From Catajapyx aquilonaris (taxonomy: Eukaryota), in the NCBI GenBank assembly GCA_000934665.2, contig KZ538250.1:1-64000 (forward strand): a DNA stretch of 64,000 nucleotides, read 5' to 3'. The notes beneath the pieces were generated by a model. The model saw nothing but the letters and a program-made list of their open reading frames with translations, had not been told where the DNA came from and ran no database searches. Below, piece after piece: positions 1 through 64,000 of this stretch. Numbering within the stretch: the stretch's first letter is position 1; every line of letters starts with the position of its first letter. A program made the translations under genes and the position numbers.

Positions 1-401
1 AAATCCAGCAGCTGTAACGTTGCAAAAGTCCTGACCGGCCTTCATCGCACTCTCCCCCATCCTCTCCTGCCCCCACCCGCTGATTCGTGGCAAACTAAGT
101 CCTGGCAATGCCTCGTGCTGATCCCCCCTCGCCTGGCTTGTAATCAAAATGAATCGTCTCTGGTATTGAACGTTGTGAACAGTGTTGCGAAGCATCGCCA
201 TTCAAGTGTCGCCCGGAAGATGCTCTAATGGGAACAAATTGCTTCATAAATCCACCCCCCACCCACCCTCCCCAACAGCCCCCNCACCCCCCACCCACCC
301 TCCCCAACAGCCCCCGTCTCCACAAAACACATCTTCTCATCTCGACTACACCCACCAATTCCTAGGAGCCACAATTCCCGAAATATCCTTGAAAGCGTAG
401 G

Positions 402-538
402 ATTGGTTAAGAGACTCGTTCTGCTCATTTCTATTGGCTGAAGACTCGCGTGGTTCATTCCCATTGGTGGCAGACTCGCCTGGTTCATTCCCATTGGTGA
501 CAGACTCGCTTGGCTCATTCCCATTGCCTGACAGACTC
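402..538. repeat. 30-bp minisatellite, about 4.5 imperfect copies
   Basis: Unit approximately CCATTGGTGRCAGACTCGCNTGGTTCATTC. ATTGG/ATTG recurs at 402, 433, 463, 493, 523 and AGACTC at 412, 442, 472, 502, 533. It explains the repetitive ORFs 225-524, 346-558 and 434-718. Confidence 0.9.
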
Positions 539-3500
539 AGGGCCCCCGAGATATTCAAATTTGCAATGCTTCGAACACATTTGATGAATGACCGACAGCA
601 GGTGCAAGTAACGCTATATTACAAGTATATCTCCGATTTTCCCCTCTGCTGCTGCACAACTTTTAGTTCGGGACCACAATGCCGAAATACCCCCCACTCA
701 CATATTGGAGGGTACTAGTGGTTGGCTAACTTTGAAGGGGGATTCACGGAGAGGAGTCGCAGCAATAATTTTGGGAAGCAAAATGCAGAGCCGCCCGTTG
801 AACGTGGAGCAACTATTATACTGCGCGCCAGCAATCCTTTCGCTCGTACATTACTCCTTTATGGAGATAATATATGCCGGGTAATTTGGAGCACGTGCGA
901 TACAAAAGACCTCAAACTGTTAGATGATGGAGGTGAGCCTATAAAAAGGCAATACTTCAGTAATGGTGGCCTGTGTAATCTCGGAATTGGAATAGCTCTT
1001 TCAGGGCCTGAAATATCGTCGGATGGATAAAAAAAAAGCTACTGGAGGCGGAGAGAAGGGGGGGGGGGGAAGGCGGGGAGGGAAGTTATTACATTGGACC
1101 CCAGCAGCAGCAGAATGAACAAGAAACATGCTTTTCATAGACTATAGAGTGCGGGCTTGTTTTATTGCATGCTATCATGTGTCGGGGCGGCACATATCGC
1201 GTTACTTGTTAGTTGCACTTTCGATCGACAGTTCCCTAGACGTAACTGTGAACTTGTTTGGGCAGGTTGGCGTTGTAATTGCCAGAAATCTGGCTTCGTA
1301 ACGGTCGGAGGTGGCTATTTGCTTTTATATTCTCACGAAATGATGGAGTCGTTGTGGGAGGGACTGGGCAGCTCGGTGGTATCGGTCATAACAGTGTCGT
1401 TGTGTACCGGCTGCGAGGCTGGGATATTGTGATGCTGTGAGATTGAACAATCAATCCGCGCCTACAGTTCTTTCGGAGCAATCGATTACAATTTCCGTAA
1501 TTGCAGGGGTTTAATGTGAGGGGCTGACAGTAATTCTGGGCTGGAGCTCTCAGATTTTCAGTGATTATTTGCTTCTGTCACTCGCTTTGTGCTTCTGATG
1601 AATGCCGGATATTTGTCCCCCCAACTGACGTCATAGATTATATAATAGACTGGAATATGCATGGGCCCTACTGGAAATGAAGTTGTGTGGTCAAGTAATG
1701 GTCAATTGAAGAGTGCACAGGTAAAATAATGGCCTGATCCAGAAATAACGAAATTGGGATGCTGCTAGGAGAGTAATTGTGCATGTGGACATTGCGGTCC
1801 AGTGAGCAGGGCTGTGTCAAATGGTGAAGTCATAATAGTAAAAATTAATTGCCTAATGCGGGATAATTAGTAAAAAATGGGTTTAGCATGCAAAAGCGGG
1901 CTTGAAATTATGCAATTATACAGAAGTAATGTACAATATTGAAACTTTATTCAGTGTACTCTGGAGGCATTGGTTTTGACAGGCATCAGGTAAATTCTGA
2001 CCAACCAAATTAGTGTTATAAAATTGGACGGATAAATACTGATCAAACGATGAGATATCATGGATGACTTTGAAAGCTTTTGCATTATGACTAATGTGTT
2101 TACAGGGGATTCTCTATAATGTTGGAATCACAATGGGTCGTCAACTCTGTTGTCAACACCATTGCCAAGACATAGTCTGTCGATAATTGGTATAATCGAC
2201 CGGCAAACCTATGCCATATTTTGGTAATTGATGTATGGGCTGTCGATGTTTATGTTTCAGATGTAGACATTAAAAATATCGATAGCCGATACGTCGACAC
2301 ACACTATTTATTGTTTCGCCGATTACGACCGTTCAGATTTATCATATGGACAGTGTGAATAGTGGCAGTCGACATGCGGCCGAATGAATATGGGTATTTG
2401 AGGCTCCCTTGATTTCAAGGAGGGAAATGTGATTACGTATATGAAATTTACCATTCTTGTCTATGTACAATGCCGACGGGAAATCATAGGCAACGGAAGC
2501 GGAAATTGCTACAATCATGAACCGGAAATACCCGCCCCCCTTATTGGATAGGCGACCATCACATTGCAAACCAACGATATACCAACGCACCTGTTTTGAG
2601 ACCCTCATTAATTTCACTCTACACTAGATTCCTATGTTTGAAACTGAGCATGGAAAATGCTATTCCACACACACAACTGACACAGACAGACACGATGGCG
2701 CGGTAATGGTCGCATGGTACATACATGACACGTAACGCAGTCAACTGTAAATCTAGGTGCGAACGCCAGCCAAGGGCTGTAACTATGGTGTTGGAAGCGC
2801 TCACGGTGACGCTGATGGCTGTCATAACTGGCAATCTGTTGTGGGTCAGGATCTAAACGAGGGACCATAACATCCCAAGAGGAGAGGGATGAGCGGGGGG
2901 GGTGTTCAAATAGTGTGCAGTGTAATATTGGGGGTGTGAGTTGGAAGGGGGTGGAAAGTATACGAGCTTTGCCGATTTTCAGGCCGATTGGAATCGAGGG
3001 TTTGAGGGAGAGCCGGGGGAGGTAGGGGGTGGAGGGAGACCAGCAATCAGCAGAGCATCCGCATTTTCCCAGAGCTCCAAGGCGCCGCCCTAAATGATGA
3101 GATCGATCACTTGACTGCTAGCGTGCTAGGAATTTATATCCGAGCAGAGGGCAATGTCAGATTTTCAACCCCATTGATAGTCAGAGAGGAGGAATGGGAG
3201 GGATTGGAACCCTCCAAATCTTTTTTCCCTAGTTTTGTACACTACAATGTGTTATTTTTTATCTGGTATTTGGATAGGACCAAAAAATGTTCGGGGGTTT
3301 GCAACAGAGCAGTTTATAAAACAGCTTTCACGGGGAATCTGCCCGTAAACCGATCAGCCTGTACTCCCAGTTTTTTTTTCATTAAATTTTTAATAAGTTA
3401 TTATCGGAATTTACGCACCACTGCTTCCCTCACTGGTCGCCACACATTTTTTACTGTCTCCCTCCGGTTTTCAATTTGCGGATTCTTGACGCGACACATT

Positions 3501-5417
3501 TTACAAGGGTACTTGCATCAAAAAGTTGCGGTCGTGTGGTGCGGATGATGCGGCTCGGGGTGAAACTTAGCGAGAAAAGAGACCGCAGCAGGTTGTGTCA
3601 TGACATGGTCACAGCAGGATAAACTCTTAGTGACCTATACCCATCCCCTATGTTTTTTTATATATCAAAAATAGGAACAAGAGCGGTAATAATGATGCTG
3701 AAAAACGGCAGAACATATTCCCATGCACCGAAAAGTTTGGTGGTGGTGGCGTTGAAAATGTCAGAAGCAAAGGCTTTGCAATTATACACTGACGCTATCT
3801 TTTGTGCGCCTCCCATCCCAGCAGCCGGTCTGGAGCTCATCAACTCAGCTGGTGCACAAACCATGCAATGTGTACGTGCTTGTATGCAAACAACTATCCT
3901 ACTCCTTGGTCAAATTTTGGAGGTGGATTTTGTAGCGTCCAACTTGACTTGGATCCGCAAACCTCAAACCTATGTATACACACGGACTGGATAGCTGGCA
4001 AAGACGGATGATGATGGACGAGGAACCAAATGAATAAAGGAGTGGGCGAAGGGCCTCAGGGGGCCAAGACAGATCACTGGTTGTTGGGACACACGTACTC
4101 TGGTTATCTATTTGACGAGGGGAAAGAGGATTATGTGCTTCAGGGGCCGAACTGATCGCGTCTGGCCGCCATGTTTAGTTCTGGATGGCATGGTCGGGGT
4201 AGGGACACATCAAGATCAGACTGCGGACGGGGCAAGTTAAGCCAATGATGTTGCGCCTTAGGGGGTAAATTGGTGGGAATGGTGGGGTGGGACTGTGTGG
4301 GACATAATTTATTGCATTAGGGAAGTTTTACCGCTGGACCCCGAGTTCGGATTCTAAACAGTGACAAGCCCGGTCTGTAACAACTAACCGAGACCGGGCG
4401 CTCTTTCATGTTCGTCACACCATAATTCATTATGCCATCATTCACTCTGATTTTTAATTCAATCGGTGTAAATTAGCGCGGTCGTTATTCGTTAATCGGC
4501 ATTAAATGCAATTGTCACGGATCTTGATGCCGTGCTATACTCCTCGTAAAACGCAGGTTGATGGTGTGCCGAGTGGAGAGCATGGTTTGCAAGCAAAGGC
4601 TAACGCGCCCTATTCAGCACTGCAGGTGTGATCATATCTGATGAAATAATGTCCCACTGGTAGCCAAATGTCACCAGATAGTAATAGGAGCACACATAGG
4701 TATTGTTTGTTCTGTTTACGATTATTATGGCGACTGACTATCTAATTTCAATATTGCAATGATGACACGATGAAAAAGTCATGATAATGAAACCTTTGCG
4801 TCTTCGAAAGCGATTTAGCTGTAGAATGTGGTGGGTCAACAGCGCCTTCTCTGAGGTTGGTTAAGGTAATATACCTCGAAAGGTCCAATAAAATCACAAG
4901 CACATGCAAATGAATCGGCACAATTTTTAAGGCATTTTTAATGGTTTGTTGCCGGCTGACATTTGACCTGAAAGGCCCTAGTATTAGGTTTTTGGTCTGG
5001 GGCCAGGCTCTACCTCGGTGGAAATCTTGATTTATTCAATAGCCCCATGAACAAGACATCGAATCTGGAAAGAATTCCAAAATAATGAATCTGGCGTATT
5101 TTTAACTTTCGTTTAATTACATGCAATCGCCAGTTGTAAGTACTCGATAATACACCAGTGAAGTGGCCCTAAATATAGAGGTTGAGTGGGATAGTGGTGC
5201 TCTGGTGGTCGCAAAAGAGCCACTTTTCTGTGTACCTACTAACCCAAAGGGGCATTTTCGGTAAGATGTAAAGCTCTCTCTACTACGGCGAGGGTGAATT
5301 GGTTATCTAACTTTTCGAGATGAGCCTGAAGGTCGTTTATCATACTCGGGGAAAGTAGATTTCAGAATTAGGCTCGTGTGGAAAAATGCATTCACAGGGC
5401 TCTAAATTGGATTTCAC

Positions 5418-5420
<3 letters not shown>

Positions 5421-5474
<54 letters not shown>
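5421..5474. repeat. (AAT)18 microsatellite
   Basis: Perfect trinucleotide run read directly. Confidence 0.97.
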
Positions 5475-5475
<1 letters not shown>

Positions 5476-8400
5476 TGTCACTTTAGTGTACTTTAGCAAC
5501 TGGCAATAGTTATAGTGTAAAAATAACAGTTTGCAGTTAAACTATGACTAGCCGCGAGCCAAAGGCAGTAGGCCTACACATTATACAGTACTTTCGCATA
5601 TTTTTTGCTGTCCAATTTGTTCCCGGCTGGAGATAATATTGCTCGTTTCATTGCACTATATTGCGTGTATTCATCAAGTGCAAGGGATAATTTGGACCAA
5701 TCAATTATTATCAAACAGGAGTGATGATGCCGCTCGGTTAAATGTACAGTGCGAATAAATGTTTCAGACTAACTTTCCCCAAAATAATGACCGAGGTCAA
5801 GTTCCAATGAAATTGATGATCGAGCTATCCGCATATAACAAATTAATTGTACGATATTAGGCCAGTGACGCGGGCAGTTTAAGATTTATGTAGGTGAATA
5901 ATGGTTAGGATTTTCTTCACATTATAACATAACTTCAGTGATGTATTTAATCTATTTGCATTTATCTTTAATGACAGCAGTTTTTTAAGGTGCCCCTATA
6001 TGGTCCATAAATACTCGTACAATTTCAGTAAGAATGCCACATTACTGTTATCTCAAATTGGCTATTATTACCGATTATTACTTTTCCGCATTGTAAAGCC
6101 AGCTAGGTCATTCCTATATCAATGGGAATAAACCATCGTTTCTTTTTTTTTTTCTCCTGCTACATACACAACAGACGAACCAGAAAAATATAACTTTCTG
6201 CCATCATGCACCTTGATTTTGACTCATTGAATACCTGCATATTATGCTCATTCAATTGATCCAGTTTAGATATCTGCCATCACAGCACAATGTGAAAGTG
6301 TAAGACGTGCGTCGTTTGGCCTACGTTCTGACAAGTCGTTCCATAAATCTGGATGAGATGAAAATAATAGGATAGGCAGTCTTCGTAGCTTTACCCGAAT
6401 CAAGGTGAGATCTCGTATCTACTACCAGGTTCCTATAACTTCCGAAGGGCGTGAAAGGTACAGAGTCCCGTTACATGAAGGAAGGGAATGAACTAGTTGC
6501 GTGAGGAGAGGGCGGAGGATTTTTGCGCAACAAGTCTACGTACGGAATTGCTGACGAAAAAGAGAATCTAACTCGTCTTTTCTACACCTGCCCCGCTAGA
6601 CTGGGGTACAGGTCAAACCGGATTTACGTGGACCAAGCCCACCAATGGAGCATCGATGCAGCATCTGCTACGCTCCTTCTGATAATGAATTTTCACAGCT
6701 GTTTTCATTAGGGATATAAATTAGGCGTAATTGAGCCTGAAGTTATTAGTGATTCTTGCGTTCATGTTGGTTTCATATGTGTTTGAAAATATATGTTTAA
6801 TGAAATGAAGAGGCCGTCAAAAATTGATGCATATTTTACTGAACAGTTTGAATATTGATGGTTTGTGAAATTTTTTGTTGAAATGACTCAATTGTATACA
6901 TTTTAACGTGATCAAACAACTCGGTGGCTTCTATTGGAATATATGCCTGAGTTTCAATACAAAATTCTGTGTGCTGTGCGTAATTTAAATACACTGCTTC
7001 CACGTGATTTCCCCCGATTGAGAATCAGCATTTTGACCAACTATAGCACTGCCGTTTGAGTAGAATAATGCATTTGCCGTATAGGTTAGAATCAGCGATA
7101 TTCGCTCGACTAACATAGATTCCGCTTACATCACCTTATCTAAGTACTGTAACATTATTTCAATGCATCAGTGGAGAACGTGCTTACCGAGCGAAATATT
7201 ATTCACGCTGCTTTGCTCTCCAGTTCTCCCTATGAATAACAAAATTTCCAGATAACAAATTGTACGGATGAAACAAATCAGTAAGTCTGGCAATGGAGTC
7301 ACGTCCGCATAGGGGGAAAAAGCGATGAGTTGTTACCCACATTTATAAATCGGTTTGATAGCCGTTGGTTTTTTTTTTGTAACTTTGGAAAGTTATCTTT
7401 GGACTGGATTTGTGAGTTCCATCGTTTTAAATTTTATTTGTAATTTTAAAATGCACAGTAAATAATTTGTGCACCCCAATGAAAATACATTGAACTCGAC
7501 TGACATGATTGTAATCAGAATAAAAATATTTTAAACCAAGGCACAACTTAGCCTCAAGCAGCAATATTACAGTTATGATTGTAATAGCAGGTGTGCCTTA
7601 GCGATAATATCAATTATTGTGCTGCAGTTAGTCTAAATGGTCTCACGGGAAAGACAAGGTCCAAGGAATGGTGAGCCTGTGAAAGTTGACTGCTTCCAAT
7701 GAGTTGCACATCAAGTTTACGGATTTCCTTGACCTGTTGAAATCCTTGTGGATTCTGCAGTGCAGGGCGGTTGCCCAAGCTGGATGCAAGGTTCCTTTCA
7801 GTTTTGTTTCTTTTTTATGATTTTTTTCTCCCTCGCCATGCAAATGCAACGGATCAGTCCGTATTTTCCCGCGACTTCAAGGAGTGGCTAACTTTCTGGA
7901 AAACGTACAACCTGCCATTTCTCCAGCCACTTCTGGCCCAGTTTTTCAATGGAGCTAGTTTTCCCACCGGATGGAACAGTTTTGGGAAGTCTTTAAGTGC
8001 AGTCGGTGGGTCAGTCGTCAAAATATACTCACACTGTAATCTACAGTATGTAGAGAGAGAAGAAAATTCGGATAAAAAGCAGTTGGTTCCCGTATTCAAT
8101 CCAGTGTCATAGGACAGCGTGGGATAAGTTCTCACGGTGCTTCCCGAGGGATTTGGCACAATACATTTCCGAGGGACTGGGTGCTGCTAGACAAAAAGCT
8201 TCCTCCTAATCTCGCTGTCCGCCTAATCGCGTCAAAGAATTACGGGATAGTCCGTCTGTCTGTCTACATGTTTGTCTCCTCCGAAGAGAATATCTTTAAT
8301 AGACGATTTATTTTGACTGTTCGGTTGCTGGTCAACAACTCTTATCATATAGCTTTTCAGATTATCAGAAGGCTGGACGTGTTGAGCAATATTCAGGATC

Positions 8401-9967
8401 CACTGATCTGAGGGTCAGATGCGCGCATTTGGCTGGTGAGCTTTCAACCAATCAGCGGCCAGATGTTCTCGTAAAGTGGCCTTACCGATCCATGAGCTGG
8501 CGGCATATTCGGAAAAGTCATTCAGCCAAGTCCTGATTGTACAAAGAACTCCTCCAAAGTTATACCACTGTGCGTTTACATTACCGCCTTTTAACTAATT
8601 GGGAAAATGACTGATTTGCCCCGAAGAACCAAAACTACACAGCTGACTGAGCACAAGGAAAGCGATTATTGGCTGCCCGAGGCCAACAGCAACAAAGCCC
8701 GTGTTTTCCGGATTGTAGAAAAAGAGAAAGATCCAGCTGAAGCTAGCTACAGCCAGACCCATTTTCATGGCAGAAACCGGCCATCTATATCAGTATTTTG
8801 CTTACGTCTGCTGTCCTGAACGAACACCATGCTTCAGTCGAACCATACCGGTATCGCCATTTTCTTTCTTCTGTTCTTTAAAAAAGTCGCTGCGAGTAAC
8901 ATGTTTCGTTCTTTCGTTTACCTCAGCGTGCAGCCTGAGCGACGAGCAGGGGGCTACAAGTATTTCGCATTAGTAGCGATCGCGAAAATTCCAGGGGCTT
9001 GCAAGTAGGCTTCGGTGCTGGTGCATTAGAGGAAAAGCACGAGAAGTGTATTGATTGTGCTTTGCAAGTGCAACGTAACTCGGGGGGGGGGGGGGTGAGG
9101 GTGGAGATGGGGAATCTGCTGCCTATACTGTTTTAAGGTTGCAAAGCTGAGGGGTTGTTGGGTGGGTTTGTCGGTTTTCAGGGGTTGTACCTCCCCTCTA
9201 CCCCCACTCCATTTGTACAAGTTTGATTCACGGCCGATTAAAATCGTCTCATATTCTGTGAATTATGGCCGAACTTCTCGACCCTTGTGGCCTAACAAAG
9301 TTTGTAGGCTGCTGGCTGTTACTGGTGCAGTCTGCTCAGTTCATTCGGAACTAGATGGTGGTCTGCGGTTAGAGGCATTGACTCACTTGTAAACAAACAG
9401 GCGTATCCGGCGTGACCAATATGGTGCGCTACCAGTGGATTTTTTTTTCATTTAATTTTTTTTGTCTAAGCCGAAAGTTACTCGGTTTTGAACAGTTATA
9501 TCGGAACCACTATTGAAAACCCATTACATGAGTACCAGAACTTTTTTCTCTCTCTTTTCTACAACATATGGGAATCTGATATCAGCTCTCAGCAAATATT
9601 ACATAAGCAAGAACTGCACTTAAAATAATTCCTCTAAATTTATTATTATGACCCCATGGGTAATCACAGAATGCTTGGCCTCTCTGCGCCACCTGGTTGT
9701 AATTAACCAAACCACACTTATGCTTATGCTCTCACATTTTTTTGCAATTTACTGTCGACCAAAGCTGGCAGTTTCATCGGGGTTGGAGTCGTGTGCCAGA
9801 GTCGTGACCTCTCTCGCGTCCAAATTGTGACCAAGTTGGATCCTTGCCTATCTCTTGTCTATGTTGTCAAGTGGCGAACACTAGTGAGCGCGATCGCAGC
9901 CACACGTAGCCGAATTTATACACGCGTATTTGAGGAAAGTGAGACGAAGTGAATTGCTGGAGGAGCC

Positions 9968-10039
9968 AAGGAGGAAGGAAGGAAGCAAGGAAGGAAGGAA
10001 GGAAGGAAGGAAGGAAGGAAGCAAGCAGGCAGGGAGGAA
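9968..10039. repeat. (GGAA)n imperfect tetranucleotide / polypurine tract
   Basis: GGAA/GCAA tandem run read directly. Confidence 0.9.
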
Positions 10040-13000
10040 TGGTTGGAAATGCTAACAAACTTGAGCAAACTTTCGTGTGTCTGGAAGGGTGCAGTTAATT
10101 ACCGTAAGCTGCGTGAAATCTTACAAGACAGGCAAAGTTTGAATTGCCATAACGTAAGTTGGGTAGAGCAAGCTCAGCTATGGAAAATTTTCCCTGGGCC
10201 TATTCCGCCTATTATTTAGGCCTGAAGCATGGCTTAGGCCAGGGTGGCTCCAATTTGTCGAGATGTTCATTCGTCTATGTAGGTAAAGTGTAACCTTCTC
10301 GGGCTTTATTCGTTCTTTGTCTATTTCATTTTTGGCCCTGAAGGCTTCCAATATCGCACAACTCTCAAAGCTCGCTTAAACGTAGCTTAGCGTCGTGCTA
10401 ATTATTTATCTTAAGCCGGAGCAATCTTCATTCACTTCCGCGCTAATTATAAGGGATCTTAGTAGAGCTAATTGACATTCCCCCACGTTACGCTTTTATG
10501 TCAAGTCCCGCACGAACAAAAGCCTTCCATTGCAACATGAATGAGGGACTTTGGACCTAAGACGTAGACTACATTTTTCCTTTGTTCGGTGCTGAGACAC
10601 CCTATGATTTACAAGGGTGATTCTGCAACAGGGGGGTACCGCGCCTATAATAACCAATTTTGCCTGCCTCGTTGGATATTCCGGAAACATCGATGCTAAT
10701 TTGGCCATTAAAAATACCCGGTAATTAATCGGTGACTGAACCAGTTTTCAATTCATGCCGTGGCTAACTAATTTTGCACTTGACGAAAAAAATAGGCCCT
10801 ACTAATTGGATATCCAACACCAATGATGACTTTTTTCACGCGTCAGTAGACCACCCGAGGTGAACTACTGTAATAATGAAAGTATTTTTTTGTGGACCCT
10901 ACTCTTTGTTGTGTTAGCCAAGAAGGGCTATATGTGGAAAGCAGTGGTATATATGTAGGTTCAGGACCGTTAATGTAAGTCTAAGTAGAAGTCTCCCCTG
11001 TCACGAACAGTAACACTGGCTTCACCCCCACCACAAGCGTGGCTTTGTCCAGCACGTGTCACGGTTGCCACCCTACCAGGATACATGGGAATTTCAGCGA
11101 GATTTGTCCAGCTGTTAACACTTGCCAGCTCTGATTTTCCTCCGCTTGCTGCCTCAATATTCCCCACCGCTCCACTAAGACGATTACCATACTTGCTGCT
11201 GCCAGAGTGGAGTTTCTCAGCCCAGCGAACACCAAATACTTTCCACCAAACTCGGCATCCTCTCCGCTGCCAACTTGCCATCTTTCTGTACTCCCTGGCT
11301 GCAGCACCCGTCGCAAAACGTGTAATTAGACTAGAGAGACTGTCACTATGAGCCACGATCTGGGCCGCATAAATAATTTCCGAGTTCAAAGACAAGTTTC
11401 AGGATTGGGATGATTGCACTTAGAGCGGACATAGCCAATTTATTCCGTCCATCCAAGGGATAAAACGGCGTTGAGTTAGGAGCTACTCACACAAGAAGCT
11501 TTGCGTGGGGAAATTCAGGATTTGCCAACTTGATCGTCCTCTGCTGCTTCTCTTTGTACCCTTGTTTGTGCTGCTTTTACATGCCGATTTATGCTCAATT
11601 GCTCCCACAAATGGGGAAATAATTGCCATTCAGTTTACGTGCGCATGTATGCGCTTGTGAACAGAATACTTGAGCGGCAGGGCCATGTTTTTGGATCCCC
11701 ATGCCTGTTCAAGGAGAGTGAGACAGAGAGAACATCGATATTGTATTTCCACACACACGACCTAACGCTTGGATCCACACCCCCTCACCAATTGAAAACT
11801 CTGCCTGCCAACTAAACCATTCACTACAACCCAGTTCAGCCTGCAATACAAATGATCCAGCCCCAAACAACAATTCCGTCCAACTTGTCGCGCCGCACAA
11901 AAATACTGTCCCCAATCAGTATTTTGTACCCGTTAATAGCCGCGTTTCATGTCTCGACTGATGAACGCTTGTGAATGAACAAAAGTTGTGGACAAGAGGA
12001 TTCTCTTCTCTCTCTCTGTGTGTGTGTATACCACCATCGGAAGCTGAGTGATGAGTTGAGTGAAGCTTCCGCATGGCTTTAACTCTCTCGAGCTGGATGT
12101 TCCACCCAGCAGCAGGCCCGGACGAATGTCAATGAGGCGTGCTCAAATCACGACTGTGCCGGACCTGCTTGACTGCTCAACACTCAAATATTGTTCCGAC
12201 AGACTTTGCATTGCAACCAGACGTGTGACGGGAAAAGGTTGCCGGCCAGGGAGGGAGGTCGAGGGGAAAGCAGGAGGAATGATGTCACATTTTTTACATC
12301 CCTTTCCAAAAAATGGATGTTTAGTCGGGTCAGGGAGCTTATTTATAACGACTAGATGCCGGCAGTGTTTTATGGAAGAAGAAATGTTAGCTATACATTT
12401 TTTCATACCATAGCCTACTATGGAACACGCTGAATTTTTGCTTATAAAATTCATAAGCTTCAATAAAAATGAATATGCATGAAAATAATACGCGGTACTT
12501 GACAACTAACTATGAATGTCACATATCGGCAAAAAAGTGCACCATTTTTTCTCTCCAAATGTTCTAGCAGGCAGGCTAGCTCCAGTCCATTTGCAGGGGC
12601 ATTGTTGAAGCGAATTTCAAAGGCAGGAAAGCTGGCCAGTAAAGTCGAGATGATGAGGCAGAATCGGGGGAGCAGAGACGCAAGAGCCTGGCAGCAGGAA
12701 ACAGTTGATTTGAGCAGAGTGCAATGATGGGGAATGAGGCGAGGGAAAGAGCGGTCGCACTGCTCAACGAATGATGGGAGGAGGATGGGAGGGAGGGAAG
12801 GCAGGGGATGGAGGAGAACCAGGGACGGGGGTTGCACCAGTTTAGCCTGTTTCCAACATCAATCCAGTTCAAACGTGGATTATTCCCTCAAATCACTCTT
12901 TGTTGTTAATGGTTCGCTTTTGGGTTGTATTGTCAAGTTGTATTGTCTTTCCACTTGTTTAGGATGTGGGATACAGGATCACTTCTGGTGTTCTGAAAGT

Positions 13001-13051
13001 GACAAGTTGCGTGGATGTGGAATAAAATTCTCTGCTTATATATGCTGCATA

Positions 13052-13057
13052 TTTATT
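13052..13057 (-). terminator. Polyadenylation signal AATAAA of the - strand Gly-rich secreted protein gene
   Basis: TTTATT on + at 13052-13057, about 55 nt downstream of the TAA stop at 13113-13111. Confidence 0.7.
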
Positions 13058-13110
13058 AACTATAGAGAGGAAATTGGGTACTGATCATGTAGGTGCATAT
13101 CGGTCACTTG

Positions 13111-13419
13111 TTACGAAGTAGTAGATTCTCCTTGGGAGGCGGCTGTTGTAGATGATTCGTTGTTTTGGGAAGTGGTGGATTGGTCGCCTGAGCCCGCTGC
13201 AGTGGTAGTGCCAGCTGCGGTCGTGGTAGTTGTTTTGCAGCCTTTGCCCTTGCCTCTGCCGCCCCTGCCTCTGCCGCCCCTGCCCCTGCCGCCCCAGCCC
13301 CAGCCTCTACCTCCGCCTCTACCTCCGCCTCCGAACCAACCCCAGGGTCCGAGACGAAATCCGCCTCCAAACCCACCGTCTACTCCTGTATCTTCATCTT
13401 CACGACGCTGAGCGAAGGC
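13111..13419 (-). CDS. Exon 2 (terminal) of a small secreted Gly/Arg/Trp-rich protein with a Thr/Ser-rich tail
   Basis: Acceptor ...ttacttttgccag|GCC (phase 0). Open frame to TAA: AFAQRREDEDTGVDGGFGGGFRLGPWGWFGGGGRGGGRGWGWGGRGRGGRGRGGRGKGKGCKTTTTTAAGTTTAAGSGDQSTTSQNNESSTTAASQGESTTS*. Gly and Thr use mixed synonymous codons, as expected of coding sequence rather than a simple repeat. Confidence 0.85.
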   Translation of the reverse strand, partial: AFAQRREDEDTGVDGGFGGGFRLGPWGWFGGGGRGGGRGWGWGGRGRGGRGRGGRGKGKGCKTTTTTAAGTTTAAGSGDQSTTSQNNESSTTAASQGESTTS

Positions 13420-13642
13420 CTGGCAAAAGTAATGTTACATTCGGTTACACTACTAATCTTAGGTCCGGTAACACCGCCTTCAAAATTTTTGGCAACTACG
13501 AATAACAAACTTTTCTGACCCTTTTCCAACCGTATAATTTATTTTACTTGAGGCGATGCAATCTTAGGACCGGTTTTATGAATAAAAATTAACACAAACT
13601 GCGAGTTAGTCTCCACAGAAATACTAGCAATAAATGGAAACG

Positions 13643-13668
13643 AACTCTAGACTCTAGAGTCTAGAGTT
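13643..13668. repeat. 26-bp perfect palindrome AACTCTAGACTCTAGAGTCTAGAGTT
   Basis: Sequence equals its own reverse complement; lies in the intron of the - strand small gene. Confidence 0.9.
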
Positions 13669-14329
13669 TGCTTTAAATGATCCACCGTCTAACCTTGATG
13701 CTACTCCACACCAAACCTAAACGCGATAGTTTAGGTGATAAGGTCCTCACAGAGTTGTCTTGCACATGACAATTTCCGAGGTACCTTGCGGGGCATGGAT
13801 AACTCCGCATCTTGCCGAGAGCCTTATTGCCCTAAGTTATCGGGTTTTAGGTTGGGGTATGGGATGGGATTGAGATGTGACGGTTGATCAGCGCTGCCAC
13901 AAAAAATTGGCTCCACTATATAGAAAATTTGCTTTTAACATCTCCTCGAAGGAGTTATACCCTGTAGCATGTATAGTGCGCTACAGGTTACAGTACAAAA
14001 TGCATAATTTCGGGACACATTAAAAACAGTCTGTATAGGTGTTTAAATACTGTATACTGCATAGATGATGCACTGTGAAGTCTCAGTTCAATATATACAA
14101 TAGGAATACATCAAGTTGTGAAATGTTTAGCCCAATAAGTAAAAAGAAGCAACTATCAAGACAAGTGTTGCTTGCAACAAGCTTTTCTCCCTTAAACTTG
14201 TTACTGGACTAAATAATCCGTAACTATCTTCCCCTCTTTTCCCCATTAACTGGAGATGTGAGAAGTGCACCACCCAAGTTTACAGCGATGCTAATATAAC
14301 AAGTTGAACTTTTAAAAGAGTGGTCTTAC

Positions 14330-14383
14330 CTGCTGTACTACCAAGATTACCAGAACGGCACACAGAACCCAAGAGTACTTCAT
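14330..14383 (-). CDS. Exon 1 (signal peptide) of the small secreted Gly-rich protein
   Basis: ATG at 14383 in context ATCAACGATG, then MKYSWVLCAVLVILVVQQ and donor CAG|GTAAGA in phase 0. Splicing to exon 2 completes MKYSWVLCAVLVILVVQQAFA, a typical signal peptide ending A-x-A. Confidence 0.85.
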
Positions 14384-14401
14384 CGTTGATTCTCGTTCAG
14401 G

Positions 14402-14440
14402 GAATGCTGATATGTTCACTTGCTGCCTGGAGTTTATATA
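14402..14440 (-). promoter_or_regulatory. Core promoter of the small gene: TATATAAA box (14440-14433) and initiator-like ATCAGCATTC (14411-14402)
   Basis: TATA lies about 30 nt upstream of a near match to the arthropod initiator (TCAGT/GCATT type), which is about 25 nt upstream of the ATG. Confidence 0.7.
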
Positions 14441-15198
14441 CAAAACCTACCCTAATGTCTGCTGCTGATACATTCGGTGTTTTACATATTTTGCAATAAT
14501 TCCGGATTTCTCCGGTCATTATCAAATTGTGATTTAAATTACCCATCTGCGCTACATATGGTGTTCCTGCATTACTTGTGTGTTTTGTATAAGCTGCTGT
14601 ACTTATGATCTGCGTCACCTTTTATGAACAAGTTTCTACATGTTTTATCTACGAAAGTTGCCTTGCCATTCAGTTTGTATACGAACAGTGGACGAAAGCT
14701 ATAGCGTCATCCGTCCTAAGCAGTAGGAATATTATGGTATATTCGTGCAGATGGAGAGCAGTTGTGTAAGCTTATTATTCACTCCAGTATTTATCGTTGC
14801 ATAATTTTAACATGAAAAACTGATCTTACTATTCATTGATGCATCATTTTGGTTCCCATTTATAAAGCATGCAAGAATAAATTACGGCTATATAAACATG
14901 TTACCATAAGTAATGCCATGAACATGGAAGTTAAACTCAGAGTTGAGTAAAGCGAAGATGTTTTTGCAGTACTTATTACGAACATCGCTTCTGTCCATAT
15001 GTTACATGTAATATATTGCCTTGGGGGAAAGGAGATACATCACAATGGGCTTCGTCGAGGTGACTGTAATGGTGATAAAGGCAGGTTTTCACGCACCTGC
15101 CTCATGTACCTGCAGAAGTGGACATAAACGATGGTAACAGTTGTATGAAGTGCTACATTGAGATATAATAAGTGACATTTTCTCGCTGGTGAAGCAGT

Positions 15199-15257
15199 AG
15201 CATTCATTATATCTTACGTCAGTTTGTCACAAACTGACGTAAGATATAATGAATGCT
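15199..15257. repeat. 59-bp perfect inverted repeat (29-bp arms, 1-nt spacer)
   Basis: AGCATTCATTATATCTTACGTCAGTTTGT-C-ACAAACTGACGTAAGATATAATGAATGCT; the arms are exact reverse complements. Confidence 0.95.
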
Positions 15258-15629
15258 TAGTATTTACTCCGATTTACTCCCTTGTTTTCTGAAGGCGGTC
15301 TGCAGTAACTTTGTCGAAAGAAAGCAAAAACTTCCAAGCAAATATTTTATTTCTATAAATGACAATATTTGGGAATATTATTTTGGAATATAAACCTATC
15401 AACATTTAAAATCACGATATCTTCAAGAAACAGGAGAAGGCTTGTAATGTAAGGCATAACTTTCGTCATAGTAGGTGTTTTGTTTGTATTGAAAAAGTGT
15501 AATTTTAAAGCCCTGCACTGCCACTTCCTTGAATATACTCGTAATTCGAATGAGCTCAAGCACACAAGTTGTACTACAGGGTTATGCGCACTTCCTCTCT
15601 GATTGAGCGTTATTACAAATTTCTAAGAC

Positions 15630-15888
15630 GAAATTACCATACCGTAGTTGATTTTGACTGTTTAGGCTTTATTAGATAATAGCTTGTTAAGTTTTGAATC
15701 GCCTTAACACTCGGGTGATAAGCTCATCCTGTGGGCTAGGCGACCCGCAAAACATCTCTGCTACACGGGTCCCATGCCGTGGAGGATGAGTCCTATCACC
15801 AGCGTGTTAAGGCCATTGAAAACCTAACAAGCTATTATCTCAGTAATAAAGCCGCAACTGCCTTAGGCTAATCAACTACGGTAATTTC
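15630..15888. mobile_element. Degenerate foldback/MITE, about 250 bp, with long imperfect TIRs
   Basis: TACCGTAGTTGATT...AATCAACTACGGTA ends. Internal inverted matches: GATAATAGCTTGTTA/TAACAAGCTATTATC, GCCTTAACAC/GTGTTAAGGC, CTCATCCT/AGGATGAG. Confidence 0.75.
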
Positions 15889-16488
15889 TTCTTTGTTTGC
15901 AATAAGGCTAAATCCGAGATGAAGTGCACCACCCTGCATATTTTACGGCACCTACGAGTATACTACCTTGCAGCACTCTGGAAGGAATCACCCGAATCAC
16001 CCTGTATTCGTCTGTATAGTGTATAGCGTTATTACGCACATGCCAGACGAAATCATGTTAGAGTCACTGATGTTAATGAAGCGGGTAACTGACTGCATGG
16101 CATATTTGCTGAAAGTGTTGTTCTTCCCACTTCGCTACTGCCGAGTCAGTAAAGGATTCCGTAATGTACCGATACTGTATTATGGTCCAAACAATATTCT
16201 GCACACTCGTTGTTTGGTATGTGAATTCCATTACCTGTAGCACATGCCTCATTTGTGGCAAGTGCGGTAGTGGTACTCACAGGATATGTTACGAAGGAGG
16301 GAGTGTTTACAATAATATTTGGACGACAGTATTTTTGTATCAATGATTGCCATTACGGATTTGAAATTACAACATTTAATTTGAAGCAGCTGGATCGCAC
16401 CAGGGAGCAGGATAAATATTATAGCGGAAGTGACACCCCATAATCTCTACTGAAATGGTACGCCCGCTGACTATTCTCTTCTTGTCAG

Positions 16489-16590
16489 CAGCGAGCCTCT
16501 TCGTCCTTCATCCAAAAGATTGAAGAGGAAGGGTCGCCGTGGGCCCAGCAAGCGCACCAATGGCTCATCCGCAGCCTCCACAACCTCGAG
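16489..16590 (+). CDS. Candidate 102-nt stem-region exon of FAM20C (unconfirmed)
   Basis: GC-rich island with branch-like CTGAC, pyrimidine tract and acceptor ctattctcttcttgtcag. The phase 2/2 reading SEPLRPSSKRLKRKGRRGPSKRTNGSSAASTTS(R) joins in frame to exon 29147 (AG+A). Donor AG|GTAGCC is weak and there is no recognisable homology. Confidence 0.4.
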
Positions 16591-17905
16591 GTAGCCAATC
16601 TGATTGGCTGCACGTGTCTCTTTTTCTCTGCGTGTGGGACATTGCTGTGTGTTTTACATTCCTACACGCCGGAAAAAAAGCGATTGAAAACATTATATGT
16701 GTATCGAACCGACATTGGACTGTCGATCACGCAACCGCATTGTGCAATTGTGTCATTTGCGGCCAGTAGGCTAGATATCTGTATGTGAGTGTGTGTGTGT
16801 GTGTGGGGGGGGGGGGGTGTTGGTTGTCGCAAGCGACAGGATGCAGTGGCTCACTAACATGTGTGTTGGAGAGATTGGGAGGCTGATGATTTTGGCTTGC
16901 TATAACCATGGGATTGGTGTGTCAAAGTACTGTAATTGTGCAAGAGGAAGTGGGCCAGTTAATTGCAAGGTTTGGTTGCAGGGAATTCCCATACCTTGCA
17001 GAGGGAGTCCACAGAGGGCATGTAACCTAAAATGTGAAATAGTAATGTCCAACATGGGCCATTTGACACTTGTAGTTGAATTCACTCGCAAAAAGTGTCT
17101 CAGTGTCAACTCGTAGGCATATTTTTGCATTTGACTAAAATAACTTCAGGCTGGCGGGTTAACTGTAGCTGAAATGGAAATGATTAATTCTAATGGAGTT
17201 TCTGATGAACACCATTACTTTTTTTTAGAGAATAAGCTTCTCATACCGCCATTTTAAGATGAGAGGCTCTTTCTTCTCGCCTGCTTAAAATTAATGGCGT
17301 ACTATATTGCTTTGGAGAGGATACTATAGGCCTACATGTATACATCACCTGATGTGCATGTTGCGGCGGATGAGCATGGTATAGGAAGGGCTGGTAAGGT
17401 TAGCTTTATCACATTCATTCTACGTTTGAGTTAAACTTATCGCAGCTGTTATTTATAAATGGCATACATCTAAGTAAAAATAGTAAACATACAACTCACT
17501 GTGCATATACAGTACTTGACACATTTTAAATTGTATTAACATTCCGGGATATTCTGGCTAGGAATTAATTCGGCTGCACAATTTGCAGAATGACACAAAT
17601 CTATTGTGCCGTAACATAGCTTCTGGAGAAGGGTAGCCTCACTTTTAAAATTCCGGACACGCATGTCGTGACATGTAATAAAACATCACCTTTGTTCCGG
17701 GCTGCTGTGTGATATAGGTCACGTCCTTACTGCGGAAATAAATTTCACGCCGAAGACGACGGATAGCTTCTTAATACGGGTTACGTGCTAGGATCCGTCA
17801 GGGCCAGAAAACACTTCTCCCACACCAGGTGTCTTAAAAAACGGCATATTTTTGGATCTGCTACAAGAGGGTATACAGGCATTTCGAAAGTGAATCGGCC
17901 CAACA

Positions 17906-17977
17906 GCCTCTGTAGTTTAGCGGCAGAACACATGCTCCTTGTGAGTGTGGACCTGGGTTCGAATCCCAGCAGAGGCA
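17906..17977 (+). pseudogene. tRNA-like element (pseudo-tRNA or tRNA-derived SINE head), 72 nt
   Basis: Acceptor stem GCCTCTG/CAGAGGC plus discriminator A; D-arm GTTT/GAAC with A-box TAGTTTAGCGG; T-arm CTGGG-TTCGAAT-CCCAG (B-box). The anticodon arm is non-canonical (loop CCTTGTG lacks U33 and purine-37). Confidence 0.7.
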
Positions 17978-20900
17978 GAAGGGTTCGAATCACCTGTTTT
18001 CTGTCCTTGATTTTTGGGATATTAGAAAAGTGTGTACATCCCACTCTTTTCAAACAATACAAGCAGATAGGTTTTTCACATAGTACTATAGTACTCGTCA
18101 CATTCCGCCATCTGCTGTTGACTGACGGAAGTTTACTGTTAATCCTGCACTTCGTTTGCATGGGTAATTTTGCAGAGGTTATTTACCACAAGTGGGACAC
18201 GTAGTACAGAGCAACAGGAACAATTTCAAAAAGGCGTTGGAGCATATCTGGTGATATACACAAGAAAGGGAGATTATTCCGGCCATTTAACAATTCCGCG
18301 CTGCCTGGAGGCTTATTTCGCAGCATTTCGCGGCAGGGAATAATGCAGCCACATAAATTTTCAAGCCAGAATAGGATATATTTTATGGTTGTAGCTTGGA
18401 GGAGGGAAGAAATCAGGAAGAATAAAGCAAATGAATGGAGATGAGTGCGACAACACGTCATCTAGATATTAGCGATTTATAAAGCTCAAACGAGTATATC
18501 ATAATTACACTTATCGTGCCAGGAGGTTACTACCAGAAAGTTGCTTAAAGCTGTGTGCTATATTAAGCTATATAAGTTTGTGAGCTCTAGCAGGCTGGCC
18601 TACATTTTAAAGTTCAGTCTTTAGGTACATCCTCCTACACTGTATGCATTACTTTTTCTCGCTTAATTGTGAAGATATGCCTTAAGCCCATTAGAAGGAT
18701 AATAGTTTAGAGTACTGTAGAGACACATTTGTTTTAAAGTCTTCCTTTTAGTTCATATTTTGAAATGCATCTTTACAATGAACAAAATCTGCCTCGAAAA
18801 TACCAGAAAGCAACTGAACTTCTGCCTTATGTTGCATTTTAATTGAGTCCAGATGAACTACTGATGAACTCTCTGTAGGTTTTTAATGTGAGACAGTACG
18901 AATGAACTCTAGCTGAATGTATCATTCAGCTAGAGTTCATTTGTTACCCCTCAAAGAAAACGTCCGGAAACTTCGAAATAACGAGCTTACCTTAAAGACA
19001 TCCCTAGAGTGCGCAGCAAAAATTTTCTTTTGTTGTTGTTACTGGTCTGCTTTGAAGGGAATATCGCTTGAAATATATCGTATAATGATGCTGCGTTTCT
19101 AGCCAAATATTATTACGCTCAAAAATTGCTCTTTTTGCATGATATGTGATGTTCTCATATAGAAATATTCAGCTGTATAAAAACTACGTTTTGATTACCT
19201 ATCCGCACTTCAGGTTGTATCGATATGCATTTTGCATTGTTCTGGTTGTTGGTCCTATCCGGTAGCCAAGTTCCATACACAGCCCCTGGTTGAATCTGTG
19301 TTTCAAACCTATTATTCACATTGTGTACCCATAGAGCCGAGCCGGGAATTGGCTGTGAAACCAGCTTAACATCAGTAGGGAATAATGCTATGAAGACTGT
19401 TTTTCCTAGAACCACTTATAGGCTTTTGGTTGACTCGGCGATTATCGGCAGATCTGGCTCTTATCTGCATGGATCCGCCAATAAACCGCGAACTTGCAAG
19501 GGATTTTGGGCAGCTCGCCTTTAATATTTAAATTGGTAAAACATGTAAAAATAATTGACACCCAAAGTGCGTTCAAATCCTACTCGATACTGCGGATGAC
19601 ACATTTCCCGAAATGACACTGCCGAACGTTCTTCTCTTTCAACTAATCCCCTCAACTGATTACTAGGCATCGTTATCAGCTTTTTATCCTCGTCAGACCT
19701 CTAATCACTCATTACCAGCCAAATCCCTGCTACATGTGCACTTTATTTCCCGCTAATAGCAGCTTAAATTTGTATGACCCCGATACATCGAATTGCTCGC
19801 TCTGAAATAGTCAACCAAGTTTACGTACATGCGGAGAAGGTCTGGCATCTGGGGTGCTGGCACATATCTACGAATGACTGGATTTGAGGGTTATGGGGTT
19901 GATGGTGCAGAGTTAAGCTGTCGAAAATAATAAAGGTTGGCACACCCATCAGTGAGGGAACACCTGCCGGTACATGCTCCAGCACATTTGGGACCCCAAA
20001 ATGAGGAATATTCAACAAGTTGCTAGTGACTAACTGTAAGTGCCGGGCATATTAGAGTATTTCTTTGACATGTCAAAGGAGCGCCTAAATTTCTTGCTAT
20101 GTTTTAGGCTAACGTTTAGGGTCGACTATATTGCATTTCGCAGCTATGGAAATGTGGACATTATCCAGTATAATTATGAAGTATGGCATCAGTGTGCTCT
20201 TTATATGGCACTTTCATTAATTTTGAGAATAGAATTAGCAAATAAGTTATGGAAATCCAAGTAAGGCAGCAACACAAGTTAAGCGAAATTATTTCTTGAT
20301 TACGTGTTAACGGAATTATACGATATATTGTGACTTTTTAAGTGAGGTTTGTATAAGATATCTCATTGCCACTAATATTTCCTAAAATCTCCGACTATAA
20401 TTGCAATTATTCCAATATGACATTTTGATAATTTTAGTAGTGTCATAGCATACCTTTACTAGCTCGTTGCTTGATTTACAGTAGGCTGATTCAAATGTTA
20501 AAATAATTGGCGAGAATTGGCCTACCTTTGAAGAATGAAACTGTTTACAAGCAGGACTTTCTCAAAAAGGATGTGTGGCGTGATTATTAGTTGCTGACTT
20601 TTTTATTACTGCTGATTTTTGTTCACTTTTCACGACCATCTCTCTGCGTTTTGTAACCGGAAGATAACGTATACAGTAATTTAGGAAATTATACACATAT
20701 GGGGAAAAATCATTACCACAACATTAGACTGAAATCAGAGTCTGCATTGGGAGTTGAAATATATCGTAACCTTGGATATAATAAAAATGCTTCCTGACCA
20801 CACATCCGTTCTACTATCTCCCGTGCAACCAACTTGTGCTGGTATTTATAACCACTCCACTCTAACTTTCGTCACATTACTAACTATCCATATCAATGTA

Positions 20901-23900
20901 TGGCAGCAGCCTCGGGGCTTGTTTGATTTTCTGATCTACCTTCTCAACATGCAACTGAACTCCTCGTATCTAAATTCGAATATATTTTTGTATCTATATA
21001 CAGTAGATTATTTTACGCGGCTGGTCAGAGATAAAAACCACTCAGAGCGTACTTCGTTAAAGTGAGACAAAGTGGTTAAAAAATTACTTTGGCAATAGCT
21101 GGTTGTAGGTAGGGCGTCAATCCAGTCACTCTTGTAAATGTGGCAGATCTAGTTAGTCCGATTAATTTCGACAGAACTTTTTGCATGCTGAACAGCACTG
21201 TGTCATCATCATAATTAAAGGAGCTTAGGTGCAAAGTGGGCTATCTGACATTTGTATCGAAACAACATTGTCATTGAATATCGATCCTTACACTATAACT
21301 CTAAACTATAGCACTACAGATAATGCATGTTTGCTCCACACTTCATAACAGTACCATTATCGAACATTTCTGTGTTTTTTTTTTGCTTTTGTAGTCTGTA
21401 GTCTTATACGTTAGGCAAACTTTTCCACCTATCGGTTCATTAATGATCTCAATACGACTGAATGAGCAGTCTATAATTGCACATATCAAAGGAAATCTTC
21501 CGCGGGGAAATTGATTTCCTAGTAGGTTCACAACATACTTGGCCATTGAAAAGCCGGGGTATAGGGTGAGTTGGATATGGTCAACCCCTTTTCCATCCCC
21601 ACAGTCCTCATCCCTACCCTCCACCCCACTCACCCCCATTGTAAAAGGAGGATATGGTCCATCAGGGACTGATTAATGTCCCGCCACTCTTCCTTCAAGG
21701 ATGCTCTTCATCTGTGCATGTTTGTCAACTGCAGAGGAATGGCCACACAACTTGAGCCGGCCAACCTATGACAACACTTGAAGTGCAGGGTGTACCGAAA
21801 GCTATCGGAAACACCTATGAGAGCGCAGTTTTTGTGTGATTATTACACATTTGTCAAATATTAATGGAAGGAACACTGGTCATTTTTGAGGGCACAAAGT
21901 GCGTGACCTAATTGTTAAACATTTTGATTGCGGATGATACTGTAGGTAGCGGGTTAAATAAATAACTACATGTTTCCATTGTAAGCATAGCGCCATTTAT
22001 CTGGTTATATTATTGTGACAGTTGAGCATGTTTTTCACACTCTCTGAGAATGTTAATACAACGGTTCATGTGCAGACAATAATGACTCTAAATGTTCAAT
22101 TATGATAGACTTTATTTTAATTTTCAATAAAATATTAAAGCATTTAATATGTTGCTCGAGATTATATTTGGTTGTTTCATAAGTCAAGCTCTCGGATACA
22201 AGCATTTGTATTAAACTTTTGAATCAGCCTGTGCGGTTTGATCACGCATGAGCTTGATAAAGAGTCGAGAGAGGGAGCGATGGCCATATAAGCACATTTC
22301 AAAATATGTGTACTTGATCTGAAAAAAACCCACATGTGATTTAAAACCAAGCTGTCGGTCCCCGGGGTCCCCACCAGTTCGTTGATATCGCATTTCTGTC
22401 AAACGTGCGTATGAATTTATTGTGGCGTTGTGCCACAAAAGAGCGACCAATGGGAATATTTTCCCTGGGTGAAGGAGAGCTGATTTGCATACCCACTTTG
22501 TAACGTAACGATGGGCACACACGATGGTTGGCATTTAGTGTGGCATTTAGTAGCGTCTGGCACGTGGCGATTACATTCAACTTGTGTATACAAAGCCAAG
22601 TATTTTTAGTGAGCTAATTACATCGATTAGGGTCTACCACTGTTGAATGACACAAAAGCGGGTTTGCTCTACAACTAAAGCTCGTACCGCTTCGTAACCA
22701 CTTCGTAACCGCTTCCCAACTTATATTCTCGATAATGAGCCTACTACCGAGTAAAGATACGCCATTTCCGTTGGTGCAAGCAGCCCCGAATATCGCTTCT
22801 GGTCACCACGATCTACAACCCGACTCTATCGGCACTCCAACAAGGATTTCCGCTCGACCAGCTCAGATAGTCTCCGACTCAACACGAGTTCTGTGAATGG
22901 CAGCACTCAGCTTGCATTCAAGATACATTAGTTACTGCGTTAGGCATTCTACTCGAGACGTGTATTGGGTGGCCGATTGCAGCGAAAAGCAGGAGGACTT
23001 GACTCTTCTCAACCCGCTCTGCTCATGACAGTTCGTCAATATGAAGAGATGCCGGGTAATCAAGCATGGAGAGTGCAAGGCATTCAAAACAAGGCTATAC
23101 CGTACAATAATAGTGTTGTGGCTTTTTTATAGGCTTTGAGCTTGAATAAATCGCGGATGTTGGGGGCTGTACAACAAATTATAGTGGTATAGGTTTGTAG
23201 TGTTGTTTATGTTCATAGTCTGTACAGACAGTCAGGTGGAACTAACTGCAACGTAATAATTTGCAGGTGTACTGGTGTCTGTTGGATTTCAGGTCTTGCG
23301 TGATTGCATTGTTGACAGGGGCATTGTAAATGGATGAATGGATTGGTTTCTCTTTGTGGCAATATGGGTTTGCCTCCACGGTACGTATATGCCGGTAATC
23401 CCGATATTTATTAGGTTCCACTGGTCAGGCAGTTGCATAACTGTTTCGTTGTTTGCATATTACATAACTGCTTGGGTTTGTGCTTTGATTTCCCATTAAC
23501 TCAAGCCACAGACAATTTTCATGATGCGATTCATTATAGAGTCGCTGACAGGAGTAATCTAATCAAGTGAACTTATTTTTGTAATGATACTGATGGATTT
23601 CAATTGGTAGAGAATCCTAGGATTGGGGATTAAGCGGCTGAAATCCCTCTCTCCCCAAATGCCATGGATTGAAAATGTCAATTGTACGCTTGGTGTCACG
23701 TGATGCATCAAATGCTTTTAAACACGGGTTTACCAAGTAACACTGTGTATTACATTACATTGAGCTTTACAAGCTAAATCACGTATTAGCCTGCTAATAA
23801 AACAATTTACTCCACTTTATCCCCATGTAGCATATTAATAAATTAAGGGACCCAAAATGAAAAAAAAATTAAATTCAAAAAAATGATTCAAAATACCCTT

Positions 23901-25227
23901 TTGCCTCAATAAATGAATACATAATTTTGGCTTTGTAAATAACCAAAATGTGACGCCGATGAGATGTGCCGTACGTAGTACAGTAGGTCAGGGCTATCCT
24001 GTACCCGTCTATATTTTATGCGCTCTACAGCCCATCCCATTATTTGGATTGACTGCTAAAATGAAATGCGACATTAGGACGAATCCTTCATAAATAAGTA
24101 CATAAATAAAACGGATGCCTCATGGCCCATTATCGAAAATGATGAAGCCTACACACTCCTAACGCCATCTATGCAATACCACGTCCGATCCTTTCTCCGC
24201 CATATTCCTCTGGTACAAAATCCAGTATTGAAGCAGATGATCCATTTAACTGAGGGTGGAGCTGACCATTTTGCATCTATAGATGGCTGCAGGGAATTAG
24301 TAGGGGGAAGTGCAAGTGGTGAATCAGTCAGTGGTCTTCCCTCTCTGGTGCAGCCATCCCAGCCAGTCAGCCTATTATATCCTGGAGGCAGGCAGGGAGC
24401 ATGGTTTTCTATGGCCTAACGTGTCTCTTGAACCACAAAGTCCTGGTGAATGGGGGTAGCAGTTGGGGGGGAGACCAGGAAGGCTTCTGCTACTGCTGCG
24501 GCGCCATCAAATCCAAAGGTTGTTTGCCGGCGCACAGCTGATAGCGTGTGACCAAGCTTTTGTTCCTCTCGGCTTTGACGAGCCAAAATAGGCCTAGATT
24601 AGCTGGCTTTTTACACGCCTGGCTCCCATCTACATGAGTATCGATTGAAAGCAAGTGGAGTGCCTTTTGTCACGTCCCTCCCCATGCCTCCTGCTCCATG
24701 TCCCTAGTTGCACGGAGCCAAAAGGGAGGAGAAAACCAGTTGGGGATTGAGCTTCATTGCCTTCAAGACACTCGACACTTCTTTTATGGAGATTCGTCTC
24801 ATTCGGTCAGATTTGGTTCTTCAATCTCGGTTGAGGAGGGTTTAGGACGTCTTGTGGAATTTAGGTTAGGGACACCCTATCTTACCTGGGACATGATGAG
24901 ATGACAAATGCGAAATCATGGGATGTTAGTCATCCTGGAAAATCCATGCTAATTTGAACGATGCCATCTGAAATGCTAGTTAATGACTATTTCGGCAAAT
25001 TTGAGATGTCCGAATCATGCTGATGACCCCGTCCCATAATCTCAAGTCATGCAATGTCACGCTTCCTACTGTCCTTTTTTTCTGAACAGAAAAGCGACTT
25101 TTGGAGGATTACAGATCTAGTGTCGGTGTTTTATTACTACGAGTACTTTAAAGTGTGACATCAAGCTTTACTCGACAAGTCACGGTCCATCACGCTGGCA
25201 TCTATTTCCATCTATCTGAATGACGTA

Positions 25228-25369
25228 CTATGGGGCTCAAATTGTTTTGGCCACTTTATCCTGGTCTTGAAGCAACCCTAAGCACAGGCCCCACGATGAG
25301 AAGGTGTGGGTGTGTGAAGGGTTGCTTCAAGATCAGGATAAAGTGGCCAAAACAATTTGAGCTCCATAG
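25228..25369. mobile_element. TA-flanked hairpin MITE (Tc1/mariner-superfamily type), 142 bp
   Basis: About 55-bp arms including flanks, GTACTATGGGGCTCAAATTGTTTTGGCCACTTTATCCTGGTCTTGAAGCAACCCT, with 2 mismatches to the reverse complement of the right arm; about 38-bp spacer; TA on both sides. Confidence 0.8.
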
Positions 25370-28300
25370 TACTTTATGGACGACCTCCTGCCTCTCAAGA
25401 GATTTTCTGCATGAAGTTCATTGTCTGGAATGGCGATACGTGCACATAGCATAAAATAAAAAATAAAATAAAACGCAACCTAAGAAGCAATTTAAGAATA
25501 GCACCGGTACAAGATGTCCGTAAGTCCCAAGTTAGGCTACTAGTAACCGGTACATATTTTATGAATAAACCGACCCTGGAATGACACGTAGCTTGAAGTT
25601 AGAATGATAATAAATCCAAATCAGTCTCCAGAATATCATTGTGACACGACCTACAGCAGACCCTCCGTCGCATAGAAACTGTACAGTTCCATGCCCTACA
25701 TGCTCACATGTATGTAAAAGTTCCGTGCCAGGGACCACTGGTGGCCGAATGACAACGATCTACCCGAGCAACGCAACAATAATTCACGGCGACACGCTCC
25801 TCAAGTGCGACTAAGTTCTCGACTTCTAGACCTCCGGACCAAAATTCGATTTGTTCGGGAAACGTGCTGCGTGCAATAAATAACACGTCAAGTTCCCACC
25901 CCGCTCTGACTCGCATTTTGTTTGAAGCATGGAAAAAGAGGAACCGGATAAAAAAAAGCAGCGATTTCCGCCTGCCTGACGCAGATGACTATGGAATCGA
26001 CTTTCCGGAGCAGCCGGTTGAATCAGGACCTTCGAAATAATGTCTCCCGACATTTGTGCCAACACATCCATCCAGCAGTTTCCTCTTCAAGACGATGTCA
26101 CTTCACATGGATGTTGTTAATCCCCTGGAGCTACACGTCCGTCATAATGATGACGTTAATTATCGTGGCAAAGAGGGAAGCAAGGTTGGCATGGAGCAAA
26201 GATGGCTCTTTGAGACTGGTTGTGGAAGGACAATATCCCAAGTTTCGAGGAGCAGACGTCAGAAACACTTGGCTGCATAATCATTTGGACTTATGATCTA
26301 CTCGAGGTGGTTGGAGGGGGTGTCGATTTTTTATTCAAGTTATGGCCGGAGGGGTCATGAGACTCATGACCCTTGATTGACAGTACTGACCCTGCAATTG
26401 TCATGGTCACCACAACAAGGCATTTATTCAAGATCATGGTCAGTCAGATACACGAGATTGAATATTCTGCGATCTACTTTCCGTACGCGTTTCATGGGGC
26501 AAATTCGATATGAATGATCCAATTGAAGTGCTAACTTTTTGGGAGAGGAAGTTGACGGCTTTCACAAGTATGTTTGTAGGAGGCACAATGTGGTTTCTAA
26601 TGACATGACGTGATTCATACTCAAAATGTCCAGAATTAGCCTGCTTAACTAACTTTAACATAATAAACTTGGGGTTAATAAGGCAGATCATAATTTTAAT
26701 AATTATTTGCCGAAAGGCATGGTTACAAAATCTATGAAGTGACATAGTAGGTACCGGTAGCTATAGGATATGATGGGGTGGAATCTCTCTCGCTGGCTGT
26801 AGGCCACTACTTGATTAACCCTACACAGGTATTGATTATGAGATAATTTATTTTTACCCATAGGTTGCACCTGAGCCTAATTAGCGGCGCATGTCGCTAA
26901 TAAGGTCCAGTAACAGCCCTTCCATTGCTATAATGTTTTTACACGTAGCATAAAAATTGTAGGATAAATATGGGCAAGAGAAAACCAAACATGCCAGAAG
27001 GGATATGTGCGTATCATGATGCATTTTGATAAGAGATACTAATTTCAACCAACATTATAGCCTTATACAGTGTGTCTAGTTAGGCTGGCCATTACGGTAG
27101 ACTTACTAAGTTTGCATTAGGGTAATAGCCGATGCATGAGTGATATTATTTTCTCCGAAACTTTATTTTAATAATGAATGTATGTGCACTATAGTACCAA
27201 GAATCATGTTGTGCCATCATTATCGGTATTTTTGCTGTATGTACTGGTTGAAAACACAGTAGTGCTGAATACTACCGCTTCAATTTGCACTCTGAATTAC
27301 GTTGCTGTGTCTTCATCAGATTTGCCCGTATGATTTTTTGCTTGTGTTATAACATAACAAAATGAAGCTGGAATGCACTCTACGGCATGAGTTTACAAAG
27401 GCACCGTATACCTCTCATTGAATTCCGATACTGAGCTATATTGCACCTACACTGACGCCGAGGCAACTCTAATTATTCTATAATATAGTGTTTTGAGCGC
27501 ATGAATTTTTGTGTTCTCTCATATGTCATGTAATACGTATTACATTGGCTGTCATAGACAGAGAGTGAATATACAATTTGTTGCATTTTGTTCATTTTAA
27601 GCAGTTTTTTCTGATACCTCACATGCGTAATACTGATTATGATGTAAGTACTGAGGGATATAAATTATATTACTGTATTAATATCGCATAATCTGTCATG
27701 GTAATGGACTAGAAAACACATTCCTCGTGTTTCCTCTAGTCAATAATTTATTTGCACAAACATACCGCATAGTACCAAAAATGTCTCTGCTCATTTACAA
27801 AATGCTCATTTGAACCGGACATCGGAACAAAGCCTGATATATCATATTTGACCACCGAAAGGCATGAAAATATGTGATACTCTGCCCTGTGCTGCTAAAA
27901 GACTAGTTGGAATGGAGCCCGAGTACCTCTTCACATTTTGCAGAGCTCATGCCGGACAACAGAACAGGCAATTAATATGAATCCAGGCCCGAGTTTTGAA
28001 AAGACAAGAATACAAAGTAGCTGGAAATATTTGGGATGTGCGGAGGAAGAAGAGATAAAGGTATAGCGGCAGCACGTAATTAATAGCATCACGTCCCAGT
28101 GCGCTTGACCCACTACGTGTCCATATGAACTCGCCATTATTCTTTGGCCTTCACTATTAATTATGCCACAAAACAAGCTAATTAGTCGCCTGGTGGCAAA
28201 TTCTACCGACTGTTATCTGTAAATCACGTGAACTCGGGCATTGCATAGTAGCTCAGTTCGATATGATCCGCAGACAAAGAGGCAGGCCGGAATGGGATCC

Positions 28301-29146
28301 CCTCCCAGTGTTATCCCCCCCTATAGTATGGGCCCCAAACTTTATGAGAAATGACCTGGGCTCCCAGTGAAACGCTGTTGCCACGTCACTTTTATCCTCT
28401 TTTTTTGTTTACTAGCGAAAAGAGCCTGTTACGTTTAACAATGTGGTCCTGATGTATAAACCTTTAGAGTACAATGCAATCGGCTGGCAGCAAAACTCGG
28501 GATCGGAGAATATAATACTGTATTGTACATGCCTTTATTTCTTATGGAAATCAGTTTCAAATAGTTCACCTAGATATCTACTGGTTCGTATTTTTGGGTG
28601 CGTGGCTAGGGTGCATGGCTAAGGGAGAATGTGTGAGGTTTTATAGTTACCCTTGCTTATCAGCATCATTTTGTCGAATATTTATGGGACGGTGATGGGA
28701 CCCAATGTACTGCAATGCCCGACACACGCGATTGGGCAGTTGCATGGAGTGATGGCAAATGGGAATTATTCACTGCTTTTGTGAAGCAAAAAATGAGCGT
28801 AGGTAAACTAGATCAGTAATTGGCTGTTGGTAGAGAGTTAATAGAATCAAAATGTGTAACAGATGCTTTTGTTCGTTGAATTCTTTGTAATTTTTTCATA
28901 TGATTGTACAAGTGGAAAAATAGGGGTTCCACGTGAGTCAATGATATTTATATGTGTGTCTTTAACCTTAAAAATAATGTTTCACCGCGAGAACGCCTGT
29001 GATGTACGACACATCTCGTTCAGAGGCATCAACAACAATCCTATCAATGACAATAAGTTCCATACAAGTTATGTCCCTCCGTACAACATATTTAACTTCT
29101 ACTTGTCACTGTATAAACCATTTTTCTCTCTCTCTCCTATTTCCAG

Positions 29147-29274
29147 AACTCACAATCTGACCAGATGGGACCACTTCCACCTTGGGATCCGGCGGTGGGA
29201 ACTGTACTCGGAAAACAAGTCCGCTGTCGACGAACTCCTGACGGACATGTGCACTCTGCCCATCGTTCATATCA
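29147..29274 (+). CDS. FAM20C: FAM20C-type secretory pathway kinase, internal exon (start of conserved region)
   Basis: ttccag|A...ATCA|gtgagt; translates THNLTRWDHFHLGIRRWELYSENKSAVDELLTDMCTLPIVHI, matching the FAM20 W-x-x-F-x-x-G-I...ELY segment; phase 2 in, phase 1 out. Confidence 0.88.
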
Positions 29275-30227
29275 GTGAGTAGCCCATCCCGTAAACTGTC
29301 TCTGTGTGTGTGTGGCATACGTGACCCCTCTCGCCCTGTCCATCCCACCACCTCCCCCCATGAGACGAGAGTAGTGCATCGGGTTCAAATTCATTTTCCA
29401 TGCTGCGACGGATTCTGCTATAGTTGTAGCGGTCATTAAACAGAGCCCGGTGGCTTAGTCAGTCCAGCTGTATCGCGGCAAAAGCAAGACAGTCAGTCAT
29501 TCCCGGACATTGGGATACCCCCACCTCCATGTACACCATACTCTCCCGGATAATAGAGAGCCGAGCTCGCGTTGAATAAACGAGATCGACGTTGGGTTTT
29601 GCAGGGGTGCTCAAATTGGTTCAACTGTCACTGTTCGCAATTGACCAACAAACACAACAAGCACGAGCTGGACTGCGTTGGCGTCTATGCCTAGAGCTGT
29701 TCTTGACAGCTGGTGGTCAGAGCACCTATAGGAATTGTCAGTACATTGCATTGGCTGGACTTTGATTGGTTCTCAGAAAGGGAAGATTGACGACAAAACT
29801 TGGACTAAGGGTGTCTAGCCTGTAGCTAAACTATAGAATAAAAGAAATAATGAAGAGTGGACACCATTGTTCCCTGTGGAGAATAGGGAGTGTCCATCGA
29901 CTTGGATCGTAATCATTTTAATTGGATGTTGTTGTTCCTGTCTGTTACGTAAGTGCACTTCAGTTTTGTAAAATTCTATTTTTATCTTATGGAGATGTGT
30001 TTTAAAGTTGCCATTTTTATTTCCAGTTTTATGTTGCTAAAAATTGTTGCAATGTTCATTTATTTTTAATTATTATTGAATTCATTGATGCTTGAGTGCA
30101 CTAAGCATGGATTTTATGATATTTTGGATAATATCCTGAGCTTAGGCAGCCAACATGGATTATTTTGGTAAAATTTTAAACTGACTCAAGTCAGCATGCA
30201 CCGTTCACTGTATAGCATAAGGCTATA

Positions 30228-30540
30228 CAGGGTGTTACAGGTAACTCTGGCAAAAATCACAGAGTCGGTAGAGGCCCCACAGGCAAGTGTTTTGAGCTTA
30301 GGTATCCATGTCCGAAAATGCCCCTCCTTCGTCTCCTCCACACGCGACACACCTGATGAACGCAAGCTTCGAGTACGATGGGTTGCCTACCCACCAGGCG
30401 CAGCAGACCAAAGGTTGAAACGGCCGTACCCCATACGGGGGCATTTCCGGACGTGGGTAGGCCTACATAAGCTCAAAATACTTGCCTGTGGGGCCTCTAC
30501 CGACCCTGTGATTTTTGCCTGAGTTACTGGTAACACCCTG
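30228..30540. mobile_element. Mariner/Tc1-type MITE, 313 bp, about 95-bp TIRs, TA TSD
   Basis: TA|CAGGGTGTTAC...GTAACACCCTG|TA. Arms share GGCAAAAATCACAG, GTCGGTAGAGGCCCCACAGGCAAGT, TTTTGAGCTTA and AAATGCCCC in inverted orientation. Confidence 0.88.
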
Positions 30541-32818
30541 TAGCTTATGTATCCTTGGCCACTTCTTTGATAGTTTACAAGGAACTAAGTAAAATCGAAG
30601 TAGGCCTAGCTACATTATTATTTCTAAACATTGCTGTAGTTTCCTAAATCTGTCCAACCCTTTCTCGTCAGTAACACAGTTGCCAGCTACAGGTTTTCCC
30701 ACAATAAATCCAAAATGTCAACCACCTGCACTCTCCGCAAGTCTACCGTGGCATTTTGTGCAGCGTGACACTGACAATTAACATTTAAACCAAAAGCTTC
30801 TGCCTCCTGGTATGAGGAATCCGGATTAAAAATAAACCAGGGTCATTCTCAGCGTACAAATCGGACACATAAATGAGGTTGGCGACACGTACAGTACACA
30901 GGACATGCAAGTCATTCTCACGTAAAACTCACGAGTTTGCATGAATATACCATGAACATAACTTCCACGGACGTCCGATCTGTAGACGTCCCTGGCTCAA
31001 TTAATTTATTATTCCACTTCAAAATGAGATACGGGCGTCAGGGCTTGTCACAGCTTCCACACAGAACTACTAGATGGAGCCAAAAAGTCATCCACAGAGT
31101 GGAGCAGTTGGATCGGTCAATGCGAACCGTTTAATAGCAACGAGAATAACAAGTACAGTCCCATTATAGTAAAGTAGCATGGAATTGACCTCCGACAGTG
31201 CAATAGCTGCTATTATTACAAACCGGTTGGGGCGACAGACACGTTGTGGTGTCGCCGGCTGATCGGAACACATGGCAGACAATTAATTAATAGGTGCAAT
31301 TGTATTGGACCCATTTGGAAGGGGGTGGGAGGATGACGAATCAATCGATGTCCCCTCCGATGCGTGATGCCCTTTGTTTTGTTTCGCAATAGGTAGTATT
31401 AGTGTTATTATTTAACCGTGTAAATTCTGATTCGATTCAAATGTACCGTTTTCTTATCCGTGTTTTTTCGCTCCAGTTGTGTAAGGGAAGCTAAAAATGC
31501 GGTTAGGATCGGTTAACACCCAGATCTATAACTTGAGATGACGGCTCATCTATAGTGGTAAGTGATAGTCATGCACGTGCAGAAGGTACCGTACTGTGAA
31601 ATATCTCTCTAAATGACGTATGTGACCGTAAATGAGCAGGTACTGGTGCAGATATCGAGTAAAAATATTGCATTGATTTTATCCAGGAAGTTTCGTAATG
31701 TGCATGGGAGGCAGGGAAGGATGTGACTATATTTGGGACTTTGGTGTGAAATTTACATTCACAGGTGGGTCCAGGTGGTCTGCCTTTATTGGAGCGAGAA
31801 TAGCCTCACATATGCACGTGCAGAGGTGTTCAGCCTAGATTCCAGAAGGTTTCTCATTTAATGAACAGTATGCATGGTTCGCGTCAGATTCAGGAAATGG
31901 TTTCGGTTGAGAAATGTTATGCTTCGTGACGTATTGACTAGGTCGACTTCAAATGTATTGGAAAAATCCTTTTCGAGTCGCATTCAATTAGTACCACATT
32001 TAGCTGACGATAAAAGAATCATCCAGATACGCGTATATCAAGGCGCATGCGTACTGCCAAATTTACTTGCATGCTCGTTAGCTCGAGTGTGTGTTTTTTG
32101 GGTTCATTTTGGTTTTACTGGCACTAGTTTAATTCGAGTTTCTGCCGACTGTCCTTTTGAGACACATAAAACCGCTTAAATATAACATGATTCTGGTGCG
32201 ATTATATCGTACATTCTTTTTTAGTTCATGGCACTCGTGAGAATGTATACCTTAAAGTGGATAGTCAATATTTAAACCTTTCTTGCGGATATTCCACCTC
32301 TTCCACATTGGAAAATTATTCTCGCACTGTAATGTGCTGCTCCGGGACAAATTGGAACTAAGAAAACTATATTTCAGAAACTATCTGGAAAACACATCCT
32401 AGCGTATAAATGTCGATGCTTTTTTCCCCCCATATGTTTCACCTTGGGAGAGTACACCGACGAGTTTTTCTTTGATATGAAAAATAATATATCCTTCATT
32501 CAATGGCGGTATTGATATTGCCGCACGACAAAGAAACGATGATCAGCTGCAAAAATGACATCTTCCCAACAAGCGTGTCAGTAATAATTGTATACTCTAA
32601 TTTGACTGAGAAGGAGGGCAGGTTAATGTCCTGTGCATAACTATAACGCTAGCCTCCCTGTTGTAAATCATGAGTGGGTTGGGTACTCAATTAATGAAGA
32701 CAGTGCATTCCCTATGTGAAGTCCTATGCCGGATGTCCTGTCATTTTATTACCCAGCACCACAGGAGCGGATGGCCTTTGAATCTACCACTCAACAAACT
32801 GTCTATCTCCCATTTCAG

Positions 32819-32897
32819 CTCAGAAGGAGGGCGGCACGCAATTGAAACTCATCATCGACTACAGTAATGGTGGCCAGGCTCTTTTCAAGCCCATGAG
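32819..32897 (+). CDS. FAM20C: FAM20C exon (79 nt): Gly-rich loop and ATP-binding Lys
   Basis: catttcag|CT...ATGAG|gtaagg; [27 protein letters not shown] contains the GGTQLKL and ALFKP hallmark motifs. Confidence 0.96.
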
Positions 32898-35800
32898 GTA
32901 AGGCACTATCAGACTCTCTCATATTACAGTATAGGACTCCAGTAATTTGCAATGAACTTATTATATAGGTAAGGTAAAGGCAGGGGGATAAAATTTTGAT
33001 TCTGTGGATCGTTGAATTTCTCCCGGATGGGATGCTTGCCGTTTGGCTTAGGTGTTTTATTTATACCGGAATTGGCAATGCTAGTGACGTTATGTAGTTT
33101 CCATTACGGCTGGTAGGAAGCTGTTAGCGGACCGAAGTGGGATGTACCATTTTTACCTACGGAGGGTTTTTAAAAAACTTTGCGGGTTTTTCTCGTCAAT
33201 AGTCTCACGGAAAATTGTTGCAGCAGAACTGACCAATTGGTACTTTTGGATCGAATGTTGCGTCAGGTGAACGTAAACTAGCTGATCGCAATTATAAGTA
33301 ACAGTCAACGACGACCGCTGCATTTGACCATTATTTTTACTAAACTACAGATTTGCTTTGCGGCGGAACGGGACTACATGCATTGTAATATTGAATTTAC
33401 GACATAATGAGGAACGCCTTGCATTATATGCATTCCATCTTAATATTGCCATAGAATTTTAAAATTGTTAATTACATTGTTAATATTATTAAAAAAGTCA
33501 TTGGTACCTGTTTTAAAGCCGAATGCATTATTGGGACAGCAATCACAAGTAAGCTAACTAACAAAGACAGTTTGGATAAGAAAGTGTGTGCTGTTCTTCA
33601 TGATTCAGTATATAACAGCTGTGAGGTGCAATACCCGACAGTGCTCGGTGAACTCCTATCCAGTGAAATTTTAATAGCACCCACTAGAATACAACCTATG
33701 CTAAAGTCTCACTGTAATGTGAAGTGCAGGACGGACACATTGTGAATCGATGGCCTTCTACTTTTGGCTTAGATTATTAATTCAAGTTCTGTACACACAA
33801 TATTGAAAACTTGAGCCAATATGCGCACCACTTAGCAAAGACCTTGTGTTAAGGTGTGTGTACACGTGTAATATACTGTATTATACCCATAATATGTTAT
33901 ATTCTCACCAGTGGTTTACTGCATGGCATGCAGGAAGTGCTCTATTCGAGGCAACATCAAGTAAATATGTAGACGCCGATGAACTTTGCATTCCACTTCG
34001 CTTCGGTAACCCACATTTCACGTTGCTGCTTCCATTTTAGTCTGGGATAGACAGCAATGTGTACTGTACAGTGCACGAGTCACATGCCAGATTGATCAGT
34101 TGTGTTGCCTAGTGAGTAGGATGAATGTGCTAAACGGAGGCCATAAGCCAGACCAACAGTGAATTCACGGAACGAGCATCAGTATAGACGTTTGGTAATA
34201 TGTAGCGGCTACAACTTGGAATCTACCATCTGTAGACTGAAAAGACGCAGCAGAGAGGGAGACACATTTGGTTTATTTAAGTAGAACAGCAAGGCCGCTT
34301 CTTTGTCTTTTTCCCTGTACACAACGTGTTTGAGAGCAAAGGGATTGACATTGTTTTTGTTTCGTTTGTCTCCCCCAATGGTCTGGATGAGAGGCCGATG
34401 TGCAGTGCACCGTGAATCGGGTCGAATCCTTTCCCTCATGGGGACGTCGCCTGTTGACTGAGTGACTGAGTGACTGACTTTCCAGACCCTTTTCTCTCTA
34501 ACTGACATTGGAGACTGGCTTCCTCCGGCAAAGCCAGGAGGTCATTAACCAAGTCGTGCAAATCGGATGTTTGACGCTCAGAGTTGAGGAAAGCGCGTCT
34601 CCTTAAAGGAGAAAAAGAAGGCATCTTGACCTACTCATAGTCGACAAGTTTTGATCAAAATCCGGTTTGTGTAATTATTCACAATAATTGTTTTAGGATG
34701 TAATAAATTGTACTAGAGGAATCGTCTGCATATAGTACTTCTCACTGATGGTAAGAGGGCAGGAGGTTGATGCCAGCGTGACCGAAGATCCTAGTAACTA
34801 TTATAACAACCTACAAGCCACATAAAGCTATAAGTCGGAATGAATCGTCCGTGCTGCTCGACAATATATTTAGTACTAGGTTAGTTTCATTTTAAATAAC
34901 ATTATTCATAAATGTCCCTAGAGAGGGAGATCGGTCACTTGTGAAGAAAAGCTACCGCATATTTGTTATAGATGTTTAGTAATTGATCATGTTATTATTG
35001 TATTATTATAAAATATACTTTGTTCCCATAATTTTTGGCTTTCAATATGTTAGAGCAACTGATCGGAAGGATACCCGCCTCGGAAAGACTAGCTCGTTTG
35101 TTACACCTGCATCCTGTCGGCTATTGAGCTTCTTGCGTCTATTTCTGTTTTTCTCCGCTATTGGCCAGTCATGTTGCTTGGAGCCTGTTATTGTTATCTG
35201 GAAAACTAGGGGCTGGGGTTCGTATCACGTATGATGAACTGTTTGGAGGGGGAAAGTGGAGGTTGGAGGGTGGGGGAAGTTTTTAACAAATAACTACACT
35301 TAGAATAACTTATGTTGCAGATGATTCCCAATGATAGAAATGAGCATGATATTCTGAAAATGAAAAGCGGGTGCAATTCGACATTATGGGAAAACAATCA
35401 TTTTAGATTGGAATTTTATCCTGTAATGGAAAATGGGTAATATGAATTCAAGCATTAGTTCGGATTGCAATGTAGGAAAATTCCCCAGTGGCTCTTTGTG
35501 CTCCAGTGGATAATAAGGTTGCCTTCGTATTAACAGACTAATGCCAGTAAAATATAAATCGCCTGTGCATTAAAAATATTTAAATGACGAGAAGAGGTGC
35601 CAGACTATGCTAGTAATTTTAAAATAATTTTCAGGACACTTTAATGAAATATTCTCCATTGATATGGGAGTGTGGGTAATACAAAAATATAAAGGTGCCC
35701 TAAATACAACTGTCACTATACGTTAAAATGCATATGTATCTTTTTTAGGCATACCAATATTTTGTACACATAAATGCGTTCACAGGGATGATAATGTTTC

Positions 35801-36240
35801 GATGTCCCTGTACAATTACGGAAACAGCACTCATCAGAATAACTCAATTTACATTACATTCAGCCAACAGTTCCGGTTTGTAAATTCATAAAACCGGGAT
35901 AAACTAGTGCACCAATACATGCACATTAAAATATTCCACAAAAAATCCAAGCTGAACGTTACACCCAGCGCAATAATATCATTATCACTTATCCTGACGT
36001 TCGGTGAACCTTCTATTCAGCTGCAGTACACCGACTGTAATATTATTATTATTCGGCCATCAAACAATTTGTTTTCGAAAGGATACGGTACTATAATTAT
36101 GTTCAGTTATGCACTGTTTTGCTGCAAAAACGTTGCATACCGTATACTAGCTCCAGTTAATAGTGCTAGATCGCATCTACCATCCTATTTATTATCTATA
36201 GCACTATACTTGCCCTTCCTGTCCTAATGACTTTGTGCAA

Positions 36241-36362
36241 TGGTAGAAAGAACTGCCTTGTACCCCGGCAAGCAGCGCCAAGTGGCCAGGCAAGCTCGAG
36301 CATGCTTCCATTCGCGCCCGCATTGACTCTGCTTGCGGGGGTACCAGACAATTTTTTTTCCA
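36241..36362. repeat. Imperfect inverted repeat, probable decayed MITE
   Basis: Left GTACCCCGGCAAGCAG versus right CTGCTTGCGGGGGTAC, with weaker flanking matches. Confidence 0.55.
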
Positions 36363-37453
36363 GCTGTGTACTAGTGCATACAATAAGTTACATCTCAGGA
36401 AGGTTTTGCCCTTGGAAATAACTGAATGTTCCAGAAATTTCAAGGTTTTGTTCTGAGAATTTCGTGCGTATGCCTCATGTTACATCATTATAATCGTCAC
36501 CTTGGCGTGCGTCCGTGCTAATTTTTGGGGGATATTTATCTTGGCAGTGTGTCTCACTCAGTGCACATTCCGAGAAAGTAAGCTTAATGGGGATGAGTTA
36601 CATTTTGCTTGGAAATTACTCTTCTATAAGTAATGAGATGGTGGCTCTTTTCCTCCCGGTAATTCTGTGTAGTCTATTGGTATCATAGGCTAAATTATCT
36701 CTAGAATTGGTTCAAAACTGTGGGTTCAGACTGCCTATTTTGTTTGCAGCGTTGACAAGTTTAAAACCAGGTTAAAAGATTATTACATTACTTGCCAACT
36801 GACTGCATGAAATTCAAGTAGATGTAATTATATGAACTCCCGCAGACTCAAAATTTTATATCGTAATTAGCATGCATGTTACGGTTGCGATCACATTAGT
36901 TAAATCTAAAATGCGTCATAGTATTCGTACAGTATACCGTATAATAAATTGTTAGTACGGATTTACAGTCAAATGAAAAGTGGTTCAAGAGGTAGCCAAA
37001 TTTAATTAAAGGTGCTTAATGGCAACTATTGACTCATTGACCTTACTAATGGTGTTTATGGATAGCTACACTTTTTGGCACGATTCTGGGAGCTGTACTG
37101 TAGATGCCCAGATACCTGTAGCACTGACCTTGCACGTTGTCCAATAGACCTGGTGATACATGATACCGGGACTCTTACTGTATGTACGATTTTCACACGT
37201 ATGCTGACGCATATGAGCAGCAATAATGTCAAAGCTGCAACACAGAGTAAACTCCAGCAGCCTGTATTACACAATTTTGTAGCTATTTCAGAAGATATGG
37301 TAGTTTTTACATGGTTATCATAAACTACTGTTTTCACAACGTTATCAGAAGGTATTACGACTTCTGATAAGCGGATTTTAAAATATTAGCGGGCTAAAAA
37401 GCTGTTAAGCCGACCTGATGGGAATTTAGGAGATGAAGCTATGAAGGCTATGA

Positions 37454-37959
37454 AGGGTGTTTCCAAAATGCGCTTATTCCTTGAAAATGTTAAATAGTAA
37501 ATTTCCATATTTTTGGATAATAATTCTTGCCCCAAGTTGTTTTTTTTTTTTTTAAATGTCACCTATGTTTCTAGAGCCATTTCGTTGGGCCATGCCATCA
37601 AATGAATAAGGAATGATGTGAACACCTATATGTATGGCATTAAGCTGCTTAACCTAAGCAGTCACTTTTGATGGTTAACAAATATGTTAGCTGCTAATAG
37701 TATGAAAAATTGAATCACATGTCCAAACGCCGTATAACAATGAATTTGAAATTTGAAATGGCGCATTGGAGCTTATGGTCACAGAACATCAATGACTGAA
37801 CCAATTTTTGCAGGTCATAAACGGTTATACACAATCTAAAATTACCAGCTAATATTTTGATAACCACTAAAAATAACTGGTCCAAAGTAGATGCTTAAAA
37901 ATAAGCAGCCCAATGCCAAAAACTGCAAACCACTAATATATTTCAAATGGAACACCCTG
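37454..37959. mobile_element. Possible decayed mariner-like non-autonomous element
   Basis: Right end TTTCAAATGGAACACCCTG|TA resembles a mariner TIR. Left AGGGTGTTTCC matches only partly. Confidence 0.35.
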
Positions 37960-38749
37960 TACTGTGTTTTACGTGTTTTTCAGCCACTTTCCATCGATCC
38001 AGGATGGTTCTCTTTTGCCACAGTTGAAACGCATATATAAATTATATGAGTACTTACCCCTGCCTATTTCGGTCTATTAACATTTAACAGTGCAGTATTA
38101 ATATTTTAGAAGACTTATTGTACGTGTATTTAGCAAATCAATACATCTCTAACACTGCTAGAGGCTTATTATGCATTACAGTGTATGTTTGTCTGAGTTA
38201 AATCAACTGATGTGTTCAGTCAGTTGTTAATAATACGAAATGTGAACGTGCTTGATTGTAACGGAAATCGTAGTCAGTACTTGATTATTGAGCTCCGAAC
38301 CTGATGCAAATTATGAATTCTCGTCGGTATTGCATATTTACCAGAAATAAAATGGACACCCTATAGTTCACAATCATTCATGTTTGCGCGAGAAGGTACA
38401 GATCGTAACTCCTGCTTGAAGGTAATTAGTAAGAAATCACTATACGGTACTTTCAAAAAAAGGGCGTTAATTTTTATGAGTTGGATCAAAAGGGAAATAT
38501 TGTCATTTTTTCTGGTGTAAGTGAGCAGTTATCAGAATGCATAGGGTCTATTATTTAATGTGGCAATGTATGATTACATTCAATAGGTTTAACAACAACA
38601 ACAACAATAATGATGATGATGATAATTCCTGGATTTTTGCGTTACTCAGTATAGAAAGATTGAAAGTTTATCTGAGTGATATTATACTCCAAACAACTGA
38701 AAACTGTTGCAGCCATTGATGGATGATTGATTTGTCTTTGCCTTGCCAG

Positions 38750-38842
38750 GTTTCCTCGCGAGCAGCAGACTCTACCCAATCACTTCTACTTCACCGATTT
38801 TGAGCGACACAACGCTGAGATCGCAGCTTTCCATCTGGACAA
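38750..38842 (+). CDS. FAM20C: FAM20C exon (93 nt) with the [13 protein letters not shown] motif
   Basis: ttgccag|G...GACAA|gtgagt; [31 protein letters not shown]. Glu in DFERH indicates an active FAM20C rather than FAM20A (Gln) or FAM20B (Asp). Confidence 0.97.
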
Positions 38843-41434
38843 GTGAGTATTATACAAATAATTTTATGAAGGGTTCACCTGTGATTCTCGTGATTTCGAG
38901 CGATAATTTTTCCATACGGAAACATTGAACATTACTTTACGACAAAAAGTATTAGTACTACCGGTACTTTAAAAAAAATATAGGAAAAATCTAGATCACT
39001 GATGGTTGCATAGCGTCAGGATACGTCTGGCCAAAGCAAGTACGAATTACATTTCATTATTTTTCTCTCCCGTCTACGCCGCCATAAATTCAAAAGTGAG
39101 GGAATATCCTGCTGATTGGGCAACTCGACTGTCACAGGGGGCTGTGGGGTGGCTTGACCAAAAGGATACTGGTATTTCTCGCTGTTCACATGATTGTGTA
39201 CAGAGTATGTCACCATACGACGTAGTAATGTCTCCCATCCACATACGATGTAGTACATTTTGAAATAGGCCAACTGTGGGAAATACTGACCATTTGCAAG
39301 ATCGAGATCTTTTGGGCAGATCTGATTTTCTCCTACTTACCTCATTTATACTGCATACATAGCAGTTCACCAAGTTAATGTCCTTTAACTGATGCGAGTA
39401 TTTTTCTGATAGTACCTGCATATTCGGTGTTTCATCCAAAATTTTGCGTCTTCTCTCCGCCCACCCCATTTTGGGCGGCGGACATCGCCTTAGCCACTGC
39501 ACAATAACAGATGACACTAGTAGCAAAATCACAATAGGCCGTTTTGCTCCGGCAGGGTTGTGGCAGCTAAAGCGCCTATTTGAACGCGCCTCGACGTGGA
39601 TTGATTGCAGAGTCTAATGCTATTCCCTGGTGATTAATCGGCCCTCGTAAAAGGAATGCAGGCACCTTAATGGCGGCGCGAATTGAGATTCCCCGCTCGC
39701 AACCCAACTTCTGTTTACCAATTACACTTTCAACCGGTACTCGTTACGATCTTCTGAATCAGGCAATAAAATTACGCCAGGAAGATAATGGAGTCACGTG
39801 CAGTATAATGGAGATAGGAGAAGGAGAAGATGAGGAGAAATGCTTGACTCTGTGTTGTACCAATGTAGACACAGCAGCATGCGGCACTTCCCCTTGCTTC
39901 CATCTTGCAGGAATTTTCATATCGGCAGACTCGGCTTAACAATGGCGTCATTCAAATATGTCTACCCCCCCACCCCCACNCCCCCCCCAGCGCCACTCGG
40001 AGCTTAGGCAGTGCTTGAGCTGAGACGTCGATAAGTGAAGCTTACCAGGCTCCGCGTGCCAGACTCGCAAATGAATAGCTATTGTTTCAGACAAATGACA
40101 TTCCAGGTGATAAAGACCTCTCGCACTTGTGGAAAAGTTTTGCTCAGGAAACGGAATATAACCAGCTGTCAGAAACAATCAGTTGTTTTGGCATCCAGTG
40201 TTGTCATTGGATCAAGTAATGGCTTCAGTTTCTGGAGCGTTTCGTATAGTAAGGTGGCCGCTATTCTCAGGTCCATTATTATCACGCAGCAGAAATTGGA
40301 AAGTGGACCACAATCGCGTAATAGGATGCCATGGTGTTATTCGATATTCATAAAAATAGTATCGCTGGACAATATTGTATACCAGGTTATAACAAAGTTT
40401 GTGTAGATCAAAAGGGTTTCGCGACAAGGAAGAGGTTGAAAACCGTGGCTTTAGATGGAGAATTTCCATCGGGAGGCTAAAGGTAGGGGATGACTGATGT
40501 ACTGGGAGAGGGAAATCTATCAATTTGAACACCATTCTTTATTTTTTCTGCCAGAGGCAACGGAGAAGACCTACTGCTGATAGCAAGAGATAGATAAATA
40601 CCGACTGATCTCACGGGTTTGATTTTGATATCATCGAGGAAAAGCTATCCCATTTCCGTCTACCGCTTATTGCATTTTCGATTTCAGTGTGATACCCATA
40701 GAGCTGTGCTGTTATCAAGAAGGAAGCCAATGCACTGAGCGCCAATGTCAACTCCTAATATCAGTAAATTCACGTTATTGAAATGATCTCAATTCATCTG
40801 CTTCTGGAGACGTTCTCGGGACTGACTTCCCGGCGTGAAGAGTAATTCGCGTATATGGCCGTTCAAGTATTATACAGGATGTCAAAAAGAGCTTCGACCG
40901 AACGTAAACCCTGGCAAGATGAACATTTCCTCCCTTAACCTTCTAGAGTAGCCAGCTGATAGTAGTGCAACTCCAGGATACCATTGGCCGTAACTATTTT
41001 TGACGTATAGTAGACTACGCGCAAACCCGATACTAACCTGGAGCACTATTTCTAGCATTATGTAGTGCTGTGCAGTATATGAGTAGTATTAGGAGAGATG
41101 AACTGTTCTGCTACTTCCTTATCAGAATTGTGCAGGCTCCCAAGGATTTCTACGCGGCATCCAGTTATGCGAAACCTCCTACTTGGCATGGCCAAGAGCG
41201 CGCTCCAAAACGGCCTAGTAATTTTCTAGCATTGTCCTCATTGTAGTCTCTCTCCTAGCCAACACATTCAAAGTTTCAAAACACTTACGACTAGTACACT
41301 TAATATGCAAATTCGACTTGAGTTGTGGTGTCCTCCACTTCTTTGCGTTACGTGTAGTGCGCTGTAAGTCAGAGTAACAAGTCTCTAGCATTCCTGCAGG
41401 AGCTTTCAACAACTCTAGAAATGATTGATAAACT

Positions 41435-41461
41435 GAGAGAGAGGGAGAGAGAGAGAGAGAG
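41435..41461. repeat. (GA)n microsatellite, interrupted
   Basis: Read directly. Confidence 0.85.
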
Positions 41462-44400
41462 CAATGTTTACAGAGAGTTGCAGTAATTTCTTTGCCATTC
41501 TTTTTAAAGCTGAACAGTGATGAACTAGTTTTGTGCTGCTACAAACTACACATTTGAGTGTTCCCATCGATCGGAGCATGTATTTAACATTATTTTCCCA
41601 AATCACCGGCTATAAATAATCTAGGACACTCTGATGCACAGAGCTCATTGGCTTTCTACTAATTGTGCTTGTTATACATCGTTCAAAATCGACATGTGCT
41701 CTGACGTGTACAGATATTTCTGTACTAAAAATTACAATGATTATAGCCTTGCTTACAGTGCAAATGATTTATACCTGTGAACATTTGGAAACATGTTGTC
41801 ATGTACAGCGTGAGCGTAAAGAAGGCTCATGATGGCAGCGAGAAGTACAGTGACATCATGAGTAAATAAATAAACAGGTGTAAAAGTGTGGTCATGTGGT
41901 GGGTATCGAATGCTTCCTCAAAGTCAAAGGTGTAGAATAATTTCGATTAAACATAAAATCAGGTCACCCGAGTGCTCGGGCAAAACAATCATGTTCAGGA
42001 ATAACACCCTGATATTCATCTATTGTTGAAAAATTGATCAGAAAATCTCCAAAAATAAAATGAACTCATGTGCATGTGAAAATTGGAACACGGCCGTGAG
42101 ATTGTGCGCAAAAGCACTGTGCATGTTTGATAGACCGGAAAACGGCAATAACAAACAGCTTTTCCTGTAACAATTCTCTCTTACAGCATATTATGTTGGC
42201 CATCGTTATTACGCTTAAATAATTAATTGACACAGTGCTACATCTATATTACAGATTACAGTAATACCACAGCACTGCTCGAATTTGGCCTAGTTATGTG
42301 AGGATTGCTATGTAATGTACAGTACACGCTCGATCAAAATATTATTGAGAGAATGTCACTTTCAACCATAAAGGTCTTTGTGCTGGATAATTGCAGTCTT
42401 ATTTTGGTGCACACTGTTGCGATAAATATGCACCTGCAGTTCATAATACCTATACTAACAAACTGCACCTTGCATGATAAAAATAAATCGCATATACATA
42501 TACGACGTACATCACAGACCGAATACACGTCAGGCTATCCCGCCATATACTGCTCAAGTGTATAGCCAGGACTCCATTACCGCCGCATTCCACACGTGAA
42601 ACTAGGCTGTTCTTATTGCAGTAAGTAAATGAAGCCGCAGTGCACGGACAGAAGAGCACCATGAAGCGCTTCAACTCTCCTTTACAACTACCGTACAATG
42701 CTGCTGCACTGCTTCCTTCGCTCATTATGAAGCATTGTTCTTCCGAGTTAGATTAAGTCGAACTAGTAAATGGCAGAGCCGTGCACTTAAGGCAGAAATG
42801 GTGTTTTACACCTGCATGGTATATTCTTCGGGGGCTGGGGGGAGGGAGGAAAAGGCGCAGAGCATGCCGTGTATATGAAAAGTGCGGTTTGGCATGTGAA
42901 ACTCATAAAACGACAAATGGACACTAAATCGAGGAAATCTCCTCATAACGTTCATGCTCGGCGGCTGGAGGGATGAGTATATGCTTTATGGGTGTGCAAA
43001 AGGGCTCCATTTCCTTCGGGTCTATTACAGCACTGACTTTGACTTTGGTCGACTTGTAGGCAATTACCAAGAGCATACAATGACGCCAGTCAATTTTTTA
43101 TTGCTGCGCTTTTTAGTTGCTGAGACAAGTTGTACACAGGTTTACGGCGTGGATATGCCAGGATGTTATGGTTGCTGTGTACGGAAAGTGTAACCTGCTT
43201 CATATCAGTGGACTACAGAGGATGGGGGAATACTGTATAGCATGGATTCGAGCTATTTTTTTTTACTTCAGCTTCTTCTTAGTACCGGTATTGCTCTAAG
43301 TAATTGGTAATATCTAATAATAATTAATGCATGCCTCATTGAGCCTCTTACTTCGTAGAGGACCGTCTTTAATATGCCCGACTTAATGTTGGGTTTTGAA
43401 AACGGGAGAATCCTGTCGGTTCGAATACGAGAGAACCTACCAAAATTCTTTCCACACGAAAACATCATTTGTCGGATCAGGAGATCGAACTCAGCAGGTC
43501 CTTAATTACAACGCCACCCAGCTTGATTTTCATTATTTGATTTTAAAGATCGGCCGAGAATGTCCCTTGTAAGAACACTTTTTTCCGAGTTATTTACACG
43601 ACACTTACACTAAATATTTGGAGAAACTTTTCCGCGGATCTTATTTCCAGCGTCAACTCTAGCAAATCAGTCGCTTCTAATGGGTTAGAAATATTCACTT
43701 GGATCCAGACCCTGATTGTGGTCTGAGCAACAACTGTCGGCCAGACCATTGCGATGTCTACTTACTCTCTTCATTTGTCTTCCGTTAATGGAGCAACTCG
43801 GTGCTGAAGAACTAGTCCAGTAGATCTTGAGGTGTTGGCACGGTCGCAGCTGTCTCATGTCCAACTGGGCTTACACTACAGTGCATTTATCTCGATGTGA
43901 AAAGATGGGCAGGACTGCTCTCTTGCCAAACAACAACAAGAGGGGGGAAAAAAAGTCGCGACTGAAAGAGAAGCAATGCCACAAGAGATATTTAGAGCGA
44001 AGGTCTCTTTGAACGTAACTCCACCGGTTCAGTTGCGGAGCAAAACACTGGCTAACATTAGCTCTAGGTATGCATGTGCATCAGAGGGTTTCGCCTTGCT
44101 CAGGTCAAATACGACTTTCTGGCATGGAACAGGTGGTGAAACGTGATGTCAGTGGCAGCCCGAGATCAGTTTGATACTCCTGGGCTAAAGTAGCCCGAAA
44201 CTATAAGGGGGGCGTGGGATTTACATTATGCAACACTGATTGCCATTGTTAGGTTGGAGACAGATGCTGTCCGACTCGTACTGGATTCCAGTTGGAGACA
44301 TCTTTTCTAGGGTCTTTTGCGTGTCATGACACATATTTTCGCGATACAAAGTTCAGCATGTTCGCTTCCTGAAGTATGGGTGGATGTGACCGATAGAGAA

Positions 44401-46201
44401 AGAGCTTGAAAGTTATGTAAAACTCCTACATCACAGGAATAACACACTGACGTCTGTCAAAAGTAAGGTTAGTTGATATTGCCAAGTGTTAAGCCCTGTT
44501 GGAAATAGCGAATTCGCAACTCGCGTCAAGATAGCAACTCGACGATTGACTTCCTGGGGGCATATCACCAGCTCTATCTCTCGTTGACCGAATTAACCTT
44601 GACGAAGTGGGCACGACTTTGGTACAAACGTATGAAAAAATCGGCCGACTTTCATTCCCCTTCCATCCCCATTTTTGGGAGGAGGAATCCTCACTCGATT
44701 TGCCAGAAAAGCACGTATTTGCGTGGATAAACGTTTGCGAAGAGTGTGAACATTCGCAAGTCGTGCGAACAAAGAAGGTGGAGCATACGGGGCCGTCGGA
44801 GTATGTCGAGTGTTTGAGAGAACCTGAGTGGAATGCTTGCCGGGTCATTTGCACCTAAAGTGTAGCAACCCTCCCTGGTTGTTCTGGACTATCCTATAGG
44901 CGTTTTTAGGCTCCACAATCTCGCTTGATTGACTCTCCGCCATTTTTTGTTCCTTCTTCCCGCCTCCGCTCCACCGTCTGGAGGGGGGCCAAAGAAAACC
45001 AATATTGGTCGTGGGATTATAATGGCCTACCCAGGTGGTGTGTTCCCCCACCTGCCTCCCCAACCCAGCTCTTTTCCTTCCTTCGTTGAGTGATTCGGCG
45101 AGAGGTCGGGCGGGCATTTGGGCGAGCATTTAGGCGAGTAATTCTAATTGCGTTTGGAGCGTCGGCTGCACCCTCCCCTACCCCACAGGCCTCTCCCTCT
45201 CCCTCTTTTGGGCGCACCGATTTTCAGGCAGGACCACTCTGGCCACTCCATTCATGCTTCGTTGGGTACCTTCCCCGTTTCCGCGCCCAAACCCCATCGT
45301 AGAAACGTCGTGATCAAAAGGCCGGCCCTCCCCAACTCTCTTTCACTTCTGATCAACACGCAGAAAGGAGCCGTCATTTCAGGCCCACAGGTTATTATCG
45401 GCGCGACTCAGCCGTTCATTTTGCGAGCAGCCTGTACTGAGATGCGAGATGGGTGGAACTTCTACTAGAATTAAGGCGTGATTGTGTGGGGGTGTGTAGG
45501 GTATCTCAAAGAAGCCTGGTGTTTCGGTGGTTGTATTTTATTCAGGAGAAAATGAGCTTCAGAGGCAAGGTGTGTTGGGTAATATCCTGGCAGGTATGGA
45601 ACCCTTCACACGTGCCCATCAGTCAGTCGCAGGGATGATCATGATGTCGAAACTAGGCCATATGGAAGGGACAGCATGATATACCGTATTTTTTAATGAA
45701 AACTAATTATCTCAGTAATGAGAGGCGCCAATCAGGTAATACTGTCTGTCAAAAAAATGTTTCGCCAAAATATTCACTACCATCAGTGTTTTTTCACAGC
45801 TGGAAGAGTTATAATGCTTGTATTTATATTAATTACTTGTACAGGCGACATGTGTGACGTACAGGTTTATTTACTGTATAGCTATCTAGTAATCACCATT
45901 ACAATACAGCATTTAAAAATAACCTGGGTTTGTATTGTAGGCTACTGCAAAAAATTCTGCGAGGTGGAAAGTGTGAAGGTACAGTTGGCATGACTGCATC
46001 CGCTTAGCATTTTGAGGAAAGCCAGGGACAAAATGTTTTCGAATATTGGTCAGGGTGCGGGGGAATCGCGTTCAAACTGCCACCCAAATTGGTTGGGGTA
46101 TCGCATACCAGGGGAAACTGCCACTATCGAGGCTTTGTTTCCTGGGCTGCATTTCTCAATTATTTAACATAACACTGTAGTGTGCGCACTGCAGCAAAGG
46201 C

Positions 46202-46204
<3 letters not shown>

Positions 46205-46254
<50 letters not shown>
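46205..46254. repeat. (TC)25 microsatellite
   Basis: Read directly. Confidence 0.97.
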
Positions 46255-46256
<2 letters not shown>

Positions 46257-49200
46257 CAATTCGAACTGCAAGTTTTACACTGACTATATACAGTGCGCTC
46301 GTTTTCTTGCCAATAAATTTGCTATGTCGGTTTTGTAATCATAAAACTGGCTCGTGAATAAAAATTGTGCAGCATAACAAAAAACGCTGTAATGACTAAG
46401 CAGCACACGCCTTTTACAAACGGGACAAATTACGGGTTAAGTGTCTGCAATTGTCCGTAGTCAAGTTCAGTAATTATTGACTGCCGCTTTCAAGAAGCTG
46501 AATTTCTCGGAGGAAGGAAATCGTACCTCAGGTGCCGGATTTTAAGGAAAAATGAGGCTCTGCCTCTGCCGTGAGATGGAGGGGGACATTAATTACTTGG
46601 GGAGGCGAAACGATTGCCTTGGCTTGAGTCTTATAGTGGTCGATCAAAATTCATATCGAGTCAATTTTTTCGGAAGAAATGACAAAAAGGTTGAGGAACT
46701 TCAAAGTAAGTTAATGATATTTAGGCATGTCATGCGTCATCCGGTTCTGATGACGTTAATGTATAACTTAGTCATTGATTGTGCTATATTTTTCCACCCA
46801 TCATGAACAGTGTTGCCTTTTTTTTGAAAAATTGAACTTAACAAGCTGTGCCTTGATTTCCCTGGGTGTCAGTTTTGAATTCAAAATGTTGTTGACTACA
46901 GTGAGCAATTGGCAACCCTCTCTATTATTTAATCTATCTTCCACCTATTAAAACTAAGGGGTGGGGCTCACCGTATGTAACAATTATGATTGGTTAATAT
47001 ACAGTGTGACAGTTCACAAGTGACATACTTGTCAGAATTAAAACATCTTCAATATTTTGACGCACAGTTTCGGTGTGATGTAAAACATTTCCGGGCAAGC
47101 CCATACACAATCGAATTGTCCGTTGAGTAAGTTAAGGATGGGCAAACTGAATGCCGGTACAGTGTAGAACGTACCATTCAATTTTATTATTAGCATTTCA
47201 TCAGTGGAGCCCCCCCCCCCTTCCCCCCCCTTTCCATATTTTGTTGCTGCATGATTGGTCAGATCTCTGTCTACCAGCATATTCGAGTCATCGATCGGGA
47301 TGTCGTCAAATGAACGTGCTTGCATACATTTACATGTTGAATGCCGCAAGTCCGAAAATGCTGCCAACTAGTCCGTGTATTTCTGCAGGAATTTCTATTG
47401 AACTTTGACAGTCTGATGAGGTGGGGCAGCTGGCGGAATATTTGACGGCGGGACCCAAACCTATACACCGACATACTGTGTACTGTACTATAAACTGGAG
47501 GGTTTTTTTAAATGAAAAGGGTCCGGAGAGGTCCTGTGTGGGTGAATGTATGCAGGAGACGAAAACGCATTAGCTTGGACCCGTATTCTGCGGGCTTGTT
47601 TTCTGTTTAGTGATTTTGACAGATGAGTGACTGTTGACAGGGAATGTCGGTATGAATTGGATGCGAGTGAACGGAGACAAATGTGATGTAGAACGTGCTT
47701 GCTTTTCGCCTGCTGGTGGGCTTTATAGACGCCATCAAGATTAGCGACATGTGTTTCATCAGCATTTTACGGCTTTAAGAACTAATCAAGTGGAGGTGAT
47801 GAACAACGTGTTATGCGTTTTAAATCCTAAGCTTCTTTTTGGTCATTATAACCGCGTTAGGTCGTTAGGACTTTAGGAATAAGCTAATTAAAAACATCAT
47901 ACTTTTTCACAGTTTATGTTTGTAGTCTATATATAATATGAAGTAATACGCATATTATTGAAATTGTAATGTACAGTAGTGTACATTTTCTTCCGTATAT
48001 GTCTTCCACTGTAAGTAACAAATAATCACACTCGTGTAAGCTAGTATAGTAGTTGCAAGATTGCAGCGATGTTCATAATTGCCAACACTTTCAACTGTTT
48101 CAAGTACTGATTTTCCATATTCATGCAGTTTTATTTCAGAGGCTGCTCAGTTCGTTGCTACTACTGCATTTACGGCCCCCAAAAAACTGACAGAGCAAAA
48201 TGTAGGACAAGCAGTGCAGTGAAACAATTAACGTGACATAATTTTTCCATACAATTAAAATCGGATCAATTGCAGTGGCCATATAGCTGTCCGTGCATGC
48301 CCTAGTCTCGTGCATTCGGGGAAAATTTGAGATATTCGTTCTGCCGGGTTCCCCACTAATGCGTTTTTTTCAGGGCAAATTGTATGAGATACGACTTGTA
48401 TCACATGGACGCTAAGCTGATTGCAAGCTTCAACCGCATTGCATTTGAGCGATTGCTGCTGCATTCCCCTCATCTGCATCCTAAACGTATCGTAAATCGC
48501 ACCACTACAGGCTGAGTCCAAAATATTTCGAGTTTTTTCGACCCTTTTCAGTGATTGTTTTCTGACATTATGATACATTTCCATTATATCAATAGAGTTT
48601 GGTCTACTATTTTTGCACCAGCCAGTGGAGTGTAACATAGTATGTCTGTAATACATGCAGAGAGGAAATTGTGTATTCACAAACAGAAACCGTTGGAATA
48701 GCTATCTTTTGAAATGAATTTGTTCAGTCTTTTTAATTGACGAGCAAAAGACGCTTTGATCCGGTTTTCAAATGAATCTGTACCGTAGAGTCCATGAATA
48801 TTACAGGTAGTACAACTGTCACACCTTCAGGCTTTCATCGTATCACGACTTCAAACCGGCCTCAAATTAGGACATCAAATTAGAAAAAAACACTGCTACA
48901 ATGTTACTAAGCTTCGTGATAGTTACTGTACTTATCAAACGACACAGCCCTGTACACAGAGTCTATCAGAGTACTGGTTTCATCCGATGAATACTCCCTA
49001 GACATAATACCCCTCATCTAGTCGAGATATTATACCTCACCCTATGCCATCGTGACGCAAAAGCGCAGTAAACTTTGTCCGTACAAATCCAGCAATATGC
49101 CTCGTGTCGCCGTTACACTGGACCATGTCATTTAATAATGTACTGCACCATATCAAGTTCTCATTAAGCAAATTACATCATTACTCCTCCTATAACGACG

Positions 49201-50011
49201 GGTGTTCCACCGATTTTTTCTCCGTCCAGCCACCGATGCCTTGTTAAATGTAGCTTATATGTACGAGTCGTAATGGCGCAGGGGGTGTGCAGCTAATGCA
49301 TGCAGAGGGCAGCACCAGTACACCCCCATGATTGTGGCTGTAGCGGTACGGGACGGAGGGGGAATTAATTCCACGATGAGACGACGACCTGGAAATGGTT
49401 GTGCCCGCTTACACACGGTTGCACAGTTGGCTACAGTGTCCTCTACCTGGCTTGCTTTGTTTCTTTTTTTCTTTTTTTGTTACTAGCTTAACACGCTAAG
49501 GGACTTGAGAATCAGGGAGAGGTGGGAGCATGGAGGGCCTAGGGGGCGCTGCGATTTATTTCATCAGGACCTGGTTTGCACAGCAGCTTCATCTAATTTT
49601 CTCCTGGCCCTTATTAGATTGGCTCAGTTCACGGCCCGCCTCTTGTTAATGATCCAGGGGTCCAAAGTAAGACGGTCTGGGATGGACCCTTAACTTCATT
49701 TGGAAGAGTCACTTCCGCTTCAAAAGATTGTCATCCATTTTGTACCATTCGCAGGCATTGCTGGTACTGGGTTTTTAGGGGAGCCCACTCCTCGCCTAGG
49801 TAATGCGGCTTGTTCGGGCGTAGTGGTGAAAAAGCTGAGCTCGAAGGAATTTTATTGTGCACCTGAAGAGGCACTTTTCAAGTGGGCGAAATATACAGCA
49901 GCATATTTTCAGCCTGCTACTTGAAGCTGCTGATTAAGTGCAAAAGAATAGCTTCATCTCTTTTACATTGTCAACTTTCCCGGGAAGTTTACTGTATTGT
50001 GCTGTACATTG

Positions 50012-51234
50012 CAGAGATGGGCAGTATTTAAATACAAATGCATTTAAATACGCATTTAAATACTTTTTGGTATTTAGAGATGTATTTATAACTACATTGG
50101 TTCTCCTGTATTTAAATACTGTATTTCAATACATTTGTGAGTATTCAAATACATATCGTAAATACTTTCCATAACTCCCTTTTCATTTATATTTGCATAA
50201 TTCTTAATTCTGAAACCTAATGAAATAAAAGCAGCTAATTAGCAGCTTTTTCTCCTAGGTGGAGGAGACCAATTGGAAAGTATGGAGTTGGTGAAGGGGA
50301 AAACCCTCAAGTATCATACTGGGAAAAAATTTGGCTGTGGCATGGGTTATGGGTCTGTTATGTTTTCTTATTTTTATCCAAAGAATGATGGTAAGAAATG
50401 AGTTGCACATTAACAAATAATGTTTAATATTTAGTATCTAATTACTTACGCAGTATTTAGTATTTGTCACAGTTGAATGTGACGTTGGGGCAATTGGGTC
50501 ATTGCCTTCCCTCCCAGCAGACCGAGTTATGTAACGTTGCTTGAACAGCCCCTTTTTGTTTTAGACTCACTCCCTTTTTGAGCTTCACGATGTGAGGGTG
50601 TGCAGAGAAGCTGCTGATACTGGCATTTAAGTATTCAGTGTTATATTGGGTTTGGGAGTCCCCGTTGCTGATGGCATTGTTGAACCGGGGTTCAGGGTTC
50701 ATTGCTGAGGGATTTGAGGGGGCAGGTTGAACGCACGTCAAGTGTGAGGTTCAGTGAGTTGCATGTCCTATTCGTCCCATGGTTACATCATCAGGTATTA
50801 TTTATTTTGGGGAAATGTTGAACGCACTTTAAGGTGTAGTGTTCAATGAATTTATGTGACCTATCCTCCCCCATTATTGCATTATTAAGGTTCTTTATTT
50901 TTGGGAGTCCATTGTTGCAAGGTTAAATGAGTAATGTATGGATTGATTCATTGATTGTGACGAGGTATTATTTAATTGATGTTTTGGATACAACAGGGGA
51001 AAGGAAAGGGGATTCGCAGCATTTGTCATAGTGTGTTGAGACGCATATGCATGGTCAGAGATGTGTTTTGTTGGGCATTAAATGGGGCAAATTGCCATTA
51101 CATGATTATTAAGTCGCAGCGCTTGATTTACCACGAACCTATGACCTATAGGTTATGTTTGGGCCTCATCCTCTCCTTGTCCTGGGACAGTATTTAGCAT
51201 TTAATTACATTCAAGTATTTAGTGACCATCACTG
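50012..51234. mobile_element. Non-autonomous hAT-like DNA transposon, about 1.2 kb
   Basis: 11-bp imperfect TIRs CAGAGATGGGC / GACCATCACTG; 8-bp TSD GTACATTG (50004-50011) versus GTACATGG (51235-51242), 7/8 identical; subterminal GTATTT/AAATAC motif arrays at both ends; no transposase ORF. Confidence 0.78.
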
Positions 51235-53947
51235 GTACATGGTCATCTACATATAGTACCGGTAATATCCATTGGTGAAGCATGACCTATGTGCCCATGT
51301 TGCCCAACGATCGGGACACTTTGTAAGAACGGTTGTGAATACACTATATGAGGCCAAATTCGGTATCCCATATACGACACACAAGGTCATATAACTTAAT
51401 GATGGAGTCATACTTTGGAGGACTCCCAATATATAGTTGGCACAATTTGAAACACTGGCACAGTTTAAAAGCAGGCAGCATGTTTCAGATCATCCTGCAT
51501 ATTGTGCCAGAAAAGTTTTTAAAACCATCCAGTGTAAGAAAAAAAACCGCTCCCATTACAACTGTCCAATCAGCTAAACGACCACATCGCTGTTCACTAT
51601 ACTATGTACGCGTTCCTTCACATTACAGCCGACGGACGTTGGTGTCAAAGAGACTTTGGTACACCCTGCACCCTGTTTGAATTTTCAAACGCGCCTTTCT
51701 TTTTTTTATCCCGTCCTTGGGGCTCATCGTATCTTCAATAAGTGTAGGTTACAGTTGATTGCTCGTATTGAGCAATCTATGGCGGTCTTCTTTTGAAGAG
51801 TCAGAAACTACTAACGGCTGATAAGTAGGACTGCATAGATAGTATAATGCACATACCTCTTAGCGTGATTAAGCTCAGTTTCCCCGGTTCGAATTTGAGC
51901 CCCGCCACGTGTATCGGGGAGTTTCTTTGGCAGCTCTCACACCGAGAGAATTGATATCGAACAGACAGGAACGGTTTTTTCTTGTCACAATAACGATCAA
52001 AGCAGCAAGAAGATTTAGCGCGATACACGTACATCTCCCGGGCTTTCCGTATATAGGTACGGTACACTAGATACGCCTCTGTAGCGCTTGTGAAATAAAA
52101 GGTGCGTCAGAAGGTTCAAATACACACTCTGTGGAATGGATATTTACACGAACATGATATGTGTATGGCTCGGTCAGGAGTAGCCATTTTAGCATATTAT
52201 AATTTCAGTCTATAAGTGTAACAGCTTAGATTTGGACAAATTAAAGATTCCTAATTGCTCCGACTATAACTAGTGATATCATCGCTCTGTAGATAGTCAT
52301 ATAGATAGATGTGCTTCTAAATTGCCACTTGTCAGCCGGATGGCCTTTCAATGAAGATCGCTGACTATATAGGGTTATTCGTTGGACCAATGATTCCAAG
52401 CGGAGGCCTTATTTCCACGGATTTATCGACAATTCCGTGGCTGCTGCTGCAATCATCCTATGAAATCTGGACCTATGTATCATTTGCCCGGCTCGTCAAG
52501 CCCAAAAATTCGGGTCCGCAATTTGGTGGATCTTTTTTTTTACCGATATTTTGTCAAGTTTATGTCATAATATCTTTCGGGTGTGTAATAATAACAAAAG
52601 TATAATACTCCTTTCGAGTGATGGTCTCGGGCCTGAAAAATTATTTTCATAGTTTATTAGCTTGTAACTCATTTCATCCCATGAAATTGAACAATTGCAC
52701 TTCAGTGTAGTACACCTAATTTTAGTATGCAATAACTGACGTCAAAATTTAAAGCTTTCACAATCGAACCAGAGTAAAAAAAATATGCAATGCCACTATA
52801 AAATGCAAGCTTCGCCTATACACATACAGTGTGCCTAATTCTCAAATTACAGTCCCGTATCGTTTGTGAATTGAAAGTGCAATTGTTTCAAAGCGAAATG
52901 CGATAATTATGAGGTCCACAATACGCGCATACTAATAATACCGCAGCTGGGTTATTGTTGGATAATTGACCTCTTGGCGAAAACTCATGAGAGGCGGCCG
53001 GCTCGAGCGGGCGCAATTTCGTTTGGGCCTCCCGCTTTATTACTGGCTGCAGTGGAATAATGTGGCAGTCACACAGATAGCTGAATGAACCGGGCCCACA
53101 GTGAAATATTCAGGAACAGATACCTCAGACACGGCGGAACTTGTAGCCGTCATGGCAAATATGACCGAAACATTCACGTTCCCGACAGGCCAAGGTCTGC
53201 CACGGTTGGATTTCTACTTAAAATACACATAATTATGCAACCTTTAGCTTTATTAACACACTGTAATATGGCCATTTTGGTGCACATGTGAAATCAGCCC
53301 TGTTCACTGCTATTTCGCAAAACTAGCTGCGATTTCCACCATGTGAAGGCCAGACTCCTCAGCCCAGTACCTCACCGGTAGGAAAATACGGTTCTGCATC
53401 GCCACAATTTAGGTGCGGAGAGGAGTTCGCTTAGGCAAAGTCTCCATGAATGTCGTCTAATGACACTATGAACCTCCCCAAATTGCTCATAAAAGCTTCT
53501 GCGTCTTGTTTCTGTCACGGAATGTGGCGGATTGGGAAATTTATGGAGCGCAACCATTGTTCGCGCTGACACAGCTGGAAAAGAGTATCTTGTGCGCGGG
53601 AAGAAAATGATAAGGCGGGGCCCACGGGCACAGCTACTCTGTCGGAGCTAGGGGTAAAGTGGCCCACTCGCATTCGGATGGGCATAGTCGGTTCTGGGTT
53701 TGGCGGACTTCCCCAGGTTTTTCTGCTTTCACAAGCTTCATTCTGAGGGTGGAGTGTATTCTTGTTCATTAGGCTGAAAAGGGACCAATTACCTTTTAGA
53801 CAGCATATAATGTTTAATGTTTAATATTTTGTCACGTTTAAAGTTGCTGCTAGTAACCCATGATTTGTGTAGGTAATCTTAGACAAATTGGTATTACAAA
53901 CCGCGAATTGGAGATCCACACTTGTAACAGTTATGTTTTCCTTCCAG

Positions 53948-54252
53948 AGTGCTTGGCTTTCGTCGAGCGCCGCCTGTGGCGGGTCGTCTCTTAAACATGA
54001 CGACCGAACTGTACGCTTTGGCTGACGGCGACCTCCTGAAGACATTTTTCGTGTCTCCGGCCAACAACTTATGCTTTCACGGACACTGCTCATACTACTG
54101 CGACACCAGCCACGCCATCTGCGGAAACCCAGACATGCTGGAAGGTTCCTTTGCGGCTTTCTTACCGCCGAAGGAAGTAGCGGCCAGGAAGGTCTGGAGG
54201 CACCCGTGGCGACGATCTTACCACAAGAGACGCAAGGCTCAGTGGGAACTTG
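53948..54252 (+). CDS. FAM20C: FAM20C exon (305 nt): Cys-rich insertion region and PWRRSY motif
   Basis: cttccag|A...CTTG|gtgagt; [101 protein letters not shown]. Confidence 0.97.
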
Positions 54253-55956
54253 GTGAGTCACCATTCTTCTACTATTCTGGGGTTGTACTGTCTACAGTGT
54301 AATCTGGCTCAATGTTGGATATATGACGCCACAGCTACTTAAACATAAGTTGGCAAGGAAAATGTTGTTCGCCAGTACAGTACTTGCGCCGCGAGTCTGA
54401 AATGAATGTTGCAGGATGCCAGTGAATTCCAGTAGAATGAGGAACTGACTCATTTTTTTTTTACGGTTTCATTACTTTGCATCACGGCTGCTATCGAAAT
54501 TTTCCACTAGTTTGATGTTGATAGTGGGCTATGCATACAATAACATTAGAAGTTTGTTCAGAGGCATGTAGGGTACCTCATTTATTTTCGAGTACATTAC
54601 ATGCAAGGTTTGACACCGGGGCTAACATGTCCATATTTCGGTTTGATAGAGATTTATTATTGTAGTCTTTATTTCAGTCAAAGAATAATATTTCATATTT
54701 AACGACATATAAAAAACTACATATTGCATTAATGTGTAACCATTATGCTTATCATGAGGCATCTAATTATTAAACTCATTGTTTATCCTAGAAGTTAGTG
54801 TTGCCCTGCTTACAACAAATGAGTCAAATACGTGCATTTAAAAAACTTTCTTGCAATTAGCTCATATGCATAGAATGCGTAAAATGACGTCAAGCTTTGG
54901 ATGGAGACCTTTGCTCTGCTGCTGTACTATAGAGAACTTTTAAAGTATAAAGATAAGTCGTCATGACTACTTCAAATTACGGTAATACTTTTACATCTTT
55001 CACATCACGTGCGTATAACTTGTGAATTTGGGCTAATTTTATGTAGACTATAAACAATATTCGAAGTCTTTAATTTCCTTTTTTGCATGATGACCTATCG
55101 CTTAAACTAAGACGATGAGGATTTTACAGAGATTATCTGCCTTCACATCCGGTTTTTACTGGATATAAAACGAGACCGATAAAAGACCGGAAAAATTGAA
55201 AATACCACCCCATATTATTGTTCACGTGTCCATAATCCGGCGTGATCTTGACTTGTAGGATAACCTCCGCATAGAAGTAATGAACTTCAGCCTTCAGTTG
55301 CTCTTCATCCTGGAAGTTGGCCAACCTATATACTCTTCCCTTGACCGATTTTGAACACATTTGAGTGATGACCGTCAATCTATCTGTAGGGAGTGCTGTG
55401 AGCAATTCTGCGAAATTTCCTTGCGTGCGTGATACTGCAGTTTCCATCTATTTTACCGGGCCAGTGAGTTCGATTGATAAGATTAGCTCTAACAAGCAGA
55501 AAACTTTGATTTCAATGGTGAAATCCGCTTCCTCGGAACGTAAGCATAAAATCTTATGGAAATCGCGGAAATCACAGTTCCGCCAAGATACATTTGGAAA
55601 CTTGGTTGCTCCTGCGGGTCCCCTCGTCGATGATTGTGGGGATGTACTGCCTGCAATGTAATTTTATAAGTCATGTAAGGAAGTCCAACTCCATATTCAC
55701 ACTCTCATTTGACAAGTATAGCTTAGTTTTCTAACCCGTTTCACATTCACAAATTTTTGGATTGTAGCGTCATTATGTCAGCTAACAATCTGCCTACACA
55801 GTTGACTGAGCTGATAAGTTCAGTGACTTTTTGAGACATCTAATGACTAGGTTGCTTTGTCATTGCGTAACCATTTTTATCTGTAGAACAACAACGCTAA
55901 GCCGTCATTGCGGGAGATTACCGAGTTGCGACTTCAATGTAGGTTTACTGTACAGT

Positions 55957-56395
55957 ACAGGGCAGGGTGTGGAAAAATAACGTACAGAAACTTTGAGGGA
56001 CGGTATAGTAGTTGTAGGAGATCATTTTATGCGTATAGAAGTCGTGTGTCTCCGCAGTTTAGTTGCCGAGATAACTGACATCAATGAAGATTGCATTATA
56101 CTATATATTCTGTGTCTTGGATATAGCTTATGACACTTCCATCGCCGCGGTCATTGCCTATTACTACTATTGAGATCGCACCTTACGTTATAATATGCAC
56201 GAATGAAATAGGCAAGGTCGCACGGAGTGACGCATACCTGCCAGGATATTTTATACCTTTGCATGAAGCCAATAATTTATCTGGGTAAGTATAGGTTGAG
56301 CAGATCAACAACACCCATACATAAAAACGATCACCTAGAACCCCTGTACGATCTTCGAAAATTCATTCTGTGAGTAATTTTTCCATGCCAAACAT
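55957..56395. mobile_element. Decayed mariner-type MITE with degenerate TIRs of about 75 bp
   Basis: Left CAGGGTGTGGAAAAATAACGTACAGAA...TAGGAGATCATTTTATG aligns loosely with the reverse complement of right CATAAAAACGATCACCTAG...TTCTGTGAGTAATTTTTCCA. Boundaries are approximate. Confidence 0.5.
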
Positions 56396-59300
56396 ACAGT
56401 ACTATCACGCCCACGTCTGAGTAAATGGCATGAAGAAGCTAGCTATATGGAAACCCGCACGACACGTAACCTTTCAGATTGGAATTTCAACCATTCTGAA
56501 ATGAATGCTGGGAATTAATTAACATTTTTCATGAAAAGTGCTGCACTTTCTCATTGTTGCTGCAATGATAACATTGGTATAGTAAGCACAATCTATTTTG
56601 AACCTATTTTTTTTACAAAAATACCACCAATATCGTCTGAAAATAACACGGCCGCAAAAAAAAACTGGAAATTATGCACCTCATAGCCTCAGAAAACTAT
56701 AGGTCGCTCTAATGTACACACACCTTACATATTCATATTATGCTCTTGTATTAATTAATCCCGTCAGGTCCTAGCTAGAAGCTGCACCGTACACTAATTA
56801 ATATCAGGCTCCTCCCAGTTAATCTAGTTACACCTGTAGTTATACATGCAGTCCTAGCTAGATTTCGTGCATGGCATGGTGTGTGCCTGGCCAAGATTGA
56901 GGCATGTCCTCGGCCTTCATCACGTGCAAATCGTCCACTTGGAAAGGACACTTGAACGCCGGGCTGAATCTTCCTTCTGGAACGGCTCAAATCAAATAGT
57001 TCGCGTTTTGCCGAGAAGCCCCCCTGCTATCAGCAGCGAACCATCGGAATCGGATATTGACAGACAGGCGCAATTCCACTGCATGAGCGCCTTTTCTTCT
57101 GAGAGGAATTTCAATTACGTATCGGGATACTTAACTGTGATGGAGATTCGATGGTATCTAGAGCCCTAATACAGCCATCTTCGTGCAAGTGATGAATTCA
57201 CTTGCCTACTACGCTTAGGGAACTATCAGGGGAGACGTGATGTCACGTAATGTGGAATATAGATCGATGGATGGTTGCTCCACTTTGGGATAGGTGGTGC
57301 CTCTGAGCCGGTCAAGTGCCGTCTAGTGATACGTGAGTGAACTACTGCTTTCGTGAATAAGGAGGTGTAATAAAAGGGCCAAGGTTGATGTATTCGCGGA
57401 CAGGTGGCGATGAGAGCGCTTAATGATGCTATAAGCGCACTTTGTCGGCATGATAGTGGTGTCATCTTACAGTTCCTTCATTTCACCTGGTCAAGAGGTG
57501 GCTAATTACAGGGCAGGTAGACTACTCACGTCATTCAGTCCCATGTTACAAGGTTTCGCCAGTGCAGTGGGTACTTCACAAAGTGTACCTGATGCGAAGC
57601 AGTGAACATTTCCTGCACCTGTTTCCCTTGCGCCGCATCGCTACCAACGACCATCTCCACTTTATCCAGTGTGCTATTTTTTGTAACATCCGTGGAACGA
57701 TTGGGTCAATATGTACAGTACTCGGGAACAAAAAAAAAACACTTAATCAGCGTGTTGTTTTAAATGTCCGTGCATCAAATAACCTGATGGCAAAAATCAA
57801 CTGACTAGTATGTCTCACTGAAAAATCATCAGTATGGAGAGCAGAGTGGTGAAATTTCCCTGGATGTTGCTTGTCCAAATACAATAGGCATGCAATCGAA
57901 CCGTGCGCTTATTCGTCTCCCTTTAAAAAATGAACCGCGCGTTGCTTCCAAAACAAACAGAACAGAAAAGGTAACTGTAATCAAGATCGTGCTACTGGAT
58001 AGCCTCACCTTCAAAGGTCGGGTGGAGCGATTGGATATTAATCTCTTCATCAAAACTCGGCTAGGAAAACGCTGTTCAGTTTCATGGTCGATCCTTTTAC
58101 GCTGCTAAAAGTGCAATTGAGAGCAACTGTACAGTATATGTTTAATTGCGGTCAGCTGTTTCGATCTCACGAGGAGAAATGGCCAGTTCAAAACCAACCA
58201 GACACGAGAATTGGTCCTTCGAATTGGATAGTACCCTGGATAGTATGCTGGGGATCAGAAAAATTACTTTTCTTCAGTCGTTATGTCTTTGTCAACAACT
58301 TGATTTCGCTTGTCTCGTACAGCGGAGTTATCGCTGAGTTGTTCAGAATTGCACAAACTTTGGGAGGAATCTGTAATGTTCTGCAGTACCGTATGCTTTC
58401 ATTCCTACATGAGGGCTTTAGAACTAATTTCAATTAGTAAAAGTGGTATAAAAAGCCAAAACTAACTTGAACGAGGGTTCCAGGGAGGAGAATAGTTTGA
58501 GAGTCCAATTAAGCTGGGTTTAGTATTTAATCACAGATATGGAGGGCTTATATTGCTCTGTTTGGATAAGCTATATTTGTAACCGATATACTGTAACATT
58601 AATGATTTCTCAATAAAATAGTTGTTTTGGTAATATTATGTTATTAATAATGCTTCGCTTAGTAACGCAAATAAATCAGCTGAATAAAACCTGTATTTTT
58701 CCGCATAAAAATAATAGTTTAGATATTTTCTGGGAAAATAACTTTGACATTACAGTTCTCTGAACCCATACTCGTTTCAAAGAATGGTGCATATGCATAC
58801 CGCACGAGTATATTGTTCGTCACCACAATCCTTAGATACCGTAGTTTGAACGAACATTTCTTCAAGGCCTGCACCATAATACAATAGCATGAGATATGAC
58901 AATTATAGGAACTGGCAATAAGACCAGCTTCGTCTACATCTTGTCCATATCGGGAAAAATGACACCTGATACACCGAATCGCTCAAGTAAGGAACCCCTC
59001 CTCTATACGTCTCCATATAGTCGTCCTTCCAATTGAATGACGGCAGCACACAAGATTTGTCTTAGCAACCTGGTAGTGAAAGCACCTTGGTCTCGGCCAT
59101 TTAGTCGCCTCACGCGGCTGATCTTGACAACCAAGAAAAAAACAGAAAAAAATGAGAAAGGATGGCGCAAGAAGGCTGCTTCTCCTTTAAAAAAAAATCC
59201 AGTGAGCCAGTGGCGAAAAAGAAGCTGAAAATATCTGGCCACCGGTCCATGAAGTTAGATCTGGTTGGCAAACAGTGGACATTTTGATCTTCCCACCAAC

Positions 59301-60770
59301 TAACCAACTGCAGTTTCATGCTCCGGGAGTTAACATGTCACGGCCTACCAGCAGGAAACAACATGAGACTTGCAGAGCACACCGCAACACAACATAGCCC
59401 CCTGAAATAGTAGGGAAGGTGAAAATTGGAATTCTCACGCTTTGATTCTGCTGGCTGAAATGCACCGTTAGTCAGACTAGCTCTATATGAAGGTCTCTTG
59501 TCTAGAAGTAATAAGGCAGAGAATGATTGCAAAGGACGCCGAGATGGAACCCCCCCCCCCCATGAAATTGGTTCAAGGAGATACGTTCATTTCCTGATAG
59601 TTGCTCTAGATTGTGCTTTGATTTGATGAAGAGAAGAGTGACCAGTGATTTGCGTGGGTTTATGCCACCCTTACGTGACGGAAAATAATGGGGTGGGTGT
59701 TGCTGTAAATTATCTCGTGACATAACGAATCGTAAAGTGCCAGTCATGATTCTCGTGTCGTGTCACTCGGGAACAGGCGTTTGCGCAGGCATATCACTCC
59801 GAAGAACCAATCTTGTTGAGTTGGATTTATGGTGGTGTAACTTGCGATGTTTCTGACTGCCACAAATGTAAAGTTTTAAGCGAAGCACATGATTATCTAT
59901 GCAGTTTATAATCATACTTGTTTGTGTATAGGTCATAAAAATATTGAACATATTTTTAGTATTATGAAGAATTTCTAATTGGATCGTGCGGTTTCATTAG
60001 TCACTCCGTAATTATAATTATGCGTCAGCTGCTCAAAATATGTTATAGGCTATTCAAAGGCACTTTTGAAAGTGTAATGTACTGGCGTCTGTCAAATGGA
60101 CCGATGTATTCACTTTGTATAAGTTCCGGTGCCAAACATTTTCAAACCCGAATGGCATATGTCATCAGAGTACACCAATCATTACCACATGGGCGTTAAA
60201 CAAAGAAGAATGAAGCAATAACAACTGTACTGACGCCGACTAATAAAGGAGACACTTCCTTTCATTAATTATTAATAATCATGCAAACAATTACCTATGC
60301 TAGTATTTTACCAAAACATTCCATGTATAAGTCCGTAATCACTATAACGGCTATTTGTTCGAACCAATTTGAAGCTCAGCCTTTCTTATGAACAATATTC
60401 ACCAGGTAAACATACACCGAAAGCATATTAACATGTCTGATTAATAGACGGATAATTTGAAAGTGTAAATTTGATGATGTAGCCTTTTTTACTGAATGTG
60501 TAGAATGGAACCATTTAATTTGCCCTACTTATGATTTATCATGTGCGAATATTCTTCTGCGCAGTGCTGTTGATATCCCCCGATAAAACCGGATTTGAAA
60601 CTGGTTAGAAAGGTTGTTGACTTCCATTTCTTAATTTCTCATTAGAAAGGGGCAGCAATGCAAATGAGCAGCAGCGAACACTTTTAATACTTGTTTGCAT
60701 GCTATTTTTAATCATGATATTGATGGCGGAAAATTGGACATAAACCTGAACCATCTTGTTTATCTTTCAG

Positions 60771-61044
60771 ATGAGAACTATTGCGAAATAGTGCGAGAGC
60801 TGGAGCCTTATAACGAAGGCCCACGCCTCCTGGACCTGATGGACATGGCCGTACTCGACTTCCTGATGGGCAACATGGACCGTCACCACTACGAGACCTT
60901 CCGAGCCTTTGGAAACAACACATTTCCATTGCACTTGGACCATGGCCGAGGCTTCGGACGTCCCTTCCATGACGAACTGTCCATCCTGGCGCCCATTTAC
61001 CAGTGTTGCATTATGCGTCATTCCACCTTGACTAGACTGCTCAA
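60771..61044 (+). CDS. FAM20C: FAM20C exon (274 nt): catalytic loop and metal-binding motif
   Basis: ctttcag|AT...CTCAA|gtaagt; [91 protein letters not shown]. Contains catalytic DRHHYE and the DFG-equivalent DHGRGFG. Confidence 0.97.
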
Positions 61045-61821
61045 GTAAGTTTGTCATTTGCCAGACCTGATCACATATGAGCCAATCTGTTGTGAGGGTC
61101 ACCTGCCTCTATCCAGGTCCTCGACACTGGAGGAAGAGGCACAGTCGGAATGTCGCGATTACCGAGAGGGAAATTCCTGCACTGCTGGCGTGCAGCCTGA
61201 ATTCCCAGGGTCTACTTGGGGCATTATCAAAGTGGACGGGTTTATCCGGGCACCAACCACTGTATATGGAAAACAGGCGGCTGAATTCAATTCTCCCAAG
61301 AACGTACAAGTAGGACTAGCGTCGCCTTGGCTGCCGACGAAACGGGAATAATATTCACAGATTGTAATGAGAAGTGAACTTAGGGTTCCCAAGGAAGCCT
61401 ATATTTTCCAGACAATTTGCACGGAAGCGACAGCCTCCGCAATTCGGCCTCGTGTCACTTCAGCTTCAGAGGCAAGGCGAAAACTTTTCGAATGTCGACG
61501 TCTTTCTCACCGTGCGCTCCATTATAGCGCTAGAAGAGGGTACAACTGTCACCCAGTCTGGCGTCGCTTTTACGCCCTTTTAACTTATATTGCTTGCTTG
61601 ATAAGTGGATGGTTATCATCATTAGCAGATGCTTGCTGCCGGGATATTTTTAGTTTCTCACAAGACTCCCAAGTCGCTGAGTAAAGACAGTATGTTTGGG
61701 AGTTACTGCAGCTGTACAAGTATTATAGTGTCGATTCTGTGTAATGCGAGGTGTTTGGACCTAATCCTTGAATTCATTTTTCTGCATTTATTCCCAAACT
61801 GAAAGAGTCATAAATTGCATA

Positions 61822-62028
61822 TCGTAAAACGGGGTGAGATTGTGCCATGTGAGGTGAGATTGTGCAATCTCATTTTTGGACAACAGTACGCCTTACTGGC
61901 AACAAGCGAATTTAGGCATGTTTCACTACATTGAGGGATGGTCAAGGTTGGCAATGACGAGTAAAAATCGCGGTAGGGCGCACTGTTGTCCAAAAAATGC
62001 TCTGGCACAATCTCACCCCAATTAATGG
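61822..62028. mobile_element. TA-flanked MITE (pogo/Tc2-like ends), about 207 bp
   Basis: TA|TCGTAAAACGGGGTGAGATTGTGCCA ... TGGCACAATCTCACCCCAATTAATGG|TA. The core GGTGAGATTGTGC is tandemly duplicated in the left arm, and TTTTTGGACAACAGT/ACTGTTGTCCAAAAA is a further inverted match. Confidence 0.75.
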
Positions 62029-64000
62029 TATTTTAAATAAGAGACCTCTCTGGTCCTTAGAATTTGTATAGTACTCAATTCCTGCGGATTTTGTCCAAAT
62101 TATTCCTCTCTGCGAAGGAAAACATGTTTATAGTGAACTATATAGATTGAACTCCTACGCGAAATGTGTAGCTATAGGGGGCAACGTAGGTCATGTGAGG
62201 TTATATCAGGTACGTTTTGCATATGGACAACAGGCCATGATTATAGAGTACGCTGGCCTCGTCACTGTATATACCTGCCCCCGATTTGTTTTGCTAAATC
62301 CCATTCACATCCTGTTGTGATGGGGTGACACGTAAATTGGCATCGTCACTTTTTTGCCATCTGCTGTTTATCCTACGCATAGGGAGATCCTTAATTAGGG
62401 TGTTTGTGCCATAGCTTGTCAGCGAGGCACGAAGACGTCGTTGACCCGCATCATCTAGTGGAGCTATGGTTAAAGAAATGAGATGCAGGAGGCAAATTCA
62501 TTTCTTAGCGACGCGGAATATGAATGCGTGAAATGGCAAATCTGATTCTCCAATTTCCGTCTAACCATTATCCAGGGGAAATTAAGGAATTTAATGTGAA
62601 TATCCTGCTTGACTTTCCTCGTATAATTTGTCACCTTAGCATTTACAGGAGTAGAGTATTTCTGTGTTCCTCATTCCGCATGCGCTAACAGGCTCTTTTC
62701 ATACATAATGGATCCGTGTCTGCAGCCAGGACACCGCGTCTGCATGTAAATCCGCAACCCCCTTCGTATCTCCCAGGTATGCAAATGAGTAATTAAACCA
62801 GTTCCGGGATATTACGAGAATTGCAATCTCTCTCGGTTGCCTGGCATGGCGACTGAAACCTAGAGACTTCAAAGCCGGCGACCCCAGTTTGTTCCTTCCT
62901 CCCCTCCCCCCGCCCATTTCTATCCACCCCACTTATCTACTTACATAAGCAGTCCGTGGTGCAGGGTGTGCCATAAGTTTCCTTACCACAGCCTCCGAGT
63001 AGGGTCGCAACATGGGAAGGCGAGTGACAACCGTGAGAAGGGCTTGACCTTATGGCTCACCACACCTACGGATATGACGCGATTTTGACGGGAATTTTGC
63101 TGATGAACGTGCATGTTGCCAGGGGCGAAATTGTTTGAAAAAATAATTAATTCATGCAGAAGTACGTGATTCTCACACAATTTGCGTGCGACAAAGGTTA
63201 TTTTTACGTACGTGAGACTTGGCTGTAATTAGGTCGAATTTCTTAGTTAAATACAGCTCTCAAAGGTCTACCCACTTGTTGGAAAACGGCCATCCTTTGC
63301 CGCCTGCTGTGTGGTTCCAATATGAACCTCGGCTCTCGGTGCAATATATCTAGTAGGATTTGCGATGACGTAAAGGTGAGCTCTCATCGACTCTCCGTTG
63401 GTAGAATGGTCATACCTGCGAACAAAAGCTCTTAAGTCCACTGCAGTAAATTGATTTTTAGGCCATGAGCCATGGGCTGAAGGGGAGGCGCTTTGCTACA
63501 CAGTATTCGGTGGTGCACTTCCTGACGAGAAGAAAAGTGCTTTTATAGCCCGCCTAGGTTTGGTCGTGACAATAATACGTTCAAGTTCTCTTTCTTTTCT
63601 GGTTACCGTGTACTAACACCGAGTGAAGATAGCAATTTGCCAGTTGTTGATAGGCTGATGCTAAATAAGTCAGTTACTTCCGTTTTCTGTTAGTACTTTA
63701 GCTTTTGGATAGCTATATTAGTCAGTTCAGTGCTCCTGGATACACCCCATTGTAACATTTTGTCGGGAATGTTCGTTATAACGGACTTTCCCGCCAAAAT
63801 ATTTAGCGGTATACAGATTTCGCTGAATATTTGCACATTTCATTTATGCCCTGCCTGTTCTGTAATCCCGGTAACTGGATCATGTCAAACGGCTTAGGTG
63901 CACTCAAATTATTGCGAAGAAATCTTTCCTGATGATCTAACGTAACGTGGATGAGCGCACAGCCTGTTTTCATTCGCCATTGGCTGCAATGGCAGAAAAT

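Follow-up and report, generated by a model that had tools for sequence, protein, structure and literature searches.

We describe here a two-exon gene on the minus strand of Catajapyx aquilonaris contig KZ538250.1, located within the stretch of 64,000 nucleotides (positions 1 to 64,000, hereafter the window) that was analysed. The gene specifies a precursor of 120 codons spread over two exons, with a reading frame that is open through both. We are close to certain that it gives rise to a real spliced transcript, and we consider it very likely that the product is translated and secreted. The best reading of this product is that of a lineage-restricted, secreted and disordered polycation. Orphan proteins that are small, secreted and of low complexity are a common feature of invertebrate genomes, and on present evidence the one described here is one of many of this kind and settles no open question; the gene model itself is a useful annotation that lies out of reach of simple ORF listing.

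Gene structure

Read along the minus strand, the gene is preceded by a TATA box, TATATAAA (14440-14433); the presumed start site, near 14408, follows about 32 nt later. TATAWAW matches are common in the window (n = 62, about 0.58 per 600 nt), and the TATA box therefore carries weight only through its position relative to the gene. The first-pass annotation had also placed an initiator near 14408, and the element found there, TCAGCA, does follow the first T of the TATA box by 32 nt, but its sequence is only an approximate match. The 5' untranslated leader that would follow (14384..14408) is free of upstream ATGs, and the ATG at 14383, the first of the leader, has an A at position -3. The coding part of exon 1 (14383-14330) comprises 18 codons, which encode the n- and h-regions of a putative signal peptide, and ends at 14330 in the donor site CAG/GTAAGA. 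A phase-0 intron of 910 nt (14329-13420, GTAAGA...ttttgccAG) leads through the acceptor ttttgccag/G (13420/13419) into the coding part of exon 2 (13419-13114, 102 codons), which is closed by the stop codon TAA at 13113-13111. The 3' untranslated region (13039..13110) contains an AATAAA at 13057-13052, such that the distance from the end of the ORF to this signal is 54 nt. All of these features are on the minus strand, and the TATA box, the ATG, the exons, the splice sites, the TAA and the AATAAA were each found exactly where the first-pass annotation had put them.

The gene had further been described as invisible to the ORF track, and we found that the exon 2 frame is indeed unlisted even at a minimum length of 20 aa with ATG, GTG and TTG allowed as starts. 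Its absence is explained by the lack of an in-frame start codon; read from stop to stop, the frame is open over 13111-13434. Three other frames over the same exon 2 DNA do appear in the ORF list. In animal genomes it is normal for a spliced gene to be missed by a prokaryote-style list of this kind.

Splicing of the transcript

Evidence for splicing comes from X5, a public sequencing run from the same organism, whose sample and study differ from those of four DNA-type runs that are the probable source of the window and which holds 0.21 of the sampled words. Within the region compared (12700-14800), an X5 contig of 178 nt maps to 13315-13418 and 14329-14401, and its joining of 13418 to 14329 matches the predicted junction (14330/13419) to the base. 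The gap in this contig measures 910 nt and ends in CT..AC on the plus strand, which corresponds to GT..AG on the minus strand. The contig thus joins exon 1 to exon 2 and skips the intron exactly, whereas the DNA runs X1 and X4 each span 12700-14800 in one piece and retain the intron. Further X5 contigs lie on 13039-13265, over the 3' untranslated region and the adjoining part of exon 2.

We infer that X5 is RNA-derived, given that the intron is absent, that its other pieces in this region are confined to 13039-13265 and that the whole run amounts to 31.8 million letters of contigs. The transcript would come from the minus strand, as indicated by the GT..AG splice dinucleotides, since contigs cannot themselves give a strand. 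X5 is blank upstream of 14401, downstream of 13039 and over about 13266-13314, which falls in the repeat part, and these blanks are evidence neither of transcript ends nor of absence. Word depths in X5 over the exons range from 106 to 949, a measure that cannot rank expression.

Predicted signal peptide and mature protein

The spliced N-terminus (residues 1-21) displays the layout of a signal peptide, with a basic n-region, a 14-residue hydrophobic h-region and an A-x-A motif ahead of Gln. The last element is provided by the first three codons of exon 2 (13411..13419, minus strand), which encode A-F-A and complete the signal peptide; a crude -3/-1 rule predicts cleavage directly after them. 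The proposal that such a signal peptide is unlikely to arise by chance from the joining of two exons held up when we applied a crude, home-made signal-peptide rule, which passes the spliced N-terminus and only 1 of 583 controls, these being the unspliced, ATG-started open frames of 30 codons in the window. The best 12-residue Kyte-Doolittle mean of the spliced N-terminus is 3.36, and under a looser rule the h-region of this gene is the most hydrophobic of five candidates in the window. The coding sequence of the 21-residue signal peptide would be split by the intron, and the peptide is predicted to route the product into the secretory pathway.

The predicted mature protein comprises 99 residues (9.7 kDa, pI of about 10.7), of which 32 are glycine, and the whole protein is devoid of Tyr. 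It begins with an acidic stretch of 12 residues (residues 22-33; 13375..13410, minus strand), which starts with Gln, carries a net charge of -3 and holds one RR pair. A cationic core of 47 residues and 4.6 kDa follows (residues 34-80; 13234..13374, minus strand), with a net charge of +11 and a composition of 26 Gly (55%), 8 Arg, 3 Lys, 4 Trp and 3 Phe, so that aromatic residues make up 7 of 47 positions (15%). This core contains seven RG, three RGG and three GGGX motifs (GGGF, GGGR, GGGR) and a single Cys at residue 79, which could link two chains. The remaining 40 residues (residues 81-120; 13114..13233, minus strand) form a tail that is 55% Ser plus Thr, has a net charge of -3 and includes one N-E-S sequon; judging from this composition, the tail probably carries mucin-type O-glycosylation.

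The AlphaFold2 model of the exon 2 product alone shows no secondary structure (mean pLDDT 55, pTM 0.12) and, as a single-sequence model and thus weak evidence, is consistent with a mature protein that is intrinsically disordered. We also considered a collagen-like or antifreeze-like polyproline-II arrangement and rejected it, as the spacing of Gly is irregular and does not fall on every third residue.

The only dibasic pair in the protein, RR at residues 23-24, comes before the acidic stretch. The translation has no dibasic site between core and tail, and the release of short peptides is therefore not predicted. This arrangement bears on whether the product is the precursor of neuropeptides or hormones, from which small, amidated, Gly-rich peptides would be cut. 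A signal peptide, a small size and many Gly residues beside basic ones, which are possible amidation donors, would all suit such a precursor, and the name first given to nematode NLPs was neuropeptide-like (PMC6780910). However, the position of the sole dibasic pair, the lack of KR or RR sites around the repeated units and the lack of peptide copies separated by spacers make this reading very improbable.

Homology searches and coding constraint

The first-pass annotation had not recognised the protein as a member of any named family, and our searches of Pfam, protein libraries, the PDB and the ESM Atlas bear this out. The external homology searches used the exon 2 product as query, that is 102 of the 120 residues, and the composition correction of HMMER penalises low-complexity matches and may hide relatives of that kind. 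With this query, Pfam returned no family at E<=0.1, phmmer found no match at E<=0.001 among 1.84 billion representative proteins, and the PDB held none at E<=10. A word-indexed protein collection gave no match at E<=0.01 among 8000 scored candidates for the whole query, and none at E<=10 among 2076 candidates for query residues 1-45. Two ESM Atlas searches yielded no usable match, and the 595 pattern matches in metagenome contigs included none that tblastn confirmed. An unfiltered tblastn search of the window detected no paralogue, the best non-self match being Gly-rich noise at E = 0.013, and we found no mention in the literature of an 8-residue motif from the core. The likenesses to known groups that we discuss below are compositional or architectural (GRP composition, GGGX count, Nemuri-like order); the sequence-based tests failed, and no homologue is assigned.

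These blank searches raise an alternative in which the transcript is young and lineage-specific and its ORF is not, or not yet, a functional protein, a GC-rich and microsatellite-like exon having been spliced by chance to an exon that bears an ATG. Features of exon 2 are in line with such an origin. Its Gly/Arg part consists partly of near-exact tandem repeats of 12 and 15 nt, which look like a recent expansion, and the exon is open in all six frames over 73-108 codons. The three minus-strand frames are among these (73-107 codons), and ORF length alone is for this reason weak evidence of coding. In addition, the atlas 'recognition' value of 1564 lies below the level reached by 91 of 100 known-family proteins.

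Other observations speak against this alternative, and we regard it as improbable. Only the spliced frame yields a complete and strong signal peptide, the start codon has a good context with no upstream ATG, and the stop codon lies near the poly(A) signal. Moreover, the tail contains two TTTAAG units that are distinguished by 4 of 18 bases, and each of these four differences is synonymous and falls in a third codon position; with random placement of the differences, the chance of finding all of them there would be 15/3060 = 0.005, for units that were chosen post hoc. This pattern suggests constraint at the protein level in the exon 2 frame. The 15 Thr residues use all four ACN codons, and the codons for Ala and Ser are likewise mixed, which speaks against an origin of the runs by simple slippage.

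Comparison with known glycine-rich proteins

Several described groups of secreted glycine-rich proteins resemble the product in composition or layout. First, Drosophila Nemuri is a secreted protein in which a D/E-rich region is followed by a disordered R/G-rich region, and its RG/RGG peptides are described as entering bacteria, binding RNA and ribosomes multivalently, and inhibiting growth or killing in an arginine-dependent manner (PMC13720017). Nemuri peptides are also reported to condense microbial ribosomes and RNA. The protein studied here follows the same order, from signal peptide to acidic region to a disordered R/G-rich region with RG and RGG motifs, which is a likeness of architecture and not of homology. 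It differs in that its acidic part comprises 12 residues compared with about 85 in Nemuri, and in that its core carries four Trp and three Phe, while Nemuri peptides are described as poor in hydrophobic residues. It also differs from Nemuri in having a Thr/Ser tail after the core and no evident processing sites. The comparison was made with the published description, and the library searches showed no sequence similarity.

Second, the tick saliva protein GRP77 is described as a 96-residue precursor with a signal peptide, a negative N-terminus and a positive, Arg- and aromatic-rich C-terminus, the last 45 residues of which contain four Arg (PMC11794139). According to the same account, it is fully disordered, and cation-pi and pi-pi contacts cause it to form coacervates that turn into an adhesive gel as they age (PMC11794139); other tick GRPs have 9-20% aromatic residues among Gly (PMC11794139; PMC5947171). 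Like GRP77 as described, our protein is small, secreted and disordered by prediction, and combines an acidic N-terminal part with a basic part in which Arg and aromatic residues are spaced by Gly, at more than 20% Gly overall. It differs from GRP77 in using Trp and Phe rather than Phe and Tyr, in its much higher charge density and in its mucin-like tail, and the searches detected no sequence similarity. The GRP superfamily as a whole is delimited by at least 20% Gly, secretion, disorder and aromatics among Gly, and the values found here (32/99 Gly, 7/47 aromatic, pLDDT 55) place the protein within it; as set out in the accounts cited, this definition is compositional, and membership therefore says little about function (PMC11772090; PMC5947171).

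Third, armadillidins are cationic peptides of about 5 kDa that are built of three to seven GGGX repeats, have R as the second most common residue and adopt no defined structure; they are recognised by a conserved signal peptide, and the account we draw on reports them only from Oniscidea (PMC7017220). The core described here has three GGGX units with F or R as X, a mass of 4.6 kDa, a net charge of +11 and Arg as its second most common residue. The RPYIGGGG-type consensus start of armadillidins is absent from the translation, although the family varies outside the Armadillidiidae. The armadillidin paper (PMC7017220) makes no mention of tryptophan, of which the core has four residues. Armadillidins as described there also lack a long Thr/Ser tail, and our searches revealed no similarity to them. 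We rejected a single-domain precursor of the armadillidin type, given the 40-residue Thr/Ser tail after the core and the lack of a cleavage site. Likewise, the restriction of armadillidins to terrestrial isopods does not fit the source of this DNA, in which an exon of a neighbouring Fam20C-like kinase gene is 73% identical to its Armadillidium match and no closer to it than to insect matches.

Finally, nematode NLP/caenacin (CNC) peptides are basic, secreted and rich in Gly and aromatics, and the available description has them only from nematodes (PMC6780910). The protein shares these general properties. We rejected membership in this group, since the hallmark YGGWG/YGGYG (PMC6780910) is absent and the protein has no Tyr.

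Possible functions

Our tentative proposal, the likeliest of the roles considered yet well short of assured, is that the secreted protein plays a role in host defence. The Arg/aromatic core would bind polyanionic targets multivalently while remaining unfolded, through charge, cation-pi and pi-pi contacts, and these targets may be microbial envelopes or, after entry, RNA and ribosomes. The core, with its Gly-spaced Arg/Lys and Trp/Phe 'stickers', would in this way act as a host-defence peptide comparable to Nemuri peptides, armadillidins and NLP/caenacins, and the acidic head and glycosylated tail may keep the protein soluble or masked.

Some of our observations count against this proposal. The 600 nt upstream of the gene contain no kappaB-like motif and hence give no pointer to immune induction, and the two GATA sites in the same 600 nt are at background (1.3 expected). 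The lack of a processing site between core and tail also weighs against a defence peptide, as does the Thr-rich tail itself, which is not known from described Gly-rich defence peptides.

Alternatively, and as the main rival, the product could be a structural or adhesive extracellular glycine-rich protein of cuticle, cement, glue, egg coat or mucus, a role that we consider possible but rather doubtful. Here the Gly-spaced Arg and aromatic stickers would drive coacervation and later hardening as in tick GRP77, the Thr/Ser tail would form a hydrated, mucin-like part and the Cys would cross-link chains. The size, charge polarity and disorder of the protein resemble those described for GRP77, and 15% of the core is aromatic. 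The exons also have high word depths in X5, with the limit on ranking expression given above. However, the protein lacks Tyr, through which cuticle and cement proteins are usually cross-linked, and no paralogues were found in the window, whereas structural GRPs often occur in tandem families. A net charge of +11 over 47 residues further exceeds that of GRP77 as it is described.

A combination of the two is conceivable but a long shot. In this case the gene would encode a secreted 'sticker-spacer' protein, specific to its lineage and perhaps born de novo, that holds an RGG/Trp condensate-forming core and a mucin-like tail in one 10 kDa glycoprotein, and that unites the condensing of microbial RNA and ribosomes, as in Nemuri, with an adhesive coacervation like that of GRP77. 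If this were true, the protein would represent, in compact form, a class of secreted phase-separating polycations that is now emerging.

Short and open to synthesis, the gene is a candidate for a recently described group of secreted, disordered proteins rich in Arg and Gly, in which multivalent binding or condensation, rather than a fold, brings about the activity. Should the core prove antimicrobial or adhesive, its Trp-rich variant and the Thr-rich tail would show how such activities can be tuned.

Genomic context

On the plus strand, the window also contains five exons of a Fam20C-like secretory kinase gene (approximately 29127-29279, 32809-32898, 38748-38843, 53943-54260 and 60761-61045), the last of which matches Pfam PF06702 at E = 2e-44. 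Among the 120 matches listed, the best are crustacean and insect proteins, with identities of 69-80% for the last exon and about 65-77% for all five exons, and none of these 120 is a very close relative. The host is accordingly an animal whose genes resemble those of arthropods. Some 150 residues at the N-terminus of the kinase could not be placed, and the small gene, which runs on the other strand, may therefore sit either upstream of the kinase or within its first intron. A functional link to this neighbouring kinase was rejected, as S-x-E sites are absent from the small protein and S-x-D occurs just once. A Pfam scan of 68 ORFs of at least 75 codons at positions 1 to 30,519 returned no match at E<=0.01; these 68 are part of 154 such ORFs in the window, of which five others were scanned separately. 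A tRNA-Lys(CTT) gene is present at 17906-17977.

Sequence features of the two-exon gene

The 910-nt intron of the two-exon gene (13420-14329, - strand) contains three short pieces, at 13500-13534, 13572-13607 and 13756-13787, which share 90-95% identity with other contigs of the DNA runs in which the flanking sequence is unlike, and the intron therefore contains dispersed-repeat fragments. A palindrome with a perfect centre and a threefold TCTAGAG mini-repeat is also located in the intron, at 13638-13673. Antisense to the Gly-rich second exon, a Pro/Leu-rich frame is open for 108 codons (13085-13411, + strand); this frame mirrors the coding repeat, and splice orientation lends it no support. 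At the 3' end of the gene, directly beyond the AATAAA, X5, a sequencing run of the same organism from another sample, yielded a 75-nt fold-back contig (13039-13083) whose arms are reverse complements of each other; this contig probably arose as an artefact of the assembly or of the library.

Other genes in the window

Five exons of a gene for a Fam20C-like Golgi/secretory kinase lie within 29127-61045 on the + strand, separated by introns of roughly 3.5-15 kb, and the last of these exons matches Pfam PF06702 (E = 2e-44). Among the matches listed, those closest to it are proteins of crustaceans and insects, with approximately 65-80% identity, and the N-terminal ~150 residues of the kinase were not found. 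A second, weak match to Fam20C-like proteins at 3701-3817 (- strand; tblastn against the window, E = 0.04-0.2, ~31-34% identity across 32-39 residues) probably arose by chance.

Both Rfam and ARAGORN identify a tRNA-Lys gene (anticodon CTT) at 17906-17977 (+ strand); the region around it, 17767-18201, has open frames of 133-145 codons on both strands. Finally, the window contains two single N bases, at positions 284 and 39980.
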